This document shows positions 1 to 64,000 of a stretch of DNA of 64,000 nucleotides, one piece after another. Origin of the DNA: an uncultured Actinomycetes bacterium (GTDB taxonomy: Bacteria > Actinomycetota > UBA4738 > HRBIN12); contig CAWFKP010000006.1 in assembly GCA_963816425.1 (NCBI GenBank), forward strand, positions 272,278-336,277. The letters are read 5' to 3'. The position numbers were made by a program, and so were the translations under genes. Within the stretch, counting starts at the first letter, position 1. Each line of letters begins with the position of its first letter. The notes under the pieces were generated by a model, which worked only from the letters and a program-made list of their open reading frames with translations, did no database searches and was not told where the DNA came from.

Positions 1-683
1 AAGCGCGTGACGCCCGTGCCCTCGTAGATGCGGACGCCACGCGCGAGCAGGGCGTTGCGCAGCCCGCGCGCGAGGCGGGCCGGCTGGAGGTTGGCGGCGT
101 CGCGCATGAACAGCCCTTCGCCGAACATCGGGGACCTGACCCGCGCCCGGACCTCCTCGGACGTCAGCTCTTGGTACTCGTCGCCGACCCCGAGTCCTTC
201 GGCGGCCTCGAGTGTCCGTCGCCAGCCACCGGCGTGGGCGGGGGCGGTGGCGACGGCGAGGTCGCCGGCCATCCGGAACCAGGCGTCGACGCCCTCGGCC
301 TCGCACCACGCGCCGATCTCGCCGGGCGATCGGCCCGCGTGCATCAGCAGCTCGAGCGCGTCTGCCTCGCCGTAGGTGTCGATCAGGTCGACGATGTGTC
401 CCCACCAGCCGTCGCAGAAGCCGCCGTTGCGCCCGCTCGGCCCGCCACCGCAGATGTCCTGTTCGAGCAGCACGATGTCGAGCCCGGGATCGCGTTCACG
501 CAGGAACCACGCGGTCCACATGCCGGTGTAGCCGCCCCCGAGGATCACGACGTCGGCGGTCGTGTCGGCGGCCAGCGGCGGAGCCTCGGGTCCGGCGAAC
601 TCCTCGCGGGCGAGCGCCTCGCGCAGCCACCAGCTGCGGCCGAGATCGGGGGGCGGCTCGTCGCGACGCATGTCGCGGGGCAT
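1..683 (-). CDS. FAD-dependent oxidoreductase (N-terminal part; 3' end lies beyond window start)
   Basis: Minus-strand frame from ATG (complement of 681-683) is open to position 1; translation [60 protein letters not shown] has a GxGxxG FAD/NAD Rossmann motif; not in ORF track because it runs off the edge. Confidence 0.55.
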
Positions 684-755
684 CCTATCGAGTCGGCTCG
701 GAGCCCCTGTTGCTACCGTGAGGGTTTCCGCGCCGCTCCTGGAGGTCCGAACCGC

Positions 756-2435
756 ATGGCAGGTCAGCCGAACCGTCCCCGCAGCTGGGAAGTCACCGAC
801 GGGCCGCAGCGCGCACCGGCGCGCGCGTATCTGCGTGCGGTCGGCTTCTCCGAGGAAGATTTCGGGAAGCCACAGGTGGCCGTTGCCTCCAGCTGGAACG
901 AGGTCACCCCGTGCAACTACCACCTGGACAAGCTCGCCGCGCTGGCGAAGGAAGGGGTCCGACAGGGCGACGCCGTCCCGATCGAGTTCACGACGATCGC
1001 CGTGTCCGACGGCATCGCCATGGGGCACGAGGGCATGAAGGCCTCGTTGATGAGCCGGGACCTGATCGCGGACTCGGTGGAGCTCGTGATGCACGCCGAG
1101 CGGCTGGACGCGCTCGTCGGCATCGCGGGCTGCGACAAGTCCGAGCCCGGCATGCTGATGGCGATGGCGCGGCTGGACCTGCCGTCGGTCTATCTGTATG
1201 GGGGCACGATCCTTCCCGGCACCTACCAAGGGCGCGACGTCACGATCCAGGATGTGTTCGAGGCGGTCGGCGGCCACGCGAAAGGCACGGTGAGCGACGA
1301 GGAGCTGCTCGGGCTCGAGCGCGCGGCGTGTCCGACGACCGGCTCCTGCGCCGGCATGTATACCGCCAACACGATGGCCTGCGTCGGCGAGGCGCTCGGC
1401 ATGTCGCTGCCGGGCTCGGCCAGCCCGCCCGCGGTCGACTATCGGCGGGAGGTCGCCGCCCGGGAGAGCGGCATCGCCGTCACGAAGGTCCTCGAGCTGG
1501 ACCTGCGTCCCCGCCAGATCCTCACGAAGGAGGCCTTCGAGAACGCGATCACCGTCGTGATGGCGGTGGCGGGCTCCACGAACGCGGTGCTGCACCTGCT
1601 GGCGATCGCCCGTGAGGCCCACGTCGAGCTGACGCTGGATGACTTCGACCGGATCTCCCGCCGCACGCCGCACCTCGTCGACGTGCGCCCCGCGGGCCGG
1701 TTCGTGATGAGCGACCTCGATCGCGTGGGCGGTGTGCCGGTCGTGATGCAGGAGCTGCTCGGTCTCGGGCTGCTCCACGGCGACTGCATGACCGTGACGG
1801 GCACCACCCAGGCCGAGAACCTGTCAACGTCGCCGCCTCCCGCTCCCGACGGATCGATCGTGCATGCGGCGGACGACCCGATCCATCCGTGGGGCGGCAT
1901 CGCGATCCTGCGCGGCAACCTCGCGCCTGACGGCGCCGTGATCAAGGCGGCCGGCATGGAGGGCTCGATCTTCGAGGGCAGCGCGCGCGTGTTCGACTCC
2001 GAGCAGGCGGCGTTCGACGCGCTCACGGCCGGGGGGATCGCGGCGGGCGACGTCGTCGTGATCCGCTACGAGGGGCCGAAGGGCTCGCCGGGCATGCCCG
2101 AGATGCTGGCGGTCACGGCTGCGGTCGCGGGCGCGGGTCTCGGCAAGGACGTCGCATTGATCACCGACGGCAGGTTCAGCGGTGCCACCAAGGGCATCAG
2201 CGTCGGGCACATCGCGCCCGAGGCGTTCGTCGGCGGCCCGATCGCGCTCATCGCGGAGGGGGACCGGATCCGGATCGACACCGACGGTCGGACGCTCGAG
2301 GTGCTCGTCGAGGACGCCGAGCTCGATCGTCGCCGCACGTCGTGGGTCGAGCCGGCACCGAAGTACACGCAAGGCGCGCTGGCGAAGTACGCGCGCACGG
2401 TCGGCTCCGCCGACACGGGGGCGACCACGTGGTGA
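756..2435 (+). CDS. ilvD: dihydroxy-acid dehydratase
   Basis: Track ORF 171..2435; first plausible start ATG 756 preceded by GGAGG at ~741-745; translation [31 protein letters not shown]...[30 protein letters not shown] is typical IlvD/EDD family. Confidence 0.92.
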
Positions 2436-3673
2436 CGCCCGCGAACGTCGTCGCACCGGCCGCCCTCGAATGCCGCATCTGTCATGCGCGCTACCCCGTC
2501 GAGCCCCTGACGATCTGCGAGGAGTGCTTCGGCCCGCTCGAGCCCGCATACGATCTCGCGGCGATCAACGGTGCCGCGTTCCGCGACGAGGTGGAGGCGG
2601 GGCCCGCGTCGATGTGGCGCTACCAGCCGTTGCTGCCGGGCGGTCCCGACCTGGAGCGGATCGACCTCGGCGCCGGGTTCACGCCGCTGCGGCAAGCCGA
2701 CAACCTCGCCGCGCGGCTCGGCTTGGAGCGCCTGTGGATCAAGGACGACTCCGTCAATCCATCGAACTCCTTCAAGGACCGGGTGGTGAGCGTCGCGATC
2801 ACGATGGCGCGCGCGTTCGGGTTCGAGGCGATCAGCTGCGCCTCGACCGGCAACCTCGCCAACGCCACCGCGGCGCACGCAGCCAAGGCCGGCATGCCCT
2901 GTTACGTGTTCGTGCCCGACGACCTCGAGCGCGCCAAGATCCTCGCGACCGAGGTCTACGGCGCCAAGGTCGTCACCGTGAAGGGGAACTACGACGCGGT
3001 GAACCGGCTGTGCTCGGAGGTCGCCGAGGCGCTGCCCTGGGCCTTCGTCAACGTGAACATGCGGCCCTTCTACGCAGAGGGGTCGAAGTCGCTCGGGTTC
3101 GAGACCGCCGAACAGCTCGGCTGGCGCCTTCCGGATCACGTGGTGGTGCCGATCGCGAGCGGTGCGCTGCTGACGAAGGTGCACCGTGCGTTCCAGGAGC
3201 TGACCGCGATCGGCGCGGTCCAAGACAAGCGCTATCGCGTGTCCGGCGCCCAGCCGGAGGGATGCCGGCCAGTGGCGCAGGCGTTCCAGGACGGCGACGA
3301 GGTCGTGGCGCCGATGAAGCCCGACACGATCGCCCGATCGTTGGCGATCGGCTCGCCCGCCGATGGCATGTTCGCGATGCAGGTGGCACGCGAGACCGGC
3401 GGCCACATCGAGTGGTGCACCGAGGGCGAGATCCGCGAGGGCATCGCCCTCCTCGCCGAGACCGAGGGTGTCTTCACCGAGACCGCCGGCGGCGTCACGA
3501 TCGCCAACCTCAAGCGGATGTGCGACCAGGGCATCATCAAGCCCGACGAAGAGACCGTCGCCTATGTGACGGGCAACGGCTACAAGACGATCGAAGCGCT
3601 CGAGGGTTTCGTGGAGCCGACCTATCACGTCGCGCCGGACCTCGACGAGTTCCTCGCCGCGCTGAACGCCTGA
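2429..3673 (+). CDS. thrC: threonine synthase (PLP-dependent) with N-terminal Cys4 zinc-ribbon
   Basis: Track ORF 2342..3673; GTG GTG at 2429-2434 overlaps ilvD stop (GTGGTGA). N-terminus [25 protein letters not shown]-lysine motif NPSNSFKDR and ThrC-like body. Confidence 0.75.
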
Positions 3674-3718
3674 GTCGTCCTGCGGCGGCGGATCGCCGTC
3701 GGGTAGCGTCCCTGCTGC

Positions 3719-5374
3719 ATGAATCGCTTGCTCTCCCATCTCGGGCCTCCGATGCGGGCGCTCCGTGGTGTCTTCCGCAACCGTGCGATCCGCCGGATGC
3801 AGCTGGCCTTCCTGTTGTTCAACGTCGCCGAGCCGGCGATGTGGGTGGCGATCCTCGTCTACGCCTTCGACGAGGGCGGCACACGGGCGGTCGGCTTCGT
3901 CTCGATCCTGTGCCTGGTGCCCGCCGGCCTGCTGGCCCCGCTCGCGGCCGGGCTCGGCGACCGGTTCCCGCGCGAGCGCGTGGTGCGCTTCGGGTACCTG
4001 ACGCAGGCGGTCGTCACCGGCATCCTCGCGTTGGCGCTCGTCGCCGGCGCCCCGCCGATCGCCGTGTACCTGATCGCGATGGTGTCGTGCATCCCCTACA
4101 CGGCCGGCCGGCCGAACCATCACGCGCTGCTGCCCTCGCTGAGCAACGCACCCGACGAGGTCGCCGCGGCCAACTCCGTCTCGGCCCTCACGGAGGGGAT
4201 CGGCTACGCACTAGGGGCTCTGACGGCCGCGATCCTCGCCCCGATCGGCGCCGGGGCGATCGTGGCCGTTGCGGCCGCCGCCCTCGGTTTGGCATTCCTC
4301 CTGACGCTCGGCATTCACGCCCCGCCGGACAACGTCGACCGGGGCTCCTTCCGCGCGTGGACGCTGGCGGTCGACGCGGTGGACGGCATCCGGCGGATCG
4401 CGACGACCCCGGGAACGAGGATCCTCGTGCTGATCGCGGGCGGACTGGCGATCGCGACCGGGGCGATCGGCGTGCTGCTGGTGCCGCTCGCGATCGACCG
4501 GCTCGGGCTCGGCGATTCCGGCGTGGGGTTCCTCACGACGATCCAGAGCGTCGGGCTGTTCGTCGGTGCCGGTGTCTCGGTAGCGTTCGCAACGCGGCGG
4601 CGATTGGCTGGCGGCATCCTGGCGGCGGCGGCCCTGTACACCGTCGGCGGCGTGCTGTTCGGCCTCGCGACGACGACCGTGATCGCGGTGATCGCCGCCG
4701 TGGCCTATGGGGCGTCCATCACGCTGCTCGACGTGCTCGCGCGGACGCTGCTCCAGCGCACGACGAGCGACGACCTCCTGACGAGGGTATTCGGGGCCGT
4801 GGAGGCGCTGTGGCTGCTCGCCTACGCGGTGGGGGCGGCGATCGCGCCGCCGCTCGAGTCGCGGATCGGGCTGCCGATCTCCTTCGCCCTGCTCGGATGC
4901 ACGATGACGGTCGCGGGCCTCGCCTCCTTCGCCGGTCTCCGGCGGGTGGATGCGGCCGCGGTGGTGCCGGTGCGCCAGCTCGAGCTGCTGTCGGGCATCC
5001 CGATGTTCGCGCCGTTGCCGCACCTCGACCTGGAGCGCATCGGGCGCCAGCTCGACCTGCTGGCGATGCCCACCGGCACCGAGGTGATCCGGCAAGGGGA
5101 TGTCGGCGACCGGTTCTACATCGTCGATGCGGGCAGTTTCGAGATCGTGCGCGACGGCGTGCGGATCGACACGGCCGAGTCGGGCGGGTACTTCGGCGAG
5201 ATCGCCCTGTTGCACGACGTGCCGCGGACCGCGACCGTGCGCGCCATCGCGGACGGCGCGGTGTGGGCGCTGGATCAGGAGGAGTTCCTGGCCACCGTCA
5301 CCGGTCTGCCGCAGGCGGCCAAGGCCGCGCACGATGTCTCCGCCGAACGTCGGCGGATGCACACCCCGGACTAG
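3719..5374 (+). CDS. MFS-type transporter fused to a C-terminal cyclic-nucleotide-binding (CAP effector) domain
   Basis: About 12 predicted TM helices followed by a C-terminal domain with FGEIALL and RTATVRA signatures of cNMP-binding domains. Confidence 0.75.
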   Translation: MNRLLSHLGPPMRALRGVFRNRAIRRMQLAFLLFNVAEPAMWVAILVYAFDEGGTRAVGFVSILCLVPAGLLAPLAAGLGDRFPRERVVRFGYLTQAVVTGILALALVAGAPPIAVYLIAMVSCIPYTAGRPNHHALLPSLSNAPDEVAAANSVSALTEGIGYALGALTAAILAPIGAGAIVAVAAAALGLAFLLTLGIHAPPDNVDRGSFRAWTLAVDAVDGIRRIATTPGTRILVLIAGGLAIATGAIGVLLVPLAIDRLGLGDSGVGFLTTIQSVGLFVGAGVSVAFATRRRLAGGILAAAALYTVGGVLFGLATTTVIAVIAAVAYGASITLLDVLARTLLQRTTSDDLLTRVFGAVEALWLLAYAVGAAIAPPLESRIGLPISFALLGCTMTVAGLASFAGLRRVDAAAVVPVRQLELLSGIPMFAPLPHLDLERIGRQLDLLAMPTGTEVIRQGDVGDRFYIVDAGSFEIVRDGVRIDTAESGGYFGEIALLHDVPRTATVRAIADGAVWALDQEEFLATVTGLPQAAKAAHDVSAERRRMHTPD

Positions 5375-6186
5375 CGCTCGCGGATCGCGAACGCGTCGCC
5401 GTCCCGGGCGACCGAGCCGGCGATCGGGAGGTGCGAGGCCGCGAGCAGGAGCTCCTCGTCGACCGCTCGAGCCAACAGAACGCGCCGGGTCGCCTCGCTG
5501 CCCGAGGGGTCCATATCGGCGGCGCTGACCCACTCGGGGTGCGGAGCGTTCAGCGGCGAGACGATCGCATCGCCCGCCCACAACAGCGAGTCGCCGATCA
5601 CCACGGCGAGGTGACCCGGCGTGTGTCCTGGAGCCGCGATCGCGCGCACGCGAGGAACGATGTCGATGTCCTCGGCGATCACGTCGAGGAGGTCGGCAGC
5701 GAGCAGGGCGTGCAGCGCCAGGAGCGCGGGCTGGCCGGCCTCGTCGGGAAGCTCGCCCGCCGCATCGGATGCCCAGTAGTCGGCCTCACGCCGGTGGATC
5801 ACGTGTCGCGCGTCGGGGAACGCGGGCTCCCGCCTGGGTCCGAGCAGGCCACCGACGTGATCGGCGTGTCCGTGCGTGATCACGACGATCCGGATATCCC
5901 ACGGGCGAACACCGAGCGTTGCGAGTTCCTCGTGCAGGTGCCCTGCGTCGAGATCCCCGGCGAAGCCGCCGACCCCCGCGTCGACGAGGATCATCCCCGC
6001 GGGCGCTTCGATCAGCAGGCCGGCGAAGCGGCCGTACAGCTTGCCCTCGTCATCCAGGTGCGGGCGCACGAAGGGACCCTGGATGTCGTCGTCGTAGCCG
6101 CGGAACACGAACCTCGGCGAGACGGCTCGGCCACCATCGACCAGCACACGGCAGGCGATCCCGCCCGCGTCGAACACCTCGGACAT
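5371..6186 (-). CDS. MBL-fold metallo-hydrolase
   Basis: Translation contains ITHGHADHVGG (HxHxDH metallo-beta-lactamase motif); 4-bp overlap with upstream gene end. Confidence 0.8.
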   Translation of the reverse strand: MSEVFDAGGIACRVLVDGGRAVSPRFVFRGYDDDIQGPFVRPHLDDEGKLYGRFAGLLIEAPAGMILVDAGVGGFAGDLDAGHLHEELATLGVRPWDIRIVVITHGHADHVGGLLGPRREPAFPDARHVIHRREADYWASDAAGELPDEAGQPALLALHALLAADLLDVIAEDIDIVPRVRAIAAPGHTPGHLAVVIGDSLLWAGDAIVSPLNAPHPEWVSAADMDPSGSEATRRVLLARAVDEELLLAASHLPIAGSVARDGDAFAIRER

Positions 6187-6249
6187 GCGGCTCAGTATGC
6201 AGAAGGGGCGGCCGGATGGCCGCCCCTTCGATGCCGAGACCGGGCCTCC

Positions 6250-6714
6250 TTACGGCAGCAGCATGAAGACGAAGTTGTACCCACCCGGGCGGGCGATGAG
6301 TTTCATCGAACCGCGCGCGTTCCGGAACTCCATCGTCCCGCCGGTGATCGCCAGCGTGTTGTCGCGACCGTCGAAGAAGGCGCCCTCGACCATGATCGCG
6401 CCACGGCCGGCGATGAAGGTCAGCCAGCGGCACTCCCACGTGCCCTGTTTCGGCGAGATCCGGATGCAGTCGCCCTGATCGTGCCCGACCTTGTGCGAGT
6501 TGGTTGCATCGAAGATCGGGTTGTTGAACGTGAGCAGGTCACCCGACGTGTCTCCAGACTTGCCGGTGTCGATCACCTTGTCGGTGAGCGCGTGCTCGAT
6601 GACGTGCAACGTCGTCGGCTGCGTGACCGCGCGGTTACCCGCGAACGAGACAGTCAGCGCGGTCCCGATCACGACCAGCACCATCGCCCCGATGAACAGC
6701 GGTTTCTTCTTCAT
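6250..6714 (-). CDS. secreted hypothetical protein (N-terminal signal peptide)
   Basis: Internal ATG of track ORF 6250..6888; MKKKPLFIGAMVLVVIGTALTVSFAG signal-like N-terminus; no recognisable family. Confidence 0.5.
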   Translation of the reverse strand: MKKKPLFIGAMVLVVIGTALTVSFAGNRAVTQPTTLHVIEHALTDKVIDTGKSGDTSGDLLTFNNPIFDATNSHKVGHDQGDCIRISPKQGTWECRWLTFIAGRGAIMVEGAFFDGRDNTLAITGGTMEFRNARGSMKLIARPGGYNFVFMLLP

Positions 6715-6893
6715 CGTCGTTCCCTCCCCGAGGGCCCTGTCGGCCCGTCCGCGCGAGGGTATACCGGTCGGCGGATCCGTGCTGACGGGTCCTGCCGAAC
6801 GGCCCGCGGGCGCCGGGACCTTCCCACCTTCCGAGCGGTCATCTGCGTGCCAGGCTGCAGCGTGATAGAACCCATCCGAAGGGAGCAACGCGG

Positions 6894-7109
6894 ATGACCT
6901 GGGGCAATGCGGTCGTTCGAGCGATCGCGATGTTCGCCGTCTGCGTGGTGCTGTTCGCCGTCGTCCCCGGGTACCTGCTGACGTACCTCACCATCCGGAC
7001 GAGCGCGACGGTGCGCGACCTGCTGGTCATGGGCTGGTGGACCGTCGGGTTGCTCTTCGCCCTGTGGCTCTTCGTTCGGCTGCAACGCACGCGGGAGCGG
7101 GCCGGGTGA
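6894..7109 (+). CDS. small integral membrane protein (2 predicted TM helices), translationally coupled to the GltD-like gene
   Basis: 71-aa ORF, hydrophobic (AIAMFAVCVVLFAVVPGYLLTYL / WWTVGLLFALWLFV); its stop TGA 7107-7109 overlaps the GTG 7106-7108 of the next gene. Confidence 0.4.
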   Translation: MTWGNAVVRAIAMFAVCVVLFAVVPGYLLTYLTIRTSATVRDLLVMGWWTVGLLFALWLFVRLQRTRERAG

Positions 7110-8968
7110 GCGCCTTCCGCCCGCACACCGTGGATGGCGATTGGTTCGACGCGAACGTGCCGTGCACGCGCGCCTGTCCGGTCTTGACGAACGCGGGCCG
7201 CTACGTCGCCGCGATCGCCGCCGGCGACGACGAGCTCGCCTACGACATCGCGCGACTGCCCAACCCGTTCCCTTCGATCTGTGGTCGCGTGTGCGCGGCC
7301 CCCTGCGAGCTGGCCTGCCGCCGCGGCACGATCGATCAGCCGATCGCGATCCGGGCGCTCAAGCGCTTCGTCTGCGAGAGCTTCGGTGTCGAAAGTGCCG
7401 CGGGTACCGACGCGTATCGGCGAGCCGTCATGCAGCTCCCGACGCGAGACGAGCGCATCGCGATCGTCGGCGCAGGGCCCGCGGGGCTCGCCGCCGCGCA
7501 CGATCTCGCCGGCTACGGGTACCGATCCGTCGTCTTCGAGGCACAGCGCGAGGCCGGCGGCATGATGGTGCTTGGGATCCCGCCGTACCGACTCCGTCGC
7601 GACCTCCTCGACCTGGAGATCGCGGCGATCCTCGAGATGGGAGTCGAGCTGCGCACGGGGCAGCGCCTCGGCCTGGACTTCACCATCTCGTCTCTGCGCG
7701 ACGAGGGCTTCGCTGCGATCTTCGTCGCCGTCGGCGCAACGCGCAGCAGGGATCTGCAGATCCCCGGCGTCGAGCTCGACGGCGTGCTCAAGGCGGTGGA
7801 CTTCTTGTTGAACGTGAACCTCGGGTACGAGGTCAACCTCGGCGAGGACGTCTTGATCGTTGGCGGGGGCAACGTTGCCCTGGACGCTGCGCGCTCCTCA
7901 CTGCGCGCGGGCCGCACGGCAGGCTCGGAGGGCTCCTTCGACGTCGAGGGCGTGGGGGCTGCGGAGGCGATGGGGTCCGTCGCGACGGCGACGCTCGACG
8001 TCGCACGGACGGCGATGCGACAGGGCGCCCGTCGCGTCCGCTGTGTGATGCTCGAGAGCCGTGCCGAGATGCCTGCGAGCGAGTTCGAGATCGAGGAGGC
8101 CGAGATCGAGGGCATCGAGTTCCTCCATCGTCGCGGCCCAGAGGCGATCGTCGGGACCGACCATGTCGAGGGACTGCAGACGCTCGACGTGGCGTCTGTC
8201 TTCGACGAGAACGGCCGGTTCGCGCCCGATCTGATCGCGGGCACTGAGCGCACGCTGGACTGCGACTCGGTGATCCTCGCAGTGGGACAGACCTCCGACC
8301 TCTCGTGGATCGACGACGCCGACGGGATCGAGACGTCGCCGCGCGGCACGGTGGTGGTCGATCGCGAGACGTTGGGGACGACGGCGGCCGGTGTGTACGC
8401 GGGCGGCGACCTGGCGTTCGGCCCACGGAACCTGATCGACGCGATCGCCGACGGTCGACGTGCGGCCGCCTCGATCTATCGCCTCCTCAGCGGCGAGGAA
8501 GCGCCGCGGCCGCGTCTCGAGGGCCGGCGCATGCTGCCGATCGTCGAGGTGAACCGGGGTCCGCGCGCCGACGAGTACACCGAGCGCGCCCGCGTGCCGG
8601 TTCCCTCGGAGCCGACCGGCCGACGCATCGGCTCCCCCGAGGTTGAGCTGGGGTTCACCGAGGAGGAGGCGCGGCTCGAGGCCGGCAGGTGCCTGCAGTG
8701 TTTCCTCAACATCATGTTGGACCCGGAGCGCTGCATCCTGTGTCGCGGCTGCGCCGACGTGTGCCCCGAGCGCTGCATCACGATCCTGCCGGCCGAGGAG
8801 ATCGAGGGCCTCAAGCCCGAGACGCCGTCGGCGGTGCTCGTGCTGCAGGAGGAGCGGTGCATCCGGTGCGCGCTGTGCGTCGAGCGGTGTCCGACGAACG
8901 CGCTGACGCTCGAGGGCTGGTCGGAGGCCTCGACCGCCCCCATCGCGCTGGAGGTGCTGCCGGGATGA
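7106..8968 (+). CDS. GltD-like NAD(P)H/FAD oxidoreductase fused to a C-terminal 2x[4Fe-4S] ferredoxin domain
   Basis: N-terminal Cys cluster (CTRACP...[14 protein letters not shown]) as in glutamate-synthase small-subunit family. Two Rossmann motifs ([14 protein letters not shown]; [13 protein letters not shown]). C-terminal CLQC...[15 protein letters not shown] and [12 protein letters not shown] ferredoxin motifs. Confidence 0.8.
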
Positions 8969-8981
8969 GCGGGGGATCGCG

Positions 8982-9797
8982 ATGAGCTCGAAGGACCGCT
9001 CGGTGCGCGACAGCGCGTGGTATCGGGCGATCGTGCACCCGGGCAAGGTCTACGGTGGCGAGATCTACCGGTCTGCGATCCGGCACCCACCCCCCACGAC
9101 GCCGCGCGGGCGGGCGATGACCTCGTTCCAGAACTTCTTCCTCCACATCTACCCGGTGAAGGTGCCCCGCGAGGTGATCAAGGGTCGGACAACACTGCGG
9201 CTCGGGTTCATCGCGGCGGTCCTGTACGGCATCCTGTTCGTCTCGGGGACCTACCTGATGTTCTTCTACCGCCCGACCGTTCCCGACGCGTACTTCAGCA
9301 TGCACGACCTGTCGACGACGGTGGCGTTCGGCAGCTTCGTCCGCAACGTTCACCGATGGTCGGCACACCTGATGGTGATCGTGGTGCTCGCGCACCTGAT
9401 CCGGGTCTTCTACGCCGGGGCGTATCGGCGGCCGCGCCAGTTCAACTGGGTGATCGGGGTCGTGCTGCTGGTGCTGACGCTGCTGATGTCGTTCACCGGC
9501 TATCTGCTTCCGTGGGATCAGCTCGCGTTCTGGGCGATCACGGTCGGCACCAACATCGCCGGGTACGTGCCGGTGATCGGTACCCAGGTTCGCAACTTGC
9601 TGCTCGGCGGTCCCGAGGTCTCGAGCGCCGCGCTGCTGCGCTTCTACGTCTTGCACATCTACTTCTTGCCCGCCCTGATCACCGTGCTCGTCGCGGTGCA
9701 CATCTGGCGGGTTCGGAAGGACGGATTCGCCGTCAGCGACCGCACGAAGGTGTCGGCCGCCCAGTCCGGACAGGAGCACGCCGATGCCCACGAATGA
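8982..9797 (+). CDS. qcrB: cytochrome b6-type subunit (N-terminal half of split cytochrome b)
   Basis: Track ORF; 13-nt gap after previous gene with GGGGGA RBS. Conserved cytochrome b helices A-D ([36 protein letters not shown]); ends after helix D. Confidence 0.85.
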
Positions 9798-10293
9798 ACC
9801 TGAGCCTCGCTACCGACTCCTCGGGGTCGTCGAGAAGGAGGTCGAGCAGAAGGACCGGCTGGACCCGCACGACGAGGTCTTCACGTGGCCGCACCTGCTC
9901 GTGCGCCATGTGGTCGTCGCGGCCGGCACGATCGCGGTCGTCTTTCTGCTCGCCATCCTGTTCGACGCCCCGTTGAAGGAGATCGCGAATCCGAACGCCA
10001 CGCCAGAGGTGGCGAAGGCCCCGTGGTACTTCGCCGGCCTGCAGGAGCTGCTGTCCCATTTCGCGCCGATGGTGGCGGGCATCCTGATCCCGGGAGCAGC
10101 CCTCGTGTGGCTGTTCGCACTGCCGTACATCGACCGTGCGTCGGACTACCGCGCGCGCAGCCGGAAGTTCGTCGTCACGGTGTTCACGATCGTCGCCGTG
10201 CTCGCGCTCCTGCTCACCATCGTCGGCACCTTCTTCCGAGGACCCGGCTGGAGCTGGGTCCCGCCGTGGCAGCACTCGTACGCGGAGTTCTGA
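9784..10293 (+). CDS. cytochrome bc complex subunit IV (C-terminal half of split cytochrome b, PetD-like)
   Basis: Overlaps cyt b6 gene by 14 nt; [12 protein letters not shown] matches the PEWY region of subunit IV; 3 TM helices. Confidence 0.8.
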
Positions 10294-10294
10294 G

Positions 10295-10909
10295 ATGGAC
10301 GAGCACACCGACGAACACGACGCAGCGGGCGACGCACCGGTCGACCGCCGACGGTTCCTGAACGGTACGTGGAAGGCGCTCGGCGTGGTGTTGATCGCCG
10401 AGGGCGCGTGGACGAGCTACGACATCCTGCGCCCCGACACGAGTCAGGGGGCGGGCTCGGTGATCGATGCCGGACCCGTGAGCGACTACGCAGAGGAAGG
10501 CACGGTCAAGTACTTCCTCAGCGGACGTTTCTACGTCACGCAGTTCCAGGGCGGGCTGCGTGCGCTGTATCAGAAGTGCCCGCACCTCGGGTGCCGCGTG
10601 CCCTTCTGCGACAGCTCCGGCCGGTTCGAATGCCCGTGCCACGGCAGCTACTACAACGTGATCGGGGAGTACATCCAGGGACCCGCGCCGCGCGGGATGG
10701 ATCGGTTCAAGATCTCGATCAGTGACGACGGACGGGTGCTGGTCGACACCGCGACCGTCCTGCCCGGGCCCGCGAAGGGCGTTCTGACCGGGCCCGCCGA
10801 CGCAGCGGGTCCGTCGTGCACGTCGGCGGAGGGAGAGGCCGTGGCGACGCCGAGCGCCACGCCGAACGCCCCCGATGCCAGCGCCTCGCCCTCCGGTGGT
10901 ACGCCGTGA
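10295..10909 (+). CDS. qcrA: Rieske [2Fe-2S] protein with twin-arginine signal
   Basis: ATG 10295 two nt after previous stop. RRRFLNG Tat motif. CPHLGC...CPCHGS Rieske boxes. Confidence 0.85.
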
Positions 10910-11364
10910 GCAAGGCCCCAGCGGACGACCCCGTCCTCGCTCGCTCGACCCGAAGGTGGCAGCGGGTCGGTGTCTGGCTGCTCCTGATCCTCGTGCTGTC
11001 CTTCCCGCTCTACAAGCTGACGGAGGGGTCACGGCGAGCCTCCGCCGCGCTGCTGCAGCAGCAGGCGCAGATCGCGACGGGGACGCAATTGTGGGCCGCG
11101 AACTGCGCCGTCTGCCACGGCCCGATGGGGGAGGGCGTCAGCGCTCCCGCGTTGAACTCCCAAGAGTTCCTCACGACGGTCACCGACGCGCAGATACGCG
11201 ACATCATGCGCGGCGGCATCCCGGGCACCGAGATGCCCGCCTGGCTCAACGACTACGGCGGACCGCTGACCGAGGAGCAGATCCAGGCACTCGTTGTGTA
11301 CATCCGCTCGTGGGAGGCGACGGCGCCGGCGCGCCCGGACTGGCGCACGCCGAGCGGCGGATAG
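10906..11364 (+). CDS. membrane-anchored monoheme c-type cytochrome
   Basis: GTG 10906 overlaps Rieske stop (GTGA). One TM helix ([14 protein letters not shown]) then CAVCHG heme-binding motif. Confidence 0.75.
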
Positions 11365-11373
11365 GAGATCGAG

Positions 11374-13437
11374 ATGGCACGCGGATCATTGCTGCGCACG
11401 CGAGCTCGCGGCTTCGTGATGCTCGCGGCCGTCCTCGCCCTGGGGAGCTGCTCCGTGCAGTCGCAGGGGATCGGCGAGACGGTCGCGATGATCCCGGGAT
11501 ACGCGGGCGGCGGAGCAGCTCCGAGCGGGCCGCCGATCCAGGGCTACGACGCGCCGATCCCCGTCATCCAGGTCGGGCTTTCCGAGACCGACGCCACCCA
11601 CATGGCGATCGACCTGTCCCAGCCCTTTGCCCCCCAGGGCAAGGTGTCGTTCCTCGTGACCAACAACGGGGCCAAGAAGCACGAGTTCGTGGTGCTTGCC
11701 ACCGACACCGCGGCGGCTTCCTTCCCGATCGTGAGCTTCGAAGGTGAGGCCAACCGGATCGATGAGGACGCCAAGGGTGTGACCAACGTCGGGGAGACAG
11801 GCGACATGGAACCGGGTGCGGTGATGATGCTGACCTTGGACCTGGCCCCGGGCCACTACGCCGTGGTCTGCAACCTCCCCGGGCACTACGCGATGGGCAT
11901 GCACCAGGACTTCTTCGTCACGCCCACCGCCTCCACGCCGGTCAGCGTCGGGCTGTCCGAGACCGACGCCACCCACATGGCGATCGACCTGTCCCAGCCC
12001 TTTGCCCCCCAGGGCAAGGTGTCGTTCCTCGTGACCAACAACGGGGCCAAGAAGCACGAGTTCGTGGTGCTTGCCACCGACACCGCGGCGGCTTCCTTCC
12101 CGATCGTGAGCTTCGAAGGTGAGGCCAACCGGATCGATGAGGACGCCAAGGGTGTGACCAACGTCGGGGAGACAGGCGACATGGAACCGGGTGCGGTGAT
12201 GATGCTGACCTTGGACCTGGCCCCGGGCCACTACGCCGTGGTCTGCAACCTCCCCGGGCACTACGCGATGGGCATGCACCAGGACTTCTTCGTCACGCCC
12301 ACCGCCTCCACGCCGGTCAGCGTCGGGCTGTCCGAGACCGACGCCACCCACATGGCGATCGACCTGTCCCAGCCCTTTGCCCCCCAGGGCAAGGTGTCGT
12401 TCCTCGTGACCAACAACGGGGCCAAGAAGCACGAGTTCGTGGTGCTTGCCACCGACACCGCGGCGGCTTCCTTCCCGATCGTGAGCTTCGAAGGTGAGGC
12501 CAACCGGATCGATGAGGACGCCAAGGGTGTGACCAACGTCGGGGAGACAGGCGACATGGAACCGGGTGCGGTGATGATGCTGACCTTGGACCTGGCCCCG
12601 GGCCACTACGCCGTGGTCTGCAACCTCCCCGGGCACTACGCGATGGGCATGCACCAGGACTTCTTCGTCACGCCCACCGCCTCCACGCCGGTCAGCGTCG
12701 GGCTGTCCGAGACCGACGCCACCCACATGGCGATCGACCTGTCCCAGCCCTTTGCCCCCCAGGGCAAGGTGTCGTTCCTCGTGACCAACAACGGGGCCAA
12801 GAAGCACGAGTTCGTGGTGCTTGCCACCGACACCGCGGCGGCTTCCTTCCCGATCGTGAGCTTCGAAGGTGAGGCCAACCGGATCGATGAGGACGCCAAG
12901 GGTGTGACCAACGTCGGGGAGACAGGCGACATGGAACCGGGTGCGGTGATGATGCTGACCTTGGACCTGGCCCCGGGCCACTACGCCGTGGTCTGCAACC
13001 TCCCCGGGCACTACGCGATGGGCATGCACCAGGACTTCTTCGTCACGCCCACCGCCTCCACGCCGGTCAGCGTCGGGCTGTCCGAGACCGACGCCACCCA
13101 CATGGCGATCGACCTGTCCCAGCCCTTTGCCCCCCAGGGCAAGGTGTCGTTCCTCGTGACCAACAACGGGGCCAAGAAGCACGAGTTCGTGGTGCTTGCC
13201 ACCGACACCGCGGCGGCTTCCTTCCCGATCGTGAGCTTCGAAGGTGAGGCCAACCGGATCGATGAGGACGCCAAGGGTGTGACCAACGTCGGGGAGACAG
13301 GCGACATGGAACCGGGTGCGGTGATGATGCTGACCTTGGACCTGGCCCCGGGCCACTACGCCGTGGTCTGCAACCTCCCCGGGCACTACGCGATGGGCAT
13401 GCACCAGGACTTCTTCGTCACGCCCCAGGCGGCATAG
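11374..13437 (+). CDS. lipoprotein with five tandem cupredoxin (type-1 copper) domains
   Basis: LALGSCS lipobox. Five 125-aa repeats each with H(EF)...C-N-L-P-G-H-x-x-M-G-M ligand pattern of blue-copper sites (KHEFVV...VVCNLPGHYAMGMH). Confidence 0.8.
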   Translation: MARGSLLRTRARGFVMLAAVLALGSCSVQSQGIGETVAMIPGYAGGGAAPSGPPIQGYDAPIPVIQVGLSETDATHMAIDLSQPFAPQGKVSFLVTNNGAKKHEFVVLATDTAAASFPIVSFEGEANRIDEDAKGVTNVGETGDMEPGAVMMLTLDLAPGHYAVVCNLPGHYAMGMHQDFFVTPTASTPVSVGLSETDATHMAIDLSQPFAPQGKVSFLVTNNGAKKHEFVVLATDTAAASFPIVSFEGEANRIDEDAKGVTNVGETGDMEPGAVMMLTLDLAPGHYAVVCNLPGHYAMGMHQDFFVTPTASTPVSVGLSETDATHMAIDLSQPFAPQGKVSFLVTNNGAKKHEFVVLATDTAAASFPIVSFEGEANRIDEDAKGVTNVGETGDMEPGAVMMLTLDLAPGHYAVVCNLPGHYAMGMHQDFFVTPTASTPVSVGLSETDATHMAIDLSQPFAPQGKVSFLVTNNGAKKHEFVVLATDTAAASFPIVSFEGEANRIDEDAKGVTNVGETGDMEPGAVMMLTLDLAPGHYAVVCNLPGHYAMGMHQDFFVTPTASTPVSVGLSETDATHMAIDLSQPFAPQGKVSFLVTNNGAKKHEFVVLATDTAAASFPIVSFEGEANRIDEDAKGVTNVGETGDMEPGAVMMLTLDLAPGHYAVVCNLPGHYAMGMHQDFFVTPQAA
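11563..13437 (+). repeat. 5 x 375-bp direct tandem repeat; copies 2-5 read as identical at nucleotide level
   Basis: Identical sequence blocks starting 11938, 12313, 12688, 13063. Identical antisense ORFs in track at 375-bp period (11886, 12261, 12636, 13011). Copy 1 differs only at its 5' end, copy 5 at its last ~12 nt. Confidence 0.9.
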
Positions 13438-13462
13438 ACCCACTGCGGGACAAGCCCGGAGG

Positions 13463-13491
13463 TTGACACCCGGCCGCGGCGCCCGCACACT
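13463..13491 (+). promoter_or_regulatory. putative promoter (TTGACA-N17-CACACT) positioned for a leaderless transcript starting at the leader-peptide ATG
   Basis: TTGACA at ~13463-13468 and a weak -10 about 17 nt downstream; leader ATG 13501 has no SD, consistent with leaderless initiation. Confidence 0.3.
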
Positions 13492-13500
13492 GTTGTGGCT

Positions 13501-13551
13501 ATGACGAACGCAGCTGTGCTCGGACGCAGCGTCCTCGTACTTATCGCCTAG
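13501..13551 (+). CDS. ilv operon leader peptide MTNAAVLGRSVLVLIA (attenuation control)
   Basis: 16-codon ORF rich in Val/Leu/Ile codons (gtc ctc gta ctt atc) ending TAG 13549-13551 immediately before the antiterminator stem. Confidence 0.55.
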   Translation: MTNAAVLGRSVLVLIA

Positions 13552-13587
13552 GCGCGGGGGGCCCACGGGCCCGCAGACCCCCGCGCC
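13551..13587 (+). promoter_or_regulatory. antiterminator hairpin of ilv attenuator (GGCGCGGGGG / CCCCCGCGCC, 10-bp perfect stem)
   Basis: 13551-13560 pairs perfectly with 13578-13587. Shares CCCCCGC with the terminator stem, so the two structures are mutually exclusive. Confidence 0.5.
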
Positions 13588-13617
13588 AGATGCCCTCCGC
13601 CCAGCGGGGGGCTTTTT
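13578..13617 (+). terminator. intrinsic terminator of ilv attenuator (CCCCCGC...GCGGGGG followed by GCTTTTT)
   Basis: Stem 13578-13584 / 13604-13610, U-tract 13613-13617. Located between leader peptide and first structural gene. Confidence 0.55.
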
Positions 13618-13681
13618 GTATCCCGTAGCGTGCCACCGGGCCTCGACCAGCCGGGGACCCAGACAGAGAGGAGAACCACCG

Positions 13682-13999
13682 ATGCGATACGAGTTCGAAC
13701 GAGACGGCACGGTCGTCGCCAGCGTCCTGTGGGAGGGTCCCGGCCAGGTCAGCGTCGACGCGATCGATAACAGCACGCGCGCGACGGTGGACCGCTACCT
13801 CTCATCCGAGGTCGTGTACCTGGGCGGCGGGTTCGACGTCGGCGACGAGCAGGTTCCCGACGTGTTGCAGATGCGCCGGCGTGACTGGACGCCTTGGGAG
13901 TTCGAGCGGGCGTGTCGCAACCTCGCACATCGGCTGCAGGCGCAGGTGCGTCGCGTGGAGACCGGGCCCGTGGAGGCGCGCGAGGTGGTCGCGGGATGA
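13682..13999 (+). CDS. hypothetical 105-aa protein, first gene after the ilv attenuator, translationally coupled to ilvB
   Basis: Strong RBS GAGAGGAG 9 nt upstream of ATG 13682. High GC3 codon bias. Stop TGA 13997-13999 overlaps ilvB ATG 13996 (ATGA). No recognisable domain. Confidence 0.55.
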
Positions 14000-15738
14000 C
14001 GTTCAAGGGAGCGGACGCCGTTCTCAAGGCGCTCGAGCAGGAGGGTGTCGAGGTCATCTTCGGCATCCCGGGCGGCGCCAGCATGCCGATCTACGACCCG
14101 CTCGTGGACCGCTCACCGATCCGGCACGTCCTCTGCCGGCACGAGCAGGGCGCCGGACACGCGGCCGAGGGCTACGCGTGGGCCACCGGCAAGGTGGGCG
14201 TGTGCATGGCGACGAGCGGGCCTGGCGCGACGAACCTCGTCACGCCGCTGGCCGACGCGAAGATGGATTCGGTGCCGATCGTCGCGATCACCGGACAGGT
14301 GCCGACGCCGGTGGTTGGCAACGACGCTTTCCAGGAGGCGGACATCACGGGCATCACGATGCCCGTCACGAAGCACAACTTCCTGATCAAGGACGCCGCC
14401 GACATCGTGGAGACGATCCGCGAGGCGTTCCACATCGCGCGCTCGGGCCGCCCCGGCCCGGTGCTGGTTGACCTTCCCAAGGACGTGCTGAACGCCGAGA
14501 CCACCTACACCTGGCCCGAGAAGATCAACCTGCCCGGCTACAAGCCCACCACGAAGGGCAACAACCGTCAGGTGAGCGAGGCCGTGAAGCTGATCCTGGC
14601 CGCCTCGCGACCGGTGCTCTACGTCGGCGGCGGCGTGATCAAGGCGAACGCCTCCGAGGAGCTGATGCAGCTGGCGACGATCGGCAAGCTCCCGGTCGTC
14701 ACCACGCTGATGGCGCGCGGCGCCTTTCCCGACTCCCACGAGCTGTGCCTGGGGATGCCGGGCATGCATGGGAACTACACGGCGGTCACGGCGATGCAGC
14801 GCGCCGATCTGCTGGTCGCGCTCGGCTCGCGCTTCGACGACCGGGTCACGGGCAAGCTGTCGGGGTTCGCCCCGGACGCGAAGATCGTGCACGTCGACGT
14901 CGATCCGGCCGAGATCGGGAAGAACCGGTTCGTCGACGTGCCGATCGTCGGCGACTGCAAGGACGTCATCGCGAAGCTGGCCGTCGAGCTCGGCAAGCGA
15001 CAGGAAGGCGCGGGCGCGCCCGATCGGTCGGCGTGGCTCGCGCAGCTGGAGGATTGGCAGACGAAGTACCCCCTTCGCTACGGCCAGGAATCCGACACGC
15101 TGAAGCCGCAGTACTGCGTCGAGCGCCTGCGGCACTTCGCCGACGACGACACGATCCTCGTCGCGGGCGTCGGGCAACACCAGATGTACGCGGCTCAGTA
15201 CTGGCGGTTCGAGCGCCCGCGCCATTGGATCAACTCCGGTGGCCTCGGCACGATGGGCTTCGCGGTGCCCGCCGCCATGGGCGCCAAGGCGGGTCAGCCC
15301 GACAAGCGCGTGGTCGCGATCGACGGAGACGGCTGCTTCCAGATGACCGCCCAGGAGCTCGCCACCAGCAACACGGAGAAGATCCCATTCGTGACCGCGA
15401 TCTTGAACAACGGGTACCTCGGCATGGTGCGCCAGTGGCAGGAGCTGTTCTTCGACGAGCGGTATTCGGGGGTGTACCTCGATCCCGACGTGCCGAACTA
15501 CGTGAAGCTCGCGGAGGCGTACGGCGCCGTCGGTCTGCGGGTGGATTCTCCTGAGGAGGTCGACGCCGCGATCGAGAAGGCCTACGCGATCGAGGATCGA
15601 AGCGTCGTGATCGACTTCCGCACCGACCCGCGCGAGGGCGTCTTCCCGATGGTGCCGGCGGGCGCCTCGAACGACGACATCATCCTCGGGCCGGAGTTCG
15701 CGCCGCACGAGGTCCCGGGGGAGGCTCCGATCGTATGA
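13996..15738 (+). CDS. ilvB: acetolactate synthase large subunit
   Basis: [36 protein letters not shown]... ThDP-dependent AHAS family; internal ATG of track ORF 13894..15738. Confidence 0.92.
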
Positions 15739-16259
15739 CGAACTTCTTGCACACCATCTCCGTGCTGGTCGAGGACCGACCGGGCGTGCTTACCCGGATC
15801 GCCGGGCTGTTCGCCGCGCGCGGGTACAACATCGAGTCGCTCGCGGTCGGCGCCACCGAGACGCCGGGCGTCTCGCGCATGACGATCGTTGTCGACGTCG
15901 AGGACAAGCCGCTCGAGCAGGTGACGAAGCAGCTCAACAAGCTGATCAACGTGATCAAGATCCTCGAGCACGATCAGGGCTCGGCCGTCGAGCGCGAGCT
16001 GATGCTGGTGAAGGTCCGCTCCGAGGGCGACAACCGTGCGCGCATCATGGAGGTCGCCGATGTGTTCCGCGTGAACGTCGTCGATGTGACGAGCGGCACC
16101 CTGACGCTCGAGGCCGCCGGCAAGCCCGAGAAGCTGGAGGCGCTGCTGTCGCTGCTCCGTGATTTCGGGATCGTCGAGCTCTCACGCACCGGGCGGATCG
16201 CGCTCGGCCGCGGCGATCGCGGCATCAAGGACCGTTCGCTCAAGGTCGCCAACGCCTGA
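15735..16259 (+). CDS. ilvN: acetolactate synthase small (regulatory, ACT-domain) subunit
   Basis: ATGA overlap with ilv[39 protein letters not shown] typical IlvN. Confidence 0.9.
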
Positions 16260-16299
16260 GCGGTGGATCCACCCGACGCACCAGGAAGGAACCGACGAG

Positions 16300-17309
<1,010 letters not shown>

Positions 17310-17310
<1 letters not shown>

Positions 17311-19018
17311 TGACCACCGCAGACCCCGACGTACCGGGCTCAAGTAGCGAAGCGGTAGCCCGTGAGATGCACCGGGCTCAAGTAGCGAAGCGGTAGCCCG
17401 TGAAGATGCACCGGGCTCAAGTAGCGAAGCGGTAGCCCATGCAGATGCACCGGGCTCAAGTAGCGAAGCGGTAGCCCGCAAAGACGTCGTCCGGATCTTC
17501 GACACCACGCTGCGCGATGGCGAGCAGGCGCCCGGGATCGCGCTGAGCCGGGCCGAGAAGGTCGAGATCGCCGAGCAGCTCGCGCGACTGAAGGTCGACA
17601 TCCTCGAGGCCGGGTTCCCGATCTCGGGGCAGGGCGAGTTCGAGGCCGTCCGCGAGATCGCCGATTCCGTGCGCGGGCCGGTGATCGCGGCGCTCGCGCG
17701 CACCGCGACCGGCGATATCGAGCGCGCCGCCGAGGCGCTCAAGGGCGCCGAGCATTGGCGGATCCATACGTTCATCTCGACGAGCGACGTCCAGCGCGAG
17801 TCCATGTTGAAGATGAGCTACCAGCAGGTACTCGACGCCATCGAGGCGAACGTGACCCTCGCCAAGGGCTACACGGAGGACGTCGAGTTCAGCGCGCAGG
17901 ATGCCACCCGCACCGAGTTGGCGTTCCTGCTCGAGTGCTACCGCCTCGCGGTGCGCTGCGGCGCGACCACGATCAACGTGCCCGACACGGTCGGCTACGC
18001 GACCCCGACGGAGTTCGGCGAGCTGATCCGGATCGTGCGCCAGGAGGTGCCCGACGAGGTCGTGATCTCGACCCACTGCCACAACGACCTCGGGCTGGCC
18101 GTCGCCAACGCGCTGGCCGGCATCGAGAACGGCGCACGCCAGGTGGAGGTGGCGGTCAACGGGATCGGCGAGCGGGCTGGGAACTGCTCGCTCGAGGAGA
18201 TCGCGATGATCGTGCGTACCCGTCGCGCGCACCTCGGCGTCCAGCACGGGCTGAACGTCAAGGAGATCACGCGCACGTCCCGGCTGGTCGCGATGACCAC
18301 GGGCTACAGCGTGCAGCGGAACAAGGCGGTCGTCGGCACGAGCGCGTTCGCGCACGAGAGCGGCATCCATCAGCACGGGGTGCTCGCCAACCGCGCGACC
18401 TACGAGATCATGGATCCCGTCGAGATCGGGCTCGAGGGGAACCAACTGGTGCTCGGCAAGCACAGCGGGCGCCACGCGTTCGTCGACGCCCTGGACAAGC
18501 TCGGCATCACGCTGGACGACGCGGCCCTCAACCGCGCGTTCACGCGGTTCAAGGACCTGGCCGATCGCAAGGTGCAGCTGACCGACCAAGATCTGTCCGC
18601 GATCGTCGCAGAGGAGCTCGGGGCGACGGACGAGGACGCGCTGGTGCTCGAGTCGCTGCAGATGGGCGGCGGCACGCACCTCCAGCCTCGGGCCACGGTC
18701 CGACTACGCAGAGGCGAGGAGGTGATCGAGGAATCCGCGATCGGCGACGGCTTGATCGACGCGGCGATGGGGGCCATCGCGCGTGCCGCCGAGGTCGAGG
18801 GTCGACTCGCGAGCTTCCACGTGTCCGGGGTCACCGAGGGCACCGACGCGCTCGGTGACGTGGTCGTCCAGCTGGACATCGACGGTCGCCGTGTGACGGG
18901 CCGCGGAGTCGCGACCGACGTCGTCGAGGCGAGCGCCCGCGCATACCTCGCGGCGGTGAACCGCGCCCTGCAGGTCCAGGCCAAGGACGCCGGCCAGACC
19001 AACGAGGTCACGCCGTGA
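17310..19018 (+). CDS. leuA: 2-isopropylmalate synthase; 5' end disrupted by a 1-nt frame change in the first tandem-repeat copy (uninterrupted frame only from 17366; next canonical start GTG 17669)
   Basis: RIFDTTLRDGEQAPGIALS... HxH/LeuA catalytic region is in frame 2 but no ATG/GTG/TTG lies between stop 17363-17365 and the RIFDTTLRDGEQ box. ATG 17310 overlaps ilvC stop (TGATG) and would be in frame if copy 1 were 39 bp like copies 2-3. Confidence 0.75.
17333..17478 (+). repeat. 38/39-bp direct tandem repeat (3 full copies + partial 4th), unit ACCGGGCTCAAGTAGCGAAGCGGTAGCCCGTGA(A)GATGC
   Basis: Copies at 17333-17370 (38 bp), 17371-17409 (39), 17410-17448 (39), 17449-17478 (partial). Encodes DAPGSSSEAVAxx 13-aa units in the leuA frame. 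Confidence 0.85.
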
Positions 19019-20069
19019 CGGACCGCTCCCACACGATCGGGGTGATCCGCGGCGACGGTACCGGCCCGGAGGTGGTCGGCGAAGGTCTCAAGGTGCTCGA
19101 CGCCGTTCGCGACTTCGACGTGACCCTCGTGGACTTCGATCTCGGCGCCGATCGATACCTGCGCACGGGGGATGTGCTTCCCGACGAGGAGCTCGCGCGG
19201 ATCGCCGAGATGGACGCGGTGTTCCTCGGGGCTGTCGGCGACCCGCGGGTGCGGCCCGGCATCCTGGAGCGCGACCTGTTGCTCAAGATCCGGTTCCAGC
19301 TCGACCAGTGGGTGAACCTGCGCCCGGTCGTGCGGTATCCGGGCGTGGCCACGCTCGTGCCGAGCCACACCGAGGACGACGTGAACTTCGTGGTGGTTCG
19401 GGAGAACTCCGAAGGGCTCTACAGCGGCGCGGGCGGCTTCCACCGGAAGGGCACGCTGCAGGAGGTCGCGGTGCAGGAATCGATCAACACGCGCCACGGG
19501 GTCGAGCGGATCGTGCGCTACGCGTTCGAACTGGCCGCTTCCACCGCTCGGCGCGGCACGCTCACGCTCGTGCACAAGACCAACGTGCTGACGTTCGCCG
19601 GCGATCTGTATCAGCGGGTGGTCGATGAGGTCGCCGGGAGTTCCCGCAGGTCCAGACCGACTACGTGCACGTCGACGCCGCGTGCATCTACTTCCTGGAC
19701 GCGCCGGGGCGGTTCGACGTCATCGTCACCGACAACATGTTCGGCGACATCATCACGGACCTCGGGGCGATGATCCAAGGCGGGATGGGCATCGCCGCCG
19801 GCGGCAATATCAACCCCGACGGCGTGTCGATGTTCGAGCCGATCGGCGGCACCGCGCCGAGCGAGACGGGCAAGGGCACGATCAACCCACTGGCCGCGAT
19901 CGGCGCGATGGAGATGCTGCTGCGCCAGTTGGGCGAGCCGGAGGCGGCCGCAAGGATCGACCGCGGCGTCCGAGCGGCGACCGGCCGGATGAAGAGCATG
20001 CGCGCGGGCGAGATGGGGTTCTCCACGGCGCAGGTCGGCGATCTCGTGGTGGAGGGCGCGACGGCATGA
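19015..20069 (+). CDS. leuB: 3-isopropylmalate dehydrogenase, frameshifted in this sequence at a G-run (~19636-19638)
   Basis: Track ORFs 19015..19773 and 19665..20069 together give a full LeuB (MTDRSHTIGVIRGDGTGPEV... / ...EFPQVQTDYVHVDAACIYFLDAPGRFDVIVTDNMFGDIITD). Restored by GGG->GGGG. ATGA overlap with leuA stop. Confidence 0.8.
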
Positions 20070-21655
20070 GCGAGGTGTCCGCCGTCCGCGTCGAGCTCTA
20101 CGACACGACGCTTCGCGACGGCGCGCAACAAGCGGACCTGTCCTACACGGTCGAGGATCGGCTGCGCATCCTGCACAAGCTCGACCAGGTCGGCTTCCCC
20201 TTCATCGAAGGGGGGTGGCCGGGCGCCAACCCGCGCGACACGGAGTTCTTCCAGCTCGCGATGAAGGAGACACTCCAGCATGCGGAGCTGACCTCGTTCG
20301 GCATGACCCGCCGCGCCGGGGAGCGAGCCGATGCGTCGCAGGCCCTGCGCGATCTGCTGGAGGCCGGCACCGAGGTGGTCTGCCTGGTGGGCAAGGCGTG
20401 GGACCTGCACGTGACCGAGGCCCTGCGCACCGACCTCGTCGAGGGCGTCGCGATGGTGCGCGATTCGGTGACGTTCCTCCGCGCACAGGGTCGCCGGGTG
20501 TTCTTCGACGCGGAGCACTTCTTCGACGGCTACCGAAGCGATCCCGCCTTCGCCATGCAGGTGATCGCCGCGGCGGAGGAGGCCGGCGCCGAACGGCTCG
20601 TGTTGTGCGACACGAACGGGGGCATGCTGCCGTTCGACATCGCGGACATCGTGCGAGCCGTCGGCGACCAGGCGTCGGCACCCCTGGGGATCCACGTGCA
20701 CAACGACGCCGGGTGCGCGGTGGCGAACTCGCTGGTGGCAGTCGATGCCGGCGTGCTCCAGGTGCAAGGCACCGTCAACGGCTACGGCGAGCGCACTGGC
20801 AACGCCGACATCGTCCCGATCACGGCCGATCTCATCCTGAAGATGGGCGTGACCGACGCGCTCCCCGACGGGTCGGTCGCGCACCTGACCGAGCTGGCGC
20901 GCTACGTCGCCGAGATCGCGAACCTGTCGCCGGAGGCGCGGCAGCCCTATGCGGGCAGATACGCGTTCACGCACAAGGCGGGGCTGCACACCAGCGGCGT
21001 CGCCCGAGTGTCCCGGGCCTACGAGCACGTCGCCCCCGAGTCGGTGGGCAACCGGCGCGGGGTGGTGGCGTCGGACTACAGCGGCGGCGCCTCGATCCGG
21101 ATGAAGGCCGAGGAGTTCGGCCTCGATCTCGGGGAGGCCGCGATCCCCGCCGCGGTCGAGCAGCTGAAGGAACGAGAGGCCCGCGGCTACACCTTCGACA
21201 TCGCGGAGGCGTCCTTGGAGCTGCTGCTCCGTCGCGCCGACGGTTGGGCGCAGGCCTTCTTCGAGGTCGAGAGCTACCGGGTCCATGTGGAGGAGCGCGC
21301 GGGCGACGAGCCCTTGGCCGAGGCGACGGTCAAGGTGGTGACCGAGGGGACGCGACATATCGAGAGCGCCGAGGGCCAGGGTCCCGTGGGCGCCTTGGAC
21401 AACGCGCTGCGGAAGGCGCTGACCAACGACTACCCGCAGCTCGACGACATGGAGCTCGAGGATTTCCGCGTCCGGGTGCTCGATCGCAGCGTGGGAACGG
21501 GCGCGGTCGTGCGCGTGCTGATCGACATGTCCAACGGCGAGGGCGAATGGACCACGGTCGGCGTGAGCGAGAACATCATCGAGGCCTCGTGGGAGGCGCT
21601 CGTGGACGGCTACACGTACGGCCTGTTGCATCCGCGGGAGCACGTGGAGGACTGA
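20066..21655 (+). CDS. cimA: citramalate synthase / LeuA-type-2 family (isoleucine via citramalate)
   Basis: ATGA overlap with leuB stop. VELYDTTLRDGAQQ...GGWPGANPRDTEFF signature of the CimA/LeuA_allo subfamily, distinct from the leuA above. Confidence 0.65.
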   Translation: MSEVSAVRVELYDTTLRDGAQQADLSYTVEDRLRILHKLDQVGFPFIEGGWPGANPRDTEFFQLAMKETLQHAELTSFGMTRRAGERADASQALRDLLEAGTEVVCLVGKAWDLHVTEALRTDLVEGVAMVRDSVTFLRAQGRRVFFDAEHFFDGYRSDPAFAMQVIAAAEEAGAERLVLCDTNGGMLPFDIADIVRAVGDQASAPLGIHVHNDAGCAVANSLVAVDAGVLQVQGTVNGYGERTGNADIVPITADLILKMGVTDALPDGSVAHLTELARYVAEIANLSPEARQPYAGRYAFTHKAGLHTSGVARVSRAYEHVAPESVGNRRGVVASDYSGGASIRMKAEEFGLDLGEAAIPAAVEQLKEREARGYTFDIAEASLELLLRRADGWAQAFFEVESYRVHVEERAGDEPLAEATVKVVTEGTRHIESAEGQGPVGALDNALRKALTNDYPQLDDMELEDFRVRVLDRSVGTGAVVRVLIDMSNGEGEWTTVGVSENIIEASWEALVDGYTYGLLHPREHVED

Positions 21656-21700
21656 CCAGGCAGGCGTCGCGCATCCGATCGTGCGCTACGTCGTCGATCT

Positions 21701-22897
21701 CTAAGGGGTCGGGTCGCTCGCGTGCGCGGCGAGCAACCGGACGACGCGATCCTCGATGTCCTTGGCCTTGTATTCGTCCATGCCGCTGGTCAGCAGCGAG
21801 AACTCGATCCAGGTGTCGGCCGGGTCGCTCCAGACCCAACCGGTCAGGGCGGACACGTTGTCGAGGGTGCCGGTCTTCGCGCGTATGCGCACCTTCGCGA
21901 GCCTGTCCTTGAGCGTGCCCTGACCGCCGTCGGGCAATGCCATCCGAAGCGTGCCCACCCAGGGCTGCGCACCGGCGAACCACAGCATGCGCACCATACC
22001 GCCCACGGTCTGCCTGTTCGCATACGACAGGCCCGAGGCGTCGTGGCACGTGCCCGCGACCCCGTGCGTCGCCTCGAAGGCACAGATCGCCGAGGCCGCG
22101 TTCGCGATCGTGCCGGCGGCGCCGTCGTCGACCGCGAGGGCCTTGCCGAGCACCTCCGCGGAGAAGTTGAGCGACCGGCGATCCATGTGGCGCACGAGCG
22201 TGCGCATCGGTTGCGAGGTCAGCGTCGCGACCTCGGTGAGACCGGCGACCGCGCCGCCGGCGACCGCCGAGTCGCCCACCGAGACGCCGAGGTCGCGGAG
22301 CGCGTGCGTCAGGGAGTCAGCCGCGCGTCGCTCCGGATCGTGGATATGGATGCCGGTCGGTCCGACGTTGCCGTGGAACGTCAGCGCGGTCGGCAGCGGG
22401 ATGTAGTCGGCGGGGAAGTAGTCCTTCCATCCAGGGGCGAACCAATCGTGGTGGAACGGTCCGGTGACCCCGACCACCCGTCCGCCGATGTGGCGCACGC
22501 CGGATACCCAGATCAGATGCGCCAGATGCGTGATCCGGGCCTCGCTGACCTCCGGGTCGCCCTGCCCGCGCAGGAACAGGTCGCCCTCGATGACTCCGCT
22601 CGGGTCGACGCCGAGGGACATCGCTCGGAGCTGGAAGGTCCGTGCGGGGCCGAGCTGGTCGAAAAGAGCCATGGAGAGCAGGAGCTTCTCGTTGGACGCA
22701 GGGGCCCGCGCGCGGCCGACCCGGTGCCGATACCAGGCCTCGCCGTCGTTGCCGACCATCACCGACATCGGATGCCCGGCCACGATCCCGTTCAGCCGGT
22801 ACACCCACCGGGGAGTGGCTGCCTGGGCCGACCCAACACCTGTGACCAGCACGAACACAGCCACGAGGACCGCGAGGGGGAAGGAGCGTGATCGCAT
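21701..22897 (-). CDS. D-alanyl-D-alanine carboxypeptidase/endopeptidase (PBP4, S13 family)
   Basis: Signal peptide; SNEK (SxxK) active-site motif in PASNEKLL; track ORF. Confidence 0.8.
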   Translation of the reverse strand: MRSRSFPLAVLVAVFVLVTGVGSAQAATPRWVYRLNGIVAGHPMSVMVGNDGEAWYRHRVGRARAPASNEKLLLSMALFDQLGPARTFQLRAMSLGVDPSGVIEGDLFLRGQGDPEVSEARITHLAHLIWVSGVRHIGGRVVGVTGPFHHDWFAPGWKDYFPADYIPLPTALTFHGNVGPTGIHIHDPERRAADSLTHALRDLGVSVGDSAVAGGAVAGLTEVATLTSQPMRTLVRHMDRRSLNFSAEVLGKALAVDDGAAGTIANAASAICAFEATHGVAGTCHDASGLSYANRQTVGGMVRMLWFAGAQPWVGTLRMALPDGGQGTLKDRLAKVRIRAKTGTLDNVSALTGWVWSDPADTWIEFSLLTSGMDEYKAKDIEDRVVRLLAAHASDPTP

Positions 22898-23097
22898 CGG
22901 CGGTCACCATACCCGTCGGATCGGGCCGCCCGCGTCATCAAGGGCTATCGATTGCCCCTATGAGTCGAACGTTCGTTGCGCGACGTGAGGGCTTCCGGAA
23001 CTAGTTCTTCTTCGCTAGCTTCGCCACTTACTCAGTTCGTAGCAATCGTTGAACGGTGTGCGGGGAGGGGGTCAGTGTCATCAGGTTTCGTCAGGCG

Positions 23098-24385
23098 ATG
23101 CGTCGCAAAGGCGCCACGGCGGTGCTCGGGTGCGTCGTGATGGTCGCGGGCATCGTCGCCCCTGCCTTCGCGGGGACGCGGACGGCGGCGAAATTCACGC
23201 TCGCCACCAAGCTCGGCCTGAAGACGGTGCGCCTGTCCTCCGGGCCTCAGGAGATCCGGATCCTCACGCTGGCCCCGGGGGCGGTTCCCGACATCGCGCC
23301 CGCCACACAGCAGTATCCGATGTGGGCGCTGACGAGCACGATGTCGACCAACGCCGGCGCGATCGCCGGCGTCAACGGCGACTTTGGCACCGGCCGCGGA
23401 CAGCCCGTGCATACCCTGATGATCGACGGTGAATTGTGGACGACCGGTCAGGCGCAGGGCCGGGCGGTCGCGTGGTCGAGCGACGGGTCGCGGGCCTACA
23501 TCGGGCACCCGACGTTGCGGATCAAGGCGACGGGATCGGCCGGCGCCCTGTTCCACATCCGGGAGTGGAACGCGCACGCGCCCACCGCGACGTCGATCGC
23601 GGCATACACGTCGCGCGGGGGTTCCACCACGCCGCCGCCCGGCAAGACGAACCCCGCAACGCACCGATCCGAAGTGGTGCGCCGCGCGACTCGTGCCGAG
23701 CCACGAGATCGGATGGAGCGGCTCGGCACGGAGGTCGCTCGTCCGCAGGTACACGGTGGAGGCGCAGCCCGAGCCCTGCCCGCGGACGCCATTAGGCGTG
23801 GGCTCCAGCGCGGGCGCAGTCGTCGTCGCATCGAGATTCTCCACGACCGTGGCGAACAAGGTGCAGGCGCTCACCGCCGGTGACACCGTGAAGCTCAGTT
23901 GGACGTTCGTCGGATGGCCCGGCGTGACCGATGTGATGGGCGGGACGCAGCTCCTCGTGGACGGCGGCGTGAACGTCGCGCCCGACTACACGACGGGCTC
24001 CGACTACGTCTTGAACTACAACCCGCGCACGTCGGTCGGCATCGCGAAGGGATGCTCCGACACTCACGCGGCGACGGCCTGTCGTATGCACCTCATCACC
24101 GTCGACGGGCGGCAGAGCGCCACCAACTGGTCCAAGGGCGTGCGCCTGCCGTTCCTGGCGAGCGAGCAGATCCGCGCCGGCGCCTGGATGGCCCTCAACC
24201 TTGACGGGGGAGGTTCGACCGCGATGTGGGTGAAGAAGCGGCGCCCCGCCTACTGCGAGTCGAGCCCGTCGGTCGGAGGATGTCTCGCGCAGCGGCCGTC
24301 ACCGAGCACTGGCGAGCGCGCGACCCGGACCGCGATCGTCGTCCTGCCCGGGGCGGACACCGGCACCCCGCTTGGGCTCCGGTAA
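23098..24385 (+). CDS. phosphodiester glycosidase family protein (NAGPA-like), frameshifted around 23640-23700
   Basis: Track ORFs 23056..23883 and 23429..24385 in different frames. N-terminal signal peptide; GVNGDFGTGRGQPVHTLMIDGELW typical of DUF2233/phosphodiester glycosidase. Confidence 0.6.
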
Positions 24386-24428
24386 GCCCACGTAGACTGC
24401 CCGAACGTCGTACGAGGGAGGCTCCATC

Positions 24429-25788
24429 GTGACCGAGATCGACCGTGCCCGTCTGGGCGAGCTCATGGAGCGCGAGCGGGCGACCTTTCGCGAGCGGCAC
24501 CCCCGATCGGGCCGAGCTGGCGGAGGATGCGAAGGGCTCGTTGCTGTTCGGCGTGCCCATGAACTGGATGACGCGCTGGCCGGGCGACTATCCCGTGTTC
24601 GTCGACCGCGCCGACGGCGCCCGTTTCTGGGATGTCGACGGGAACGTCTTCGTGGACTTCTGCCTGGGCGACACCGGCGGCATGGCCGGTCATGCGCCGA
24701 AGGTGGCGGTCGAGGCGATCGCCGAGCAGGCCGCCAAGGGCATCACGTTGATGTTGCCGACGGCGGATGCGGCGTGGGTCGGCCACGAGATGGCGCGACG
24801 GTTCGGCGTTCCGTTCTGGAACTTCACGCTGACCGCCACCGACGCGAACCGATTCGCGATCCGGTGGGCACGCCAGGTGACCGGTCGGTCGAAGGTGGTC
24901 GTGCACAACTGGTGCTACCACGGCTCGGTCGATGAGTCCTTCGCGACGCTGGACGACGCGGGTGCGGTCGTCGCTCGGGACGGCAACGTCGGCAAGCCGG
25001 TGCCGCTGGACGAGACGACCCGGGTCGTCGAGTTCAACGACCTCGAGGGGCTCGAGCGGGCGCTCGCGAGCGGTGACGTCGCCGTCTGCATGTTCGAGCC
25101 CGCGCTGACGAACATCGGCATCGTGTTGCCGGACCCCGGCTACCACGAGGGCGTGCGGGAACTGTGCACGAGATACGGGACCCTCCTGTTGATCGACGAG
25201 ACCCACACGATCAGCGCCGGTCCCGGCGGGTGCACGAAGGCCTGGGGGCTGCAGCCGGACATCGTGACGATCGGCAAGACGCTCGGCGCGGGCATCCCCA
25301 GCGCCGCCTACGGCATGAGCCAGGAGCTCAGCGATCGGGTCTACGCGCAGACCGACTGGAAGAACGCCGACGTCGGCGGGGTGGGCGGCACGCTGGCCGG
25401 CAACGCGTTGTCGCTGGCGGCGATGCGCGCGACGCTCGGTGAGGTGATGACCGACGAGGCGTTCGTGCGGATGGATTCGCTCGGCGAGCGATTCGAGGCG
25501 GGGGTGCGCGGGGTGATCGACACGCGCGCGCTGCCCTGGCACGTGGTGCGCCTCGGCTGCCGGGTCGAGTACCTCTTCCGGGCGGATCGGGCGCGCGACG
25601 GCAGCGAGGCGGCCGCCGGCCAGGACGAGGACCTGGACTCGTTCATCCACCTGTATCTGCTGAACCGGGGCATCCTCATGACCCCGTTCCACAACATGGC
25701 GCTGATGTCGCCCGCCACGACCGCCGAGGACGTCGACCGGCACACCGAGGTGTTCGGGCAGGCGGTCGACGAGTTGCTCGGCGCCTAG
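24429..25788 (+). CDS. class-III aminotransferase (glutamate-1-semialdehyde aminomutase-like), frameshifted at a G-run ~24506-24508
   Basis: Track ORFs 24429..24935 (MTEIDRARLGELMERERATFRERHPRS) and 24445..25788 (..AELAEDAKGSLLFGVPMNW..) join after removing one G; PLP fold-type I AT-III body. Confidence 0.7.
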
Positions 25789-25794
25789 GGCGCA

Positions 25795-26897
25795 TCAGGC
25801 GAGGTCGGCCACGAAGGAGCGCATGAACGCGGCGAGTTGCTCCACGCCCGCCATCGGCATGGCGTTGTAGATGGAGGCGCGGATCCCGCCGACGCTGCGA
25901 TGGCCCTTGAGCTCGACCATGCCGGCCGCGGCCGCCTCCGCCACGAACCGGCTCTCGAGCTCCTCGGTCGGCAGGCGGAACGTGACGTTCATCAAGGAAC
26001 GCGCCTCGCGTCGCGCGTGGCCTCGATAGACGTCGGGGAACTCGTCGATGACGTCGTAGAGCAGCGCCGCCTTCGCGCGGTTGCGCTGCAACATCGCGTC
26101 GAGCCCGCCGACCTCGTCGCGCAGCCACCTCGTGACCAGCATCAGCACGTAGATCGAGAACACCGGGGGCGTGTTGTACAGCGACCCATGCTCGGCGTAG
26201 GTGCGGTAGTCGAGCATCGTCGGCAGGCCATCCGGCACGGCCGTGAGCACGTCGTCGCGCACGATCGCCACCGTCACCCCTGCCGGGCCCGCGTTCTTCT
26301 GCGCTCCGGCGTACAGCACCGCGTACCGGTCGACGTCGACCGGACGCGACAGGAAGTCGCTCGAGCAGTCCGCAACGAGCCGCACGTGATCCGGCATGGT
26401 CGGCGTGTCCGCGTACTCGACGCCCTGGATCGTCTCGTTCGTCGTGACGTGCACGTAGGCCGGATCGGCCTCGATCGATGCCCGCAGCTCGTCGGTGTCG
26501 GGCACCCGGACGTATCCCTCGTCCTCGCCCGACCAGGCGAGGCGGGCGAGCCCCACGCGGGCCGCCTCGGCGATCGCCTTCGCGCCCCACGAGCCGGTCA
26601 CGACGTAGTCGCGGGCGGCCCCGAGCTCCGAAGCAGATTCATCGCGACCATCGCGAACTGCATCGTGGCGCCGCCCTGCAGGAACAGGACGCGATGACTC
26701 GTCGGGATCGCAAGCAGCGATCGCAGGTTCGCCTCGGCCTCCTCGATCACCCCCGTGAACCAGGCGCCGCGGTGCGAGACCTCCAGCGGCGAGGCGCCGA
26801 CCCCCGGCAGCGCGACCAGGTCGCCCTGCGCCTGCTGGAGCACGGAGAGCGGCAGGACGCCCGGCCCTGCCGCGAAGTTCACGAGACGCTCGGTCAC
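25795..26897 (-). CDS. serC: phosphoserine aminotransferase, frameshifted at a G-run ~26610-26620
   Basis: Track ORFs 26598..26897 (MTERLVNFAAGPGVLPLSVLQQA..EVSHRGAWF) and 25795..26601 (..TGSWGAKAIAEA..) are the two halves of SerC. Confidence 0.8.
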
Positions 26898-26926
26898 GGA
26901 ACCAGGCTACCGAGCGGCGCCGCCCC

Positions 26927-27403
26927 TCAGGCGCCCGGCTTGTACACCATCAGCCACAGGAGGATGGCCAGCCCGGCCATCCCGGTCGTCGCGATCACGC
27001 GGCCGCGGGGTCCGTGGACCAGCGCGTCGAGGTCCGTGTCGGTCGTCGGGTACGAGCCGTCGGCCCAGCGAGTGGTCGCCTCGCGGATCGAGCGCATGTA
27101 CGGACCGGCCAGCGCGCTCATGGCTCCCGCGGTGGCGAGCAACACGACGATCGCGCCCCAGAGCCACCATCCGCGCGAGAACCACGAGCCGTCGATGCCC
27201 GCGATCACGCCGAACAGCGTGAGGAATCCGAGCGAGGCGTACATCGGGGTGCCCGCCATCCGCGACTGCTCCGCGCGGTCGAACATCTTCTCGCGGTCGG
27301 GGAACGCGGGCGGGATGGCGAACAGCGCCCAGATCTGGACCCCGTGAAACAACAGGAACGATGCGACGCCGACGACGTGCAGGAAGACCCACAGGTCGAT
27401 CAT
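26927..27403 (-). CDS. DUF2269-like integral membrane protein
   Basis: Internal ATG of track ORF 26927..28108. MIDLWVFLHVVGVASFLLFHGVQIWALFAIP; 4 TM helices; upstream part of the track ORF is low-complexity nonsense. Confidence 0.6.
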   Translation of the reverse strand: MIDLWVFLHVVGVASFLLFHGVQIWALFAIPPAFPDREKMFDRAEQSRMAGTPMYASLGFLTLFGVIAGIDGSWFSRGWWLWGAIVVLLATAGAMSALAGPYMRSIREATTRWADGSYPTTDTDLDALVHGPRGRVIATTGMAGLAILLWLMVYKPGA

Positions 27404-27585
27404 CGCGCGAGCATACCCGCGGCGACGTGATGGGCGCGGCCCCGCGGCCGCGCCCATCGACGCGACCCGGTCCGAGGGGGGTCGGATCCCGGGCGACGGT
27501 CGTGCCGTCGACTGAACCGTACGAACGCACCCGGGGATGGCCACGGGCTGAAGGTCCCGCCGCGACCGGGACCGGGCGGTCTCGT

Positions 27586-28429
27586 TCAGCCCCGGATGAG
27601 CGGACGGGTCAGGCAGGTGGGGCCACCGTCGCCGTTGAGGCTGATGTGCGCGCCGGGGTAGGTCGTCACGTCGACGCCCGCCGCCTCCATCCGTGCACGC
27701 GTCACAGGGTTCCCTTCGACCGCCACCGCGCGGCGCGGCGCGACCGCCAGCACGTTCGGCCCCATCGAGAGGAACTCGTCCTCGGGCACCTCGACCATCG
27801 TGACACCGCGCTCCCCGAGCAGCTGCACGAGGCGCACGGGCATCATCGGCAGGTACACGACCGCGAGGTCGGCATCGAGCATCGAGATGAACGACATCAG
27901 GTGCAGGCACTCGGCGGGTCCGTGGTGGTACGGCAGGTCGAAGGTGTGGACCTCGACTCCCTGCTCGGCGAGCCGGGGACCCAGCTGGTCGATCGCGGCG
28001 GTGTTGGTCCGATACCCGAGCCCGACGAGCAGCGTCCTCTCGTCGAGGAAGATCATGTCGCCCCCTTCCGCGGTCGCCGGCGCCGTGAGGCTCGGCAGGA
28101 TGTCGCACCCTGCGTCGGCGAGCTCGGCGGCGGCGACGGCCGGCTCACCGCGACGACCCTCCTTCCCGGGGCGGAGCGGGATCACCCCGGCGTCGGTCAC
28201 GAGGGTCGGGTCGAACGTGTAGACCGCGTCGGGGTCGTCCGGGACCGGCGTGGTTCCCACCACGACGTCCGGTACGGTCGAGCGAAGCACATCGACGAAG
28301 GCGGCGTGCTCGGCGGCGGCCGCCTCCACGTCGGGCTCGTCGTGCCAGCCGTAGGCGCGCCAGGCGTGCGAAGGCGTCGACGTGCGGTGGCCGGACGTAG
28401 ATGCGTTGGATGATGCCGTGGGCGTTCAT
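27586..28429 (-). CDS. dimethylarginine dimethylaminohydrolase / amidinotransferase-superfamily protein, frameshifted near 28370-28390
   Basis: Body in track ORF 27586..28329. True N-terminus MNAHGIIQRIYVRPPHVDAFA lies in the frame of track ORF 28145..28582. Confidence 0.6.
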
Positions 28430-28457
28430 GGCAGGCGATGCTAGCGGCAGCCCGCGA

Positions 28458-29742
28458 CTAGCGCTTGTGCGTGTGCGCGGGATGTTCCGGGTGCGCCGGG
28501 TGCGCGCCGTGCGGTGTGTGGCCGCCGGCGTGGGAGCCGGATGGCCCGGCCTGCCCCTTCTGTACCAATCCGGGCGGGCCACCGTGCGGGTTGTTCGCCG
28601 CCGACCCCGAATCCTTCAGCCCGGGCGGGCCGTTGTGCGGATTGTGGCCGACGCTCGCACCGGCGACCGCAGCCAGCGCGTTGCGCGTGACGCCTCCGCC
28701 GTCGCCACCCGTGCCTCCGCCGCCACCCTCCGTTTCCACCCGTGCCTCCGCCGCCCGAGCCGGTGCCCGGGCCAGGGCCGCCCGCGCCGCCGGTGGGGCC
28801 GCCCCCGCCGCTGGGACCGCCGAGTCCGGGCCCCGTGACGGTCGTTCCTGGTCCGGTCGGGGCGCTCCCGCCGGTGGGGGTCGGCGTCGCGGGCCCGGAA
28901 CCGCCCGGATCGTTCGGCTGCGTGACCGGTGTCGTCGGCGTCGAGCCGTCGCCCGAGGGTGCGGACGATGTGACCGGCGGGAGGAACGGCTCCCCGGTGA
29001 TCACGACGGGACCGCGCGCGCCGAAGGACAGCGCGATCATCAGCGCGCCCGCGACGGCCGCGCCACCGAGGGCGATCATGCCGATCCGCCGATCGAGCGT
29101 TGCGTCGGTGGCGTCATCCGCCACGACGTCCGCCGCACCTGCGGTGCTGCCGGCGGCGCCCCCGTCGCCGGTGAACGGCAGCACGGTACCGGCGGCGACG
29201 GCCGCCGCACGCGTCGATCGAGCGCGCCGACGCCGCCCGGTGCCAGTGCTCGGGTGCAATCGCTGGCCGCGCCGTTGCAGTTCGGTGACACTCGGCCTCG
29301 CGGGCGTCGCGGCGCCGGCCGCCAGCTTCTCGCGCAGGGTGGCCGGATCCTTGCGCACCTTGTCGATCCAGTCGGGACGCTCGATCGTGCCGAGGCCCAA
29401 CAGGTCCGCGCCGGCCACGAGCCCGACGGTGGCGGACAGCGCCAGCGCAACCTCGCGAGGCTCGACCCGAGCGGCGCCGCCGATCGGGATCACACCGGCC
29501 GGCCAGATGACGACGAGCTTCGATCGGGGGGCGAGCTCGGCGACCAACTGCGCGGCCGCGACGCCGATCGCGTCGTCCAGGACGACCACATCGGGTTGGT
29601 CGGCGCGGAGCAGCGCCGCAAGCGCGGCGGTGTCCGCGGCGACGCCGACGACGTCGAACCCGTCGTCGGTCAGCACGTCGCGAAGCGGCCGCCGGCCCGG
29701 ATCCCCTTGGCCGACGACCACGCGCACACTGTGTTGGTCCAT
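28458..29742 (-). CDS. receiver-domain-like protein with TM segment, Pro/Gly-rich region and His-rich C-terminal tail (frameshift near 28735)
   Basis: N-terminal CheY-like fold (VVVGQGDPGRRPLRDVLTDDGFDVVGVAA...VVVLDD). One TM helix (IALGGAAVAGALMIALSF). PG-rich low complexity; tail HGAHPAHPEHPAHTHKR in the frame of track ORF 28458..28739. Confidence 0.5.
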
Positions 29743-29873
29743 CCCCGCTCCCGCTCCGACCTCGCGGGAGGCCGGGACTGCACAAAGCGTACCTGTGCGC
29801 TGCCCCCGGAGCTACCGACCTTCGGGGTGACGGCCGTTCGGGGGCCAGACCTAGGGCATTAGACTCCGGCCCG

Positions 29874-30293
29874 GTGGGGGAGGTCAGGCTGCGCTGGACG
29901 GGCGAGCGGATCCAGTTCGTCGGCGATACACGCTACGGCGACGAGGTACGCGTCGGCGGCGATCCCGAGGGTCCGGGCGCCAAGCCATCGGATCTGTTGC
30001 CCCTGTCGCTGGCGGCCTGCACCGCATACGACGTGGTCGAGATCCTCCGGAAGCAGCGACAGGACCTGCGCGGCCTTGAAGCGTTCGTGACCTCGACGCA
30101 GGACGAGGACCCACCGTGGATCTTCCGCGCGATCCACATCGAGTGGGTCGTGACCGGCGACGTGGATCTCCACAAGGTGGAGCGAGCGGTCGACCTGGCC
30201 GAGCGCACCGCGTGCGCGGTCGCCGCCACGATCGGACCGGTTGTCGACCTCACGCACAGCGTTCGGGTCGAGCCCGCCGACACCACCGGCTGA
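29874..30293 (+). CDS. OsmC/Ohr family peroxiredoxin-like protein
   Basis: Track ORF; LSLAACTAYDV motif region typical of OsmC family. Confidence 0.8.
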   Translation: MGEVRLRWTGERIQFVGDTRYGDEVRVGGDPEGPGAKPSDLLPLSLAACTAYDVVEILRKQRQDLRGLEAFVTSTQDEDPPWIFRAIHIEWVVTGDVDLHKVERAVDLAERTACAVAATIGPVVDLTHSVRVEPADTTG

Positions 30294-30308
30294 GAGACTG
30301 GCTCGCGG

Positions 30309-32180
30309 ATGGATGCCGCGTCACTCCGCGCCCGCCTCGCCGAGGGCCCACTGCTCGCCGACGGGGGCATGGGAACCGCGCTGATCGACGCCGGCGTGCC
30401 CGTCGATGCCTGTATGGAGCTCCTCAACGAACGGGAGCCGGCGCGGGTGGCGGGCATCCACGCAGCCTTCGTCGGCGCCGGCGCCCGGCTCCTGCTCACC
30501 AACACGTTCGGCGCGAACCGCTTCCGGCTCGACCACCACGGGCTGGCCGATCGTGTGGGGGCGCTGTGCGCCGCCGGCGTCACGCTCGCGCGCGCGGCCG
30601 GTGCAGCGTTGGTGGCGGGCTCGATGGGTCCTTTGGGCGTGCGCCTCCAGCCCTACGGTCGGGTGCCCGCCGAGGAGGCGTTCGACGCCTACCGGGAGCA
30701 GGCCCTGGCGCTCGCGACCGCCGGCGTCGACCTTCTCGTGATCGAGACGCAGACGGACGTGCGCGAGCTCGAGCAGGCGGTGGCCGCCGCCCGCGACGCC
30801 GCGCCGGGCGTGGCACTCCTGGCAAGCGCCACCTTCACCCGCGACGACCGCACGTTGCTGGGCGACACACCGGAGGCCGTCGCCGGACGGCTCATCGAGC
30901 TCGGCGTAGACGCCTTCGGCGTCAACTGCGGCGAGGGACCGGCACAGGCGCTGCGGATCGCGCGGCTGCTCGCCCCGATCGCCGGCGCGGCCGGCGTGCC
31001 CCTGCTCGCGCGTCCGAACGCGGGCGGCCCGACCGAGGTCGGTGGCCGCTTCGTCTACCCGGCCACCCCCGAGTACGTGGCCGAGGTGGTCCGCGACCTG
31101 CTCGACGAGGGTGTGTCCGTCGTGGGCGGATGTTGCGGCACCGGCCCGGCCCATACCGCGGCCATCGCGAACGAGCTCCGCGATCGGCGACCTCGGGCAC
31201 CGATCGCGTTCCCGTCACCGGCGCCGCCCGGGGTGGGGCCCGCGCCCTCCAGCGTCGCGCCCACCGCCCTGGAGGCCGCGATCGGCGCAGGCGAGCTGGT
31301 CATCACCGTCGAGATGGAGCCACCCCGGTCCTTCAATGCGGCGCAGCTGGTCGCCGCCGCCCAGACGCTGCGTGACGCGGGGGCGACTGCGATCGACGTC
31401 GCGGACTCGCCGATGGCCAAGATGCGGATGAGCGCCTGGGCGGCCTGCCGACTCGTGCACGAGCGGGTCGGGATCGAGACCGTGCTGCATTTCCCGACGC
31501 GAGGCCGCAACGTGCTGCGGCTCCAAGGCGACCTGCTCGGCGCGCACGCGCTCGGCATCCGGAACCTCTTCGTGTGCGTCGGCGATCCGGTCACGATCGG
31601 CGACTACCCCCACGGGTCCAACGACGTCGACGTGACCGCGACCGGGCTGCTGCAGCTGATCACCGAACAATTCAACGCCGGGGTCGATCGGTCGGGATCA
31701 TCGATCGGCGAGGCCACGTCGTTCTTCGCCGGCGCCGCGGCCTCGCCCGCGGCCGCCGACCTCGACCGGGAGGTGCGGCTGCTCGCCCGGAAGGCACAGG
31801 CCGGCGCTCGGTTCGTCTTGACCCAGCCCGTCTATGCCATCGAGCCGTTGCGGGCGCTGCGGGAGGCCTACGAGCGGCAGACGGGCGCACCCTTGCGGGT
31901 GCCGATCATCGCGGGTGTGCTGCCCCTCGTGTCGTCGCGCCACGCGACGTTCCTGCACAACGAGGTGCCGGGCATCGAGATCCCCGAGGGCGTGCAGTCG
32001 CGGATGCGCGAGGCGGGCGAGAGCCCCGAGCGGGCGTGGGCGACCGGGTTGGCCATGGCGACGGAGCTCGCCGCCGGCCTTCGGGCTGCGGGGGTGGCCG
32101 GGATCTATGTGATGCCGCAGTTCGGGCGCTACGACCGGGCCGCCGACCTCGTGGAGGCCGTTCGAGCTTTCGCATCGTGA
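30309..32180 (+). CDS. bifunctional homocysteine S-methyltransferase / 5,10-methylenetetrahydrofolate reductase (YitJ-like)
   Basis: N-terminal Hcy-binding domain (GGMGTALIDAGV..). C-terminal MTHFR domain (VTIGDYPHGSNDV...). Confidence 0.8.
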   Translation: MDAASLRARLAEGPLLADGGMGTALIDAGVPVDACMELLNEREPARVAGIHAAFVGAGARLLLTNTFGANRFRLDHHGLADRVGALCAAGVTLARAAGAALVAGSMGPLGVRLQPYGRVPAEEAFDAYREQALALATAGVDLLVIETQTDVRELEQAVAAARDAAPGVALLASATFTRDDRTLLGDTPEAVAGRLIELGVDAFGVNCGEGPAQALRIARLLAPIAGAAGVPLLARPNAGGPTEVGGRFVYPATPEYVAEVVRDLLDEGVSVVGGCCGTGPAHTAAIANELRDRRPRAPIAFPSPAPPGVGPAPSSVAPTALEAAIGAGELVITVEMEPPRSFNAAQLVAAAQTLRDAGATAIDVADSPMAKMRMSAWAACRLVHERVGIETVLHFPTRGRNVLRLQGDLLGAHALGIRNLFVCVGDPVTIGDYPHGSNDVDVTATGLLQLITEQFNAGVDRSGSSIGEATSFFAGAAASPAAADLDREVRLLARKAQAGARFVLTQPVYAIEPLRALREAYERQTGAPLRVPIIAGVLPLVSSRHATFLHNEVPGIEIPEGVQSRMREAGESPERAWATGLAMATELAAGLRAAGVAGIYVMPQFGRYDRAADLVEAVRAFAS

Positions 32181-32211
32181 AGACGCTCGGGACCCTCGAG
32201 GACCGGCTACG

Positions 32212-35200
32212 ATGAGGAGCCGTACGGGTTCCACGCCAGACGGAACCACCGACCCCGACCGATCGAGGCGCCCGAACGTGTCTGACCCGGCTGTGCAGCC
32301 CCAAGCTCCCGCTGCCATCCATCCCGTGCACGCGGCGCTGGCCGAGCGGATCGAGACGACCGTCCCGCCCGAGCGCCGAGACGCGCTGCTCGCCTTTGCT
32401 CGGATGATGCTCCGGCGTCTGAGCGCCGAGGACCTCACCACGCGCGGGGTCGACCAGCTGCTCGGCATCGTCCGATCCGCCTTCGCGTTCGTCGATGCGC
32501 GCGGCAACCACCCGGCGATCGTGCGGGTGTTCGTGCCGACGATCGACCGCGACGGCTACCTGGTTCCGGGCACGATCATCGAGACGAACACCGACGACTC
32601 GCCGTTCCTGGTGGACTCGGTCACCGAGGAGCTCGCGGCGCGCAACCTGGGCGTGCGGCTGATCGTGCACCCGATGATCGGGACGGCTCGCGCCGAGGAC
32701 GGCCACCTGGAGCGGGTCATGTCCGGCCGCGACGCGGCCCACCGAGAGTCGTTCATGCACTTCGAGCTGGAGCGACGGCTCGCCGAGCAGGATCGCGTGG
32801 ACCTCGAGGGCAGGATCCGGGCGATCCTGCACGACGTGCGCCTCGTGGTCCGCGACTTCGAGCCGATGCAGGCGCGGGTCCGCCACATGGGGGAGATCGC
32901 ACGGCAGGCGACGGTGATCTACAGCCCGCAAGAGGTCGGCGAGACGGTCGACTTCGTGGAGTGGCTGCTACAGCTGAACTTCGTCTTGCTCGGCTACCGC
33001 GAGTACCGGATGGCCGACGGACCCGAGGGACGCACGATCCAGGCGGTGCCGGGCTCGGGGCTCGGCATCCTCGCCGACGTGTCCGCCAGCTCGTTCTCCG
33101 ACGCGACGCCGCTCAACTCGCTCGACCCCGACGTCCGCCGGCGGATCGAGGAAGGCGAGCTCCTCGTCATCACCAAGACGAAGGCCTACAGCACGGTGCA
33201 CCGGCGCGCGCGCATGGACTACGTGGGCGTGCGGATCATCTCCCCCGAGGGTCAGGTGGTCGGGGAGGCCCGGCTGATCGGGCTGTTCACATCGAAGGCC
33301 TACATGGAGCCGGCGGCCAAGACGCCGCTGCTGCACCACAAGCTCGAACAGATCATCGCCGCGGAGGACCTCATCCCCGGTTCGCACGACTACAAGCAGG
33401 TCATCGAGCTGTTCGAGTCGTTCCCGCGTGACGAGCTGTTCCAGGCGACCACGGAAGAGCTCCGACAGCTGGTCGTCGGTCTGCTGCAGCTCGAGAAGCA
33501 CGGCGGCATCCGGGTGCTGTTGCGCAAGGATCTCTACGGCCGGCAGGTGTCGATCGTCGTCGCGTTGCCGCGCGAGAAGTTCAGCGCCTCGCTCCGCAAG
33601 CGCCTTCAGGAGATGTTCCGTGAGCGGTTCGGCGGGACCTCGATCGATTACCACCTGTCCCTGGGCGAGACCGAATCGGCCCGCATCTTCTTCACGGTGC
33701 ACGTCGAGACGGGTGTCCAGATCCCGGAGATCCCATACGAGGAGTTGGAGGAGGAGGTCGAGCGACTCGCGCGCACGTGGGACGACGACCTGCTCGACCA
33801 CCTGACCGAGATCCTCGGGCCCGAGCGCGGACCGTTGCTTGCCGCGCGCTACGGCCCGCGGTTCCCGGACTACTACAAGACCACCGAGACGGACTGGACC
33901 CAGGTGGCGATGGACGTCGCCAGCCTCGAACAGCTCTCCAGCGACAGCGATGGCTTCGTGATCGGCATCGGGAATGAGGACGTCGGTGAACGACTGACCC
34001 GGGTGAAGCTCTACAAGACCGGCGGCAAGGTCGACCTCTCCGCCTTCATGCCGCTGCTCGAGTCGCTCGGCCTGCGCGCCGTCGAGGAGATCCCGATCGC
34101 GCTGCACGGCGAAGGCCGAACCTACATCCACGACTTCGGCGTCCTCGATGCCCGCGGCGCGGTGCTCAATCTCGAGGCCGAGGCCGATCTTGTGCGCGAT
34201 GCGCTCACCGCCATGTGGCGCGGCGACGCCGAGGTCGACTCGCTCAACCGGCTCGTGATCTTCGCGGACCTGTCCTGGCCGCAGGTTCACATCCTGCGCG
34301 CCTATCGCAAGTATCGGATGCGGGTCTCGACGCGGTTCACCGAGGAGTACCGCAACGACGCGCTCGCCGAGAATCCGCACATCGCACGCCGGCTCGCCCA
34401 GCTGTTCGAGACGAAGTTCGATCCGATCCGGGACGCACCCGCCACCGACGCCGACGAGCTCCGCCAGCAGATCAAAGAGGATCTCCGGGCGGTGGCGTCG
34501 CTGGACCAGGATCAGATCATCCGATCGCTCCTAGGCACGATCGAGGCGACGGTGCGCACGAACGCCTACCTGCCCGACCGACCCGCGCTCGCATTGAAGT
34601 TGCGATCGGCAGACGTTCCCGAGATGCCGAAGCCGTTCCCGCTGTTCGAGATCTTCCTGTACTCCTCGCAGATGGAGGCGATCCATCTGCGGGGCGGCAT
34701 GATCGCGCGCGGCGGCATCCGCTGGTCGGACCGCAAGGAGGACTACCGCACCGAGGTGCTGGGCCTGATGAAGGCCCAACGCGTGAAGAACGCGGTGATC
34801 GTGCCCGACGGCTCGAAGGGCGGATTCATCCTGAAACGCTCGACCAGCTCCCCGGCGGAGCTGAAGCAGGAGGTCGTGACCCAGTACGTCACCTTCATGC
34901 ACGGGTTACTCGACATCACCGACAACCTCGTGCGCGGTGAGGTGACCCATCCCGCGGGCGTGCGCGTGCTCGACGGCGACGATCCCTACCTCGTGGTCGC
35001 CGCCGACAAGGGTACGGCGACCTTCTCCGACACCGCCAACGCCGTGAGCGAGGAATTCGGCTTCTGGCTGGGCGACGCGTTCGCCTCGGGCGGCAGCGCC
35101 GGCTACGACCACAAGGCGCTGGGGATCACGGCGCGCGGCGCCTGGGAGTCGGTGAAGCGGCACTTCCGCGAGCTCGGTGTCGACGTGTTGCGCGACTCGT

Positions 35201-37101
35201 TCACGTCGGTCGGGATCGGGGACATGTCGGGCGACGTCTTCGGCAACGGCATGCTGTACAGCGAGACGGTCAGGCTGCTCGCGGCCTTCGACCATCGCAA
35301 CGTGTTCGTCGACCCCGAGCCGGACGCGTCGGCCTCGTTCGCGGAGCGGCGGCGCCTGTACCTGCTGGCGGGGTCCTCCTGGAACGATTACGACCGCACG
35401 CTGCTGTCGCCCGGCGGGGATGTGTTCGACCGACGGGCGAAGTCGGTGGTGCCATCCAAGGAGGCGCGGGTGGCGCTGGGGATCCCCGACGAGGTCGCCG
35501 AGGAGATGACCCCCGACGAGCTGATCCGATGGATCCTGCAGTCGCCGGTGGATCTGCTGTGGAACGGCGGGATCGGCACGTACGTGAAGTCCTCGCGCGA
35601 GACGCAGGCGGACGCGGGCGACCGGACGAACAACAGCGTGCGCGTCAGTGGGTCGCAGGTGCGCGCCCGGGTCGTGGGCGAGGGCGGCAACCTCGGGTTC
35701 ACGCAGCGCGGGCGGATCGAATACGCGCTCGCGGGCGGTCGGATCAACACCGATTTCATCGACAACTCGGCCGGGGTGGACACCTCCGACCACGAGGTGA
35801 ACTGGAAGATCTTGCTCGGGCTCGCGATCCAGCGCGGCGAGCTGACGTTGGACGGTCGAAACGAGCTGCTGCAGGATTGCGCGCCCGACGTCGTCCAGCT
35901 CGTCCTATACGACAACTACCTGCAGGCCCAGATCCTGTCGCAGGAAGACGAGGTCTCGACCCAGCGCGTCGAGGCCTACGAGGACCTGATGGTGCAGCTC
36001 GAGGCCGACGGCGAGCTCGAGCGTGCGGTCGAGTTCCTACCGACGACCGACGAGATGCTGGAACGCCGCGGCGCGGGCCGGGGGATGACGCGGCCCGAAC
36101 TCGCCGTCCTGCTGGCGTATGCGAAGCGGCAGGTCTTCAACGAGCTCGTCGACTCGGATCTGCCCGACAGCGACTACCTGGCGTCGGATCTCGAGCGGTA
36201 CTTCCCGCCCAAGATCGTCGAACGGTTCGGGCATCTGCTCGCCGAGCACCCGTTGAAGCGCGAGATCATCGCGACGATCGCGTCCAATGACGTCGTCAAT
36301 TCCCAGGGCATCACGTTCGTGTCGCGCATGGTCGCCGAGACCGGGGTGTCCCACGCCGACGTCGTGCGCGCGTTCCGCATCGCGCGCGACATCACCGGCG
36401 CGGTCGGCCGCTGGGGCGACATCGAGGCGCTCGACGGCATCATCGACCCGGGCGTGCAATCGGAGCTGCTGAGCGGGGTGGACTGGCTCGTCGAGACGAC
36501 CTCGAGGTGGTACCTCGTGCAGGGCGCGGGGCAACGGCTGGCCGACGCGGTCGAGCAGTCGCGCGCATCCTTCGCCGAGGTGTCGGACGCGATCAGCCAG
36601 ATCGGCCCGGAGGCCTGGCGGGACGAGCACGAGCATGCGGCGCGGCGACTCGTCGCCGAAGGCGTGCCCGAGACGGTGGCCCACCGCCACGCGTTCCAGC
36701 CCGAGCTGGTGCACGCGCCGGACATCATCGCGGTCGCGCACGCCACCGGCCGCTCGCCGCTCGAGGTCGCCCGCGGGTTCTTCGTCCTCGGCGAAGCGCT
36801 CGACATCGACTGGCTCGAGACGCAGCTCGAGCAGCTGACCGCGACCACCCGCTGGCAGCGGTGGGCCCAGCAATCGATGGAAGACGATCTCTTCGCTCTG
36901 CGCCGCAAGCTCTGTGAGCGAGTCTTGGAGGCCGCGGGCGGCGCGCCGATCGACGAGGCGATCGAGCAGTATCTCTCCGAGCGCGGCCCCGCCTTCGAGC
37001 GCGTCGATCGCTTCCTCCGAGGCCTGAAGATGGAGGGCGTGTCAGACCTGTCCCAGTTAACGGTGGCGTTGCGTCAGATCAGGTCGCTCGCGGGCGCGTG
37101 A
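32212..37101 (+). CDS. NAD-specific glutamate dehydrogenase (large ~180-kDa GdhB type)
   Basis: 1629-aa ORF; central GDH catalytic region (GGIRWSDRKEDYRTEVLGLMKAQRVKNAVIVPDGSKGGFI...) and long N/C extensions characteristic of the Bac_GDH family. Confidence 0.85.
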   Translation: MRSRTGSTPDGTTDPDRSRRPNVSDPAVQPQAPAAIHPVHAALAERIETTVPPERRDALLAFARMMLRRLSAEDLTTRGVDQLLGIVRSAFAFVDARGNHPAIVRVFVPTIDRDGYLVPGTIIETNTDDSPFLVDSVTEELAARNLGVRLIVHPMIGTARAEDGHLERVMSGRDAAHRESFMHFELERRLAEQDRVDLEGRIRAILHDVRLVVRDFEPMQARVRHMGEIARQATVIYSPQEVGETVDFVEWLLQLNFVLLGYREYRMADGPEGRTIQAVPGSGLGILADVSASSFSDATPLNSLDPDVRRRIEEGELLVITKTKAYSTVHRRARMDYVGVRIISPEGQVVGEARLIGLFTSKAYMEPAAKTPLLHHKLEQIIAAEDLIPGSHDYKQVIELFESFPRDELFQATTEELRQLVVGLLQLEKHGGIRVLLRKDLYGRQVSIVVALPREKFSASLRKRLQEMFRERFGGTSIDYHLSLGETESARIFFTVHVETGVQIPEIPYEELEEEVERLARTWDDDLLDHLTEILGPERGPLLAARYGPRFPDYYKTTETDWTQVAMDVASLEQLSSDSDGFVIGIGNEDVGERLTRVKLYKTGGKVDLSAFMPLLESLGLRAVEEIPIALHGEGRTYIHDFGVLDARGAVLNLEAEADLVRDALTAMWRGDAEVDSLNRLVIFADLSWPQVHILRAYRKYRMRVSTRFTEEYRNDALAENPHIARRLAQLFETKFDPIRDAPATDADELRQQIKEDLRAVASLDQDQIIRSLLGTIEATVRTNAYLPDRPALALKLRSADVPEMPKPFPLFEIFLYSSQMEAIHLRGGMIARGGIRWSDRKEDYRTEVLGLMKAQRVKNAVIVPDGSKGGFILKRSTSSPAELKQEVVTQYVTFMHGLLDITDNLVRGEVTHPAGVRVLDGDDPYLVVAADKGTATFSDTANAVSEEFGFWLGDAFASGGSAGYDHKALGITARGAWESVKRHFRELGVDVLRDSFTSVGIGDMSGDVFGNGMLYSETVRLLAAFDHRNVFVDPEPDASASFAERRRLYLLAGSSWNDYDRTLLSPGGDVFDRRAKSVVPSKEARVALGIPDEVAEEMTPDELIRWILQSPVDLLWNGGIGTYVKSSRETQADAGDRTNNSVRVSGSQVRARVVGEGGNLGFTQRGRIEYALAGGRINTDFIDNSAGVDTSDHEVNWKILLGLAIQRGELTLDGRNELLQDCAPDVVQLVLYDNYLQAQILSQEDEVSTQRVEAYEDLMVQLEADGELERAVEFLPTTDEMLERRGAGRGMTRPELAVLLAYAKRQVFNELVDSDLPDSDYLASDLERYFPPKIVERFGHLLAEHPLKREIIATIASNDVVNSQGITFVSRMVAETGVSHADVVRAFRIARDITGAVGRWGDIEALDGIIDPGVQSELLSGVDWLVETTSRWYLVQGAGQRLADAVEQSRASFAEVSDAISQIGPEAWRDEHEHAARRLVAEGVPETVAHRHAFQPELVHAPDIIAVAHATGRSPLEVARGFFVLGEALDIDWLETQLEQLTATTRWQRWAQQSMEDDLFALRRKLCERVLEAAGGAPIDEAIEQYLSERGPAFERVDRFLRGLKMEGVSDLSQLTVALRQIRSLAGA

Positions 37102-37824
37102 CTACGGCCATCGAGTGATCACGAGGCCCGTGGCGAGCAGCACCATCGCGATCCACAGCAACCGCAGCGCTCCCTCCGGGGCGCTCGTCATGGCGGCTGC
37201 GTCGATCCGCTCGCGTGTTCCGTCGGCGTATGCGATCTCACCCTCGATGCCGGTCGAGCTGCGACGTAACCGGCGGACGGGCGTCGAGAGACGACGCTGC
37301 GCCGCCGCGACGTAGCCACAGCCGGCGGAGACCAACAGGATCGGCACGTCGATCCGTCCGGTCTGTGCGAACCCACCGGCGAGCGCCGGGAAACCGCCCC
37401 ACATGACGGCGAACCACAGATCGGTGTGGAACCGTCCGTCGAACCATTCGAGGTTGTACGCGGGCACCAGGAATCCACCGATCGCGATGAAGACGAGGCC
37501 CCACCACGACACGATCGAGGCCCCGTAGATCCCGATCGCCAGGGCGCCGATCACGCCGAACACCGCGAGCGCGAGCAGGGTCCAGCGGGGGATCCGTGTG
37601 CGCAGGGGGCGACCGTGCAGCTCATCCAGGGCGTGCGCCGCGATCCCGACCGCGAGGAAGAACGCGATCAAGGCCATCACGAGGTACCGAGGCTGCAATG
37701 TATCGACGACGCAGGCGCCGATCGCAACGAAGGCGAGGTGCCACAGCGTGTAGGGCGGGTGCAGCAACGTCCAGTAGTCGCGGGCCCCTCCCGGCTCCAG
37801 CGCGTAGAACGAGGGCCGGCTCAC
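37102..37824 (-). CDS. integral membrane protein (6-7 TM), GTG start overlapping upstream methyltransferase stop
   Basis: VSRPSFYALEPGGARDYWTLLHPPYTLWHLAFVAIG...; GTGA overlap with the SAM-MT gene; family not recognised. Confidence 0.5.
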   Translation of the reverse strand: MSRPSFYALEPGGARDYWTLLHPPYTLWHLAFVAIGACVVDTLQPRYLVMALIAFFLAVGIAAHALDELHGRPLRTRIPRWTLLALAVFGVIGALAIGIYGASIVSWWGLVFIAIGGFLVPAYNLEWFDGRFHTDLWFAVMWGGFPALAGGFAQTGRIDVPILLVSAGCGYVAAAQRRLSTPVRRLRRSSTGIEGEIAYADGTRERIDAAAMTSAPEGALRLLWIAMVLLATGLVITRWP

Positions 37825-38522
37825 CCGCGGCGAACCCCCCAGAGCACGACCCCGCCGCCGAGGCTCATGCGGCGCCACCGAACCTGTTCGAAACCCGCCT
37901 CGCGCCATAGATCGAGCTGGGCCGACAGCGGATAGCGTCGCCAGAATCCCTCGATGCTGGGACCGAGGAACCTGCCCACCTCGTACCAATCGCGCGACAC
38001 GAGCCGACCGACCGCGGGCATGACCGCGCCTGTGTAGAGACGCCAGCACGCACGCCATGCGCGGTTCGGTGGGACGCCGAACTCGAGGCTCGCGACGACC
38101 CCGCCCGGCCGGACGACACGCGCGAGCTCGGTGAGCGTCGCGCCCGGATCGTCCACGTATCGCAGGAGGTACGTCACCGTCAACGCATCGAACGTCGCCG
38201 TCGCGAACGGCAGCTCCTCGGCGCGCCCGAGCACGAACGCGATCGGCAACCCGGCGGATCGATCGATGCCCGTCTCCAGCATCGGTGCGCTCGGATCCAG
38301 CGCGACGACCCGCCGCCGCCCCTCGGTCCGAACGAGTTCGCGCGCGACGAGCCCGGTGCCGGTCGCGACATCGAGCACCGAGGACCGCGGTCCGATGCGC
38401 GAGACGAGGAACCGGCGCCAGCGCGGGTCTTCGCCGAACGACAGCAGCGCGCCCATCCGGTCGTAGGTGGCCCCGAGGCCCGCGAAGAGCCGACGGGCGT
38501 GCCTGACGCGCGGCGTGTCCAT
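37821..38522 (-). CDS. class I SAM-dependent methyltransferase (UbiE/MenG-like)
   Basis: VLDVATGTGLVAREL (motif I) and UbiE-like body; internal ATG MDTPRVRHARRLFAGLGATYD of track ORF 37821..38540. Confidence 0.75.
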   Translation of the reverse strand: MDTPRVRHARRLFAGLGATYDRMGALLSFGEDPRWRRFLVSRIGPRSSVLDVATGTGLVARELVRTEGRRRVVALDPSAPMLETGIDRSAGLPIAFVLGRAEELPFATATFDALTVTYLLRYVDDPGATLTELARVVRPGGVVASLEFGVPPNRAWRACWRLYTGAVMPAVGRLVSRDWYEVGRFLGPSIEGFWRRYPLSAQLDLWREAGFEQVRWRRMSLGGGVVLWGVRRG

Positions 38523-38554
38523 CCCGCGACTACACCACATCGCGACGAAACGGG

Positions 38555-39004
38555 TCAGCCGTAGAAGATCATCGTGATCCAGTACGCCCCGTGCGAGAAG
38601 ATCACGCCGACGCCGGCGTGTCGGAATCGGCTGTTCAGCATGTTCGCCCGGTGCTCGCTGCTACGGGTCCATGCCTTGAACACGGCCCAGACCGATGGTC
38701 CCATGCCGACGTTCTCGCCCCACGTCGAAGGGTGATAGGTCCGCAGCTTCGTCTGCAGAGCGGCGCTGTGGAACAGACGACGTTGCGACGCCATCGCCTG
38801 GGTGTGCCGTCGGGCGGTGCGATCGACGGCGTCCTGATCGCGGAGGCCGTGCAACCCATGCTGGTGCCGATACCGGTTGACGAAGCTGAAGACCTTGGAA
38901 CGAGCCCGCGTGGAGCGGCTCGCGGCGTGCGCCGGCCCGAACGCCATCGAGATGACGAGCACGACGGACACCGCTGCGAGGAGTGGGGAGCGGCGCGGAT
39001 GCAC
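38555..39004 (-). CDS. secreted CAP-domain (SCP/PR-1-like) protein
   Basis: Signal peptide; NRYRHQHGL...HSxxxxxxWGENV motif arrangement of CAP/YkwD family. Confidence 0.7.
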   Translation of the reverse strand: MHPRRSPLLAAVSVVLVISMAFGPAHAASRSTRARSKVFSFVNRYRHQHGLHGLRDQDAVDRTARRHTQAMASQRRLFHSAALQTKLRTYHPSTWGENVGMGPSVWAVFKAWTRSSEHRANMLNSRFRHAGVGVIFSHGAYWITMIFYG

Positions 39005-39068
39005 GTGTCGTCAGGCTATCGGCCGCCGCCGGCGCCGGCCCGCTATCACGTGTGAAGATGCCGTAGAT

Positions 39069-39677
39069 ATGCCCGGCGCGATCTCCACACGATTTCCCCA
39101 GCTGTTGTCAGAAACCCTGCAGGCCAAAGCAGGTCATCTCACCGTGGGTGCCTGCCTGACGCTCGGCGGTGTGGCGGCTCTGGCAGGGTCGTGGGACGAG
39201 ATCAACTGCGTCGCTGGGGACTACACGTCGTCGGGCCCGTGCGGGATCGGGATCGTCGTTGCCGGGCAGGTGCTGTTCGTGGCGCTGATCGCGGTCGTCG
39301 CCGGATCGATCGTCCTGGCGCGCGCACTGCGTCGGCCCGTCGACCCCGAGGGCGGCGGCGGGTGGCGTCTCGGACCGGGTTTCGTCGTGATCGCGTGCGG
39401 GATCCTGCTCGCCCTGATGATCCCTCGCTACTCGTGTCCCGCCGGGTACGTGCTGACGCCCGTGTTCCATTTCTGCACCTCGATCGATCGTTCGTTCGCC
39501 GCGCAGTCGACCGGGATGCCATGGAAGTTCGGGGCGCTCGTCCTCGGGTTCGTCGTCGGCGTCGGGATGATGTGGTGGCGGACGATGCCGTGGTGGCTGT
39601 CGACGGGCGTGACCGTCGTGGTGTTCGCCGTCACGCTGGGGTTCACGTTGCGGCGAACGGTCGGCCTGCCGTTCTGA
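39069..39677 (+). CDS. hypothetical integral membrane protein
   Basis: Internal ATG (MPGAISTRF..) of track ORF 38877..39677; 4-5 hydrophobic segments; no family recognised. Confidence 0.45.
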   Translation: MPGAISTRFPQLLSETLQAKAGHLTVGACLTLGGVAALAGSWDEINCVAGDYTSSGPCGIGIVVAGQVLFVALIAVVAGSIVLARALRRPVDPEGGGGWRLGPGFVVIACGILLALMIPRYSCPAGYVLTPVFHFCTSIDRSFAAQSTGMPWKFGALVLGFVVGVGMMWWRTMPWWLSTGVTVVVFAVTLGFTLRRTVGLPF

Positions 39678-39679
39678 CC

Positions 39680-40537
39680 TCAGCCGATCGGCGCCCATTC
39701 CGGCGAGCCGTCGGGCGCGGTCCTGACTTCGCCGAACGCCGCGTCCAGGTGCGTCGGCGCGACGATCGTTCCCGGTTGCGCCAAGAGCTCCGCGAGCAGG
39801 ACCCGGCGCGCGGCCGCCGACTCCGCGTGATCGTTGTCGGGTCCGCTCGGCCAGTCCGGGCGCGCGAACTGCGAGGGGTGGTTCCATGTGTCGGCGCTCA
39901 GCACCATCCGGCCGCCGCCGTCGTCGATCCGCAGGATCTGGTGACCGGGCGTGTGACCGGGCAGATGCCGGAGCGCGAGCGCGCCGTCGATGGGGAGATC
40001 GCCCTCGATCAGATCGAGAACGCCCGCGTCGGCGAGCGGTCGGATCAAGGCCCAGGCCGCCGCGGCCTCCTCGTCCTCGTCGGCCGTCTCGCGGAGCCAG
40101 TCGTGATCGGCACGCTGCAGCACGTATCGCGCGTTCGGGAACATCGGCGCGCCCACGTCGTCCAGCACGCCGCCGATGTGGTCGTCGTGGACGTGGCTGA
40201 TCGCGACCGTCTCGATGTCGTGACGCTCGACCCCCATCGTCGCGAGCTCGTTCGCGAGCTCGCCCTGCACGGGGGCCCAGGCCTGCGTGGGGGACGCCAC
40301 GCCACCGAGACCCGTGTCGAACAGCAGCGGCCCTGCGGCGGAGCGCACCAGCCACGTACGGACACGCATTCGCCATTGATCGTCATCTGTGTACACCCCG
40401 GCACCGGTTGCCCGCGCCGCCAGCAGGTCCGCCGCGGGAACGTCGGGGAACGACTCGACGATCGGACCATTGGGGAAGTCGCAGTCCAGCACCGCGGTGA
40501 CCTCGACCGACCCGACGCGCCGCGTGACGTGACCCAT
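39680..40537 (-). CDS. MBL-fold metallo-hydrolase (lactonase-like)
   Basis: VAISHVHDDHIGGV HxHxDH motif; paralog of 5371..6186. Confidence 0.8.
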   Translation of the reverse strand: MGHVTRRVGSVEVTAVLDCDFPNGPIVESFPDVPAADLLAARATGAGVYTDDDQWRMRVRTWLVRSAAGPLLFDTGLGGVASPTQAWAPVQGELANELATMGVERHDIETVAISHVHDDHIGGVLDDVGAPMFPNARYVLQRADHDWLRETADEDEEAAAAWALIRPLADAGVLDLIEGDLPIDGALALRHLPGHTPGHQILRIDDGGGRMVLSADTWNHPSQFARPDWPSGPDNDHAESAAARRVLLAELLAQPGTIVAPTHLDAAFGEVRTAPDGSPEWAPIG

Positions 40538-40627
40538 CGCCGGACCCTAGCAGCCACACCGCTCGGGCCGTTCGTCCTATCCGTCGCAGGTCCATCGGGC
40601 GCCCGGATCGCCGGTATCTTCGAGAGC

Positions 40628-41071
40628 ATGTGGGCGATGCGAACCCTCCGTCTGGCCGCCGTTGCATGCAGCTGCGCACTGGTCCTCGCCGCCTGTGCGT
40701 CGAGCTCGACGTCGGCCCCTTCCACGTCGGCCGCGATCTCCCTCTCCGATGGTGCGAGCGCCACACGGCTCGAGGTCACTGCGCCGCAGGGGGCGACGAT
40801 GACCGGTTTCCGGGAGACGACCCTCGAGGCGACGGCGGGCGCGGGGATCGAGGTCACGTTCAGGAACCAGGACAAGGGTGTCACGCACAACATCCAGCTC
40901 TTCGCGGGCACCTCGACCGTCGGCACGCCGCTCTGGGCTCCGTCCGACAACGCCATGATCACGGGGCGCGACGAGACCGTCTATGCGATACCGGCGCTCG
41001 CGCCCGGCCTGTACGCGTTCAACTGTTACGCCCATCCCGCGACGATGGTCGGGACGCTGACGGTCACCTGA
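40628..41071 (+). CDS. single-domain cupredoxin (blue copper) lipoprotein
   Basis: LAACAS lipobox; VTHNIQ ... NCYAHPATM (His, Cys-x2-His-x3-Met type-1 Cu ligands); 3' end of long track ORF 39191..41071. Confidence 0.75.
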   Translation: MWAMRTLRLAAVACSCALVLAACASSSTSAPSTSAAISLSDGASATRLEVTAPQGATMTGFRETTLEATAGAGIEVTFRNQDKGVTHNIQLFAGTSTVGTPLWAPSDNAMITGRDETVYAIPALAPGLYAFNCYAHPATMVGTLTVT

Positions 41072-41123
41072 CGTCGCCGATCGCAGGGGTAGGCTGCGGG
41101 ATCTGCGATCGAGGGAGCCGTGC

Positions 41124-42398
41124 ATGTCGTTCGAACCGCTGCGACCGGGTGAGGGGCCGGTCGTGGTGGTGGGCGGCGGGATCGTCGGCCTCTCATGCGC
41201 GTGGTTCCTGCGCGCGGCAGGCGCCGACGTGATCGTCTTCGAGGCCGCCGAACGTACGGGTGCCGGCGCCTCACGCGGGAACGCGGGCGCGATCTGCCCT
41301 TCGCTCGTCGAGCCGTTGGCCGCGCCCGGCATGGTCCGAACAGCGCTTGAGGATCTCCGGCGCCCGGACGCGGCGCTGTACGTCCATCCGGCCTTCATGC
41401 CGCAGATGGCAGGGTTCCTCATGCGATTCAGGCGCGCCGGCAAGGCGAGCGCCTACGACCGCGGCCTGCACGCGCTCGTGCAGCTGGCCCGTGGCGCGGC
41501 TGCCGCCCACGATCGGCTGGCCGAGTCCGGCATCGGGCTGCACACTCGTCGCGACGGCTACCTCGTCGTGTACCGCGAGCGAGATGCGGCGGCCGCTGCT
41601 CACGCACGCGTCGTCGGCATGGCGACGCTGGGTGTCTGCGCCGCGCCCGAGCCGCTCCTCGGCGCGGCGGCCCTCCGGGCCACGGAGCCGTTGCTCGGCG
41701 ACGAGGCGGTGGCCGGGTTCGTGATCCCGGGGGAGCGCTGGGCCGACCCGTCCTCCCTGCTCGACGATCTCACCGACGCCGCTCGCCGTGCCGGCATCGA
41801 GGTGCGCACGCATGCGCCCGTCACGGCGATCCACGATCTGGGCGATGGCGTCGAGCTCGACACGGCCAACTGCGCGGTCGCCGGCGCCGCGGTGGTCGTG
41901 GCCGCCGGCGTCTGGGCTCGCGACCTCGTCGCCCCGCTCGGCGTCAAGCTCACGATGCAGGCCGGGAAGGGCTACAGCTTCGCGCTTCATCCGGCGCGGA
42001 TGCCCGAGCGGCTGCTCGAGCTTGCCGACGCGCACGTGATGGCGACGCCGATGGGAAGCCGGCTGCGCATCGCCGGCACGATGGAGTTCGACGGCACGAC
42101 CGATCGGTTCCGTCCGGCGCGGATCGACGCGATCGTGCGCCGCCTCGCGCCGATCCTCCCTGCGGTCGATCTGTCGGCTCGCACGGAGGAGTGGGTGGGG
42201 CCTCGACCGATGACCCCCGACGGGCTCCCGATCCTCGGGCCGCTGGCCGGTCATCCGCGTGTCGTTCTCGCGACCGGTCACAACATGCTCGGGATGACGC
42301 TGGGGCCCGTCACCGGGCAGGTCGTGGCCGGTCTCGTCTGCGGTGACGGGCCCGGCATCGATCTCGCCCCGTTCGCACCGGCACGCTTCCGACGGTAG
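41124..42398 (+). CDS. FAD-dependent oxidoreductase (D-amino-acid dehydrogenase-like)
   Basis: VVVVGGGIVGLSCAWFL Rossmann motif; DadA/DAO-like length and composition. Confidence 0.75.
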   Translation: MSFEPLRPGEGPVVVVGGGIVGLSCAWFLRAAGADVIVFEAAERTGAGASRGNAGAICPSLVEPLAAPGMVRTALEDLRRPDAALYVHPAFMPQMAGFLMRFRRAGKASAYDRGLHALVQLARGAAAAHDRLAESGIGLHTRRDGYLVVYRERDAAAAAHARVVGMATLGVCAAPEPLLGAAALRATEPLLGDEAVAGFVIPGERWADPSSLLDDLTDAARRAGIEVRTHAPVTAIHDLGDGVELDTANCAVAGAAVVVAAGVWARDLVAPLGVKLTMQAGKGYSFALHPARMPERLLELADAHVMATPMGSRLRIAGTMEFDGTTDRFRPARIDAIVRRLAPILPAVDLSARTEEWVGPRPMTPDGLPILGPLAGHPRVVLATGHNMLGMTLGPVTGQVVAGLVCGDGPGIDLAPFAPARFRR

Positions 42399-42438
42399 CC
42401 TCGGGCGACGCGGTGCCCCCGCGACGGGACGACTCGGC

Positions 42439-43170
42439 TCAGTGGCCGCTGTTGCCGTGCGTCCCGCTGTTGCCGTGGGTCCCGCTGTTGCCGTGCGTCC
42501 CGCTGTTGCCGTGCGAAGCTTGCTTCGCGGCCTTGGCGGCGTCGTGCGCGGCCTGTCGATCGGCCTTGGCCGCCTCGCGCGCCGCCGCCGCCTCGTCGTG
42601 TGCCGCATCGTGCAGGGCCTTGCGCTCCTGGTTGGCCAGCAGATGCTCGAGCGCGTTGACGAGCCCGGGTGCCTGCGGGTTCTTGATGCAGTTGGCGAGC
42701 ACGTGGCTGATCGCGTTGTCCAGCCCGGTGACAGTCGCCGAGGTCTCGGTGCTCGGCGCGGCGGTGGGATCGATGCCCGCCGCGGTGTTGCACTCCGCCT
42801 CGCGATCGACCGGGGGCGTGTCGGTGACCGTCGGAGCCTCGGTCTCGGTCTCCACCGGGTCGGGGGCCTCTGCATCGCCGGCGTCGTCCTCGCATGTCGG
42901 GTCCGGCTGGAGCGAGGGGTCGGTGACGGGATCCGTCTGCTCGTCCCCAGAATCCTCCGAGGGGTCGACCGATCGATCGACGGACGGGTCGACCGACGGA
43001 TCGACGGACGGGTCGCCCGAGGGGTCGACCGACGGCTGCACGCTGCAGCTGGGGTCCGGGGCCGGATCCGTGCCGGTCGAGGCCAACGCGGCCCCGGCGC
43101 CGAGGACCAGGGCGAGTGTGGCGAGGGCTGCGAGGAGACGGAGGCGCGTTGACGTCATCATGCGAACCAT
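42439..43170 (-). CDS. secreted low-complexity repeat protein (VDPS repeats; C-terminal HGNSGT x4)
   Basis: Internal ATG (MVRMMTSTRLRLLAALATLALVLGAGAALA signal peptide) of track ORF 42439..43332. Confidence 0.55.
   Translation of the reverse strand: MVRMMTSTRLRLLAALATLALVLGAGAALASTGTDPAPDPSCSVQPSVDPSGDPSVDPSVDPSVDRSVDPSEDSGDEQTDPVTDPSLQPDPTCEDDAGDAEAPDPVETETEAPTVTDTPPVDREAECNTAAGIDPTAAPSTETSATVTGLDNAISHVLANCIKNPQAPGLVNALEHLLANQERKALHDAAHDEAAAAREAAKADRQAAHDAAKAAKQASHGNSGTHGNSGTHGNSGTHGNSGH
42445..42516 (-). repeat. 18-bp tandem repeat x4 (CCCGCTGTTGCCGTGCGT) encoding HGNSGT units
   Basis: Four consecutive near-identical 18-mers read directly; in frame within gene 42439..43170. Confidence 0.7.
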
Positions 43171-43220
43171 ATCGGCCGATCCAACGGTAGCCCTTGAGGA
43201 CCAGTTCGCTCCGCCGCGTT

Positions 43221-46200
43221 TCATCGATTGAACCAGCGACGCTTCGATTCGTCCTCGGCGGTGTGGTCGTCGACGTCCGCAGGCGAAGGGGTCGTGGGAT
43301 CGGGAGCCGGAGCCGACCAGGGCTCCGACCATGGCCCAGGCTCGATCACCGGGCTCTCTGACGGCGACGGCGCTTCCGCGGCGGGTGGCTCGGGCTCGAG
43401 TGTGGGCTCTTCCGCGGCGGGTGGCCCGAGCATGGGCTCGTCGGGCACCGGGGTTTCATCCGAGGCTGCCACGTCGCTTGGTTCCCCGATGGGGATCTCG
43501 TCAGGAGCCGTCGTCTCTGGCGCAGGCGTCGCTGCCTGCTCCTCCGGCAACGTCTCAACAACGGCCGGCCCGGCGATCGCGCTAGCCTGGGCGGTCGCCC
43601 CACGTCGCTCGAACAGCCGGAGCGCTCGCTTCTCGAACGGCTCGGCCTCCGACGGACGCCCGGCCCGACGCCGGACGTCGGCCGCGTCCAACAACGCGGT
43701 GGCGCGAAGCGCAGTGGAGTCCGTCTGCTCGGCAAGGCTCAACGCTTCGCGTACCAGGCGTTCGGCGAGCGCGCCTCGGCCGCGTCGCACCATCACGCGA
43801 GCCCGAGCCATGCGCCATCCCACCTGCGTGGTGATGTCGCGCGCGTGCGCCTCCGCGACGTCGGCCAGCGCCAGCGCCTCGTCGAGCCGTTCCTCGTCTC
43901 TGATCAAGATGTGCGCGAACGAGGCCGCCAACGCGGCGCGAAGCGCGTCGTCGCGCGCGTGGGCCGCCGCGGCGAGCGCCCGTTGCATCTGTGGCTCGCC
44001 GGCGGCCGGCTGTCCGGTGAGGATCTCGATCTGCGCCGCTCGATACAAGGCCACGGCAAGGTCTCCGTAGGCGCCCAGCTCCTCGAGCGCCGCGATCGAC
44101 GCGATGATGTCCGAGCGTGCGGTGTCGAATGCGGAACGGCGCGCCCGCAAGAGTGCCAACGCGCCGCGGATGTCGTGCTCGGCCAACGATCCGCGAACGC
44201 GGGGCAGGAAGGAGATGCAGCGCGCCTCCGCTTCCTCCACGGGCACGGGGCCGTCGAGGAGCGCCGCCGCCGCGCCCCGAAGCGCCGACGTCTCCTCGCG
44301 CCACCGTTCGGCGGCTGCCGCGTTGTCGGCCGCCTTCATCAGGTCGTCGGCGACCATCCCGTTCTGCGCCCGTCCCATGTGCACGAGGCCGCGAAGGGCC
44401 CACGCCTTGGACAACGCCCACCCGAGGTCGTCCTCGGCGAAGGCCGCGATCGCTTCGTCGGCGGTCGCCCGGGCGCCCTCGAGAGCATCTTCGTGGCCGG
44501 CCGTCGTACGCAGGCGGGCGCGCAGGAGCCGGACGCGCCAATCGACATCGTCGCCGGCAACCGAGGACGCAAGGGCGGCCTCGGCGATCTCGCGATCTGC
44601 CGGACGTCCGGGCGCCGCGCCCGAGCCGTGCTCGGCCGCCAGATAGAGCAGCTCGGCGCGGCGAACGGGGTCGTGATCGAGCAGCGCCGCGGCCCGTCGC
44701 TCCAGCCGCGCGGCCCCGTCGAGATCGTCGTGCTCGACCGCCGCGGACGCCGACCACGCCAGCATCTCGAGCGCGTCGTTGCGCACGTCCGGCGCCGTGT
44801 CCGGCCGGAGCCGGCAGCTGGCTTCGAGGTGATCGCCCACCGCGCCGGCGTGACGCCAGAGGCGTTCGCCGGCGACCCGCTCGAGATCGCGCGCGACGCG
44901 CTCGTGCGCCGTCGCCTGCGCCCAATCGGGCACCCCGGCGAGGGTCGCCTGGGCGAGCAGCGGATGCCGGAAGCGGAAGGTCGTCGGGGTCTCGATCAGG
45001 AGATACCCGCGAGCAACGAGATCGGCGAGATGGGCTGGGGCGCCCGCACGGGCCTCCGGAGGCAGGACATCGAGCAATGGCTCGGCGGCGAACCGCTCGC
45101 CGGCGACCGCCGCCATGCCGATCACCGCCAACTCCTGCGCGGGAAGGGTCTGGAGGCGCTGGCGGATCAGAGCGATCGGCGTGTCGGGCATCGGCACCTG
45201 CGCGAGGTCCGCCAGCGGCATCCAGCGGCCCTGGCCGGGCGCCAGCGTCCCCGTCTCCGTCAGCAACGCGAGGGCCTGCTCGATCGCGAACGGATTCCCA
45301 CCCGCGCGCGCGGCGACGCCGGCGGCGACCCCGGGCTCCGCGGCGCCGAGGAGCTTGCCGACGAGCATCGCCGCATCGTCGGGACCGAGCGGTGCGACCC
45401 GCATGGTCGGCACACCGTCCACGTCACCGGTCGACGTGAGGACGATCAACAGTGGCGCGTCGCGCGCGGCCGTCGTGACGTCGCTCAGAAGCCGCACGAA
45501 TCCCGCCCCGACGCGGTCCGCGTCGTCGATCTGGACCAGCGTGGCGGTCTCCACGGAGACCTCGACCAGTCGCCGGAGCACCCACCGAAGGAGATCCGGA
45601 TCCGGTGCCCCGTCGAGGGCGAGGATCGCGCACAGCTCCGGCAGGATCCGGTCCGCGTCGGCGTGCCCGTCGAAGAGCTCGGCCAGGCGGTCGCGGACGT
45701 CGGCGGGCGGCGCAAGGGCATCGAGCCCCGTGAGGGCCTCGACGAGATCGGCCAGCGGCCAGCGGGCGCCACCGAGGTCGGCGGGCGCGCAGGCGATCGT
45801 GCGGTGTCGCACGTCATCGACCGACCGAGCGAGCTCGGCAACGAGCCGGGTCTTGCCGACGCCGGATTCGCCGGCGACCACGAGGCAGGAGGCTCGCCGC
45901 TCGGTGGTGGCCCGTTCGAAGCGGGTCCGAAGGTCATCGAGCTGCCCGTCGCGGCCCACCAGCGGACCGTCCCATCGCGCGGTGGGCTGGAGTGCGGGCG
46001 CCGGTGTCGCGCTCGGCTCGGCGGCGACGGTCGGCGCCGGCTCAGGAACATGCGCGGGAACCGGCTCCGAAAAAGGTGCGAAGACCTCGTCAGCCGGCGC
46101 GGGAGTCGGCTCGGCGACGGCGACCGGATCGGGGGCGGTCGCCGGCGACGGCTCCGGAGCCACCGGCACGATCTCCCGCGCGATCGCTGGCTGGGGCTCT

Positions 46201-46793
46201 GTCGTGACGACGACCGGCTCCTCGAACAGCACCGGCGTGATCGACGGGGGCGCCGCGACCGCCTGCGGTGGGGCCGAGACCGGGTCGGGCACCGCAGACA
46301 GGTCACGAACGCCCGTGAGCAGCAGGTACGTCTCGTCACCGACCCGGAGCGCCTCAGTGGCCGCGCCGCCATCGGTCAGGTGCTCCATCGTGTCGCCGGC
46401 GATCACCTCGCCGGAGCGCGCGGCCTTCTGCAGCCGGACGGCGCTGTCGATCACCTGCTGCCAGCGCGCGTCCTGCTCCTGCTTCGAGTGCACCTCTGTG
46501 GCATCGATGCCCAGCCGGAGCGCGGGCGCGGTGGCCTGCGCCTGGAGCCCCAGTTGCACCGCGTGCATCGCGGCCCGGTCGCTCGGCGGCAGGAGCGCGA
46601 TCAGCGTGGCGGGCGCGTCGGGCGAGCCTTCGAACACCGCGCCCGCCGCTTCGAACAGACCCCCGACGAGCTCCAACACCTCGTACACGGACTTGCCCGT
46701 CATGCCCGCCGCGACCGCCGCGAACATCGGGAAGCTCACCGGCGCCTCGGCAGGCGGTGTCGTCCCGGCGACGTCTGCGGCGGGGCTATCCAT
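43221..46793 (-). CDS. large regulator-like protein: degenerate adenylyl/guanylyl-cyclase-like N-domain + STAND/AAA ATPase (Walker A GESGVGKT) + TPR-like repeats + acidic Pro-rich tail; no HTH found
   Basis: Track ORF 43221..46859; alternative start ATG ~46793 (MDSPAADVAG) reduces overlap with pilT to ~8 nt; architecture resembles mycobacterial cyclase/ATPase/TPR LuxR-family proteins but lacks the C-terminal HTH. Confidence 0.6.
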   Translation of the reverse strand: MDSPAADVAGTTPPAEAPVSFPMFAAVAAGMTGKSVYEVLELVGGLFEAAGAVFEGSPDAPATLIALLPPSDRAAMHAVQLGLQAQATAPALRLGIDATEVHSKQEQDARWQQVIDSAVRLQKAARSGEVIAGDTMEHLTDGGAATEALRVGDETYLLLTGVRDLSAVPDPVSAPPQAVAAPPSITPVLFEEPVVVTTEPQPAIAREIVPVAPEPSPATAPDPVAVAEPTPAPADEVFAPFSEPVPAHVPEPAPTVAAEPSATPAPALQPTARWDGPLVGRDGQLDDLRTRFERATTERRASCLVVAGESGVGKTRLVAELARSVDDVRHRTIACAPADLGGARWPLADLVEALTGLDALAPPADVRDRLAELFDGHADADRILPELCAILALDGAPDPDLLRWVLRRLVEVSVETATLVQIDDADRVGAGFVRLLSDVTTAARDAPLLIVLTSTGDVDGVPTMRVAPLGPDDAAMLVGKLLGAAEPGVAAGVAARAGGNPFAIEQALALLTETGTLAPGQGRWMPLADLAQVPMPDTPIALIRQRLQTLPAQELAVIGMAAVAGERFAAEPLLDVLPPEARAGAPAHLADLVARGYLLIETPTTFRFRHPLLAQATLAGVPDWAQATAHERVARDLERVAGERLWRHAGAVGDHLEASCRLRPDTAPDVRNDALEMLAWSASAAVEHDDLDGAARLERRAAALLDHDPVRRAELLYLAAEHGSGAAPGRPADREIAEAALASSVAGDDVDWRVRLLRARLRTTAGHEDALEGARATADEAIAAFAEDDLGWALSKAWALRGLVHMGRAQNGMVADDLMKAADNAAAAERWREETSALRGAAAALLDGPVPVEEAEARCISFLPRVRGSLAEHDIRGALALLRARRSAFDTARSDIIASIAALEELGAYGDLAVALYRAAQIEILTGQPAAGEPQMQRALAAAAHARDDALRAALAASFAHILIRDEERLDEALALADVAEAHARDITTQVGWRMARARVMVRRGRGALAERLVREALSLAEQTDSTALRATALLDAADVRRRAGRPSEAEPFEKRALRLFERRGATAQASAIAGPAVVETLPEEQAATPAPETTAPDEIPIGEPSDVAASDETPVPDEPMLGPPAAEEPTLEPEPPAAEAPSPSESPVIEPGPWSEPWSAPAPDPTTPSPADVDDHTAEDESKRRWFNR

Positions 46794-47874
46794 CCGTGCG
46801 GCTCCCGGCGCCGGCGGCGTCGACCAGCGCGAGGGAGAAGTCGTGCGGACTCGTTGCAACTGCCCGCGCGTCCTCCTCGGTCACGAGGCCCTCACGCGCC
46901 AGATCCAGCAGCGACTGGTCGAAGGTCTGCATGCCGTCGTAGCGGCTGTCGGCGATGACGGCGTGCATCGGCGGATCCAGTTCCGGATCGAGGATCCGGT
47001 CATAGACCCGGCCTGTGTTCAACATGACCTCGACGGCCGGGACCCTGCCGCGGCCGTCGGCACGCTCGAGGAGCCGCTGGGAGATCACGCCGCGCAACGC
47101 GCCGGCGACGGAGACCCGCATCTGATCCTGCTGATTCGGCGGGAACATCTCGACGATCCGCGAGATCGTCTCGGGAGCGTCGATCGTGTGCATCGTCGAC
47201 ATCACGAGGTGGCCCGTCTGGGCGGCTTGGATGGCTGCGAGCGCCGTCTCCTGGTCGCGGATCTCCCCCAGGAAGATCACATCCGGGTCCTGGCGGAGCG
47301 ACTGTCGCAGCGCCGCGCCGTAGGACTCCGTGTCTCGACCGACCTCTCGCTGGCGGATCACCGACATCGCATCCGTGAACACCACCTCGATCGGATCCTC
47401 GATCGTCACGATGTGCGCACGCCGGGTTCGATTGATGAACCCGAGCAGCGTCGCGATCGTGGTGGTCTTGCCCGATCCGGTCGGACCCGTCACGAGGATC
47501 AGGCCGCGCCGCGTGTCCGCCAACGACCGGATCACGGTTGGCAACGACAGCTCTTCGAACGTCAGGTCCTCCGGGCTGACCCATCGGATCGCGAGCCCGA
47601 CGGTGTCCGATTGCCGCAAGACGTTGACGCGGAATCGCCCGACGCCCTCCATCGTGTACGCGAAGTCGGCCTCACGTGTGTTCGCGAATTCCTCCGCCTT
47701 GTGCGGCGGCATCAACGCGTCGGCGAACTGCCGCGCGTCGGTGGGTGTGAGTTCCGCGAACGGGGTCGGCAGCAGCTCGCCGTCCACCCTGATGAAGGGC
47801 ACATTGCCCGCCTTCAGATGGACATCACTCGCGCGCCGCTCGACCGCATACCGCAGTAATTCCGCAGGGTCCAT
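46786..47874 (-). CDS. pilT: type IV pilus retraction ATPase PilT/PilU family
   Basis: Walker A GPTGSGKTTT; PilT signature body (..AIQAAQTGHLVMSTMHT..); track ORF. Confidence 0.85.
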   Translation of the reverse strand: MDPAELLRYAVERRASDVHLKAGNVPFIRVDGELLPTPFAELTPTDARQFADALMPPHKAEEFANTREADFAYTMEGVGRFRVNVLRQSDTVGLAIRWVSPEDLTFEELSLPTVIRSLADTRRGLILVTGPTGSGKTTTIATLLGFINRTRRAHIVTIEDPIEVVFTDAMSVIRQREVGRDTESYGAALRQSLRQDPDVIFLGEIRDQETALAAIQAAQTGHLVMSTMHTIDAPETISRIVEMFPPNQQDQMRVSVAGALRGVISQRLLERADGRGRVPAVEVMLNTGRVYDRILDPELDPPMHAVIADSRYDGMQTFDQSLLDLAREGLVTEEDARAVATSPHDFSLALVDAAGAGSRTDG

Positions 47875-47994
47875 CCCCGAGACCTTCCGAACAGGTTCCT
47901 GCGGAAGGCTTCGACCATCCGGGAGATCGCTTGAGCACGCGGGGACCGGCCGTGGCCCACCGTGCTCGGATCATCTGCAGCGCAAGAGCGCCAA

Positions 47995-48921
47995 CTACGG
48001 CGCGCGGTACGCCTGCCAGGCGGCCTGCATCCTGACCGCCTGGTCGGGTGTGAACTGGAACATGCACGAGTCGAACGTGTAGTCCATGAAATTGGTGATC
48101 GGGTCCAGACCGGCCGCCGCGCAGGTGTCTCGCCCTTTCGGGCACTCGAAGGCGGCCGAGGCCTCGGCCGGCGTGTCGTCGATGAGATCGCCGTCGCCGT
48201 TGCAACCGCCATCGAAGGTGTGCAACAGATCGAGCCAGTGCCCGACCTCGTGCGTCGTGGTGTCGCCCCCGCTGTAGTGGGGGCCCCAGCCGCCGCCGGG
48301 CAGCGACTTGTAGTGCACGACCACGCCGTCGAGTACGCCGACGCTGGCGGCGTCCTGCGCGAGGTAGGCCCACCCGAGCAACGAGTTGCCGAGGTCGGCC
48401 GAGTAGATGTTGAGCGTCTCGGGGCCGCCGACCTTCAGCGCGGCCTTGATCTTCTTCTCTTTGCCGCCGTTGAGCTTGAACCAGCTCGCGTTCGTCGTGC
48501 GGTCGATCGACAGGAGTGAGAACTGGAAGCCCGTGTCGGCTCCGCCGGTCGAGCCTCCGTAGGAGGCGTTGAGGACCTCGACCTGTCGGCGGATCTGATG
48601 ACCGGTGACGTTGCCGCCCGCCGACGTGAGGTCCGCACGGATCACGTGGAATGCGACGGGCACGGTGACCGGCGACGCGGTGACGGCCGCCGCCGCCGAG
48701 GCTTCGGCACCCGGGTGGCGGGTCAGCCACCGTGTAAGCCGGTCGGCACCGGCCGCGGCGACCACGTCGCGGGTCATGTGGCCCTCTGTCCGAGCGATCT
48801 CGCCGGTGCGCTGCAGGCACGTGGTGCCACGATCGATCGGCCGGGCGCCGGCGACCGGCGCGGCGGACAGGACGATCAACCCTGCGGCGCACACGGCCGC
48901 GATCCGTGCGGACAGACGCAT
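47995..48921 (-). CDS. secreted zinc metalloprotease, M43 (pappalysin/ulilysin-like) family
   Basis: Signal peptide; HEVGHWLDLLHTFDGG (HExxHxxGxxH + downstream Met-turn family). Confidence 0.75.
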   Translation of the reverse strand: MRLSARIAAVCAAGLIVLSAAPVAGARPIDRGTTCLQRTGEIARTEGHMTRDVVAAAGADRLTRWLTRHPGAEASAAAAVTASPVTVPVAFHVIRADLTSAGGNVTGHQIRRQVEVLNASYGGSTGGADTGFQFSLLSIDRTTNASWFKLNGGKEKKIKAALKVGGPETLNIYSADLGNSLLGWAYLAQDAASVGVLDGVVVHYKSLPGGGWGPHYSGGDTTTHEVGHWLDLLHTFDGGCNGDGDLIDDTPAEASAAFECPKGRDTCAAAGLDPITNFMDYTFDSCMFQFTPDQAVRMQAAWQAYRAP

Positions 48922-49007
48922 TCGTTCCCCTCCCTGGGTCGTGATCGCCCGAGTCTACGCAGCGACCGACCGACCGCGGTATCCGTCGGAAGGCGGTAGG
49001 CCGACCC

Positions 49008-51371
49008 GTGCGGCTACCATCCGTGCCGATGGTCGAGACGCACGACAGCGACGTCCTGCGCGGGGAACCGCCCGCGTTCGGCGCCGACGAGGCCGCCGTC
49101 GTCGCGGCGGACCTCTTCGACCTGCACGGCACGCCCACGCCGCTTGGAAGCGAGCGCGACCAGGGCTTCCTCATCCAGGGCGCGACGGGACCTGTGGGCG
49201 TGCTGAAGATCTCGAACGCGAGCGAGGATGCGGCGATCGTCGACATGGAGACCGCCGCCGCGCTGCATGTGCTGGCGGCGGACCCCACGCTCCCGGTCTC
49301 GGCGCCCCTCGCCACGCGCGGCGCGGACGTCGTCGCAGGCCCATCGGCCTACCGAGGGCGCGCGCACGACGCCGCGGGGGTCGAGCACCTCGTGCGCGCG
49401 TCGACGTTCATGCCCGGCGTCGCCTCGATCGACCCGCTCAAGCTCGACGGAGACGCGCTCTCCGACTACGGCGTCACGACCGCACGGCTGGGCCGCGCGC
49501 TTCGTTCCTTCTTCCATCCGTCGGCGGGTCGCACGATGCTGTGGGACGTGCAGCACGCGTCGTCGCTGCGGCCGATGACCGATGCGATCGAGGACCGCGA
49601 CCATCGTGCGTTGATCGACGGTGTGCTCGACCGTTTCGAGACCGATGTGGTCCCACGGTGGTGGTCCCTTCGATCGCAGGTGATCCACGGCGACGTCACG
49701 CTCGACAACGCGCTCATGGACGACCGGGGTCGGATCAGCGGCATCATCGATTTTGGCGACATGAGCCACTCGGCGCTCGTGTGCGACCTGTCCGCCGCGC
49801 TCGAGTCTCTGTTGCAAGGGCGGCGGCCAAACGATGTCGTGCCGCTCGCGATGCGCTGCATCGACGGGTATCGGTCGGTCACCCCGCTCGAGCCCGAGGA
49901 ACTGGCGGTGCTGCCCGACCTCCTTTCGACGCGGCTCGCGACCGTCGCGGTGTTGTTCGGATGGCGCGCGCGTCGTCACCCCGACAACGCATATCTGCGC
50001 GGGTGGGAGGAACGCCTGTGGCCGTTACTCGCGTACCTCGAAACGGGCGGGCGGCAACTGCTGGGGGCGCGGCTTCGGGCCGGTGAGCCCGTCGCGGACG
50101 CGCCCGCGTTGATCGAGCGGCGCCGGTCGGTGTTCGGGCCGGCCCTGTCCCCGCTCACGTACGACCGCCCGCTCCACCTCGTGCGCGGGGAGGGCGTGTG
50201 GCTGGTGGACGCCGACGGCGCGCGATTCCTGGATTGCTACAACAACGTCCCGGTCGTCGGTCATTGCCATCCGCGCGTCACCGACGCGATCGCGCGCCAG
50301 TCGCGGCTGCTCAATACGAACATGCGCTATCTGCACGACGCCGCGATCGAGCTGGCCGAGCGGTTGCTCGCGACGATGCCCCCGGACTCGGGGCTCGACA
50401 CGGTGCTGTTCGTGAACTCGGGGAGCGAGGCCAACGACACCGCGTGGCGGCTCGCGACCGCGTGGACCGGCGCCGACGGAGGGCTCGCGAGCTCGTTCGC
50501 CTATCACGGCGTGACGCAGGCGATCACCGACGTGTCGCCCGAGGAATGGCGCGGTGGATATCGTCCCGCGCACGTCGAGGTCTTCGACGCGCTCGACCCG
50601 TATCGCGACGACACCGATCCCGCGACGGCCGCGGAGGACCTGCTGCAGGCGACCGAGCGCCTACAGGAACGGGGGATCCTGCCGGCGGTCGCGTTCGTCG
50701 ACGGCGGGTTCACCTCCGACGGGATCCCGGCACCGCCGGCCGCCTACGCCCACGCGCTCGCGCAGCTGACGCACGAGGTCGGCGCGCTCTACGTGGCGGA
50801 CGAGGTCCAGGTCGGGCACGGCCGCTCCGGCCAGGGGTTGTGGTCCTTCGCGGCGGGCGGCGTGGCCGCCGACCTCGTCACGTTGGGCAAGCCGATGGGC
50901 AACGGGCACCCTGTGGCCGCCGTGATCACGCGCCGGGAGCTGACGGAGCGCCTCGCCGAGACCACCGAATGGTTCTCGACGTTCGGCGGCAACCCGGTCG
51001 CCTGCGCCGCGGCGTTGGCCGTCCTCGACGTGATCGAGGATGAGCGGCTGATCGACCGGGCTGCGACGGTCGGCGCCGCGCTCCGCGGCGCGCTCGCCGA
51101 ACAGATGGAGTCGCACCCCTGCATCGGGGACGTGCGCGGCGTCGGCATGCTGACCGGGGTGGAGCTTGTTCGGGATCCGGTGACCAAGGAGCCCGACGCA
51201 GACCTCGCGGGTGCCGTCAAGAACGGGATGCGCGATCGGGGCGTGCTGGTCGGCTCGACCGGCCGGCACGACAACGTGCTCAAGGTGCGGCCGCCGCTCG
51301 TGTTCGGACCCGAGCACATCGAGCGGGTGGTGGACGCGCTCGACGACACCCTTCGCTCGCTCGGTCGCTAA
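49008..51371 (+). CDS. fusion: aminoglycoside-phosphotransferase-fold kinase (N) + class-III aminotransferase-fold PLP enzyme (C)
   Basis: N-half has APH/choline-kinase-like HGD motif region (VIHGDVTLDNALMD..IIDFGD). C-half ..VLFVNSGSEANDTAWRLA.. DEVQVGHGRSG..GKPMGNGHP is AT-III fold. Confidence 0.7.
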   Translation: MRLPSVPMVETHDSDVLRGEPPAFGADEAAVVAADLFDLHGTPTPLGSERDQGFLIQGATGPVGVLKISNASEDAAIVDMETAAALHVLAADPTLPVSAPLATRGADVVAGPSAYRGRAHDAAGVEHLVRASTFMPGVASIDPLKLDGDALSDYGVTTARLGRALRSFFHPSAGRTMLWDVQHASSLRPMTDAIEDRDHRALIDGVLDRFETDVVPRWWSLRSQVIHGDVTLDNALMDDRGRISGIIDFGDMSHSALVCDLSAALESLLQGRRPNDVVPLAMRCIDGYRSVTPLEPEELAVLPDLLSTRLATVAVLFGWRARRHPDNAYLRGWEERLWPLLAYLETGGRQLLGARLRAGEPVADAPALIERRRSVFGPALSPLTYDRPLHLVRGEGVWLVDADGARFLDCYNNVPVVGHCHPRVTDAIARQSRLLNTNMRYLHDAAIELAERLLATMPPDSGLDTVLFVNSGSEANDTAWRLATAWTGADGGLASSFAYHGVTQAITDVSPEEWRGGYRPAHVEVFDALDPYRDDTDPATAAEDLLQATERLQERGILPAVAFVDGGFTSDGIPAPPAAYAHALAQLTHEVGALYVADEVQVGHGRSGQGLWSFAAGGVAADLVTLGKPMGNGHPVAAVITRRELTERLAETTEWFSTFGGNPVACAAALAVLDVIEDERLIDRAATVGAALRGALAEQMESHPCIGDVRGVGMLTGVELVRDPVTKEPDADLAGAVKNGMRDRGVLVGSTGRHDNVLKVRPPLVFGPEHIERVVDALDDTLRSLGR

Positions 51372-52579
51372 CCGTTGGGCGCCGGCGCCCACGTGACGAA
51401 ACCGCCGTCGGCGATCAGGCGCGGCGCTCCGGCGAGCGGCTGGACCCAGATGCCCGACCGGCCGTCCTGCTCGCCGGCGTAGGCGAACGACGACCCGTCG
51501 GGGGCCCAGGGCGTGATCGTTTGGGCGTACTGATCGAAGAACGGGAGATAGTCGCGCGCGAACGTCGCGCTCGGCACGAACGGATCGCCGACGAAGCGCT
51601 CATGACCTTCCCAGACGCGCCACCGGAACGGGCCACCGTTCGGGTCGCCGGTCAGGAGCAGCAGTCGGTCGCCGCTCGGGGACCAGAAGGAGGCGATCGT
51701 CTCCGCGCGGGTCACGCGCGTCGCCGGACCGCCATCGAGATCCTGGACGAAGACGCCGGTCTCCGTGCCGTCGGGAGCGTCCAAACGGTAGGCCACGCGG
51801 GCGCCGTCAGGGCTCGGCTCGAACAGCGCCCCGCCGCGGAAGCGGCGCAGGATCGTCCGATCGCCGTCGGTCACCACGACGAGCGACTGGGCTGCGCCCT
51901 CTCGTACGACGTAGAGCTCTCGCCCGTCGGGGAGCCACGCGGGCGCCTGGAACGTGCCCGGCGTGTCGCCGGTCGGCCGAAGTGGATGGACGAGGTCGGT
52001 GCGTCCGAGTCCGTCCACGCCGACGTGCACCAGCAGCTGGCTGCCGTCCGGCGACCAGGCGATGTACAGGGGCGTCCCACCGCCGACGGGGATGTCGCGC
52101 GGCTGGACCACGGCGTCGTCGATCACGCCGAGCCCGACGCCCGCGCCCGCGTTCCCCAGGTAGGCGATCCGGGTCGAGGTCGGGTCCCACTCGAGGAAGA
52201 ACGGCGCGACCGACAGCGGGATGTCGCGACGGTTGCCACCGGCGCGCGAGGTCGTGACGACGTGCGGACCGTCCGCGCGCAGCTCGACCCAGGCGACCGA
52301 TCGACCGTCGGGGGAGGCCACCGGCTGATCGACGACGACCTGGGGGCCGGCGTCGGTGGTCAACGCCAGGATCTGCCCGCCGCTCGGGTCCATCGTGACC
52401 AGGTTCCCGTCGTTGCGGAGCACGACGAGGCGGTCTCCCGCTACCTCGGTCGCATCGAGCGAGCTCGGCGTCGAGGTGACCGACGCAGATGGAAGCGACG
52501 TCGACGCGGCCGACCCCTCGGCCGACGATCGGGTGCACGCGACGACGACCACGAACGCGAGCACCACGAGCCGCCGCAT
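51368..52579 (-). CDS. TolB-like beta-propeller (PD40 repeat) lipoprotein
   Basis: Lipobox VVACT; repeated SPDG/WSPDGS PD40-type motifs. Confidence 0.65.
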   Translation of the reverse strand: MRRLVVLAFVVVVACTRSSAEGSAASTSLPSASVTSTPSSLDATEVAGDRLVVLRNDGNLVTMDPSGGQILALTTDAGPQVVVDQPVASPDGRSVAWVELRADGPHVVTTSRAGGNRRDIPLSVAPFFLEWDPTSTRIAYLGNAGAGVGLGVIDDAVVQPRDIPVGGGTPLYIAWSPDGSQLLVHVGVDGLGRTDLVHPLRPTGDTPGTFQAPAWLPDGRELYVVREGAAQSLVVVTDGDRTILRRFRGGALFEPSPDGARVAYRLDAPDGTETGVFVQDLDGGPATRVTRAETIASFWSPSGDRLLLLTGDPNGGPFRWRVWEGHERFVGDPFVPSATFARDYLPFFDQYAQTITPWAPDGSSFAYAGEQDGRSGIWVQPLAGAPRLIADGGFVTWAPAPNG

Positions 52580-52620
52580 GCGACGACCCTATGACGGTCC
52601 GCGCGTTCGTGTGCCCGGCG

Positions 52621-53646
52621 CTACGGTGTCCAGATCTGGTCGATCGGGTCGACGTTCGCGGCCTCGCCCGCGAACGTCGTGAATCCGAAGCCCTCCTCCA
52701 GCGTCCGCAGCAGGTTGTAGTGGTTCGCGAAAGCCGGATAGATGGCTTCGTGCACGTCGGGTCCGATCACCGCGAACGGGGTGTGTCCGCCGGCGTGGGT
52801 CTTGGCTTTGCCGGGCCCGCCGTCCTGGCCTTCGTCGTAGACCACGAAGATCGCGGCGTGCGCGTCCCAGGCGTCCGAGGCCATGATGAGCGGGATCTCC
52901 CGCGCGAGGAAGTCGTCGAACTGGCGGATCGGGTTGCCCTGCGGTTTGCAGTTGTCGTGCCCGTCCTCGCATTGGTTGGGCACGATGAAGTTGAACCGGC
53001 CGAGCGCGCCACTGCCGACGGGGTCCGGCGCGCCGAGCGCCGCCTCGAACAGGCTCGTGTCGTTGTACCCCGTCGTCCCCATCGTGATCACGTGGTCGCG
53101 GCATGAGGCGGAGCCGGTGGCTCCCTGGAAATCGGTCTGCACCACGTCGGCGTAGTACGCCGCCGCGTTGTGCTTCACGCGATAGCTGTTGCCGTCCTTG
53201 CTCGCGCCCGCGTTCACCAGCGAGCAGGGCTCGGGCATCGACTCGTTCCACGCGAGCCACGGGATCCGCGCGTCGGAGAGCTGCCCGAAGATGTTGGGCA
53301 CGTCCTGGTTGCACTCGGCAGGCTTGAGGTCGAGCTGATGACAGCGGAGGAACTGCCCGCTCGTCATGCCGATGTAGTTGGAGGTCGACCAGTGGGACAG
53401 GCCCCAGTAGTCGGTCAGCCACGCGCTGTGCGGCTTGACCCAGCCCAGCTGGAACGGCGCGCTCTTGCGATCGAGCTGGGAGAGGCTCGTGTTCTCTCCC
53501 ACGATCACGAAGACGGTGCTGAACGCCGGCACATGCGGGGTCGTCGCGTGGACGGTCGGCCCCGGCGTGACGAGGACCGTGGTGGCCAGGGCGATGGCGG
53601 CGAGCAGTCGGCGGATCAACGGTATCCCTCCCTCGATGTAGGACAA
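52621..53646 (-). CDS. phosphoesterase family protein (PLC/acid phosphatase AcpA-like)
   Basis: Signal peptide; FVIVGENTSLSQ N-terminal and HAGGHTPFAVIGPDV...NHYNLLRTLEEGFG C-terminal motifs of the Phosphoesterase family. Confidence 0.7.
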   Translation of the reverse strand: MSYIEGGIPLIRRLLAAIALATTVLVTPGPTVHATTPHVPAFSTVFVIVGENTSLSQLDRKSAPFQLGWVKPHSAWLTDYWGLSHWSTSNYIGMTSGQFLRCHQLDLKPAECNQDVPNIFGQLSDARIPWLAWNESMPEPCSLVNAGASKDGNSYRVKHNAAAYYADVVQTDFQGATGSASCRDHVITMGTTGYNDTSLFEAALGAPDPVGSGALGRFNFIVPNQCEDGHDNCKPQGNPIRQFDDFLAREIPLIMASDAWDAHAAIFVVYDEGQDGGPGKAKTHAGGHTPFAVIGPDVHEAIYPAFANHYNLLRTLEEGFGFTTFAGEAANVDPIDQIWTP

Positions 53647-53689
53647 GTGGGCGACATCCTGCCGCAGTCGGCGCGGCCTGTCGAGCCGC

Positions 53690-54598
53690 CTAGCGTTGCC
53701 GCAGCCGAGGGGACAGGATCTCGTCGAGCGCGAACCCCACCATGGTGAAGGCCAAGGTGACCAGCACGATGCAGACGCCCGGCGGGATCAGCCACCACCA
53801 CCACCCGGCCGTCGCGGCGCCGGCCGTGAACGAGGCCTCGATCGTCTTGCCCCAGGAGATCGCGATCGGATCGCTCAGGCCGAGGATCGCGAGGGTCGTC
53901 TCGGACAGGATGGCGAGGGCGACCATCAGGATCGTGTTCGCGAACAGCACCGGGAACACGTTGGGCAGGATGTGGCGCGTGATCACATGCCGGTTCGTGC
54001 CGCCGAGGGCGCGCGATCGCTCGACGAAGGACCGTTCCTTCACCGTGAGCGCCTGGGCGCGGACGAGCCGCGCCGTGGCCGCCCACGAGGTCACCGCGAT
54101 CACGACGATGACGTTGGTCAGGCTGGCGCCCAGGATCGAGGCCAGGGCGATCGCCAGCGCGAGCCAGGGGATCACCAGGAACCAGTTGGTGAACGCGTTC
54201 AAGACCGTGTCGATCTTCGTGCCGCCGAAGTAGCCGGAGGAGATGCCGACGACGGCCCCGATCACCATGGCGCCGATCGCCGCGGTGATCCCGACCAGGA
54301 GCGAGACGCGCGCGCCGGCGATCAGGAGGTCGAGCACCGAGCGGCCGAAGTTGTCGGTCCCGAGCGGGTACCCGGCCTGCGGCGGCGCGTGCAGCGGCCC
54401 GGTGGCGAGCGCCGGGTCGAGGTCGGCGTCGCTCACGATCAGGGGCGACGCGATCGCGACGGCCATGAAGAACACGAGGACGCCGAGCCCGGTCATGCCG
54501 CGCGGGCTCGCCCGGAACGTGCTCCAGTGGCCCGCCATCGTGGCCCGCCGCCTGCGCCACGCGCTGACCCTGGCCGGGCGGGCTGCGACCGTCGCCAC
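53690..54598 (-). CDS. peptide/nickel ABC transporter permease (DppC/OppC-like)
   Basis: 6 TM; EAA-like loop; DppC-type composition. Confidence 0.85.
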   Translation of the reverse strand: MATVAARPARVSAWRRRRATMAGHWSTFRASPRGMTGLGVLVFFMAVAIASPLIVSDADLDPALATGPLHAPPQAGYPLGTDNFGRSVLDLLIAGARVSLLVGITAAIGAMVIGAVVGISSGYFGGTKIDTVLNAFTNWFLVIPWLALAIALASILGASLTNVIVVIAVTSWAATARLVRAQALTVKERSFVERSRALGGTNRHVITRHILPNVFPVLFANTILMVALAILSETTLAILGLSDPIAISWGKTIEASFTAGAATAGWWWWLIPPGVCIVLVTLAFTMVGFALDEILSPRLRQR

Positions 54599-54599
54599 C

Positions 54600-55565
54600 T
54601 CAGGCCTCCTTGATCCGCGGGTCGAGGTAGCCGTAGCTGATGTCGGCCGCGAGGTTCGCCAGGATCACGGCGGCGCTCGCGATGAGGAAGACGCTCTGGA
54701 TCACCGGGTAGTCCTTGTTCTGGATCGCGGTGTACGTGAGGTAGCCCAGCCCCGGCCACGAGAAGACGCTTTCGATCACGATGGCGCCCCCGAGCACGAA
54801 CCCGAAGCTCAGGAAGATCAGCGTGAAGGCGGGCAGCAACGCGTTCGGCACCACGTGGTGTTTGCGGATCAGCCGTTCGGGCACGCCCTTGGATCGGGCG
54901 GTGAGCACGAAGTCCTCGTGCGTCGTATCGATCATCGCCGAGCGCATCACGATCGCGTACCCGCCGATGTAGCCGAGGGTGAGCGTGAGCAGCGGCAGGA
55001 ACAGGTGATCGAGAACGTCGACGAACTTCGCCGTGCCGGTGAGGCCCGGCGTCGTGTAACCGCCGGCCGGGAACCAATGCAGCCACCCGGAGAACAACAG
55101 CAGCAGCAGCATGCCGAGCCAGCCCTCGGGCATCGAGTACAGGATCAAGGATCCGTATTGCGACGTCGTGTCGAACGGGCTGCCCCGGCGCCAGCCCCCT
55201 CGGATCCCGATCACGATGCCGAACCAGCTGGCGAGAAGCGTGCCGAGCCCCACGAGCACGACCGTCGGGAAGAACCGGACCCCGATCATGTCCTTCACCT
55301 GCTCGCCGGTGCGCAGCGACTGCCCGAGGTCGCCCGAGAGCGTTTGTCGCATGTAGATCGCGTATTGCTGCAGCATCGGGCGGTCCAGGCCGAGATCGTG
55401 TTGCAGCCTCGCGACGTCCTCGGGGGTGAGCTTCTCGCTGCGCGCGAGGACGGCCACCGGGTCACCCGGCAGCACGCGGAACAGGAAGAAGTTGAAGGTC
55501 AGGACGAACCATAGGGTCACGACAGCCTGCAGCGTCTTGCTGAGCAGGTACCGCCGTGACCCCAT
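54600..55565 (-). CDS. peptide/nickel ABC transporter permease (DppB/OppB-like)
   Basis: BPD_transp_1-like (..IMRSAMIDTTHEDFVLTARSKGVPERLIRKHHVVPNALLP..). Confidence 0.85.
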   Translation of the reverse strand: MGSRRYLLSKTLQAVVTLWFVLTFNFFLFRVLPGDPVAVLARSEKLTPEDVARLQHDLGLDRPMLQQYAIYMRQTLSGDLGQSLRTGEQVKDMIGVRFFPTVVLVGLGTLLASWFGIVIGIRGGWRRGSPFDTTSQYGSLILYSMPEGWLGMLLLLLFSGWLHWFPAGGYTTPGLTGTAKFVDVLDHLFLPLLTLTLGYIGGYAIVMRSAMIDTTHEDFVLTARSKGVPERLIRKHHVVPNALLPAFTLIFLSFGFVLGGAIVIESVFSWPGLGYLTYTAIQNKDYPVIQSVFLIASAAVILANLAADISYGYLDPRIKEA

Positions 55566-55577
55566 CTCGTCGACGTC

Positions 55578-57372
55578 CTAGGCCTCGTCGGGCTCGGTGC
55601 GGCGACCGCGGCGCACCACCAGGACGACGATCCCCGCGACCGCGATCGCTGCGATCGCCCAGACCCACCCCGGCACCGACGTGGCCCCGCTCGTCGAGGC
55701 GCCGGCCACGGGTTTGACCGCGAGCAGCGTGTCGTAGTTGTACGTTGCGAGCAGATATCCTTGGGGCCCGGGCGACGGGATCCACCCCGTGAACTGATCG
55801 TTCCGGTATGCCTCGAGCCAATTCGGATAGGCGAGCACGACGCCCGGCACCTGCTCGTACTCGTACTGCTGCGCCTCGAGCACGAGCTTCTGCCGCTGGG
55901 ACTGATCCATCATGCTGCGCTGCTCCTCGTAGAGCTGATCGAAATGCGGGTCCTTCCAGCAGCCGTCACTCCACGAGCCGCACTGTTCCGACGTGAACAC
56001 GAACAGCTGATAGTTCGGGTCCGGATCGCCGCTCCAGTACCAGATGTAGGCGTCGAAGTCTCCCGAGCCCCAGTAGTCGTTCATCTTCGTGTCGGTGGCG
56101 GGCAGCAGGTCGACCTTGATGCCGATCTGTTTCAGAAAGCCCACGATCAGCTCGCCCGCCTCGACCGCGCCGGTCGTGTCTGAGGAGGCCGGCATGCGCA
56201 GTTCGAGCGGATCGCCGGTCGCCGGGTCTTCCCGAACCCCGTCTCCGTTCGTATCCACGTACCCGGCGTCGTCCAACATCGCGTTGGCGCCCGCCGGATC
56301 GAACGGGATCTCCTGATCCGAAGGGATGTCCAGATGCCAGAAGGCCGAGGCCGGCCGAACGATCGTATCCCCCGTCGTCGCGGCCCCTTGGTACACCTTG
56401 TTGACGATCGCGTTCTTGTCGATCGCCATCTCGATCGCCTTGCGGACCGTGAGATCGTGCAGCGCCGGCAACGGATGCGCGTCTGCGTTCTGCCCGCCGA
56501 AGTTGAACGCGAGGTTCAGCCACCAGTCCGAGACGACCTTCTGCACCGTGATGTCGGGTGTGGTCGACACCGAGTTGATCAGGGAGGGCGTCAGGCCGTC
56601 GGCGATGTCGATCTCATTGTTCTTCAGCGCCTGGATCATCGCCTCCTGGTTCGTGTAGATGCGGTAGACGACTCGGTCGACCGTCGGTGCGGGGCCCCAG
56701 AAGTTGGGGTTGCGATCCATCGTGAAGTCCTGCCCATGGTTCCAGCTGGTCAGCATGAACGGGCCGCTCACGACCGGGTTCATCCCGGAGACGGCGCGGA
56801 TGTCCTTCAGCGACTGACCGTTGTACTGCGACCAGACGTGCTCGGGCACGATGTAGACCCACGGCGGCATCGTCGGCGCGAAGGTCGGTTCGTCGGCGGT
56901 CCACACGAACGTGTGCGGGTCCGGCGTCGTGAACACGGGATTGCCGGGGAAGTAGCTCTTGTACTGGGGGATCTTGTTGTCGATCACGAAGCGGTACGAT
57001 GAACGCAACGTCCTCGGAGGTGAGCGGCGTGCCGTCGCTCCAGAGCAAGCCGTCGCGCAAGGTGCACGTCCACTGCGTGTAGTCCTCGTTGTGATCGCAG
57101 CCGGTCGCCAGGCTCGGAGCTGCGGTTGCGTCGGCGACCGAGAACTTCTGCAACATGTCGTACTCGGTCGTCGCGACCGTGTAGTCGCTGCCGGCGCTCA
57201 CCGCGAACACGTTGTCCGTGGTCAGATCCGACGAGACCCCGACCCGCAGGATGATCGGCTCGTCGCCGCCGGGCGTGGTGGATTGCGCGTGTGCCGATGG
57301 ACCGGCGAGCGCCACCACCGCGACGACGATGCTCGCGATGCCCGCGAGCGCTCTGGTGCGTCCGGACCTCAT
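55578..57372 (-). CDS. ABC transporter substrate-binding protein family 5 (peptide/nickel) with C-terminal TM anchor; frameshifted near 56995-57005
   Basis: Track ORFs 56614..57372 (signal peptide, N-half) and 55578..57008 (C-half) abut in different frames. Junction ..TSEDVAF|SYRFVIDNK.. Confidence 0.8.
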
Positions 57373-58184
57373 CGGGTTCCCTCCTTCGCGAGCTCGGTCA
57401 CGATCGTCTCGTGCACGCGCCCGTTCGATACCAACAGGGTGCCGCCGGGCGCCGGTTCGGTGCCCGTCAGTGTGGTGATACGTCCGCCGGCCTCTTCGAC
57501 GATGACTTCGGTCGCCGCCCAGTCCCAGGGGAAACAGGGTTCGTGCTCCACGAGCGCCTCGATCGACCCCTGGGCGACGAGCAGGTGCGCCCAGGCGTCG
57601 CTCAACCCCCGCGTGCGCCGGGCCCGGCCGGCCAGGCGGACGAGGTGGCGCTCATCGCCCGTGCCCGCCCATTCCTCGAGGGGCGAATGGCCGATGAACG
57701 CCTCCGCCAGCGTGTCGATCGCCGAGACGCGCAGACGCCGTTCGCCGCGCCACGCGCCGCTCCCGCGCGCCGCCCGATAGCGCACGGACAGCGCCGGCGC
57801 ATCCGCGACGCCGAGGACCGAGCGACCGTCGATCTGCAGCGCGATCAGCGTCGTCCACAGGGGGATGCCCTCCGCGTAGAGCTTCGTGCCGTCGACGGGA
57901 TCGATCACCCAGGTCCGGCCGTTGTCGCCGGGGGTGTGCCCGCCCTCCTCCCCGAGGATGCCGTCGCCTGGTGCCCGATCGGCGAGCACCGAGCGGATCG
58001 CTCGTTCCGCCGCCCGATCGACCTCGGTCACCGGCGTGTCGTCGGCCTTGAGCTCCACGGGCAGCCGGTCGCCGAACCACGCGAGCGTCACGGCGGCGGC
58101 CGCGTCGGCGGCCGCCAGCGCCACGCCGAGGTCCTCGCGCAACGCCGGTGCGGGATCGATCGCCGGCCGGCCCCCTCGCATCAC
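57369..58184 (-). CDS. inositol monophosphatase family protein (possible histidinol-phosphatase HisN)
   Basis: WVIDPVDGT and WDWAA motifs of IMPase superfamily; ATGA-type overlap with downstream SBP gene. Confidence 0.75.
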   Translation of the reverse strand: MMRGGRPAIDPAPALREDLGVALAAADAAAAVTLAWFGDRLPVELKADDTPVTEVDRAAERAIRSVLADRAPGDGILGEEGGHTPGDNGRTWVIDPVDGTKLYAEGIPLWTTLIALQIDGRSVLGVADAPALSVRYRAARGSGAWRGERRLRVSAIDTLAEAFIGHSPLEEWAGTGDERHLVRLAGRARRTRGLSDAWAHLLVAQGSIEALVEHEPCFPWDWAATEVIVEEAGGRITTLTGTEPAPGGTLLVSNGRVHETIVTELAKEGTR

Positions 58185-58227
58185 GGCCGCAACCTATGGG
58201 GACCCACGGGGGGGCACAAGGCCACTA

Positions 58228-58242
58228 TTGCCCTCTGGGCAA
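58228..58242 (+). promoter_or_regulatory. candidate IclR operator: palindrome TTGCCC-TCT-GGGCAA in divergent promoter region
   Basis: Perfect 6-3-6 inverted repeat read directly ~30 nt upstream of IclR start. A related GTTGGGCAAT half-site follows the IclR stop (~59041). Confidence 0.3.
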
Positions 58243-58272
58243 CAGCCGAGTGAACGGATAGGGTCGGCCAGG

Positions 58273-59025
58273 ATGCGGACGACGGAGGCTGCGGACCGGG
58301 TCGTGACGGTCCTCGATCTGTTGGGCGCCGACCATGACGGGCTCGGCGTGCAGGAGATCGCGCGGCGCCTGGCGGTGCATCCCTCCACCGCGTCCCGGCT
58401 GCTCGGGACGCTCGCCGCGGCCGGCCTGATCGATCGGGACGAGGCGACCGGGCGCTATCGACTGGGCGCCCGGATCGTCGGGCTCGCGGCCGCGGCCGTG
58501 GACCGCCTCCCCGTCGTCAGCCAGGCGCGTCCGGAGCTGGAGCACCTGTCGGCCGTCACGGCCGAGACCGTCAATCTCGCGATCCGCGACGGCGCGCACG
58601 TCGTCTACGTCGACCAGGTCACCCCGGCGCAGACGGTGGTGATGGCGAGCTGGGTGGGTCGCCGCAGCCCGGTGCATGCCAGTTCCAGCGGCAAGGTGCT
58701 GCTCGCGTTCGGCGATGAGCGCGCCAGAGAGCACCTCAGCCGCCGTCCGCTGGAGGCGCTGACGACGCGCACCGTGACCGACCCCGCCCGATTGACCGAG
58801 GTGCTGCGCCAGGTCCGTCGGCAGGGCTACGCGGCGAGCGCGGGCGAGCTCGAGGACGGTCTCGTGACGATCGCCGCGCCGGTGCTCGTCGACGGTGTGG
58901 CCGTGGCGGCCATCAGCGTCTCCGGGCCTGCGTACCGGCTGCCGACCCGCGATGTCGCGCGCCTCGCCCGTCAGGTGATCGACGCGGCCGCCGCCGCGTC
59001 GCACCGCATGGCCGGCCGCAGCTAG
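58273..59025 (+). CDS. IclR family transcriptional regulator
   Basis: N-terminal wHTH (GLGVQEIARRLAVHPSTASRLLGTLAAAGLI) + C-terminal IclR effector domain; internal ATG of track ORF 57886..59025. Confidence 0.85.
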   Translation: MRTTEAADRVVTVLDLLGADHDGLGVQEIARRLAVHPSTASRLLGTLAAAGLIDRDEATGRYRLGARIVGLAAAAVDRLPVVSQARPELEHLSAVTAETVNLAIRDGAHVVYVDQVTPAQTVVMASWVGRRSPVHASSSGKVLLAFGDERAREHLSRRPLEALTTRTVTDPARLTEVLRQVRRQGYAASAGELEDGLVTIAAPVLVDGVAVAAISVSGPAYRLPTRDVARLARQVIDAAAAASHRMAGRS

Positions 59026-59189
59026 GGTCGTCTCACCTCCGTTGGGCAATGCGGACGCGACGTGGCACGATTGGAACGTGACGAGCACGCCCGCCGCGAC
59101 GCGACACCTGCGCGACTCGCGGTCAACTGGCCTGAACCGACCGCCGATCGATCGGTCGGAACATATGCAACGCAGAGGAGGGAACCGCG

Positions 59190-59678
59190 ATGGCCGAGAA
59201 GAAGCCAGCGAAGAAGAAGACCGCGCAGACATCCGCGAAGCGCACGAGCGCCCCGAGGAACTCGTCCTCAGGTTCTGGATTCTCGGCCGAGGAACGGGCC
59301 GCGATGAAACAGCGGGCCAAGGAACTGAAGGCCGCCGAGAGCCGGGAGGAAGGCGAACGCCTCCTGCGTGAGGCGATCGCCAAGATGAAGGAGCCGGATC
59401 GGAAGATGGCCAAGCGTGTCCACGCGCTCGTGATGGCCGCCGCGCCCGACCTGGCACCGAGAACCTGGTATGGGATGCCCGCCTACGCCAAGGACGACAA
59501 GGTCGTGTGCTTCTTCCAGGACGCGCAGAAGTTCAAGTCCCGGTACGCGACCTTTGGGTTCAGCGATGAGGCGAGCCTCGACAAAGGCGGCATGTGGCCG
59601 ACGTCTTTCGCGCTCATGCAGTTGACCGCCACCGAAGAGGCGAAGATCACGTCGCTCGTGAAGCAAGCGGTGCGCTGA
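59190..59678 (+). CDS. DUF1801 (YdhG-like) domain protein with lysine-rich N-terminal tail
   Basis: ..[26 protein letters not shown].. core; GAGGAGGG RBS upstream. Confidence 0.65.
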
Positions 59679-59695
59679 CTGCCCAGGACGATCCA

Positions 59696-62047
59696 GTGCC
59701 GCACGCTGCCGATCGACACGATCTGATACGCGTGTACGGCGCGCGCGTGAACAACCTCAAGGACGTCAGCATCGAGCTTCCGAAGCGCCGGCTGACGGTG
59801 TTCACCGGCGTCTCCGGTTCGGGCAAGAGCTCGTTGGTCTTCGACACGATCGCCGCCGAGTCGCAGCGCCTGATCAACGAAACCTACAGCGCCTTCGTCC
59901 AGGGGTTCATGCCGACCCTGGCGCGGCCCGAGGTGGACGTCATCGACGGGCTGACGACGGCGATCATCGTCGACCAGGAGCGGATGGGCACCGACCCGCG
60001 CTCCACGGTCGGCACGGCGACCGACGCCAACGCCATGCTGCGCATCCTCTTCAGCCGACTCGGACAGCCACACATCGGCCCGCCCAACGCGTACTCCTTC
60101 AACGTCCCCTCGGTGACGGGCGCCGGGGCCATCACCGTCGAACGCGGGAGCAAGACCACGACGGAGAAGGCGAGCTTCTCCCGTCTCGGCGGCATGTGTC
60201 CCAGGTGCGAGGGCCGGGGCTCGGTCACCGATTTCGACCTGACGCAGCTCTACGACGCGAGCAAGTCGATCAACGAGGGCGCGCTCACGATCCCCGGGTA
60301 CAGCGTCGAGGGCTGGTACGGGCGGATCTTCAGCGGCTGCGGCTTCTTCGACCCGGACAAGCCGATCCGGACGTTCACCAAGAAGGAGCTGCACGCCCTG
60401 CTGTACAAGGAGCCGACCAAGATCAAGGTCGACAACATCAACCTGACGTACGAGGGGCTGATCCCCCGGATCCAGAAATCGATGCTGTCCAAGGACGTCG
60501 ATGCGCTGCAGCCGCACGTTCGCGCCTTCGTGGAGCGGGCCATCACCTTCACCACCTGCCCCGAGTGCGACGGCAGTCGTCTGAGCGAGGCGGCTCGCGC
60601 GTCGAAGATCAGGAAGATCAACATCGCCGACGCCTGCGCGATGCAGGTCAGTGATCTGGCGCTGTGGGTGCGCGGCCTCGACGAACCGTCGGTGGCGCCC
60701 CTCATCGGGGCGTTGCAGCAGACTCTCGACTCGTTCGTGGAGATCGGGCTCGGCTACCTCTCGCTGGACCGGCCGTCGGGCACGCTGTCGGGCGGCGAGG
60801 CGCAGCGCACCAAGATGATCCGTCACCTCGGCTCCTCCCTCACCGACGTCACGTACGTCTTCGACGAGCCGACGATCGGTCTGCACCCGCATGACATCCA
60901 GCGGATGAACGACCTGCTGCTGCAGCTGCGCGACAAGGGCAACACCGTGCTCGTCGTGGAGCACAAACCGGAGACGATCGCGATCGCCGACCACGCGGTG
61001 GACCTTGGCCCGGGCGCAGGCACCGGCGGTGGCCAGGTGGTCTTTGAGGGCACCGTCGACGGGCTGCGGGCCAGCGGCACGCTCACCGGACGGCACGTGG
61101 ACGATCGAGCGTCCTTGAAGCCGTCGGTCCGGGCGCCATCGGGTGCGATGGAGGTGCGTGCCGCCAGCCTTCACAACCTGCAGGACGTCGATGTCGACAT
61201 CCCGCTCGGCGTGCTGGTGGTGGTAACCGGCGTGGCGGGGTCGGGCAAGAGCTCGCTGATCGACGGCTCGGTCTCCGGTCGAGCGGGTGTGGTTTCGGTC
61301 GACCAGGGCGCGATCCGTGGCTCACGGCGGAGCAATCCGGCGACGTACACGGGACTGCTCGACCCGATCCGCAAGGCGTTCGCGAAGGCGAACGGGGTGA
61401 AGCCGGCGCTGTTCAGCGCCAACTCCGAGGGTGCCTGTCCGGCCTGCAACGGCATCGGCGTGATCTACACGGAGCTCGGCTTCATGAACACCGTCGCCAG
61501 CACCTGCGAGGACTGCCAGGGGAAGCGGTTCGAGGCGTCGGTCTTGGACTACCACCTCGGTGGCCGGGACATCAGCGAGGTGCTTGGGATGTCTGTGACC
61601 GAGGCGACGGTGTTCTTCGCAGACGGTGAGGCGCGCACGCCGGCCGCGCACAGGATCCTGGAGCGGCTCGCAGACGTCGGGCTCGGCTACCTCACGATCG
61701 GCCAACCGCTCACGACGCTGTCCGGCGGCGAGCGGCAGCGACTCAAACTCGCCACCAACCTCGGCGACGAGGGCGGCGTCCTGGTCCTCGACGAACCGAC
61801 GAGCGGTCTGCACCTCGCCGACGTCGAACAGCTGCTCGGCCTGCTCGATCGGGTCGTCGACGCCGGCACGTCGGTCGTCGTCATCGCGCACCACCAGGCG
61901 GTGATGGCCCACGGCGACTGGATCATCGACCTCGGCCCCGGCGCCGGGCACGACGGCGGACGGATCGTCTTCGAGGGCACGCCCGCCGACCTCGTCGCCG
62001 CCCGATCCACTCTCACCGGCGAGCACCTCGCGGCCTACGTTACCTGA
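59696..62047 (+). CDS. uvrA: UvrA-like ABC ATPase (class II UvrA paralogue)
   Basis: IRVYGARVNNLKDVSIELPKRRLTVFTGVSGSGKSSL N-terminal ABC module, two zinc-finger Cys pairs, second ABC module (VVVVTGVAGSGKSSL); ~783 aa suggests class II lacking the UvrB-binding insertion. Start GTG 59696 chosen, track ORF begins 59594. Confidence 0.8.
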   Translation: MPHAADRHDLIRVYGARVNNLKDVSIELPKRRLTVFTGVSGSGKSSLVFDTIAAESQRLINETYSAFVQGFMPTLARPEVDVIDGLTTAIIVDQERMGTDPRSTVGTATDANAMLRILFSRLGQPHIGPPNAYSFNVPSVTGAGAITVERGSKTTTEKASFSRLGGMCPRCEGRGSVTDFDLTQLYDASKSINEGALTIPGYSVEGWYGRIFSGCGFFDPDKPIRTFTKKELHALLYKEPTKIKVDNINLTYEGLIPRIQKSMLSKDVDALQPHVRAFVERAITFTTCPECDGSRLSEAARASKIRKINIADACAMQVSDLALWVRGLDEPSVAPLIGALQQTLDSFVEIGLGYLSLDRPSGTLSGGEAQRTKMIRHLGSSLTDVTYVFDEPTIGLHPHDIQRMNDLLLQLRDKGNTVLVVEHKPETIAIADHAVDLGPGAGTGGGQVVFEGTVDGLRASGTLTGRHVDDRASLKPSVRAPSGAMEVRAASLHNLQDVDVDIPLGVLVVVTGVAGSGKSSLIDGSVSGRAGVVSVDQGAIRGSRRSNPATYTGLLDPIRKAFAKANGVKPALFSANSEGACPACNGIGVIYTELGFMNTVASTCEDCQGKRFEASVLDYHLGGRDISEVLGMSVTEATVFFADGEARTPAAHRILERLADVGLGYLTIGQPLTTLSGGERQRLKLATNLGDEGGVLVLDEPTSGLHLADVEQLLGLLDRVVDAGTSVVVIAHHQAVMAHGDWIIDLGPGAGHDGGRIVFEGTPADLVAARSTLTGEHLAAYVT

Positions 62048-62674
62048 CCGGGCGGCTCGTGGTGTGCGTGTGTGAAGCGGCGATCGGGGATCAGCCAGAT
62101 CACGGAGACCGCTGCGTAGCAGGCGTAGGCGAGATAGGCGCTGACGCCCGCCAGCGCGACGCCGGCCGCGTAGAGCCCGAGTGACAGATTGCCCTTGAGG
62201 TCGGTGTGGATCGCCCGCGCGAAGGACGAATCCCGTCCGTTCGCACGGATCAGGGAGCGGACGAGCCAGGTGTAGCTGAGGGCGGCGGCCAGCCCGACGA
62301 TGCCGAAGAACGCCGCCGGTCCTCGTGGGTCGGCTTGATCGTGTGCGGCTGTGCGCATCCATTCGGCGGCCACCGGGATCAGCGACAGACAGAACAGCAG
62401 CAGCATGTTCGCCCACATCGCGGCCGCGCTGATCCGATCGGTCGCGCGCAGCAGGTGATGATGGTTGTTCCAGTAGATCGCGATGAACAAGAAGCTCAGC
62501 ACGTAGATGAACAGACCGGGCAGCGCCGCGCGGATCGCGACGCGAGAGACCTCGGCCGGCGGCTCCAGCTCGAAAGGCGAGCAGGGTGATGATGACGGCC
62601 ATCACGGCGTCGCTGAACGCCTCGAGACGGCCCGCGCCCATGTCGAAGGGCGTTCGCGGCGGCGCTGTGCTCAT
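62035..62674 (-). CDS. DUF1211 / TMEM175-like membrane protein, frameshifted near 62570-62575 (T-run)
   Basis: N-terminus MSTAPPRTPFDMGAGRLEAFSDAVMAVIITLLAF (RxEAFSDGV-type signature) in one frame, remainder (..FLFIAIYWNNHHHLLRA..) in track ORF 62035..62502. Confidence 0.6.
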
Positions 62675-63014
62675 CCCTCGTCGGGACGCGGCGGCTTCGC
62701 GTGTCCGAGCCGCGGCTCTTGACCGCCTCCGCCGCCTCGTTCACCGATGCGGAGATCGCGTTGCCGAGCGCGCCGAAGGCGATCTTGAGGTCGGTGCGGG
62801 CCTCGGGATCGCGCATCGTCGCATCGAGCGCGTCGAGGGCACGATCGAGCTGGTTACCGATCTCACGCGCCACCTCCTCGACCTTCCGCTGGGTCTCCTT
62901 CGTCGAGGCTTCGCCCTCGTTGCCGCCCGCCTGATACGCGTCGGCGAGTCGTTTCCCTACCGACGAAAACCGGTTCCCGACCTCGTTCCACGCCTGCTTG
63001 GACTGGTCTGCCAT
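62672..63014 (-). CDS. small hypothetical K/E/A-rich protein (3' end uncertain, probable frameshift; likely TGA overlapping ATG of downstream gene)
   Basis: MADQSKQAWNEVGNRFSSVGKRLADAYQAGGNEGEASTKETQRKVEEVAREIGNQLDRALDALDATMRDPEARTDLKIAFGALGNAISASVNEAAEAVKSRGSDT then Arg-rich nonsense in track ORF 62496..63071. Alternative frame ends ..DEG-TGA overlapping ATG 62674. Confidence 0.4.
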
Positions 63015-63051
63015 CGCGCCCTCCTGTTCGCTCGATTCCAGCCTACGCCGG

Positions 63052-63816
63052 TCAGCCTGCAACGCCGCCACCGTCGACCGGCAGCGCGGCCCCCGTCACA
63101 TACGCGGCATCGTCGCTGGCGAGGAACAACACGGCGCGAGCGATCTCCTCGGGGGTGGCCATCCGCGCGATCGCTCGACCGGCCACGGCGTCGTGCACGT
63201 ATCGATCCCAGCTCTTGCCCTGCGCTCGCGCGTCCTCGTGCTCCATCGGCGTGTCCGTGTCGCCCGGGCAGACCGCGTTGACGCGGATGCCTTGCGGGCC
63301 GTGATCCAGCGCCATCGCCTTCGTCATCACGACCATCCCTCCCTTCGCCGCGCAGTAGGCGACGGCTCGCTCTCCGCCGACCAATCCCCAACCCGATGCG
63401 CAATGCACGATCGATCCTGCTCCTCGCTCGATCATGTGGGGCAGGGCATACTTCGACATCAGGAATGCGCCTTTCAGACTCGTGTCGATCTGGGCATCCC
63501 ATTCGTCCTCCGAACAGGCGATGGTGTCGTTCGCAACGTAGACGCCGGCGTTGTTGAACAAGACGTCGAGTCGGCCGTACGCCGCGACGGTTGCCTCGAC
63601 GGCCTGTCGACACTCCTCGGCGATCCGGACGTCGGCCCGCACGAAGAGCGCCTCGCCATCGCGGCCCGCGATGGCAGCCACGACCGCGGCGCCCCGCTGT
63701 TCGTTGCGTCCGGTGATCACGACGCGAGCCCCCTCGTCCGCGAACAGGAGTGCCGTCGCCTCGCCGATGCCCGACGTCCCGCCCGTGATCAGTGCAACGC
63801 AGCCGGCGAATCGCAT
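63052..63816 (-). CDS. SDR family oxidoreductase
   Basis: TGGTSGIGEA Rossmann motif, NNAG, catalytic YxxxK (YCAAK). Confidence 0.85.
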   Translation of the reverse strand: MRFAGCVALITGGTSGIGEATALLFADEGARVVITGRNEQRGAAVVAAIAGRDGEALFVRADVRIAEECRQAVEATVAAYGRLDVLFNNAGVYVANDTIACSEDEWDAQIDTSLKGAFLMSKYALPHMIERGAGSIVHCASGWGLVGGERAVAYCAAKGGMVVMTKAMALDHGPQGIRVNAVCPGDTDTPMEHEDARAQGKSWDRYVHDAVAGRAIARMATPEEIARAVLFLASDDAAYVTGAALPVDGGGVAG

Positions 63817-63859
63817 GGTTGGACCACCTTCCGTGTCGAGACGCCGACGATACCTCCGC

Positions 63860-64000
63860 TCAGATCGGGAGCGGTCGGGCGGTTGCCGCCCGATGGAGGC
63901 GCGGCAGCCCGAACCAATGCTCGAGGCCGGCCAGCAGCCCGTAGTGGCTGTAGGACCTGTGGTTCCGCCGGCCCCGCGGGACGTGCGGGCCTGCGATAGC
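63860..64000 (-). CDS. C-terminal fragment of a second phosphoesterase-family protein (5' part beyond window end)
   Basis: Minus-strand frame ends ..SYSHYGLLAGLEHWFGLPRL..* at ~63860, resembling the ..NHYNLLRTLEEGFGF.. C-terminus of gene 52621..53646. Confidence 0.3.
   Translation of the reverse strand, partial: AIAGPHVPRGRRNHRSYSHYGLLAGLEHWFGLPRLHRAATARPLPI

Follow-up and report, generated by a model that had tools for sequence, protein, structure and literature searches.

An uncultured soil actinobacterium carries seven tightly packed plus-strand genes at positions 6894-13437 of the 64,000-nucleotide stretch of DNA that was analysed (the window). They raise the question of what a cytoplasmic NAD(P)H-type flavoprotein does in the operon of a Rieske/cytochrome b complex, and in which direction electrons would pass through it. 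All seven ORFs of the preliminary description, together with their overlaps and gaps, were confirmed in the sequence, and Pfam models back every domain call, including FAD/NAD(P) and [4Fe-4S] binding. The features are as follows.

6715-6893, intergenic (no strand): 179-bp divergent region between a minus-strand gene (6253-6714) and the operon
6894-7109, plus strand: micro-protein, 71 amino acids, two hydrophobic helices (about residues 6-24 and 43-61)
7106-8968, plus strand: GltD/NfnB-like FAD/NAD(P)H flavoprotein, 620 amino acids, cytoplasmic (Pfam and PDB matches); its start overlaps the micro-protein stop (GTGA, 7106-7109)
8982-9797, plus strand: cytochrome b6, 271 amino acids, four transmembrane helices (Pfam Cytochrome_B, 156 bits); 13-nt gap to the flavoprotein gene (8968 to 8982)
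9784-10293, plus strand: subunit IV (SUIV), 169 amino acids, three transmembrane helices (Pfam Cytochrom_B_C, 44 bits); 14-nt overlap with b6 (9784-9797)
10295-10909, plus strand: Tat-Rieske [2Fe-2S] protein, 204 amino acids (Pfam Rieske, 37 bits); 1-nt gap to SUIV (10293 to 10295)
10906-11364, plus strand: monoheme class-I cytochrome c, 152 amino acids (Pfam Cytochrome_CBB3 / Cytochrom_C); GTGA overlap with the Rieske gene (10906-10909)
11374-13437, plus strand: five-domain copper lipoprotein, 687 amino acids (Pfam SoxE/sulfocyanin, 133 bits, five stretches); 9-nt gap to the cytochrome c gene (11364 to 11374)
11572-13425, plus strand: tandem repeat encoding the copper domains, 375 bp, 4.9 copies, 99% DNA matches, no indels

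The seven genes are translationally coupled, and Shine-Dalgarno-like purine runs lie upstream of the starts at 6894 (AAGGGAG before the ATG), 8982, 9784, 10295 and 11374. The operon promoter is presumably located within 6715-6893, where no match to the sigma-70 consensus was found. A long ORF that abuts the operon (2182-6897) is an arginine-rich shadow ORF and was rejected as a gene, and the true upstream neighbour is the divergent gene at 6253-6714. The rest of the window holds ordinary amino-acid metabolism genes, and a UbiE/MenG-type methyltransferase gene is also present.

The micro-protein has no match in Pfam or NCBIfam. A homologue is encoded directly upstream of the flavoprotein gene at 52 of 70 homologous loci, and the protein is probably a small membrane subunit or anchor. 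The flavoprotein, which has neither a signal peptide nor a transmembrane helix, matches Fer4_20 (residues 17-92, 64.5 bits), Pyr_redox_2 (117-450, 100 bits) and Fer4_7/Fer4 (542-601). Its N-terminal FeS domain contains Cys20 and Cys24, then Cys59, 63, 67 and 71 plus Glu68. This domain is followed by an FAD site (GAGPAG, 122-127), an NAD(P)H site (an 11-residue stretch, 253-263) and a C-terminal 2x[4Fe-4S] ferredoxin domain (Cys543/546/549/553 and 585/588/591/595), for a predicted four Fe-S clusters. In the PDB, the flavoprotein best matches Bfu-type NfnABC (9bov/9bp5, 2.6e-86) along with NfnI, NfnB and GltD; the closest solved relatives are NADPH-binding, Fe-S-wired NfnB-type subunits. A ferredoxin side-branch, as had been suggested earlier, is not indicated, and the 2x[4Fe-4S] domain more probably acts as an internal wire. 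All Rieske/cytochrome b-linked flavoproteins, from five phyla, share the diagnostic 2+4 Cys pattern, and of the 150 nearest cluster representatives 91 have it too. Among flavoproteins with known gene context, it occurs only in the Rieske/cytochrome b-linked copies.

In the membrane part, b6 provides the ligands for haems bp (His124/His225) and bn (His138/His240) and has a conserved N-terminal extension of roughly 70 residues with an invariant histidine, His55 (60/60). Where the haem-cN cysteine would be, the protein has Arg73; the N-side RKDG motif is intact. SUIV carries the Qo motif APWY (A79-P-W-Y82). The Rieske protein combines a twin-arginine motif (DRRRF, residues 17-21) with two cluster boxes, C95-P-H97-L-G-C100 and C113-P-C115-H116-G-S118-Y-Y120, and a Pro/Ala/Ser-rich C-terminal tail containing a conserved Cys175. 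Ser118, kept in 60 of 60 sequences, and Tyr120 are the two potential-raising hydrogen-bond donors. The best solved-structure matches of this protein, Kuenenia Kustd1480 (9rk3, 1e-20) and Kuste4569 (9rk4, 3e-16), rank above all b6f, bc1 and actinobacterial QcrA proteins.

The cytochrome c has an N-terminal membrane anchor (about residues 21-39) and the haem motif C67-A-V-C70-H71, with Met110 as the likely sixth ligand. The copper lipoprotein begins with a lipobox-like LGSC (Cys26) and consists of five nearly identical type-1 copper domains of 125 amino acids, each with the ligand set His...Cys-x4-His-x4-Met (HEF...CNLPGHYAMGM). Several other species likewise have domains that are 99-100% identical within the gene, and a cupredoxin gene follows the cytochrome c gene at 51 loci with a modal copy number of five. 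The domains are sulfocyanin/auracyanin-like. The nearest solved structure is auracyanin B (3e-4), and the resemblance is to auracyanin as the membrane-tethered acceptor of another quinol oxidase. Homology bears out the earlier proposal of a multi-cupredoxin as the likely acceptor.

Subunit for subunit, the complex is homologous to an operon of the anammox Kuste4569-4574 type (L071), with identities of 34% for the full-length flavoprotein (E = 4e-111), 48% for b6 (E = 5e-75) and 38% for SUIV (E = 6e-27). In Actinobacteria it is probably the equivalent of the anammox complexes Kuste4569-4574 and Kustd1480-1485, and among b6-type Rieske/cytochrome b enzymes it would fall in the 'APWY clade'. Shared features include the flavoprotein 2+4 Cys pattern, the APWY motif, the high-potential Ser/Tyr Rieske signature and a histidine proposed as ligand of an extra interfacial heme b. 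Specifically, His55 aligns with L071 His59, which corresponds to Kuste4571 His43, the proposed ligand of that novel haem. The b6 offset of 16 between L071 and Kuste4571 is set by Arg263 = Arg247 and an internal Met17, and L071 flavoprotein numbering agrees with that of Kuenenia at Arg511. However, the anammox b6 keeps the haem-cN cysteine (CMGG), whereas the actinobacterial b6 has an arginine instead (RLGF) and would lack heme cN, and thus the N-side electron path would differ between the two. The three-helix SUIV and the micro-protein also set the present complex apart, as do a monoheme cytochrome c and a cupredoxin string in place of multihaem cytochromes.

The synteny survey covered 70 homologous loci from species-representative genomes. 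The order flavoprotein-b6-SUIV-Rieske-cytochrome c is kept at 59 of these, which are all of the testable actinobacterial loci (59/59); eight others are cut by contig ends, and three non-actinobacterial loci have the same genes in another order. Wherever a locus is long enough for the check, the flavoprotein gene has Rieske and cytochrome b genes beside it, an association that is far beyond chance and not incidental. No flanking genes are conserved around the operon among 42 long loci, and so it is a self-contained module. Together with the L071 homology and the Kuenenia Rieske matches, synteny in about 60 species upholds the earlier description of an anammox-related b6-type operon joined to a GltD-like subunit. 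Two of its emphases were overstated. The cytochrome b is indeed split, but this is not unexpected, because split forms with APWY have been reported in the deep-branching Actinobacteria Rubrobacter, Conexibacter, Patulibacter and Ilumatobacter (Kao & Hunte 2014, PMC4122944; Dibrova 2017, PMC5600118). Likewise, the kinship with anammox complexes holds, but flavoprotein linkage is not essentially confined to them: NAD(P)-binding FeS proteins co-occur with short cytochromes b 'in many other cases' outside Planctomycetes (PMC5600118), and we find linked genes in Verrucomicrobiota, Neomarinimicrobiota and Armatimonadetes.

Actinobacteria use menaquinone. The function that we favour, at roughly an even chance, is menaquinol-driven, bifurcation-coupled NAD(P)+ reduction by one membrane complex with the flavoprotein on its cytoplasmic face. 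Menaquinol would be oxidised at a Qo site built by SUIV, b6 and the Rieske protein. One electron would run downhill from the high-potential Rieske cluster through the anchored cytochrome c to the lipid-tethered blue-copper string, and from there to a terminal oxidase or reductase encoded elsewhere. This exergonic branch would pay for the second electron, which would pass through haems bp and bn, and perhaps a further haem that His55 would bind at the dimer interface, into the Fe-S wire and the FAD, where NAD(P)+ would be reduced. NAD(P)H synthesis would then replace the quinone re-reduction of the Q-cycle. Gene content, cofactor motifs, topology signals, conserved synteny and anammox homology are observed here. 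That the flavoprotein physically binds the membrane part is an inference, as are the quinone used, the acceptor that follows the cupredoxins and, most of all, which way the electrons flow.

Gene coupling, synteny, L071 homology, the 2+4 Cys pattern, His55 and Rieske Ser118/Tyr120 favour this reading. The NfnB-type flavoprotein relatives, auracyanin-like copper domains, menaquinone use and the UbiE/MenG-type gene speak for the high-potential branch. Kuenenia Rieske proteins carry the serine (Kuste4569 also the tyrosine), and their potentials of +303 and +335 mV have been argued to fit NAD(P)+ reduction (PMC12954380). Counting against this reading are the missing haem-cN cysteine, the flavoprotein arginine near the modelled haem in Kuenenia, which is not conserved here (Gly in 49/63), and His55, which does not co-vary with the flavoprotein because it is also present in APWY-clade cytochromes b of flavoprotein-less operons (L074, L075). 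For every member of the class, anammox complexes included, the NAD(P)+-reduction scheme is itself a proposal (Kartal 2013 as cited in PMC12954380).

Flow from NAD(P)H to the b haems is thermodynamically easy, and the flavoprotein might instead be the electron input, a possibility that we hold to be real though somewhat unlikely. Electrons would then move from NAD(P)H through FAD and the Fe-S wire to haem bn, with the His55 site, and on to menaquinone at an N-side site, and the complex would join a membrane-anchored NAD(P)H dehydrogenase to a quinol:cupredoxin oxidoreductase. Parallels are FNR bound to the b6f complex of chloroplasts during cyclic flow and the ancestor that Dibrova et al. proposed, a 'membrane-anchored dehydrogenase'. 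Such flow is downhill, every motif found fits it equally well, the RKDG motif is intact, four-helix dihaem cytochromes b often serve as anchors for cytoplasmic dehydrogenases, and FNR purifies together with b6f (PMC5600118). However, little of the free energy available between NAD(P)H and quinone would be conserved, as argued for Kuenenia (PMC12954380), and Arg73 in place of the haem-cN cysteine speaks against a b6f-style quinone-reduction site. Input also fails to explain why an organism presumed to use menaquinone has the Ser/Tyr signature of a high-potential Rieske protein, and why the Rieske/SUIV Qo machinery is constantly co-inherited with the flavoprotein.

APWY-type complexes have been proposed to accept electrons from the high-potential side and run in reverse (Kao & Hunte, PMC4122944). 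Here a periplasmic donor would feed the cupredoxin string and cytochrome c, menaquinone would be reduced uphill by proton-motive force in a reversed Q cycle, and the flavoprotein would supply or remove the second electron. Sulfocyanin-/rusticyanin-type copper proteins do serve iron oxidisers, and the Pfam SoxE match is in keeping with such a role. We nevertheless consider full reversal improbable, given that no lithotrophic oxidase genes are conserved beside the operon at the 42 long loci, that the remainder of the window is ordinary amino-acid metabolism and that there is little physiological sense in spending NAD(P)H on helping to fill the quinone pool. Least probable is a soluble flavoprotein, such as a stand-alone NADPH:ferredoxin-type oxidoreductase, that is only co-transcribed with the complex. 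An AlphaFold2 monomer model was too poor for surface reading, leaving room for this view. Against it are the linkage, which is invariant in about 60 species and, even with changes in gene order, in four further phyla, the overlap with the membrane micro-protein gene, the restriction of the 2+4 Cys signature to linked copies among those of known context and the co-migration of all subunits in Kuenenia (de Almeida 2016, as cited in PMC12954380).

If the favoured reading of bifurcation-coupled NAD(P)+ reduction is correct, the complex would allow reverse electron flow independent of both complex I and transhydrogenase. The literature discusses such a design mainly for anammox bacteria. Because about 60 related uncultured species share the operon, this putative enzyme type appears to be much more widespread than that literature suggests.

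The seven-gene operon on the plus strand of the window (6894-13437) is real and strongly conserved, and represents an actinobacterial version of the Rieske/cytochrome b complexes that carry an NAD(P) oxidoreductase. Our confidence in the identity of the system is high, and its function can be proposed by homology to a class of enzymes that awaits biochemical proof. The seven ORFs of the preliminary description were recovered at exactly the coordinates it had assigned, their translations are sensible proteins, and the frames are backed by GC3 analysis in DNA with a GC content of 65-73%. Its junctions are likewise correct (GTGA shared at 7106-7109 and at 10906-10909, 14 nt shared at 9784-9797, and gaps of 13, 1 and 9 nt elsewhere), and each of its domain assignments is supported by Pfam scores over the curated cut-offs. 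Purine-rich ribosome-binding sites are present upstream of most operon starts. A 1571-aa ORF abutting the operon (2182-6897) was dismissed as an Arg-rich, high-GC shadow ORF. The closest public relative of the window, with 99% identity, is a contig (L001) that belongs to a MAG of uncultured Actinomycetes in the Microflora Danica set. The operon and its surroundings include the following features, with identities given relative to the anammox-type contig L071.

Upstream neighbours: ilvD, a PLP-dependent (PALP-family) gene, an MFS/cNMP gene, a metallo-beta-lactamase gene and the divergent gene on the next line
6253-6714, minus strand: divergent gene with a 154-aa product
6894-7109, plus strand: 71-aa micro-protein
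7106-8968, plus strand: GltD/NfnB-like FAD/NAD(P)H flavoprotein; 34% identity over the full length (606 aligned residues, E = 4e-111)
8982-9797, plus strand: cytochrome b6; 48% identity (E = 5e-75)
9784-10293, plus strand: subunit IV, 169 aa with three helices; 38% identity (E = 6e-27)
10295-10909, plus strand: Rieske protein
10906-11364, plus strand: cytochrome c, an anchored monohaem class-I protein
11374-13437, plus strand: cupredoxin lipoprotein, with a copper repeat at 11572-13425 (375 bp, 4.9 copies, 99% DNA identity)
13463-13620: region from the cupredoxin stop codon to ilvB
Downstream neighbours: ilvB, ilvN, ilvC and leuA
25798-26897, minus strand: class-V aminotransferase gene in two adjacent ORFs (26601-26897 and 25798-26601), split by a frameshift
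32212-37098, plus strand: 1629-aa glutamate dehydrogenase, NAD-specific and of the large bacterial type
37824-38540, minus strand: UbiE/MenG-type methyltransferase gene

The product of the divergent gene upstream of the operon is probably secreted, with an N-terminal signal-like hydrophobic segment, and weakly resembles allene-oxide-cyclase/dirigent-like proteins (34 bits), which are more usual in plants. Downstream, the region at 13463-13620 contains a TTGACA box and a 16-codon ORF (13501-13551) encoding the Val/Leu/Ile-rich peptide MTNAAVLGRSVLVLIA, followed by GC-rich hairpins and then by a stem at 13592-13612 with TTTTTGT. This region has no Rfam match, and the Rfam scan of the whole window found no regulatory RNA; a scan for sigma-70 promoters gave no match either. 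The stem, located 3ˊ of the ilvB-type leader peptide, is the sole convincing terminator identified. Because the region resembles a classical ilvBNC attenuator with a leader peptide, this terminator, the one strong candidate downstream of the operon, probably belongs to the regulation of ilvB. The frameshift in the aminotransferase gene represents either a pseudogene or an assembly indel error, and thus errors or pseudogenes of this kind occur in the assembly of the window.

The conservation of the operon was assessed by scanning a profile built from the flavoprotein and its relatives against one genome per species in GTDB r232, which yielded 70 loci, every one of them in a MAG. The order flavoprotein, b6, subunit IV, Rieske, cytochrome c is the same as in the window at 59 of these loci, 51 of which also carry a cupredoxin gene downstream, and a micro-protein gene lies upstream of the flavoprotein gene at 52 of the 70. 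A contig edge cuts off eight loci, and three have reordered flavoprotein, Rieske and cytochrome b genes (L045 from Neomarinimicrobiota; L049 and L050 from Limisphaerales in Verrucomicrobiota). The preliminary description held that its reading would fail if domain searches did not support the FAD/NAD(P) and [4Fe-4S] assignments, or if GltD-like genes in relatives were never linked to bc-complex genes, so that the adjacency was incidental. Neither is the case: the domain searches support the assignments, and none of the loci long enough to judge lacks the Rieske/cytochrome b genes. By comparative sequence analysis, this conserved linkage indicates that the adjacency is functional. A search of 42 long loci for conserved flanking genes such as oxidases, hydrogenases or lithotrophy genes found none beyond the seven genes of the operon, which points to a self-contained, mobile unit.

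Two or three paralogues of the whole operon are present in some MAGs: CAVQUN01 (L014, L064 and L051), CAVOUQ01 (L013 and L030) and JALYLP01 (L003 and L024). The L014 and L064 copies are about 14 kb apart on one contig. Two loci differ in gene content. At L049 (5755-13871), the flavoprotein and Rieske genes accompany a fused long cytochrome b without the CxGG motif, a hexahaem cytochrome c and several monohaem cytochromes c. At L073 from Armatimonadetes (5253-13798), a core of flavoprotein, Rieske, b6 and subunit IV is joined by multihaem cytochromes and a molybdopterin oxidoreductase. Such loci indicate that one core has been combined with very different periplasmic partners.

Complexes bearing an NAD(P) oxidoreductase have been described from anammox bacteria, namely Kuste4569-4574 and Kustd1480-1485 of Kuenenia (Kartal 2013; de Almeida 2016; Hauser et al. 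2025, PMC12954380). As a stand-in for the Kuenenia sequences we used L071, a contig with an 82%-identical orthologue that was found by searching with the segment of the Kuste4569 Rieske protein in structure 9rk4. Its architecture is that of the Kuste4569-4574 operon, with genes for a Rieske protein, a flavoprotein (585 aa), b6 (272 aa), a five-TM subunit IV (240 aa), a multihaem cytochrome c and an HAO-like octahaem protein. A Scalindua contig (L072) ends at the Rieske gene. The window and the anammox complexes share, in one operon, a four-helix b6, subunit IV, a Rieske protein and a flavoprotein of about 600 aa with Fer4_20, FAD, NAD(P) and 2x[4Fe-4S] domains, as well as a 2+4 Cys pattern, an APWY motif, b6 residues His55 and Arg245, and a Ser/Tyr Rieske signature. 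However, the flavoprotein gene of the window comes first and its Rieske gene follows subunit IV, its b6 lacks haem cN, with Arg73 replacing the Cys of CxGG, and its subunit IV has three TM helices rather than five. In addition, the window has an extra two-TM micro-protein, the NAD(P) domain of its flavoprotein contains an insertion of about 39 aa with a duplicated LDxAR motif, and a monohaem cytochrome c and a five-domain cupredoxin stand in place of hexa/octahaem cytochromes and an HAO-like protein (multihaem proteins are present at both L071 and L049). The host is also a member of the Actinomycetota, not an anammox planctomycete.

The flavoprotein has neither a signal peptide nor a TM helix. 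Its GAGPAG motif for FAD and its NAD(P)H-site motif are invariant among relatives, and its Fe-S ligands comprise an N-terminal set (Cys20/24, Cys59/63/67/71 and Glu68) and two CxxCxxCxxxCP motifs in a C-terminal domain that is structurally like an FwdF-type polyferredoxin. Among solved structures, the protein is closest to the NADPH-binding subunits of Bfu-type NfnABC (9bov/9bp5, 2.6e-86), followed by NfnI, NfnB and GltD, with PDB matches ranging from 2.6e-86 to 3.5e-55. The same structural relatives are reported for Kuste4570 (PMC12954380). Homology to Kuste4570/Kustd1483 is supported by the match to the L071 flavoprotein together with the common Cys pattern and C-terminal dicluster domain. 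Like the NfnB/GltD small subunits, the protein has the Fer4_20, FAD and NADPH fold, with Pfam scores over the cut-offs, whereas its NCBIfam gltA and gltD scores are far under theirs. It differs from NfnB, NfnABC and GltD in its C-terminal dicluster ferredoxin domain and in being always encoded beside Rieske/cytochrome b genes, and a partner gene for NfnA or GltB is absent from both the operon and the conserved neighbourhood.

A further difference lies in the Cys pattern of the N-terminal domain, which is 4+3 in NfnB, NfnABC and GltD and 2+4 in the window, where Ala replaces the first and fourth Cys of motif 1 and an extra Cys59 precedes motif 2. The 2+4 pattern is common to the Rieske/cytochrome b-linked flavoproteins of Actinomycetota, the anammox-type contig, Armatimonadetes, Verrucomicrobiota and Neomarinimicrobiota. 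Among the 150 closest cluster representatives at 50% identity, 91 carry this pattern, and none has the classical Nfn/GltD arrangement. On this evidence, the 2+4 flavoproteins are recognizable as a distinct and large subfamily. In the window, the LDxARxxxRxG motif of the NAD(P) site occurs twice (7880-8030, residues 259-310), with a variable insert of about 28-39 aa between the two copies. Because this insertion is present in the homologues from Verrucomicrobiota and Neomarinimicrobiota and absent from those of the anammox type and of Armatimonadetes, the Rieske/cytochrome b-linked flavoproteins form two subgroups. An AlphaFold2 model of the flavoprotein from an 18-sequence alignment (mean pLDDT 56, pTM 0.62) was of insufficient quality for fold searching or for judging cluster geometry.

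In b6, the haem ligands His124, His138, His225 and His240 are kept in 58-60 of 60 sequences, and Arg73 occupies the position of the haem cN Cys in 58 of 60 (residues 73-76 are RLGF, and CMGG is the equivalent in L071). The protein also has a conserved N-terminal extension of about 70 residues that includes His55, which is invariant in all 60 sequences. An interfacial haem b has been predicted at the cytochrome b dimer of Kuenenia, with His43 of Kuste4571 as ligand, flanked by Arg247 (Hauser et al. 2025, PMC12954380); the N-terminal ligand proposed for the anammox class is His43/His62. Window His55 aligns with His59 of L071, which corresponds to Kuste4571 His43, and window Arg245 aligns with L071 Arg263, which corresponds to Arg247; both window residues are invariant or nearly so. 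The numbering offset of 16 between L071 and Kuste4571 is explained by an internal Met17, and the flavoprotein numbering of L071 agrees with that of Kuste4570 at Arg511. It is possible that His55 could hold an extra interfacial haem of the kind modelled for Kuenenia. We ruled out that His55 tracks the flavoprotein, since it is also found in two APWY-clade loci that lack this gene (L074 from Anaerolineales and L075 from Tectomicrobia), which makes it a character of the clade rather than a flavoprotein marker. Another invariant residue, His129 (in HRWSAH), is an extra His five residues after the first bp ligand; anammox-type b6 has an equivalent in HRWGAH, whereas the cyanobacterial b6 compared (HRWSAS) does not.

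Subunit IV retains the Qo motif A79-P80-W81-Y82 in 63-65 of 65 sequences, and APWY is also found at L071, L049 and L074. His37 and His42 are conserved in this protein, and both are missing from anammox subunit IV. The micro-protein matched no family and is unrelated to the b6f small subunits PetG/L/M/N. Its length would allow it to be the two C-terminal helices of the anammox subunit IV in split-off form (169 + 71 = 240), a candidate that was rejected because no similarity was found (best E = 0.22).

The Rieske protein has a twin-arginine signal and canonical cluster boxes, whose residues Cys95, His97, Cys100, Cys113, Cys115 and His116 are kept in all 60 sequences. Ser118 is likewise kept in all 60, and at least 80% have Tyr120; this Ser/Tyr pair raises the potential of bc1/b6f-type Rieske proteins. 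The best solved matches are the Kuenenia proteins Kustd1480 (9rk3, 1e-20) and then Kuste4569 (9rk4, 3e-16), with scores of about 1e-14 for cyanobacterial PetC and about 1e-5 for actinobacterial QcrA. The Kuenenia proteins have potentials of +303 and +335 mV, described as 'unusual energetics' (PMC12954380), which the Ser/Tyr signature in a presumed menaquinone organism parallels. The UbiE/MenG-type gene of the window hints weakly at menaquinone synthesis in this organism.

The copper protein carries a lipobox-like signal and five type-1 sites (His/Cys/His/Met), and each of the five repeats has the ligand motif. It scores 133 bits with the Pfam SoxE model (cut-off 21) and 24.8 with the NCBIfam sulfocyanin equivalog, under the cut-off of 168. 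Its nearest solved relative is auracyanin B (3e-4), aligned over a C-x-x-P-G-H-Y-x-x-G-M segment. Auracyanin and sulfocyanin are membrane-tethered and serve as acceptors for ACIII and for the archaeal SoxM Rieske/cytochrome b module. The window protein shares with them the His-Cys-His-Met ligands, a lipid or membrane tether and a gene beside a quinol oxidase, but it consists of five near-identical tandem domains and its sequence similarity to them is weak. Five is the modal repeat number across species. The repeats are 99-100% identical in DNA sequence within the genes of the window, L001, L007, L015, L019, L038 and L040, and just 82-92% identical in L021, L037 and L056, with about 60-70% protein identity between species. 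This homogeneity reflects either concerted evolution or recent amplification, or else an artefact of long-read polishing. A lipid-tethered, multivalent copper carrier would suit a monoderm cell without a periplasm.

Among other bc-type complexes, the b6f and Bacillus types resemble the window in the split b6 and subunit IV, the four bis-His ligands of a four-TM b6, the three-TM subunit IV and the single-TM Tat-Rieske with CPCHGS-x-Y. Indeed, the best solved match of b6 is a cyanobacterial b6 (2.5e-44), and the blue-copper acceptor recalls the plastocyanin of b6f. However, the Qo motif is APWY rather than PEWY/PDWY, b6 has its 70-residue extension, a flavoprotein subunit is stoichiometrically encoded, and haem cN, cytochrome f and PetG/L/M/N of b6f are missing. 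Actinobacterial QcrCAB differs, with an unsplit QcrB, a dihaem QcrC and a three-TM QcrA against the split cytochrome b and monohaem cytochrome c of the window, and the NCBIfam scores for bc1_QcrB_actin (124.8 bits, cut-off 500), QcrA_actin (28.5, cut-off 275) and QcrC_actin (39.1, cut-off 200) fall far short. The split b6/subunit IV and the APWY motif are those of the APWY clade (Kao & Hunte 2014), or subfamily G (Dibrova 2013, 2017). The nearest NCBIfam models are Geobacter ExtP (257.9 bits, cut-off 290) and ExtQ (58 bits, cut-off 150), with scores that place the window proteins outside those equivalogs. The window differs from the APWY clade and ExtP/ExtQ in having a cupredoxin acceptor rather than multihaem cytochromes. 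Short cytochromes b of subfamily G retain CxGG (PMC5600118), and the window protein is an exception to this rule.

Topology signals in the sequences predict a cytoplasmic flavoprotein, with the Rieske, cytochrome c and copper domains outside. The best-supported scheme follows the proposal of Kartal and Hauser. Menaquinol would be oxidised at Qo, with the first electron passing to the high-potential Rieske cluster, cytochrome c, the copper domains and a terminal acceptor. The second would cross the membrane from bp to bn, possibly through a His55-bound haem, and then pass through four Fe-S clusters to FAD, which would reduce NAD(P)+. The main rival is flow in the opposite direction on the N side, from NAD(P)H through the b haems to quinone. 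The replacement of haem cN by a conserved Arg would fit a complex that has given up reducing quinone on the N side. For the anammox enzymes too, NAD(P)+ reduction is a proposed activity (PMC12954380). By analogy with these enzymes, the NAD(P)+-reducing direction is the leading reading, though somewhat less likely than not. About as tentative is the fuller proposal that, in this large and entirely uncultured group of soil and groundwater Actinomycetota, the complex may be a menaquinol-driven NAD(P)+ reductase and not a Q-cycle proton translocator, with a high-potential acceptor such as O2 pulling electrons through the copper chain.

In the literature searched, we found no description of the Actinomycetota operon, its cupredoxin chain or its architecture without haem cN. 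Two claims of novelty in the preliminary description need to be narrowed. A split b6 in an actinobacterium is not wholly new, as the APWY clade already includes a few deep-branching Actinobacteria (Kao & Hunte 2014, PMC4122944). The flavoprotein link, which that description took to be reported essentially only for anammox bacteria, is also not wholly new: large NAD(P)-binding Fe-S proteins have been noted together with short cytochromes b of subfamily G, both in Planctomycetes and 'in many other cases' (Dibrova 2017, PMC5600118).

The idea that a Rieske/cytochrome b complex makes NAD(P)H by bifurcation is based almost wholly on two anammox operons, where it is tangled with nitrite/NO and hydrazine chemistry and with an exotic organelle. 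The core of flavoprotein, b6, subunit IV and Rieske protein is conserved across some 60 species of uncultured Actinomycetota, and also in Verrucomicrobiota, Neomarinimicrobiota and Armatimonadetes. It is linked to differing high-potential partners, which in Actinomycetota are a simple cytochrome c and copper proteins, and the actinobacterial version is predicted to operate without haem cN. Thus the conserved core can be told apart from lineage-specific accessories, and the simpler actinobacterial version suits heterologous expression in actinobacterial hosts. Should the proposed function prove correct, this would be the first non-anammox case of quinone-based bifurcation diverted to NAD(P)H, and it would provide a pmf-independent form of reverse electron flow, specially useful where electrons enter at the quinone level. 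Abundant soil bacteria would then have an unrecognised source of reducing power.

Follow-up and report, generated by a model that had tools for sequence, protein, structure and literature searches.

Auracyanins are membrane-tethered blue-copper carriers for a quinol-oxidising complex. The auracyanins A and B of Chloroflexus and Roseiflexus (1qhq/1ov8, 2aan and 6kol) are the nearest solved relatives, by sequence and by fold, of the protein described here, which has five cupredoxin domains and is referred to as the penta-cupredoxin. They share with it the copper loop C-x-x-P-G-H-x-x-x-G-M, but they are single-domain proteins, about 20% identical to it, and their partner is Alternative Complex III instead of a Rieske/cytochrome b complex, whereas identical DNA repeats encode the five domains of each penta-cupredoxin chain. 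Sulfocyanin (SoxE) of Sulfolobus and Ferroplasma, whose Pfam domain is matched five times in the penta-cupredoxin, and rusticyanin of Acidithiobacillus, whose ligand spacing (C138/H143/M148) is the same (PMC10654088), are blue-copper links between a Rieske/cytochrome b-type complex and an oxidase, or between Fe(II) and bc1. Unlike these two, the penta-cupredoxin is multi-domain, scores below the TIGR03094 and TIGR03095 cutoffs, and its hosts are bacterial soil Actinomycetes, not acidophiles. The archaeal BCP families known contain one to three domains (PMC9038741), and our literature search gave no specific account of tandem or multidomain cupredoxins tied to Rieske/cytochrome b operons in Actinomycetota. 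Ceruloplasmin, laccases and NirK match the full-length model domain by domain (E 1e-23 to 1e-14), with a global TM of only about 0.2 and an rmsd of about 24 Å. These proteins are compact assemblies in which the interfaces between domains hold trinuclear or type-2 sites, while the penta-cupredoxin is predicted to be a linear chain of autonomous type-1 sites. The Foldseek comparison of the five-domain model with multicopper oxidases, being domain-wise only, was set aside as uninformative on domain arrangement.

The anammox gene clusters Kustd1480-1485 and Kuste4569-4574 are defined by a b6-like cytochrome b, a subunit IV (SUIV), a Rieske protein and an NAD(P) oxidoreductase with FeS clusters (PMC12954380), and the same set is found in our operon. 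The direct sequence link to the Kuenenia complexes is the Rieske protein, while cytochrome b and the flavoprotein are likened by subunit type. Both systems have a many-centre electron carrier on the positive side, which in anammox bacteria consists of hexa- and octahaem c-type cytochromes and an HAO-like protein, and in our operon of one haem c and five predicted type-1 coppers. Quinol-driven NAD(P)+ reduction in anammox bacteria is itself just a proposal (PMC12954380). In Geobacter, the ExtOPQ core is accompanied by cytochromes with 4–12 haems (PMC5877670). An NAD(P) flavoprotein in the Geobacter ext cluster was considered and rejected, ExtM and ExtN being multihaem cytochromes (PMC5877670).

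For the repeats, the closest described case is that of the Periscope Proteins (SasG, Rib and Sgo_0707), which likewise carry tandem folded domains at the surface, encoded by near-identical DNA repeats, undergo intragenic recombination and have arrays resolved solely by long reads (PMC8201768). Their repeats form stalks without cofactors and differ sharply in number from strain to strain, most of all where identity is highest (PMC8201768), whereas the repeat of the penta-cupredoxin is a redox domain and, although the units are 100% identical, 26 of 29 species retain five.

The window analyzed here is a stretch of 64,000 nt from an uncultured Actinomycetes bacterium, in which Rfam found no rRNA. 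The penta-cupredoxin is encoded by a single ORF, the last of a six-gene operon (Table 1).

Table 1. Features of the penta-cupredoxin operon, in window positions; repeat units are given from their natural starts.
Feature	Position	Strand	Remarks
NfnB/GltD-like NAD(P)-binding flavoprotein, first operon gene	7037..8968	+	Pfam Pyr_redox_2, Fer4_20, Fer4
Cytochrome b6-like subunit, four-helix b-type	8982..9797	+	Pfam Cytochrome_B, E 1e-45; N-terminal extension of ~50 aa
Subunit IV-like membrane protein (PetD/ExtQ-like)	9784..10293	+	Pfam Cytochrom_B_C; NCBIfam ExtQ, cytb6_f_IV
Rieske [2Fe-2S] protein	10295..10909	+	Pfam Rieske; RRRF twin-arginine motif; boxes CPHLGC...CPCHGS; probable start ATG 10295
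Membrane-anchored monohaem cytochrome c	10906..11364	+	one CAVCH, N-terminal hydrophobic helix; Pfam Cytochrome_CBB3, Cytochrom_C
Shine-Dalgarno AGGAG	11363..11367	+	6 nt upstream of ATG 11374; read from sequence
Penta-cupredoxin gene (putative lipoprotein)	11374..13437	+	687 aa; closes operon; GC3 0.91
Signal peptide and predicted lipobox (…LALGS-C26)	11374..11451	+	lipobox rule applied by eye
Tether, aa 27-66 (40 residues)	11452..11571	+	modelled as low-confidence/disordered; conserved motif TVAxIPxY…G…P..GY
Repeat unit 1 = cupredoxin domain 1	11572..11946	+	H103, C166, H171, M176; differs from units 2-4 at 11580 only
Repeat unit 2 = domain 2	11947..12321	+	100% identity with units 3 and 4
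Repeat unit 3 = domain 3	12322..12696	+	
Repeat unit 4 = domain 4	12697..13071	+	
Repeat unit 5 = domain 5	13072..13437	+	identical to 13425, then own C-terminus QAA and stop
Intrinsic-terminator-like hairpin	13592..13621	+	9 pairs, 8 G-C, then TTTTTGT; 155 nt past stop codon

TRF reported a period of 375 nt with 4.9 copies, 99% matches and zero indels over 11572-13425. Base-by-base comparison at this period gave exactly these bounds (1854 nt) and one mismatch, at 11580, where unit 1 has T and the other units have G, a synonymous difference in a Leu codon. Units 2-4 are mutually 100% identical across 375 nt, and unit 5 is identical to the other units for 354 nt and then has its own final 12 nt, CAGGCGGCATAG. 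Four exact copies of 375 nt cannot have arisen by chance. The initial annotation had described one ORF with a lipobox and five 125-aa cupredoxin domains with full ligand sets, and this was confirmed, the lipobox being judged by eye. It had also given copies 2-5, in the register 11938-13437, as 100% identical throughout; because unit 5 has its own last 12 nt, copy 5 is not fully identical in that register and shows 8 mismatches there. Copy 1 does deviate at its start only, but at 8 positions within the first 18 nt and not over some 25 nt.

The N-terminus resembles that of a lipoprotein precursor, with R3, R8, R10 and R12 in the n-region, a hydrophobic core and then A-L-G-S-C26. The lipobox was judged against [LVI][ASTVI][GAS]C or the PROSITE PS51257 pattern. 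Cys26 is invariant in 12 full-length orthologues, in the context ALGSC in the window and LAAC, LVAC or LVGC in orthologues, and would, once lipid-modified, begin the mature protein. In the tether, T36, V37, I40, P41, Y43, G47, P54, G57 and Y58 are conserved among orthologues; residues 1-53 of the predicted model have pLDDT <50.

Pfam recognized five SoxE (sulfocyanin) stretches (E 5.8e-39) together with Cupredoxin_1. PF06525 (SoxE) scored 133.4 bits against a cutoff of 21, whereas the NCBIfam sulfocyanin model TIGR03094 scored 109.4 against 168.4 and TIGR03095 39 against 147; in fact, none of the NCBIfam cutoffs for sulfocyanin, rusticyanin, azurin, CopI and EfeO was reached. On these scores, the penta-cupredoxin appears to belong to the Pfam SoxE domain family, outside the sulfocyanin equivalog. 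The type-1 ligand set, with a His in the N-terminal half and a C-terminal Cys-His-Met loop of spacing C-x4-H-x4-M, is present in all five domains (the residues listed for unit 1 and their +125n equivalents) and invariant across 17 orthologues; in domain numbering, H37, C100, H105 and M110 show no variation in 23 diverse domains. The closest solved sequences are those of auracyanin B (1ov8/1qhq, E 3.6e-4), with which the Cys/His/Met loops align. A single-domain AF2 model (pLDDT 93.1) is all-beta with 11 strands and has the Greek-key beta-sandwich of the cupredoxin fold. Its top Foldseek matches are the auracyanins 6kol, 1qhq and 2aan, followed by the EfeO Cup domain, azurin and rusticyanin, and the matches to auracyanin, azurin and rusticyanin have probability 1.00 and TM 0.5-0.65. 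The domains are joined by linkers of 7-9 residues and contain an invariant acidic loop, FEGExNRxDED, and the mature protein is very acidic, with 77 D/E vs 25 K/R.

The five genes upstream point to a respiratory complex. The flavoprotein has Fer4_20 as well as a 2x[4Fe-4S] ferredoxin domain at its C-terminus and, being without a signal peptide, is presumed to be cytoplasmic. It matches NCBIfam PRK12771, 'NAD(P)-binding protein' (431 bits), and in the PDB its best matches are NfnA 9n5u and 9bov/9bp5 (E 3e-86) and NfnI 5jca; 5t5i and 9bov (identical in sequence to 9bp5), both among its matches, are the sources of the structural homologues in PMC12954380. The b6-like subunit scored 257.9 bits with ExtP (cutoff 290) and 190 bits with cytochrome b6, and the subunit IV-like protein has KAPWYF in place of the usual PEWY. 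The best solved relatives of the Rieske protein are Kuenenia Kustd1480 (9rk3, E 1.7e-20) and Kuste4569 (9rk4, E 5.4e-16), above the b6f Rieske proteins; both PDB ids were confirmed (PMC12954380). The GTG start of the cytochrome c gene overlaps the Rieske stop codon (GTGA), and the hairpin downstream of the penta-cupredoxin gene appears to mark the operon end.

The synteny of the operon, with the order NfnB/GltD-like NAD(P) flavoprotein, cytochrome b6, subunit IV, Rieske, monohaem cytochrome c and multi-cupredoxin, is strictly conserved in 40 species. The full six-gene order was found in loci L001-L035 and L037, the flavoprotein gene in L001-L039, and L040 is without the first gene only, where the contig ends. 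The flanks outside the six genes are not conserved between loci; conserved neighbours sought beyond them across the loci gave none, and no locus encodes a terminal oxidase or other acceptor beside the operon. The notion of a dedicated electron conduit downstream of a cytochrome c/Rieske operon thus gains from the synteny in 40 species, but that description of the upstream operon was too narrow, as it comprises genes for a b6-type Rieske/cytochrome b complex and for an NAD(P)-binding FeS flavoprotein.

We then compared the array with those of related soil MAGs, using complete long-read loci (n=29; n=28 for unit identity). Five units are present in 26 of the 29 loci, four in two and two in one (L014, L015 and L029 hold the shorter arrays); since these shorter arrays come from long-read MAGs, five is not obligatory. 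Inner units are 99-100% identical within a genome in about 22 of 28 loci, while the nearest unit of another species is 72-98% identical, so that units are closer within than between genomes. The sister species L001, 93.8% identical to the window in DNA across 18 kb, also has five units. Between the two penta-cupredoxin genes there are 122 differences: about 23 in each unit, at offsets common to all five, and no more than 3 restricted to a single unit; per unit, 16 codon changes are synonymous vs 4 non-synonymous. These fixed lineage differences, common to all units, are a textbook case of concerted evolution. Edge units are the most divergent: in the A-BBBB clade unit 1 is 75-83% identical to the remaining units, in L016 A1 and A5 are 100% identical with three B units between, and the array of L013 reads ABABA. 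In a clade of four loci (L004/L007/L021/L032) the five units are diverged and position-orthologous between species, which indicates that five is the ancestral number.

We therefore read the five 375-nt units as a tandem coding array under concerted evolution. Homologous recombination among units, through gene conversion and occasional unequal crossing-over, would spread new substitutions across the whole array far more quickly than point mutations build up; the array would diverge between species at the flank rate with its units identical inside each genome, and the ancestral and prevailing number of five would occasionally be reduced where all units are identical. The window, an independent assembly of the same species (L077) and L001 all have five units and only three contractions were seen, at variance with the repeat-number variation among close strains that characterizes Periscope Proteins. 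Here concerted evolution acts on a redox protein, not an adhesin stalk, and the repeat number stays nearly fixed, which contradicts the usual coupling of repeat identity to length variation.

The initial annotation had offered very recent amplification, ongoing gene conversion or an assembly artefact of uncertain copy number. A single very recent domain amplification in this lineage, without continuing homogenisation, would fit the perfect unit identity, and the two- and four-unit arrays of related MAGs show that unit number can change. Yet the window and L001 are 6% diverged and each has five internally identical units with lineage-specific substitutions; amplification would require an independent 1-to-5 expansion in about 20 species; the five-unit architecture is common to all clades, including the diverged, position-orthologous one; and the identical units of L016 are non-adjacent, all of which makes this account very improbable. 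Gene conversion is strongly supported by the within- and between-genome identities and by the shared substitution offsets, and among orthologues five domains prevail, most arrays being homogenised and one clade diverged. An artefact, either another true copy number or non-identical units homogenised by the long-read pipeline, has in its favour that perfect repeats are a classic assembly hazard, that Nanopore MAGs contain indel errors and that in short-read MAGs of the family the array is collapsed to 1-3 units. The source contigs, however, are long-read ones (Flye + Medaka, read N50 about 6.1 kb; PMC12313526), and the array of 1.85 kb is short for such reads. Moreover, L077 (97.1% identical) repeats the five units and the 11580-type SNP in unit 1, substitutions relative to L001 are coherent by codon and mostly synonymous, and four of the 26 five-unit loci have units 75-91% identical, so those arrays cannot be mis-assembled. 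For the window, we thus hold an artefact to be scarcely credible, and the worry over copy number applies to the family's short-read assemblies instead. The copy number in the window rests on independent assemblies. The homogenised arrays were all produced with the same Flye + Medaka pipeline, whose polishing might in principle wipe out rare inner-unit differences, yet the single SNPs of unit 1 were preserved and were reproduced in L077. The family is systematically mis-assembled in short-read metagenomics, with 1-3 domains against five in long-read relatives, so the number of domains that public catalogues give for proteins of this kind cannot be relied on.

Taking array and operon together, we give a probability of about 0.62 to the joint reading that the locus holds a concerted-evolution array encoding a lipid-anchored multi-copper electron carrier of the operon's Rieske/cytochrome b complex. 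The penta-cupredoxin is most likely the outward electron-carrying arm of this respiratory complex. It would be exported and anchored by a lipid at Cys26 on the outer face of the cytoplasmic membrane, with five type-1 copper centres (His, Cys, His, Met) on auracyanin/rusticyanin-like cupredoxin domains. As the product of the sixth, probably co-translated gene of the operon for a b6-type Rieske/cytochrome b complex and a cytoplasmic NAD(P)-binding FeS flavoprotein, it would exchange electrons with the Rieske centre via the membrane-anchored monohaem cytochrome c, and then store them or relay them to a terminal oxidase or another extracytoplasmic partner. Such a role would parallel that of the multihaem cytochromes in the related complexes of anammox bacteria and Geobacter, and also that of sulfocyanin, auracyanin and rusticyanin as single-domain tethered carriers. 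The termini of cupredoxins are commonly at the end opposite the copper site, and neighbouring coppers may therefore be too distant for fast intramolecular hopping.

The same parts could also serve electron uptake, the copper chain being the entry through which a high-potential extracytoplasmic donor feeds cytochrome c and then a reversed or bifurcating Rieske/cytochrome b complex, with the flavoprotein making NAD(P)H. Candidate donors would be Fe(II), Mn(II), reduced humics or nitrite-level donors, and the arrangement would resemble the 'uphill' branch of Acidithiobacillus with rusticyanin, cytochrome c4 and bc1. The operon has exactly the parts of that branch plus an NAD(P) flavoprotein, the C-x4-H-x4-M spacing equals that of rusticyanin, Ferroplasma sulfocyanin has been proposed as primary Fe(II) acceptor (PMC10654088), the acidic loop of this very acidic protein could bind cations, and the EfeO Cup domain is weakly similar. 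We nevertheless consider uptake unlikely: porin-cytochrome, Cyc2 and MCO are all absent beside the operon, the MAGs concerned come from neutral soil, and sequence does not reveal which way the electrons flow. Metal handling in place of respiration, by CopI-like copper binding or resistance or by EfeO-like iron uptake merely adjoining a respiratory operon, is suggested by weak NCBIfam matches (EfeO 156.5 bits, summed over five Cup-like stretches; CopI models NF051440/NF047895, 60.8 and 42 bits) and by the EfeO Cup domain among the top fold matches. These scores are far under the curated cutoffs of 270, 280 and 200, the M75 peptidase-like region of EfeO is absent from the protein, and no efeU/efeB or cop genes were found near the operon. 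Since the gene is translationally linked to the Rieske/cytochrome b genes, its synteny with them is strict in 40 species and the complete type-1 ligand set is invariant, metal handling is highly unlikely.

The preferred reading, an outward electron-carrying arm, may be taken one step further, although this extension seems to us doubtful. An anammox-type complex would split quinol electrons between NAD(P)+, via the NfnB-like flavoprotein, and a very high-potential outlet, or would run in reverse from an external high-potential donor; the five-centre blue-copper chain would replace the multihaem arm, selection would hold the number at five and recombination would keep the modules identical. If true, it would be a copper-based counterpart to multihaem electron conduits, in monoderm bacteria. 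The NAD(P)-linked b6-type Rieske/cytochrome b complex, hitherto discussed for anammox bacteria, is now found in widespread soil Actinomycetes, where a copper outlet would replace the multihaem one, and these hosts may offer an aerobic, possibly more tractable system for probing the proposed quinol-to-NAD(P)H mechanism. Joined in one chain, five identical type-1 copper domains would also offer a natural scaffold on which to study multi-centre copper electron transfer.

The seemingly low identity of cytochrome c between the window and L001, 65%, was not taken as hypervariability, as it reflects three Nanopore single-base insertions in L001. An antisense ORF of 796 aa was rejected as coding, its Pfam matches being spurious and without any significant stretch; the + frame is the coding one because its GC3 is 0.91 vs 0.65 for the antisense frame.

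At the end of a run of six co-oriented, tightly packed genes (7037-13437) lies the penta-cupredoxin gene. Tandem Repeats Finder reported its array as one block at 11572-13425 with a period of 375 nt, 4.9 copies, 99% matches and no indels, and a repeat finder recovered five in-register copies at 100%. Base-by-base comparison gave 11572 and 13425 as the exact bounds of the period-375 identity, with a sole mismatch at 11580, where unit 1 has CTT and the other units have CTG (Leu in either case); the final 12 nt of unit 5 are its own sequence. The initial annotation had described this array accurately, except that its coordinates were shifted 9 nt from the true register. In the register it used, copy 5, taken as fully identical, carries 8 mismatches at its end, and the difference assigned to about the first 25 nt of copy 1 consists of 8 mismatches confined to the first 18 nt.

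The GC3 of the plus-strand frame is 0.91, resembling that of adjacent genes. A 796-aa antisense ORF at 11386-13776 (-) was rejected as a gene, since its GC3 of 0.65 and its only spurious Pfam matches indicate a by-product of the GC-rich repeat. Four identical 98-aa antisense ORFs (11886, 12261, 12636 and 13011, minus strand) gave no real domain matches and are non-coding.

Features of the operon and the penta-cupredoxin gene
Feature	Position	Strand	Remarks
NfnB/GltD-like NAD(P) flavoprotein, Fer4_20 + 2x[4Fe-4S] domain	7037-8968		Best PDB matches NfnA 9n5u, 9bov/9bp5 (E 3e-86) and NfnI 5jca
Cytochrome b6-like	8982-9797		Nearest NCBIfam ExtP, 258 vs cutoff 290
Subunit IV-like (ExtQ/PetD-like)	9784-10293		KAPWYF (aa ~77-82) replaces PEWY at the Qo-site position of bc1/b6f complexes, without the conserved Glu
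Rieske	10295-10909		RRRF Tat motif
Membrane-anchored monohaem cytochrome c	10906-11364		GTG start overlaps Rieske stop
Penta-cupredoxin gene	11374-13437	+	687 aa; last gene in operon; AGGAG 6 nt upstream of start
Tether, aa 27-66	11452-11571	+	Low model confidence; motif TVAxIPxY…G…P..GY kept across species
Unit starts	11572, 11947, 12322, 12697, 13072	+	Base-by-base comparison
Terminator-like hairpin + T-run	13592-13621		3' of cupredoxin gene

In the protein, Pfam recognized SoxE (sulfocyanin) in five stretches (E 5.8e-39) plus Cupredoxin_1, and the NCBIfam equivalogs for sulfocyanin, rusticyanin, azurin, CopI and EfeO matched weakly, each under its cutoff. The type-1 ligand set His103/Cys166/His171/Met176 is repeated at +125n and is conserved without variation in 17 full-length orthologues and in 23 diverse single domains. 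The copper loop C-N-L-P-G-H-Y-x-x-G-M has the same C-x4-H-x4-M spacing as C138/H143/M148 of rusticyanin (PMC10654088), and the loop of the nearest solved sequence, auracyanin B (1ov8/1qhq, E 3.6e-4), aligns with equal spacing. A cupredoxin fold is predicted by a confident single-domain AlphaFold model (pLDDT 93.1), whose top-ranked PDB folds are auracyanins (6kol, 1qhq and 2aan), with the EfeO Cup domain, azurin and rusticyanin next. The full-length model (pLDDT 86.6, pTM 0.81; residues 1-53 disordered) matches ceruloplasmin, factor VIII, laccases and NirK domain by domain only, with TM of about 0.2; multicopper oxidases thus have the fold in common with this protein, but their domain arrangement differs.

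The N-terminus comprises a basic n-region, a hydrophobic core and ALGS-C26, which as a sequence motif reads as lipobox-like; C26 is invariant, preceded in orthologues to give LAAC or LVGC. The tether that follows may be a docking peptide. The mature chain is strongly acidic, with 77 D/E versus 25 K/R, and the loop FEGExNRxDED is invariant, one per domain.

A protein search retrieved 37 relatives, many of about 690 aa with 67-79% identity to the query and domains visibly identical internally. Scanning one genome per GTDB species, we obtained 40 loci with the same operon (L001-L040), nearly all from uncultured soil Actinomycetes or Actinomycetota. Most of them come from Microflora Danica long-read metagenome-assembled genomes (MAGs), produced with Nanopore reads (median read N50 6.1 kb), Flye --meta and one Medaka round (PMC12313526). 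Five units are present in 26 of the 29 complete long-read loci, four in L014 and L015, and two in L029. In MFD10007.bin.1.78 the whole operon occurs three times, twice on CAVQUN010000007.1 (L008 and L026, 14 kb apart) and once on CAVQUN010000008.1 (L011); each copy has its own homogenized five-unit array, and between copies these arrays are 89-98% identical. In L015 (10002-10316) and L020 (10566-10832), the array is followed after 340-600 nt by one more, distantly related cupredoxin domain (38-41% identity).

The inner units within an array are 99-100% identical in DNA in about 22 long-read loci, while the nearest unit of another species is 72-98% identical. As explanations of this identity in the window, the initial annotation had offered very recent amplification, ongoing gene conversion or an assembly artefact. 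The window and its sister species L001 are 93.8% identical across 18 kb, and their cupredoxin genes show 122 differences, about 23 per unit at identical offsets in all five units; only three are unit-specific. The codon changes in one unit are 16 synonymous and 4 non-synonymous. These shared, mostly synonymous differences indicate divergence between species at the flank rate and homogenization within each genome, and the gene-conversion explanation is supported. This combination is what defines concerted evolution under purifying selection; the result is solid and, for a redox protein, unusual. Homogenization is weakest in the edge units. In the A-BBBB clade (clades are named by unit pattern), unit 1 is 75-83% identical to units 2-5 but orthologous between species at about 91-93%. 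L013 has the pattern ABABA with a 744-nt super-unit, and in L016 the first and last units are identical with three different units between them, which implies conversion between non-adjacent units. In the monophyletic clade L004/L007/L021/L032, the five units are 75-91% identical and position-orthologous between species; here homogenization has ceased and the number five has been retained. Since this clade keeps five, and the four-unit and two-unit arrays are nested in clades with all units identical, five is the ancestral and prevailing number, which argues against a single recent amplification; contraction is occasional, where recombination is easiest. As the diverged clade manages without it, unit identity itself is probably not required and is better read as a by-product of recombination, while unit number appears to be under selection.

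The remaining explanation, an artefact of assembly, is a valid concern for the short-read data of this family. At 93-95% identity to the five-unit locus L025, the two short-read loci L034 and L033 each have a single unit; collinearity with L025 extends over both flanks in L034 and over the upstream flank in L033. Two units are present in the Illumina assembly L031, compared with five in its relative L022, and several short-read contigs begin or stop inside the repeat. Array collapse thus occurs in short-read assemblies, and public short-read catalogues understate the domain number of the family. For the window itself an artefact is very unlikely, although formal proof would be spanning reads. 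An independent assembly of its species (L077; ENA ERZ25039579 contig_5619, 422 kb), 97.1% identical over 8 kb, has five units and the same lone unit-1 SNP. The window protein is encoded on a 1.23-Mb contig, which points to long-read assembly, and diverged-unit arrays, which are not open to mis-assembly, also have five units. Overall, the short-read loci L028, L030, L031, L033-L038 and L040 have 1-3 units or a contig that begins or stops in the repeat; their long-read relatives L017, L022, L025 and L015 (82-96% identical) have four or five. Residual Nanopore indel errors are seen in the cytochrome c gene of L001 (7525-7991), where the frame is lost and regained through three single-base insertions; the genes in the window are intact. 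Similar indels occur within arrays of several other long-read loci, giving unit lengths of 376 or 383.

The operon is conserved and translationally coupled. The six-gene order is retained in L001-L035 and L037; in L040, whose contig stops early, five of the six genes are present, L038 is a 1.6-kb contig with the cupredoxin only, and in L036 and L039, which are contigs from a single short-read MAG, the other five genes are opposite in orientation to the cupredoxin match. In the outer flanks of the loci no conservation beyond the six genes was found; in the window the operon is flanked by ilv/leu genes. The best solved relatives of the Rieske protein are Kuenenia Kustd1480 (9rk3, E 1.7e-20) and Kuste4569 (9rk4, E 5.4e-16), with all b6f Rieske proteins ranking lower. 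These two belong to anammox b6-like Rieske/cytochrome b complexes that include hexa/octahaem cytochromes and an NAD(P) oxidoreductase; the proposal for them is that quinol oxidation yields NAD(P)H and the second electron is passed to an acceptor of high potential (PMC12954380). Cytochromes with 4 to 12 haems are likewise clustered with the related ExtOPQ core of Geobacter (PMC5877670). A b6-type complex with an NAD(P) flavoprotein in about 40 soil Actinomycetes species seems noteworthy by itself.

The conserved operon order supports the earlier idea of an electron conduit. The mature protein would be anchored by lipid to the outside of the membrane in a monoderm actinomycete, with five Cu(I/II) centres per chain exchanging electrons with the Rieske/cytochrome b complex via the monohaem cytochrome c. 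With its several centres it might then serve as an electron carrier or reservoir, a copper equivalent of the multihaem arm that the anammox and Geobacter complexes have, doing with many domains what sulfocyanin, auracyanin and rusticyanin do with one. Electrons could hop from copper to copper (a wire) or each domain could dock independently (a multivalent shuttle); quinol could be the source of an outward flow, or a high-potential donor that of an inward one, running in reverse or bifurcating to reach NAD(P)+. The end domains of the A-BBBB and ABBBA clades are not homogenized and are conserved between species, which suggests that they are specialized for entry or exit and that the middle modules can replace one another. 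This bioenergetic context is intriguing, if inferential.

Precedents exist for cupredoxin electron carriers, for multi-cupredoxin proteins and for surface-protein repeats that evolve in concert. In the surface "Periscope Proteins" the repeats show concerted evolution (PMC8201768), but the present family, with 100% DNA identity and near-constant repeat number, is opposite to the periscope trend. The archaeal BCP families that have been surveyed contain 1-3 domains (PMC9038741), whereas the window protein strings together five type-1 copper domains, each of them autonomous. The family is further set apart by its constant place among the subunit genes of a b6-type, NAD(P)-linked complex in soil Actinomycetes, and our literature search turned up no paper on the family. 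An exhaustive profile search collected 5,856 cluster representatives of the domain subfamily at E <= 1e-3, most of them single-domain proteins of about 170 aa. Relatives with 2-6 domains exist in other lineages too, with diverged domains and long, low-complexity linkers, so the multi-cupredoxin architecture recurs, yet is undescribed. The more distant lipoproteins P0047, P0049, P0050 and P0056 have 4-6 diverged domains of the same subfamily joined by long linkers rich in Pro/Thr/Ser/Ala/Gln; in P0049 the last domain plus linker is perfectly duplicated.

Elsewhere in the window, ARAGORN called a single tRNA in 64 kb, a tRNA-Ala(CGC) at 47540-47626 (-), which at 87 nt is unusually long for tRNA-Ala; Rfam gave no match at the gathering threshold. 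Just downstream of ilvC, a 39-nt unit containing a CGGGCT…AGCCCG inverted repeat is present in 3.8 copies (17333-17478, 96% matches). Two LeuA/HMGL-like paralogues (17669-19018 and 19625-21655) lie side by side in the ilv/leu region, and a bacterial NAD-glutamate dehydrogenase of 1629 aa is encoded at 32212-37101.

What the first reader, a model, noticed from the sequence alone, without database searches (positions are those of the whole stretch)
13463..13620. Leader-peptide transcription attenuator upstream of the ilvBNC-leuA-leuB-cimA operon
A 16-codon ORF (ATG 13501, MTNAAVLGRSVLVLIA, TAG 13549) is packed with Val/Leu/Ile codons in its last third. Its stop codon abuts a perfect 10-bp stem GGCGCGGGGG(13551-60)/CCCCCGCGCC(13578-87). 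The 3' arm shares CCCCCGC with a second hairpin, CCCCCGC(13578-84)/GCGGGGG(13604-10), followed by GCTTTTT. Mutually exclusive antiterminator and terminator with a BCAA-rich leader is the textbook arrangement for ribosome-mediated attenuation of ilv operons (known for Corynebacterium ilvBNC and enteric ilvGMEDA/ilvBN). A TTGACA box 33 nt upstream and the absence of an SD suggest a leaderless leader-peptide mRNA.
Basis: partly seen in the sequence, partly recalled or inferred. Interest (0 to 1): 0.55.

Follow-up and report, generated by a model that had tools for sequence, protein, structure and literature searches.

The report
Branched-chain amino acid leader-peptide attenuator
A short leader gene rich in Leu/Val/Ile codons, followed by two RNA hairpins, sits ahead of the ilv/leu biosynthesis operon and almost certainly tunes it to amino-acid supply, a known kind of switch, though its two hairpins do not compete for bases as the textbook model requires.

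Summary
The sequence features exist where stated. They are a TTGACA/CACACT promoter, a 16-codon ORF ending VLVLIA-TAG, and a 10-bp stem that starts at the stop codon.

The element recurs upstream of ilvB in 76 of 81 related loci (uncultured soil Actinomycetota and Acidimicrobiia). At least 120 soil metagenome contigs carry its core motif. Four Ile/Leu/Val codons always lie at positions -5 to -2, and they use codons that are rare in this genome (GTA, CTT). The stop is TAG in 62 of 67 elements.

The hairpin assignment is wrong. The real terminator is a self-contained hairpin at 13592-13612 plus UUUUU. It coexists with the stop-abutting hairpin (P1). Both helices covary strongly.

So this is a ribosome-position-sensing attenuator like those of M. 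tuberculosis ilvB1 and C. glutamicum ilvBNC, but no base-pair-competing antiterminator can be detected. How a closed P1 would suppress the terminator 0-7 nt downstream is unresolved.

Known kind, structural variant; moderate interest.

The parts
13463..13468 (+). -35 box TTGACA
   Evidence: Read directly. Of 29 close relatives, 24 have TTGACA and 2 have TTGACG; the other 3 had no promoter call. The more distant loci have TTGNNN.
13486..13491 (+). -10-like hexamer CACACT, 17-nt spacer, 9 nt before the ATG
   Evidence: An NANNNT hexamer ends exactly 9 nt before the leader ATG in 39 of the 52 loci with a recognisable promoter. The consensus sigma-70 scan does not call it. The inferred TSS at about 13497-13501 has not been measured.
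13501..13551 (+). Leader ORF, 16 codons plus TAG (MTNAAVLGRSVLVLIA*), no SD
   Evidence: Relatives encode 10-31-aa peptides with a variable N-terminus and an invariant C-terminal [ILV]4-x-stop. SD-like 4-mers are present upstream in only 7 of 67 loci.
13534..13545 (+). Sensor codons CUC GUA CUU AUC (Leu-Val-Leu-Ile)
   Evidence: The nucleotides CTCGTACTTAT are invariant in 25 of 26 close relatives, with one C-to-G change that keeps Leu. GUA is at this position in 73 of 76 elements. GTA is 0.6% of Val codons and CTT 5% of Leu codons in neighbouring genes.
13551..13587 (+). P1: bipartite hairpin starting at the G of the TAG stop. Outer stem 13551-60/13578-87, small apical hairpin.
   Evidence: -26.5 kcal/mol. 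The outer stem covaries across the two clades: all 7 pairs have compensatory changes. The arms co-evolve in the matched-versus-mismatched test.
13592..13617 (+). T: intrinsic terminator. 9-bp stem 13592-13600/13604-13612, CCA loop, UUUUU 13613-17.
   Evidence: -17.3 kcal/mol. All 8 modelled pairs have compensatory changes and 99.7% of cells are paired. A terminator is present in the same place in 76 of 81 loci.
13682..13999 (+). Conserved 105-aa ORF of unknown function, first cistron after the attenuator. Its TGA overlaps the ilvB ATG (ATGA).
   Evidence: It has 526 homologs, all 'hypothetical', and no Pfam or NCBIfam match.
13996..21655 (+). ilvB, ilvN, ilvC, leuA, leuB, cimA: same strand, abutting or overlapping
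   Evidence: NCBIfam matches. leuA and leuB show apparent frame breaks.

Best explanation
This is a ribosome-mediated transcription attenuator of a sORF-ilvBNC-leuAB-cimA operon.

Transcription starts a few nt before, or at, ATG 13501, and a ribosome loads without an SD. The four penultimate codons (CUC GUA CUU AUC) report charged Leu, Val and Ile tRNA.

Geometry sets the state of hairpin P1, which begins at the stop codon. A ribosome stalled on the sensor codons reaches only to about 13546-13555 and leaves P1 closed. A ribosome that reaches UAG covers about 13558-13561 and holds the P1 5' arm open.

With amino acids plentiful, P1 is open and the terminator at 13592-13617 releases a roughly 117-120-nt RNA. 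With starvation, P1 is closed and polymerase reads through.

Shown here: the parts, their conservation, their covariation and the geometry.

Inferred: the direction of the response, by logic and by analogy with M. tuberculosis ilvB1, and the link from P1 to the terminator. That link is not base-pair competition. My working guess is proximity. A closed P1 abuts the terminator stem (0-7 nt away) and sits against the stalled ribosome, so it would hinder completion of the terminator stem in the polymerase exit channel.
For: Conservation:
- One element lies upstream of ilvB in 76 of 81 loci, and there is only one in the window.
- At least 120 soil metagenome contigs carry the core motif; 93 of 100 unique ones have the two-hairpin layout.

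Leader peptide:
- ILV occupies residues -5 to -2 in 96-100% of elements.
- Residue -1 is ILV in only 1 of 67.
- The stop is TAG in 62 of 67.

Codons: the sensor codons are rare, and GUA is present in 73 of 76 elements.

Geometry: in all 67 elements that passed the layout filter, P1 starts 3 nt before to 4 nt after the first base of the stop, a range the filter itself required. The terminator follows 0-7 nt after P1.

Covariation: 99.5% of cells are paired, all 15 pairs have compensatory changes, 0 of 500 shuffles reach the observed values, and sliding the partners drops pairing to about 40-63%.

Promoter and SD: the promoter-to-ATG spacing is fixed and an SD is absent.

Precedents:
- In M. tuberculosis, the ilvB1 uORF has LVVI sensor codons including GUA, a ribosome at the stop masks the hairpin, a ~120-nt RNA is made, and LVVI-to-AAAA abolishes induction (PMC13236596).
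- In C. glutamicum, the TSS lies 1 nt from the leader ATG (PMC11857589).
Against: No structure that competes with the terminator could be found.
- Terminator probability stays above 0.9 in 24 of 26 homologs under any 5' masking.
- In 93 metagenomic copies it stays above 0.9 in 95% in the stalled-ribosome state.
- No alternative pairing co-evolves.

As predicted from folding alone, then, the terminator forms in both ribosome states. The regulatory step rests on logic and analogy.

The TSS, translation of the ORF, termination and the response to branched-chain amino acids are all unmeasured.

A similar S. coelicolor ilvB leader was reported not to respond to codon mutations (cited in PMC1262725).
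Confidence: 0.68

Rival explanations
1. Classical attenuator exactly. P1 (13551-60/13578-87) is the antiterminator. The terminator is 13578-84/13604-10 plus GCUUUUU, sharing the CCCCCGC arm.
For: The complementarity is real in the window (-15.4 kcal/mol). It wins at equilibrium in 2 of 26 homologs when the P1 5' arm is masked, and in 5-13% of metagenomic copies.
Against: The local hairpin 13592-13612 is stronger, has a 3-nt loop and does not need the shared arm, so P1 cannot prevent termination.

The proposed helix is paired in 57.5% of cells against 58.8% in shuffles, with no compensatory change.

Acidimicrobiia copies keep the same layout with terminator arms unrelated to P1.
Confidence: 0.06
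2. The terminator is a constitutive partial terminator. The leader and P1 serve another purpose, such as an RNA polymerase pause hairpin that synchronises translation, or control of mRNA stability or of translation of the downstream cistrons. Termination itself would not respond to branched-chain amino acids.
For: Folding predicts the terminator in both ribosome states. The S. coelicolor ilvB leader codon mutants showed no effect (PMC1262725). The P1 3' end lies about 11 nt before a C-G step at 13598/13599 in the window, which resembles a hairpin pause (read).
Against: This does not explain several conserved features:
- Exactly four ILV codons of the rarest type lie at a fixed distance from the stop.
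- P1 starts at the stop codon.
- The terminator follows within 0-7 nt in two deeply diverged clades.

The architecturally similar Mtb element responds through its sensor codons (PMC13236596). The pause-like C-G step is not conserved in Acidimicrobiia.
Confidence: 0.14
3. P1 is the binding site of a trans-acting factor that modulates the terminator. The factor could be a protein, possibly the conserved small ORF product encoded just downstream, or another RNA-binding regulator.
For: The outer stem sequence GGCGCG/CGCGCC is invariant in the 26 close relatives. A conserved protein of unknown function is encoded immediately downstream.
Against: The same layout exists in Acidimicrobiia loci that lack the small ORF and carry a different P1 sequence. 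The P1 loops and apical part vary freely. No RNA-binding domain was detected in the small ORF.
Confidence: 0.05

Closest known systems
Mycobacterium tuberculosis ilvB1NC leader (uORF attenuator; PMC13236596, 2026)
   Same: Both have a short uORF with four BCAA sensor codons near its end (LVVI there, LVLI here), including the rare GUA. Both have a hairpin that a ribosome at the stop codon would mask, a Rho-independent terminator, an attenuated RNA of about 120 nt, and control of ilvB-N-C.
   Different: The Mtb authors describe antiterminator and terminator as mutually exclusive folds. Here the two helices share no bases and no alternative pairing is conserved. The stop here is UAG and forms part of P1, whereas Mtb uses UGA. 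Here a 105-aa ORF and leuA-leuB-cimA belong to the unit. I could not obtain the Mtb sequence to test its overlap myself.
Corynebacterium glutamicum ilvBNC attenuator / ilvB-II motif (Morbach 2000 as summarised in PMC11857589; PMC10272879)
   Same: Both translate the leader peptide without an SD from a transcript that starts next to the ATG. Both have a BCAA-rich leader and a terminator before ilvB.
   Different: In C. glutamicum the sensor codons lie mid-peptide (MTIIRLVVVTARRLP), and three overlapping hairpins act as anti-antiterminator, antiterminator and terminator, with experimentally supported overlap. The leader there is 292 nt long. Nothing in Rfam 15 matches the window's element at E up to 10.
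Enterobacterial trp / his / ilvGMEDA / ilvBN leader-peptide attenuators (textbook knowledge)
   Same: All have a leader ORF with codons for the pathway's end products. Ribosome position decides RNA folding. An intrinsic terminator lies ahead of the first structural gene.
   Different: Those elements have an SD-led leader and a 2:3 antiterminator that uses the terminator's 5' arm. Here there is no SD and no 2:3-type pairing: the P1 3' arm and the terminator 5' arm are both C-rich, with duplex energies of -3 to -5 kcal/mol whether matched or mismatched.
Predicted ilvB leader peptides with terminators in Corynebacterium, Mycobacterium and Streptomyces (Seliverstov et al. 2005, PMC1262725)
   Same: These are ILV-rich short ORFs followed by a terminator with a U-run upstream of ilvB in Actinobacteria, and their mode of regulation was noted as unclear.
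   Different: There the ORFs are described as overlapping the terminator hairpin. Here the ORF ends 41 nt before the terminator, and a separate hairpin fills the gap.

Membership tests
Classical ribosome-mediated transcription attenuator (trp/his/ilv type) | Short leader ORF enriched in codons for the regulated pathway's amino acids | tested here: met
   VLVLI at codons 11-15. ILV at residues -5 to -2 in 96-100% of 67 elements. The synonymous codons used are rare.
Classical ribosome-mediated transcription attenuator (trp/his/ilv type) | Intrinsic terminator between the leader ORF and the first structural gene | tested here: met
   Hairpin 13592-13612 plus U5. All 8 pairs show compensatory changes. 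Termination itself has not been measured.
Classical ribosome-mediated transcription attenuator (trp/his/ilv type) | Antiterminator helix that shares nucleotides with the terminator (mutually exclusive folds) | tested here: not met
   P1 and the terminator coexist in every MFE. The terminator is retained under masking. No alternative pairing co-evolves.
Classical ribosome-mediated transcription attenuator (trp/his/ilv type) | Ribosome stalled at sensor codons versus at the stop codon selects different RNA states | tested here: inconclusive
   The geometry fits for P1. P1 starts 3 nt before to 4 nt after the first base of the stop, and the sensor codons lie 15 to 4 nt before the stop. The assumed ribosome reach (12-15 nt past the first P-site base) comes from general knowledge. 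The effect on the terminator is not shown.
Classical ribosome-mediated transcription attenuator (trp/his/ilv type) | Amino-acid-dependent premature termination in vivo | not testable with these tools
   Needs Term-seq or Northern blots, and reporters.
Actinobacterial SD-less ilvB uORF attenuators (C. glutamicum ilvL, M. tuberculosis ilvB1 uORF) | Transcript starts at, or within a few nt of, the leader start codon; no SD | tested here: inconclusive
   The -35/-10 boxes are conserved, with the hexamer ending 9 nt before the ATG in 39 of 52 loci. SD-like 4-mers are present in 7 of 67 loci. The TSS is not mapped.
Actinobacterial SD-less ilvB uORF attenuators (C. glutamicum ilvL, M. tuberculosis ilvB1 uORF) | A few BCAA sensor codons close to the stop, followed by a hairpin that a terminating ribosome masks, then a terminator; attenuated RNA of about 120 nt | tested here: met
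   [quoted passage not shown] ATG to the start of the U-tract is 92-155 nt in the 29 close relatives, mostly 110-114 nt.
Rfam-curated ilvB-associated or leader RNA families | Match to a curated covariance model | tested here: not met
   No family matches 13463-13620, even at E up to 10.

The most novel reading that the evidence does not exclude
This would be a two-helix attenuator in which the 'antiterminator' works without sharing any base with the terminator.

P1 starts at the stop codon and ends 0-7 nt before the terminator. When closed, it would act by proximity. It would block completion of the terminator stem in the RNA exit channel. Alternatively, by looping out 24-49 nt, it would bring the stalled ribosome up against the polymerase.

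That would be a steric form of ribosome-mediated attenuation, conserved across Acidimicrobiia and related soil Actinomycetota. If the Mtb helices are likewise only adjacent, it might also be relevant to the M. tuberculosis ilvB1 leader.
Probability: 0.22. Interest if true: 0.7.

Novelty: new variant of a known kind. Interest (0 to 1): 0.42.

Why it matters
Leader-peptide control of ilv operons is textbook, and it is already shown in Corynebacterium and Mycobacterium. The element's existence here is therefore expected and mainly improves annotation of an uncultured soil lineage.

Two things go beyond that.

First, about 170 independent copies from two deeply diverged clades keep the same layout: a sensor run, one spacer codon, UAG, a hairpin, then a terminator 0-7 nt later. 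None shows a competing helix. Either current folding-based models of attenuation miss something, or a proximity-based mode exists. Spacer-insertion and compensatory mutants would test this directly.

Second, an uncharacterised, highly conserved 105-aa protein is co-regulated with, and translationally coupled to, acetolactate synthase. That makes it a candidate new player in branched-chain amino acid synthesis.

Tried and rejected
1. Rejected as the functional helix.

2. P1 5' arm pairing with the terminator 5' arm (13554-62 is identical to 13604-12). No conservation: 49.1% of cells paired against 49.0% in shuffles.

3. Leader codons pairing with the terminator 3' arm or with the P1 arms, and a 2:3-type pairing. 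Matched and mismatched duplex energies are equal.

4. Extension of P1 by the last codon and stop pairing with the spacer and the first terminator bases. No co-evolution. An earlier version of this test was unusable because of a scoring artefact.

5. Hungry-codon frameshift carrying ribosomes through the terminator into the small ORF. This frame is open in the window, but the frame relation is not conserved: offsets 0, 1 and 2 all occur.

6. Rfam: no match.

7. Other copies in the window: none.

8. My first family scan of the small ORF used 13683 and was out of frame. I repeated it with 13682.

10. I could not obtain the M. tuberculosis or C. glutamicum leader sequences. The supplements hold only plasmid links. 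A literature search for upstream-hairpin effects on terminators gave nothing relevant.

Full report
WHAT IS IN THE SEQUENCE

- TTGACA lies at 13463-68.
- ATG at 13501 opens a 16-codon ORF, MTNAAVLGRSVLVLIA, closed by TAG at 13549-51.
- GGCGCGGGGG at 13551-60 is perfectly complementary to CCCCCGCGCC at 13578-87.
- CCCCCGC at 13578-84 is complementary to GCGGGGG at 13604-10.
- TTTTT lies at 13613-17.
- A -10-like hexamer CACACT (13486-91) sits 17 nt after the -35 box and 9 nt before the ATG. There is no Shine-Dalgarno sequence.

- It is the structure found by the terminator scan. The scan gave 3 overlapping calls at this one site, against 0.7 expected.
- It appears in the minimum-energy fold of the leader, where it coexists with the stop-abutting hairpin, here called P1 (whole-leader z-score -2.0).

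GENE CONTEXT

NCBIfam matches identify the following genes.
- Upstream, a protein with repeated cupredoxin domains (11374-13437).
- Downstream, ilvB (ATG 13996 to 15738), ilvN, ilvC, leuA, leuB and a citramalate synthase, all on the + strand and abutting.

Between the terminator and ilvB lies a further ORF at 13682-13999.
- It has a good SD.
- Its TGA overlaps the ilvB ATG (ATGA).
- It is strongly conserved: MRYEFERDG... is present in 25 of 26 close relatives, and it has 526 homologs, all unnamed.
- It has no Pfam or NCBIfam match. It gives a moderately confident AF2 model and no PDB fold match.
- So the attenuated unit begins with an unknown protein, not with ilvB.

RELATED LOCI

An ilvB-based scan returned 80 loci. 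All are uncultured Actinomycetota. The nearest share 83-90% IlvB identity, and Acidimicrobiia share about 65%.

Twenty-five close relatives carry the same leader.
- The N-terminus is variable.
- The nucleotides CT[C/G]GTACTTAT (Leu-Val-Leu-Ile) are invariant, followed by one variable codon and then TAGGCGCG.
- Upstream is TTGACA-16/18 nt-NANNNT-9 nt-ATG.

The Acidimicrobiia-like loci have M...LLVVVT-TAG-type peptides about 100 nt upstream of ilvB, without the small ORF, but with the same two hairpins.

A heuristic parse finds the full layout in 67 of 81 loci.
- ILV occupies residues -5 to -2 in 96-100% of elements.
- Residue -1 is ILV in only 1 of 67.
- The stop is TAG in 62 of 67.
- P1 starts 3 nt before to 4 nt after the first base of the stop. 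The filter required this range, so it is not independent evidence.
- The terminator follows 0-7 nt after P1.
- Codon -4 is GTA in 53 of 67.
- The -10 hexamer ends 9 nt before the ATG in 39 of the 52 loci with a recognisable promoter.

A covariance model built from the close relatives finds exactly one hit per locus in 76 of 81 sources. Each hit is upstream of ilvB, and there is only one in the window.

Of 100 unique copies, 93 have the two-hairpin layout and 83 have the small-ORF start downstream.

The element tracks ilvB, not the upstream gene, which differs between loci.

SIGNS OF A TRANSLATED SENSOR
- In the window's own genes, GTA is 2 of 309 Val codons, CTT is 13 of 251 Leu codons and ATT is 0 of 128 Ile codons.
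- Yet GTA and CTT are fixed in the leader. ATT is the commonest alternative to ATC at the Ile position (ATC in 26 and ATT in 12 of the 67 elements).
- GUA is kept in 73 of 76 elements across both clades.
- Composition (ILV) rather than exact peptide sequence is conserved between the clades. This argues for codon sensing rather than a specific arrest peptide.
- SD-like tetramers upstream of the ATG are rare, 7 of 67.
- The [ILV]4-x-stop pattern occurs only twice in all six frames of the window.

RNA STRUCTURE

On the model-based alignment of 76 elements:
- 99.5% of cells are paired.
- All 15 pairs show compensatory changes.
- 182 doubly changed cells are observed, against 41 in shuffles (0 of 500 shuffles reach this).
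- Sliding the partners by 1-3 columns drops pairing to about 40-63%.
- Caveat: the alignment is fitted to the model.

The P1 apical hairpin changes sequence freely while staying self-complementary.

Alternative helices do not behave this way.
- The other conceivable alternative is the P1 5' arm pairing with the terminator 5' arm. In the window 13554-62 is identical to 13604-12. It is paired in 49.1% of cells against 49.0% in shuffles.

A matched-versus-mismatched duplex test gives the same answer.
- It shows co-evolution only for the P1 arms and the terminator arms (rank fractions 0.14-0.29).
- It shows none for any of eight alternative pairings (0.55-0.61).
- It shows none for an extension of P1 into the terminator base.

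Masking the 5' side step by step, to mimic a ribosome, leaves the terminator probability above 0.9 in 24 of 26 homologs. The minimum in the window is 0.91.

In 93 metagenomic copies:
- The terminator survives with probability above 0.9 in 95% when P1 is free to form, the stalled state.
- When the ribosome-at-stop state is mimicked, it falls below 0.5 in 5-13% of copies. That is the wrong direction for feedback control.

Equilibrium alone would be an unfair test, since trp 2:3 is also weaker than 3:4. But here the partner strands simply lack complementarity. The P1 3' arm and the terminator 5' arm are both C-rich.

MECHANISM

The geometry is the clearest clue. I assume the usual ribosome reach of about 12-15 nt beyond the first P-site base. 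This comes from general knowledge and was not tested here.
- A ribosome waiting for Val-tRNA at GUA (13537-39) extends to about 13546-49 and leaves P1, which starts at 13551, intact.
- A ribosome at UAG extends to about 13558-61 and unwinds the whole outer stem.

Three conserved features fit a design in which the open or closed state of P1 is the regulated variable: one non-ILV spacer codon, UAG with its G inside P1, and the onset of P1 at the stop.

The same logic was proposed for the M. tuberculosis ilvB1 leader (PMC13236596).
- It has LVVI sensor codons including GUA.
- A ribosome at the stop masks the antiterminator.
- It makes a ~120-nt RNA.
- It is supported by an LVVI-to-AAAA mutant.

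SD-less leader translation is established for C. glutamicum ilvBNC (PMC11857589).

I therefore conclude that a closed P1 gives read-through under starvation and an open P1 gives termination.

The step from P1 to the terminator is not explained by base pairing. My working hypothesis is an inference without precedent that I could find. It is proximity, in one of two forms.
- A closed P1 0-7 nt from the terminator base cannot follow the terminator's 5' strand into the exit channel.
- By looping out 24-49 nt, a closed P1 places the stalled ribosome against the polymerase.

In either form, completion of the lower terminator stem would be hindered.

COMPARISON AND NOVELTY

Leader peptides with terminators upstream of actinobacterial ilvB were predicted in 2005, with the mode of regulation called unclear (PMC1262725). 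They have been studied in C. glutamicum and M. tuberculosis, and BCAA-rich uORFs are proposed for other ilvB motifs (PMC10272879).

Nothing in Rfam matches this element.

It works like these systems. However, it fails one defining feature of the classical family, overlapping antiterminator and terminator. I therefore rate it a new variant of a known kind, of moderate interest.

I could not obtain the Mtb or Corynebacterium sequences to check whether their helices truly overlap.

SIDE OBSERVATIONS

These are listed under Noticed in passing.

Noticed in passing
window 13682-13999 (+): A conserved 105-aa ORF ([23 protein letters not shown]...) lies between the attenuator and ilvB. It has a strong SD, and its TGA overlaps the ilvB ATG (ATGA), so it is co-regulated with acetolactate synthase and probably translationally coupled to it. 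It has 526 homologs, all 'hypothetical', no Pfam or NCBIfam match, an AF2 model at pLDDT 75, and no PDB fold match.
   Followed up: partly
window 11572-13425 (+), inside ORF 11374-13437: A 375-bp tandem repeat, 4.9 copies at 99% identity, encodes repeated cupredoxin-like (EfeO/sulfocyanin-like) domains. Such near-identical copies suggest recent expansion or an assembly issue.
   Followed up: no
window 17333-17478 (+): A 39-nt tandem repeat (3.8 copies, 96% matches) lies between the ilvC stop (17308-10) and the conserved LeuA N-terminus (RIFDTTLRDGEQ from about 17492). An ATG at 17310 overlaps the ilvC stop, but the first repeat copy is 1 nt short, so the frame breaks at a TAG near 17394. The repeat is absent from all 80 related loci.
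   Followed up: partly
window about 19636-19670 (+): leuB is split between two frames (ORFs 19015-19773 and 19665-20069). This is an apparent frameshift, either a sequencing or assembly indel or a pseudogene.
   Followed up: no
window 13618-13625 and alignment A2 columns 129-135: A short motif is conserved just after the U-tract (T at column 131 in 63 of 76 elements, CC at columns 134-135 in 65-70 of 76; GTATCCCG in the window) across both clades. Its function is unknown.
   Followed up: no
window 13504-13538 (+): A predicted hairpin lies inside the leader coding region (AGCUGUG/CGCAGCG, codons 4-6 with 9-11). It recurs in many of the 26 close relatives (those encoding ..AV.GRS..) but not in the others or in Acidimicrobiia. 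Its 3' side touches the sensor codons.
   Followed up: no
loci L026-L080 (Acidimicrobiia-like), last sense codon of the leader: The single non-ILV codon before the stop is Thr (ACC/ACG) in 31 of 67 elements. Thr is the precursor of Ile, so it may be a fifth sensor codon there. The window has Ala (GCC).
   Followed up: no

Follow-up and report, generated by a model that had tools for sequence, protein, structure and literature searches.

The start of leuA in this uncultured actinobacterium is occupied by a short tandem array, and the most probable reading, to which we give about 70%, is that the array consists of four in-frame copies of a dispersed hairpin element that are read through from the ATG at 17310, and that a single A lacking from the first copy is a probable consensus error. 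Positions given below refer to the window, the whole 64-kb stretch of DNA that was analysed.

A tandem array at the start of leuA

The array lies in a gene cluster with the order ilvBNC-leuA-leuB-cimA, the final gene of which is a LeuA/CimA-type synthase. The features around the junction of ilvC and leuA are as follows.

16300..17310, + strand: ilvC, ketol-acid reductoisomerase, 336 aa; an ORF with an L205/L082 orthologue that carries KARI_N and KARI_C
17290..17295, + strand: GAGGAG, Shine-Dalgarno-like, 14 nt 5' of ATG 17310; seen in the sequence, with a putative function
17310..17312, + strand: leuA start codon, conserved by homology; as assembled, in a different frame from the LeuA body
17333..17370, + strand: copy 1, 38 nt, with an A missing after 17365 (GA-GATGC), the frameshift site
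17371..17409, + strand: copy 2, 39 nt, in the LeuA frame and containing PGSSSEAVARED
17410..17448, + strand: copy 3, 39 nt, containing PGSSSEAVAHAD, with one core mismatch
17449..17478, + strand: copy 4, the 30-nt core alone, followed by the original 3' flank AAAGACGTCGTCCGG
17366..19018, + strand: LeuA frame, 2-isopropylmalate synthase, 95-96% identical to intact homologues
17492-17527, + strand: LeuA catalytic box RIFDTTLRDGEQ, read in the LeuA frame

Tandem Repeats Finder placed an array at 17333-17478, with a period of 39, 3.8 copies, 96% matches and the consensus ACCGGGCTCAAGTAGCGAAGCGGTAGCCCGTGAAGATGC, in agreement with the first-pass annotation, which had described 38/39-bp tandem repeats at the leuA 5' end. 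The array begins 23 nt past ATG 17310, and its 146 nt take up most of the first 170 bases of leuA. The 30-nt core, which none of 100 shuffles matched, starts at 17333, 17371, 17410 and 17449, giving spacings of 38, 39 and 39 nt. Copy 1 ends in ...CCCGTGA-GATGC and copies 2 and 3 in ...CCCGTGAAGATGC or ...CCCATGCAGATGC; the spacings and the frame translations agree with the earlier claim that copy 1 is one nucleotide short and that ATG 17310 is consequently out of frame.

As assembled, the frame of ATG 17310 is an ORF of 28 codons that stops at TAG 17394-17396, and the LeuA frame does not open until 17366, behind TGA 17363-17365 (translation DAPGSSSEAVAREDAPGSSSEAVAHADAPGSSSEAVARKDVVRIFDTTLRDGEQ). 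Reading the ORFs also bore out the statement that this frame holds no ATG, GTG or TTG ahead of GTG 17669, which lies within the catalytic barrel; an uninterrupted leuA ORF with a usable start is absent from the sequence as assembled. Judged by its catalytic box and by the domain content of its homologues, the frame from 17366 is 2-isopropylmalate synthase, the intact homologues of the window LeuA carrying HMGL-like PF00682, HCS_D2 PF22617 and LeuA_dimer PF08502.

The stop codon of ilvC (TGA 17308-17310) overlaps ATG 17310-17312 as TGATG, and in the close LeuA homologues the start codon likewise overlaps the ilvC stop. Specifically, L205, L081 and L165 use the same leuA start, with N-termini that read MTTADP[DE]VPGSSSEAVA... 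On this comparison the true start of LeuA is ATG 17310, which is conserved, and the earlier proposal that one added A would give LeuA a repeat-bearing N-terminal extension gains support from the same homologues.

Restoration of the frame during translation would be another way to obtain a functional protein, either by a programmed -1 frameshift in 17366-17394 via the copy 2 hairpin, which stands immediately 3' of the required shift region, or by a non-canonical start such as ATC 17495, upstream of the FDTTLRDGEQ box. We regard this as extremely improbable, since 17366-17394 contains no X XXY YYZ slippery heptamer, the relatives all translate straight through and none has this arrangement, no Shine-Dalgarno sequence lies near ATC 17495, and ATC is a very poor initiator codon. 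Programmed frameshifting was ruled out for want of the heptamer and because relatives do not need it. The search for other in-frame starts before GTG 17669 left as non-canonical candidates only ATC 17495 and a CTG in the catalytic box.

The unit belongs to a dispersed repeat family

The repeat had been taken for a coding VNTR specific to leuA, a view that did not survive a pattern scan in which the core was matched in at least 120 soil-metagenome stretches, mostly outside genes, against a chance expectation that we estimate at about one match in the whole collection. By this sequence evidence the unit is a member of a dispersed hairpin repeat family and not a leuA-specific VNTR. That it could still be an ordinary, locally evolved coding VNTR, with its likeness to sequences elsewhere a coincidence, is scarcely credible: the units keep the reading frame, strains differ in how many they carry and Mycobacterium tuberculosis leuA has a known coding VNTR (PMC2704214), but 20 fixed bases and the same hairpin recur in those 120 or more unrelated contexts.

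The hosts, according to source names, are uncultured Actinomycetota. Among the matches listed there are 136 distinct contexts: 112 are non-coding or at gene boundaries, the N-terminus of LeuA accounts for 11, and the remaining 13 lie within other ORFs. Besides LeuA, in-frame copies are found in DnaE (L123, L125), TopA (L196), CarB (L100, two copies) and RdgB (L124), and the insert is absent from CarB homologues that share 92-93% identity with the L100 protein; a TPP riboswitch has one further copy in its P3 loop. Within the window, the leuA array is the only one found for the element.

Placement follows the direction of the neighbouring genes, the flanking genes being (+,+) relative to the element in 60 cases and (-,-) in 4 among the matches listed. 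Where an upstream gene on the same strand terminates ahead of the core, the median distance from its stop to the core is 16 nt; other copies, L101 being one example, lengthen the ORF ahead of them as far as a stop that overlaps the start of the next gene. All 36 multi-copy arrays among the matches listed repeat the unit in direct orientation, at periods of 31-57 nt. The idea that periods divisible by 3 occur only in coding arrays was dropped, as 19 of the 31 non-coding arrays have such periods too; since they are common outside genes, they make a weak argument for selection at the level of translation.

The element forms a hairpin

The 24-nt core of the element, GGCTCNNNNAGCGAAGCGGTAGCC, forms a hairpin supported by covariation: a GC stem, which varies in length, encloses a conserved 16-nt loop with the motif GCGAAGC. 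In the leuA array the hairpins are located as follows.

17335..17362, + strand: copy 1 hairpin, stem CGGGCT/AGCCCG and 16-nt loop CAAGTAGCGAAGCGGT, which contains the mini-hairpin motif GCGAAGC
17373-17400 and 17451-17478, + strand: the same hairpin in copies 2 and 4
17412-17439, + strand: copy 3 hairpin, with the outermost stem pair lost (C/A)

A single leuA-type unit folds at -6.9 kcal/mol as DNA, and a unit of the long-stem type reaches -15.2 kcal/mol (z = -4.1). When a 10-bp stem model was applied to 148 distinct copies, 83.6% of the cells were paired compared with 72.0% after shuffling, a level that none of 500 shuffles reached, and the stem covariation score was 0.250 as against 0.102 for shuffled copies and at most 0.12 for slid controls. 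The six outer stem pairs vary among GC, CG, UA and AU. Compensatory stems include GGCCT/AGGCC (L018) and GGTCT/AGACC in the leuA copy of L023, where the change keeps the pairing and alters the peptide. Since 20 core positions were fixed by the search pattern itself, their invariance is no evidence of constraint.

The RNA fold of the whole array is not distinctive when compared with shuffles (z = -1.78), with different copies pairing with each other. Rfam gave nothing relevant in the window at 16800-17900 at E up to 10, or in 12 element-rich loci at gathering thresholds; the translated array, used as a peptide query, had no match at E up to 10, and literature searches with either strand of the core found no paper.

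These data bear on the possibility, which we consider doubtful, that the leuA hairpins are kept by selection as functional RNA, through a role in translational coupling, in mRNA stability or as a protein-binding site, with an adaptive copy number. The co-orientation with transcription (60 versus 4) and the covarying stem, including the L023 change, would fit such a role, as would the retention in the core of the A-ending codons TCA, GAA and GTA, which are rare in this genome (GC3 of about 0.9). However, strand-biased insertion would equally give the co-orientation, the array fold does not differ significantly from shuffles, there is no Rfam match, and 100 of 120 LeuA homologues are without a recognisable motif, many of the close ones lacking the unit or carrying decayed forms.

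A very unlikely proposal goes further and treats the hairpin as a functional, strand-specific module, with putative loop recognition by an HUH-type single-strand transposase that would spread it or by an RNA-binding regulator; changes in leuA copy number, together with a genuine 1-nt slip in the array, would then turn leucine synthesis on and off or tune it. On this proposal the copies would be placed at gene boundaries and in tolerant protein and RNA loops across a clade of uncultured soil Actinomycetota. For the role of the element outside leuA, REP-like mRNA-end hairpins and selfish spread are the leading options.

Copy number varies among close relatives

Compared across relatives, as the first-pass annotation had suggested, the repeat number proved to be polymorphic. 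The LeuA insertion site is identical throughout the lineage and holds 0 to 4 copies: none where the N-terminus reads MSDPDVVRIFD, one in P0003, L081 and L205, two in L084, three in L082/L083 and L165, and four in the window. The DNA of L205 is 97-98% identical to the window and yet has a single leuA copy. Residues 1-35 of LeuA are predicted to be a disordered tail (pLDDT of about 33). On both flanks of the leuA insert stands GACGT, suggestive of a target-site duplication, which is ambiguous because the empty site GACGTCGTCCGG is internally repetitive.

The missing base is probably a consensus error

Downstream of leuA, the cluster continues with two further genes.

19015..20069, + strand: leuB, split by a 1-nt deletion near 19635, from the Iso_dh profile and the L205 alignment
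20066..21655, + strand: second LeuA/CimA-type synthase, intact; an ORF with an L082 orthologue that carries HMGL-like, HCS_D2 and LeuA_dimer

In leuB, positions 1-205 and 207-324 of the Iso_dh profile fall in two different frames, and the lesion reads gtcgc-cgggag in the window versus gtcgcTcgggag in L205. Contraction of a G run was considered for this lesion and rejected, the comparison with L205 showing the missing base to be the T/C in GC[T]CGG. A class-V aminotransferase gene in the window has a single-base frameshift as well. In L205 both leuA and leuB are intact, and this strain has lesions of its own relative to the window: cimA and a peptidase gene, both intact in the window, differ by 1-nt insertions and were called as short genes or fragments in L205, where several indels also break up the SoxE-repeat gene. 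Substitutions between the window and L205 amount to 22 synonymous and 5 non-synonymous differences in leuA, and to 17 and 6, respectively, in leuB.

A sequencing error in copy 1, raised by the first-pass annotation, is now the favoured explanation, because two other conserved genes nearby have single-base frameshifts and both leuA and leuB are unbroken in a strain of 97-98% identity. The missing A most probably arose as a consensus error, the assembly being prone to indels, in which case the real leuA would be intact. The error rate of the assembly is not extreme, since the other roughly 40 ORFs scanned in the window appear intact.

The three frameshifted genes all belong to amino-acid biosynthesis and lie within 10 kb, which could mean real, very recent gene loss. 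If the frameshift were real, leuA and leuB would have been recently inactivated and no LeuA would be made, leaving a leucine auxotroph or an organism reliant on its neighbours. We think this unlikely. It would account for two consecutive genes of one pathway being broken while errors are not everywhere in the window, and the lack of an alternative leuA start upstream of the catalytic barrel agrees with it; however, each gene has one 1-nt deletion with no stops or further damage, LeuA remains 95-96% identical to intact homologues with mostly synonymous changes relative to L205, the same type of lesion affects a third, unrelated gene (the class-V aminotransferase), and the reciprocal 1-nt indels in other conserved genes of L205 are typical of consensus errors.

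Comparison with known palindromic and tandem repeats

The element is apparently undescribed and resembles REP, RPE and MIRU sequences in different respects. REP elements, including intragenic ones, have been surveyed by Di Nocera et al. 2013 (PMC3733652). Like these palindromes of about 20-40 bp, the element is a short, GC-rich stem-loop in many copies, dispersed and mainly extragenic (112 of 136 contexts among the matches listed), lying mostly directly 3' of coding regions between co-oriented genes; both contain the tetranucleotide GTAG, and both have some intragenic copies, especially in replication and repair genes (here DnaE, TopA and RdgB). In contrast to REPs, which carry the GTAG/CGTC tag at the outer end of the palindrome and are frequently arranged as inverted dimers (head-to-head or tail-to-tail), the element described here has GTAG within the hairpin, where the loop meets the 3' arm, a long (16 nt) conserved loop, and arrays that are direct in 36 of 36 cases. 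Its hosts are Actinomycetota, a phylum name absent from the main text of the PMC3733652 survey. A RAYT (HUH/Y1) transposase has so far not been tied to the element.

The copies within proteins recall the Rickettsia palindromic elements (RPEs), reportedly described by Ogata et al. 2000, which are about 100-150 bp long and known only from Rickettsia. The element here differs in its length (about 30-46 nt), its high-GC soil actinobacterial hosts and its often tandem arrangement. RPEs are mentioned in PMC3733652 and PMC1166351. Both kinds of element are palindromic inserts in essential protein genes and RNA genes, in frame and tolerated as added peptide in the former, and both are also intergenic; here, insertion in frame has left the gene intact in DnaE, TopA, CarB, RdgB and LeuA.

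Mycobacterial interspersed repetitive units (MIRUs) are said to have been introduced by Supply et al. 1997, and we know of no defined hairpin with a conserved loop in them. They are treated in PMC12548453. MIRUs and the leuA array both consist of tandem units, about 40-60 nt long, in the operon of an actinobacterium, with a copy number that varies among strains; placement at a start codon or gene junction with translation kept coupled may be a further likeness. A MIRU, however, is a short ORF of its own coupled to the next gene, whereas the unit in the window has become part of LeuA itself, in frame.

The VNTR in M. tuberculosis leuA is situated towards the C-terminal part of the gene, and to our knowledge its 57-bp unit is not a dispersed hairpin element. 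That coding VNTR (PMC2704214) had been offered as a precedent, and in one respect it holds: both are in-frame tandem repeats in the alpha-isopropylmalate synthase gene whose number varies among strains. The likeness is one of description and remains an analogy only. The units differ in length (57 versus 36 or 39 nt); the window array also stands at the extreme N-terminus.

Origin of the array and its significance

With the array read through from ATG 17310, as we prefer, a single copy would have landed between the codons for DPDV and VRIF of the LeuA tail in an ancestor of this actinobacterial lineage, and would have been read as GSSSEAVA, in its sole stop-free forward frame. The insert may have been tolerated because the N-terminal tail of LeuA is predicted to be unstructured. 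Loss, decay or tandem duplication would have followed independently in different sublineages, the unit measuring 36 or 39 nt. Slippage or unequal recombination is the likely mechanism, acting between the short direct GAYGY repeats on either side of the element. Translation would start at ATG 17310, coupled to the termination of ilvC, and run through the whole array, copy 1 with the A present reading GAAGATGC; the N-terminus of the resulting LeuA would exceed that of one-copy strains by about 39 residues. The ancestral insertion of a mobile copy is something we can only infer, since the copies in the window are confined to leuA and the relatives hold few others.

For annotation, gene callers would cut the window leuA back to GTG 17669 or label it a pseudogene, and would treat leuB and the aminotransferase likewise; the evidence points to an intact leuA in an indel-prone assembly. 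Strains with 97-98% identity differ in copy number, which makes it a natural strain marker. More broadly, abundant uncultured soil Actinomycetota carry a small, apparently undescribed hairpin element that persists in essential genes (DnaE, TopA, CarB and LeuA) and in a riboswitch loop where the reading frame or the RNA fold allows, a high-GC Gram-positive addition to the short list of palindromic repeats incorporated into proteins.

The leuA array and its reading frame

At the 5′ end of leuA, which lies in the cluster ilvBNC-leuA-leuB-cimA, Tandem Repeats Finder returned a single array with a period of 39 nt, 3.8 copies and 96% matches. Its 30-nt core, ACCGGGCTCAAGTAGCGAAGCGGTAGCCCG, occurs at 17333, 17371, 17410 and 17449, with spacings of 38, 39 and 39 nt, and at up to three mismatches it was absent from the rest of the 64-kb window, with a match in 0 of 100 shuffles.

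Features at the leuA start
17308-17310, ilvC stop TGA, overlapping ATG 17310
17333-17478, leuA array

Copy 1 is one A short (GTGA-GATGC versus GTGAAGATGC), and the frame from ATG 17310 differs from the LeuA frame, which starts open at 17366, reads DAPGSSSEAVAREDAPGSSSEAVAHADAPGSSSEAVARKDVVRIFDTTLRDGEQ..., runs to a stop at 19018 and has GTG 17669 as its earliest canonical start. The first-pass annotation had described an array with a 38-nt first copy, a broken frame and no early start, and the analysis bore this out in all details.

Other repeats and fused-domain genes observed in the window
11572-13425 (+), 375-nt unit, 4.9 copies, 99% identity, within ORF 11365-13437; this single 690-aa ORF, 3′ of cytochrome b/c genes, has its SoxE/cupredoxin domains in tandem, encoded by the unit
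42446-42515 and 42957-43035 (-), tandem repeats of 18 nt (3.9 copies) and 12/24 nt (3-6 copies) inside ORF 42442-43455, which is without a Pfam match and adjoins a large AAA/TPR STAND-like gene
30294-32177, homocysteine S-methyltransferase fused to MTHFR
48945-51368, APH-type kinase fused to class-III aminotransferase
3707-5371, MFS transporter fused to a cyclic-nucleotide-binding domain

Frameshifts in the window and in a sister strain

When about 40 ORFs of the window were surveyed against Pfam, single-base frameshifts were found to split three genes, leuA, leuB and a class-V aminotransferase; in the remaining genes the domains were covered normally.

Split genes other than leuA
19015-20069 (+), leuB, 1-nt deletion near 19635; Iso_dh positions 1-205 in 19015-19770 and 207-324 in 19629-20066
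25798-26949 (-), class-V (SerC-like) aminotransferase, shifted near 26620 (...CTTCGG-AGCTC... as read in the sequence); profile positions 3-84 in 26601-26906 and 96-371 in 25798-26949

All three lesions lie in biosynthetic genes and no more than 10 kb apart, which would fit a genuine frameshift, reflecting recent loss. Against this stands the comparison with L205, a 351-kb ENA contig from a near-identical sister strain, matched via the window IlvN protein, whose DNA shares 97-98% identity with window 9737-22370. L205 has one repeat unit, an intact LeuA (530 aa) and an intact LeuB (351 aa), the latter having the extra base (gtcgcTcgggag versus gtcgc-cgggag in the window, compared base by base). 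It also carries an extra G in cimA (L205 10801 = window 20648) and another in a peptidase-S13 gene (12157 = 22003), both intact in the window and called short or fragmentary in L205, and its SoxE-repeat gene is fragmented into several short ORFs by indels, the total being 13 indel events in 12.5 kb. The 1-nt insertions of L205 in genes intact in the window show that both assemblies are indel-prone, and since near-identical strains each break different conserved genes in this way, consensus errors rather than shared biology are indicated. Moreover, synonymous and non-synonymous codon differences between window and L205 number 22 and 5 in leuA and 17 and 6 in leuB, a pattern as expected under purifying selection. 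A genuine recent loss is improbable. The leuA repeat itself is real; its frame-breaking 38-nt copy is most likely an assembly artefact, to which we assign a probability of about 0.75-0.8; judged by the contig naming, the assembler looks like a long-read type. Recoding, in which the frame would be restored in translation, is very unlikely: the stretch 17366-17394 contains no slippery heptamer, and all relatives translate straight through.

Copy number in relatives

With the repaired LeuA as query, a protein search yielded 2-isopropylmalate synthases from uncultured Actinomycetota in their thousands, the best 95-96% identical, and the homologue N-termini (P0003 among them) show that the window ATG is the conserved LeuA start. 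A GSSSEAVAR module of 12-13 residues always lies between DP[DE]V and VRIFDTTLRDGEQ, in varying number.

Modules per LeuA homologue
0, MSDPDVVRIFD, many homologues
1, 18 of 120 homologues
2, protein P0014
3, protein P0004

In DNA, in-frame arrays of 3 x 36 nt were seen in two independent samples (L082 and L083) and in a further relative (L165), and one of 2 x 39 nt in L084. Repeat number, which the first-pass annotation had suggested comparing across related strains, thus varies from 0 to 1, 2 and 3 in relatives against the window array, and with one unit in L205 at its level of identity, copy number is polymorphic within effectively one species. In an AlphaFold2 model of modest confidence (43 homologues, mean pLDDT 67), the repeat-encoded residues 1-35 show no secondary structure, at a pLDDT of about 33, the first barrel strand being residues 41-46 (VRIFDT); the insert therefore probably lies within a disordered tail, the type of site where such elements survive.

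A dispersed element

The nucleotide core CGGGCTC[A/G]AG[C/T]AGCGAAGCGGTAGCCC is nearly invariant across LeuA lineages. Coding GC3 of the genome is about 0.9, yet the core keeps three codons that end in A (TCA, GAA and GTA). For this reason the metagenome collection was scanned with GGCTCNNNNAGCGAAGCGGTAGCC. At least 120 stretches matched, leuA being only a handful among those listed, so the repeat, which had been read as a leuA-specific VNTR, instead belongs to a dispersed hairpin family. De-duplication left 136 distinct contexts among the matches listed.

Contexts among the matches listed
Non-coding or gene boundary, 112 of 136
LeuA N-terminus, 11 of 136
Inside other ORFs, 13 of 136

In-frame intragenic copies at metagenome loci
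DnaE, L123 and L125
Topoisomerase I (TopA), L196, read as GSSSEAVA, like LeuA
Carbamoyl-phosphate synthase CarB, L100, two copies in a different frame, GSGGLKERSGSPP
RdgB/HAM1, L124

Four intragenic copies are in reverse orientation, and the CarB insert is absent from homologues that share 92-93% identity with the L100 protein. At four loci (L095, L104, L160 and L181) the element occupies the variable P3 loop of a TPP riboswitch and separates the two halves of the riboswitch, at 4703-4816 in L160 and in up to three copies with a period of 34 nt in L095; with the element there, Rfam aligned the 3′ half only, at 40.3 bits, below the gathering score of 54.3. In many copies, which form direct arrays (period 31-57 nt), the stem is longer (GGGGTCCGGGGGGCTC...GAGCCCCCCGG). 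An Rfam search found no family matching the element, nor did any paper in the literature library searched contain the core sequence.

Hairpin structure and orientation

In A1, which aligns 148 distinct copies without gaps and was tested for a 10-bp stem, 83.6% of stem cells were paired versus 72.0% in shuffles (0 of 500 reach it), and double-sided changes numbered 182 versus 94. Covariation was 0.250, whereas shuffles gave 0.102 and slid partners no more than 0.12. This signal stems from the six outer pairs, where GC, CG, UA and AU replace one another, the four inner ones being fixed by the search pattern. The alignment thus supports a predicted hairpin. Compensatory stems also occur outside the pattern-biased set, in relatives: a copy in the ilvN-ilvC spacer of L018 (1846-1960) has the stem GGCCT/AGGCC, and one inside leuA of L023 has GGTCT/AGACC, with the peptide altered and pairing preserved. 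A second hairpin, with loop GCGGAGC, follows the L018 copy, and the same hairpin pair is seen upstream of other genes (L156, L163, L183, L192, L133, L179 and L180).

The loop contains GCGAAGC, a well-known motif that forms very stable DNA mini-hairpins (PMC13037366). Folded as DNA, a single unit gave -6.9 kcal/mol for the leuA type and -15.2 kcal/mol (z = -4.1) for the long-stem type. Relative to the element's '+' strand, the flanking genes were both '+' 60 times and both '-' four times; an upstream same-strand gene stopped before the core in 31 of 70 cases, at a median of 16 nt, and within 40 nt after it in 16 more. In these roughly 16 contexts (L101, L117, L154, L135, L121 and others) the upstream gene reads through the element.

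Comparison with known repeats and history in this lineage

Rickettsia palindromic elements insert in frame into proteins, and the element matches this behaviour. It may also behave like the MIRUs of mycobacteria, whose insertion at start codons leaves translation coupled (PMC12548453): in L101 (476-540) the stop after the element overlaps the next start (TGATG), suggesting that, in the manner of a MIRU, it may add a C-terminal tail to the upstream gene without uncoupling the two genes. It behaves like REP elements too, including the intragenic REPs that have been reported from genes of replication and repair (PMC3733652), but fails two defining REP features among those tested, since its GTAG lies inside the hairpin rather than at the outer end and its arrays are direct rather than inverted. 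By this comparison the element appears to work like a REP/RPE/MIRU-type repeat, with no named family assigned. The VNTR of M. tuberculosis leuA (PMC2704214) is an analogy only to the window array.

A family profile search (nhmmer) of the window found no copies beyond the four in leuA, and about 170 kb of relatives' loci held one further clear copy (L018), so the element is rare in this lineage. The leuA copy seems to be a relic, passed down by inheritance and occasionally amplified. Each unit begins GAY-GYA-CCG, and GAC-GTC-GTC follows the array. A single insert flanked by such short direct repeats could thus plausibly give rise both to arrays and to loss, by slippage or by unequal exchange between those repeats. 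The repeat belongs to a dispersed family of hairpins in which translation is tolerated, which makes it more interesting than a gene-specific VNTR.
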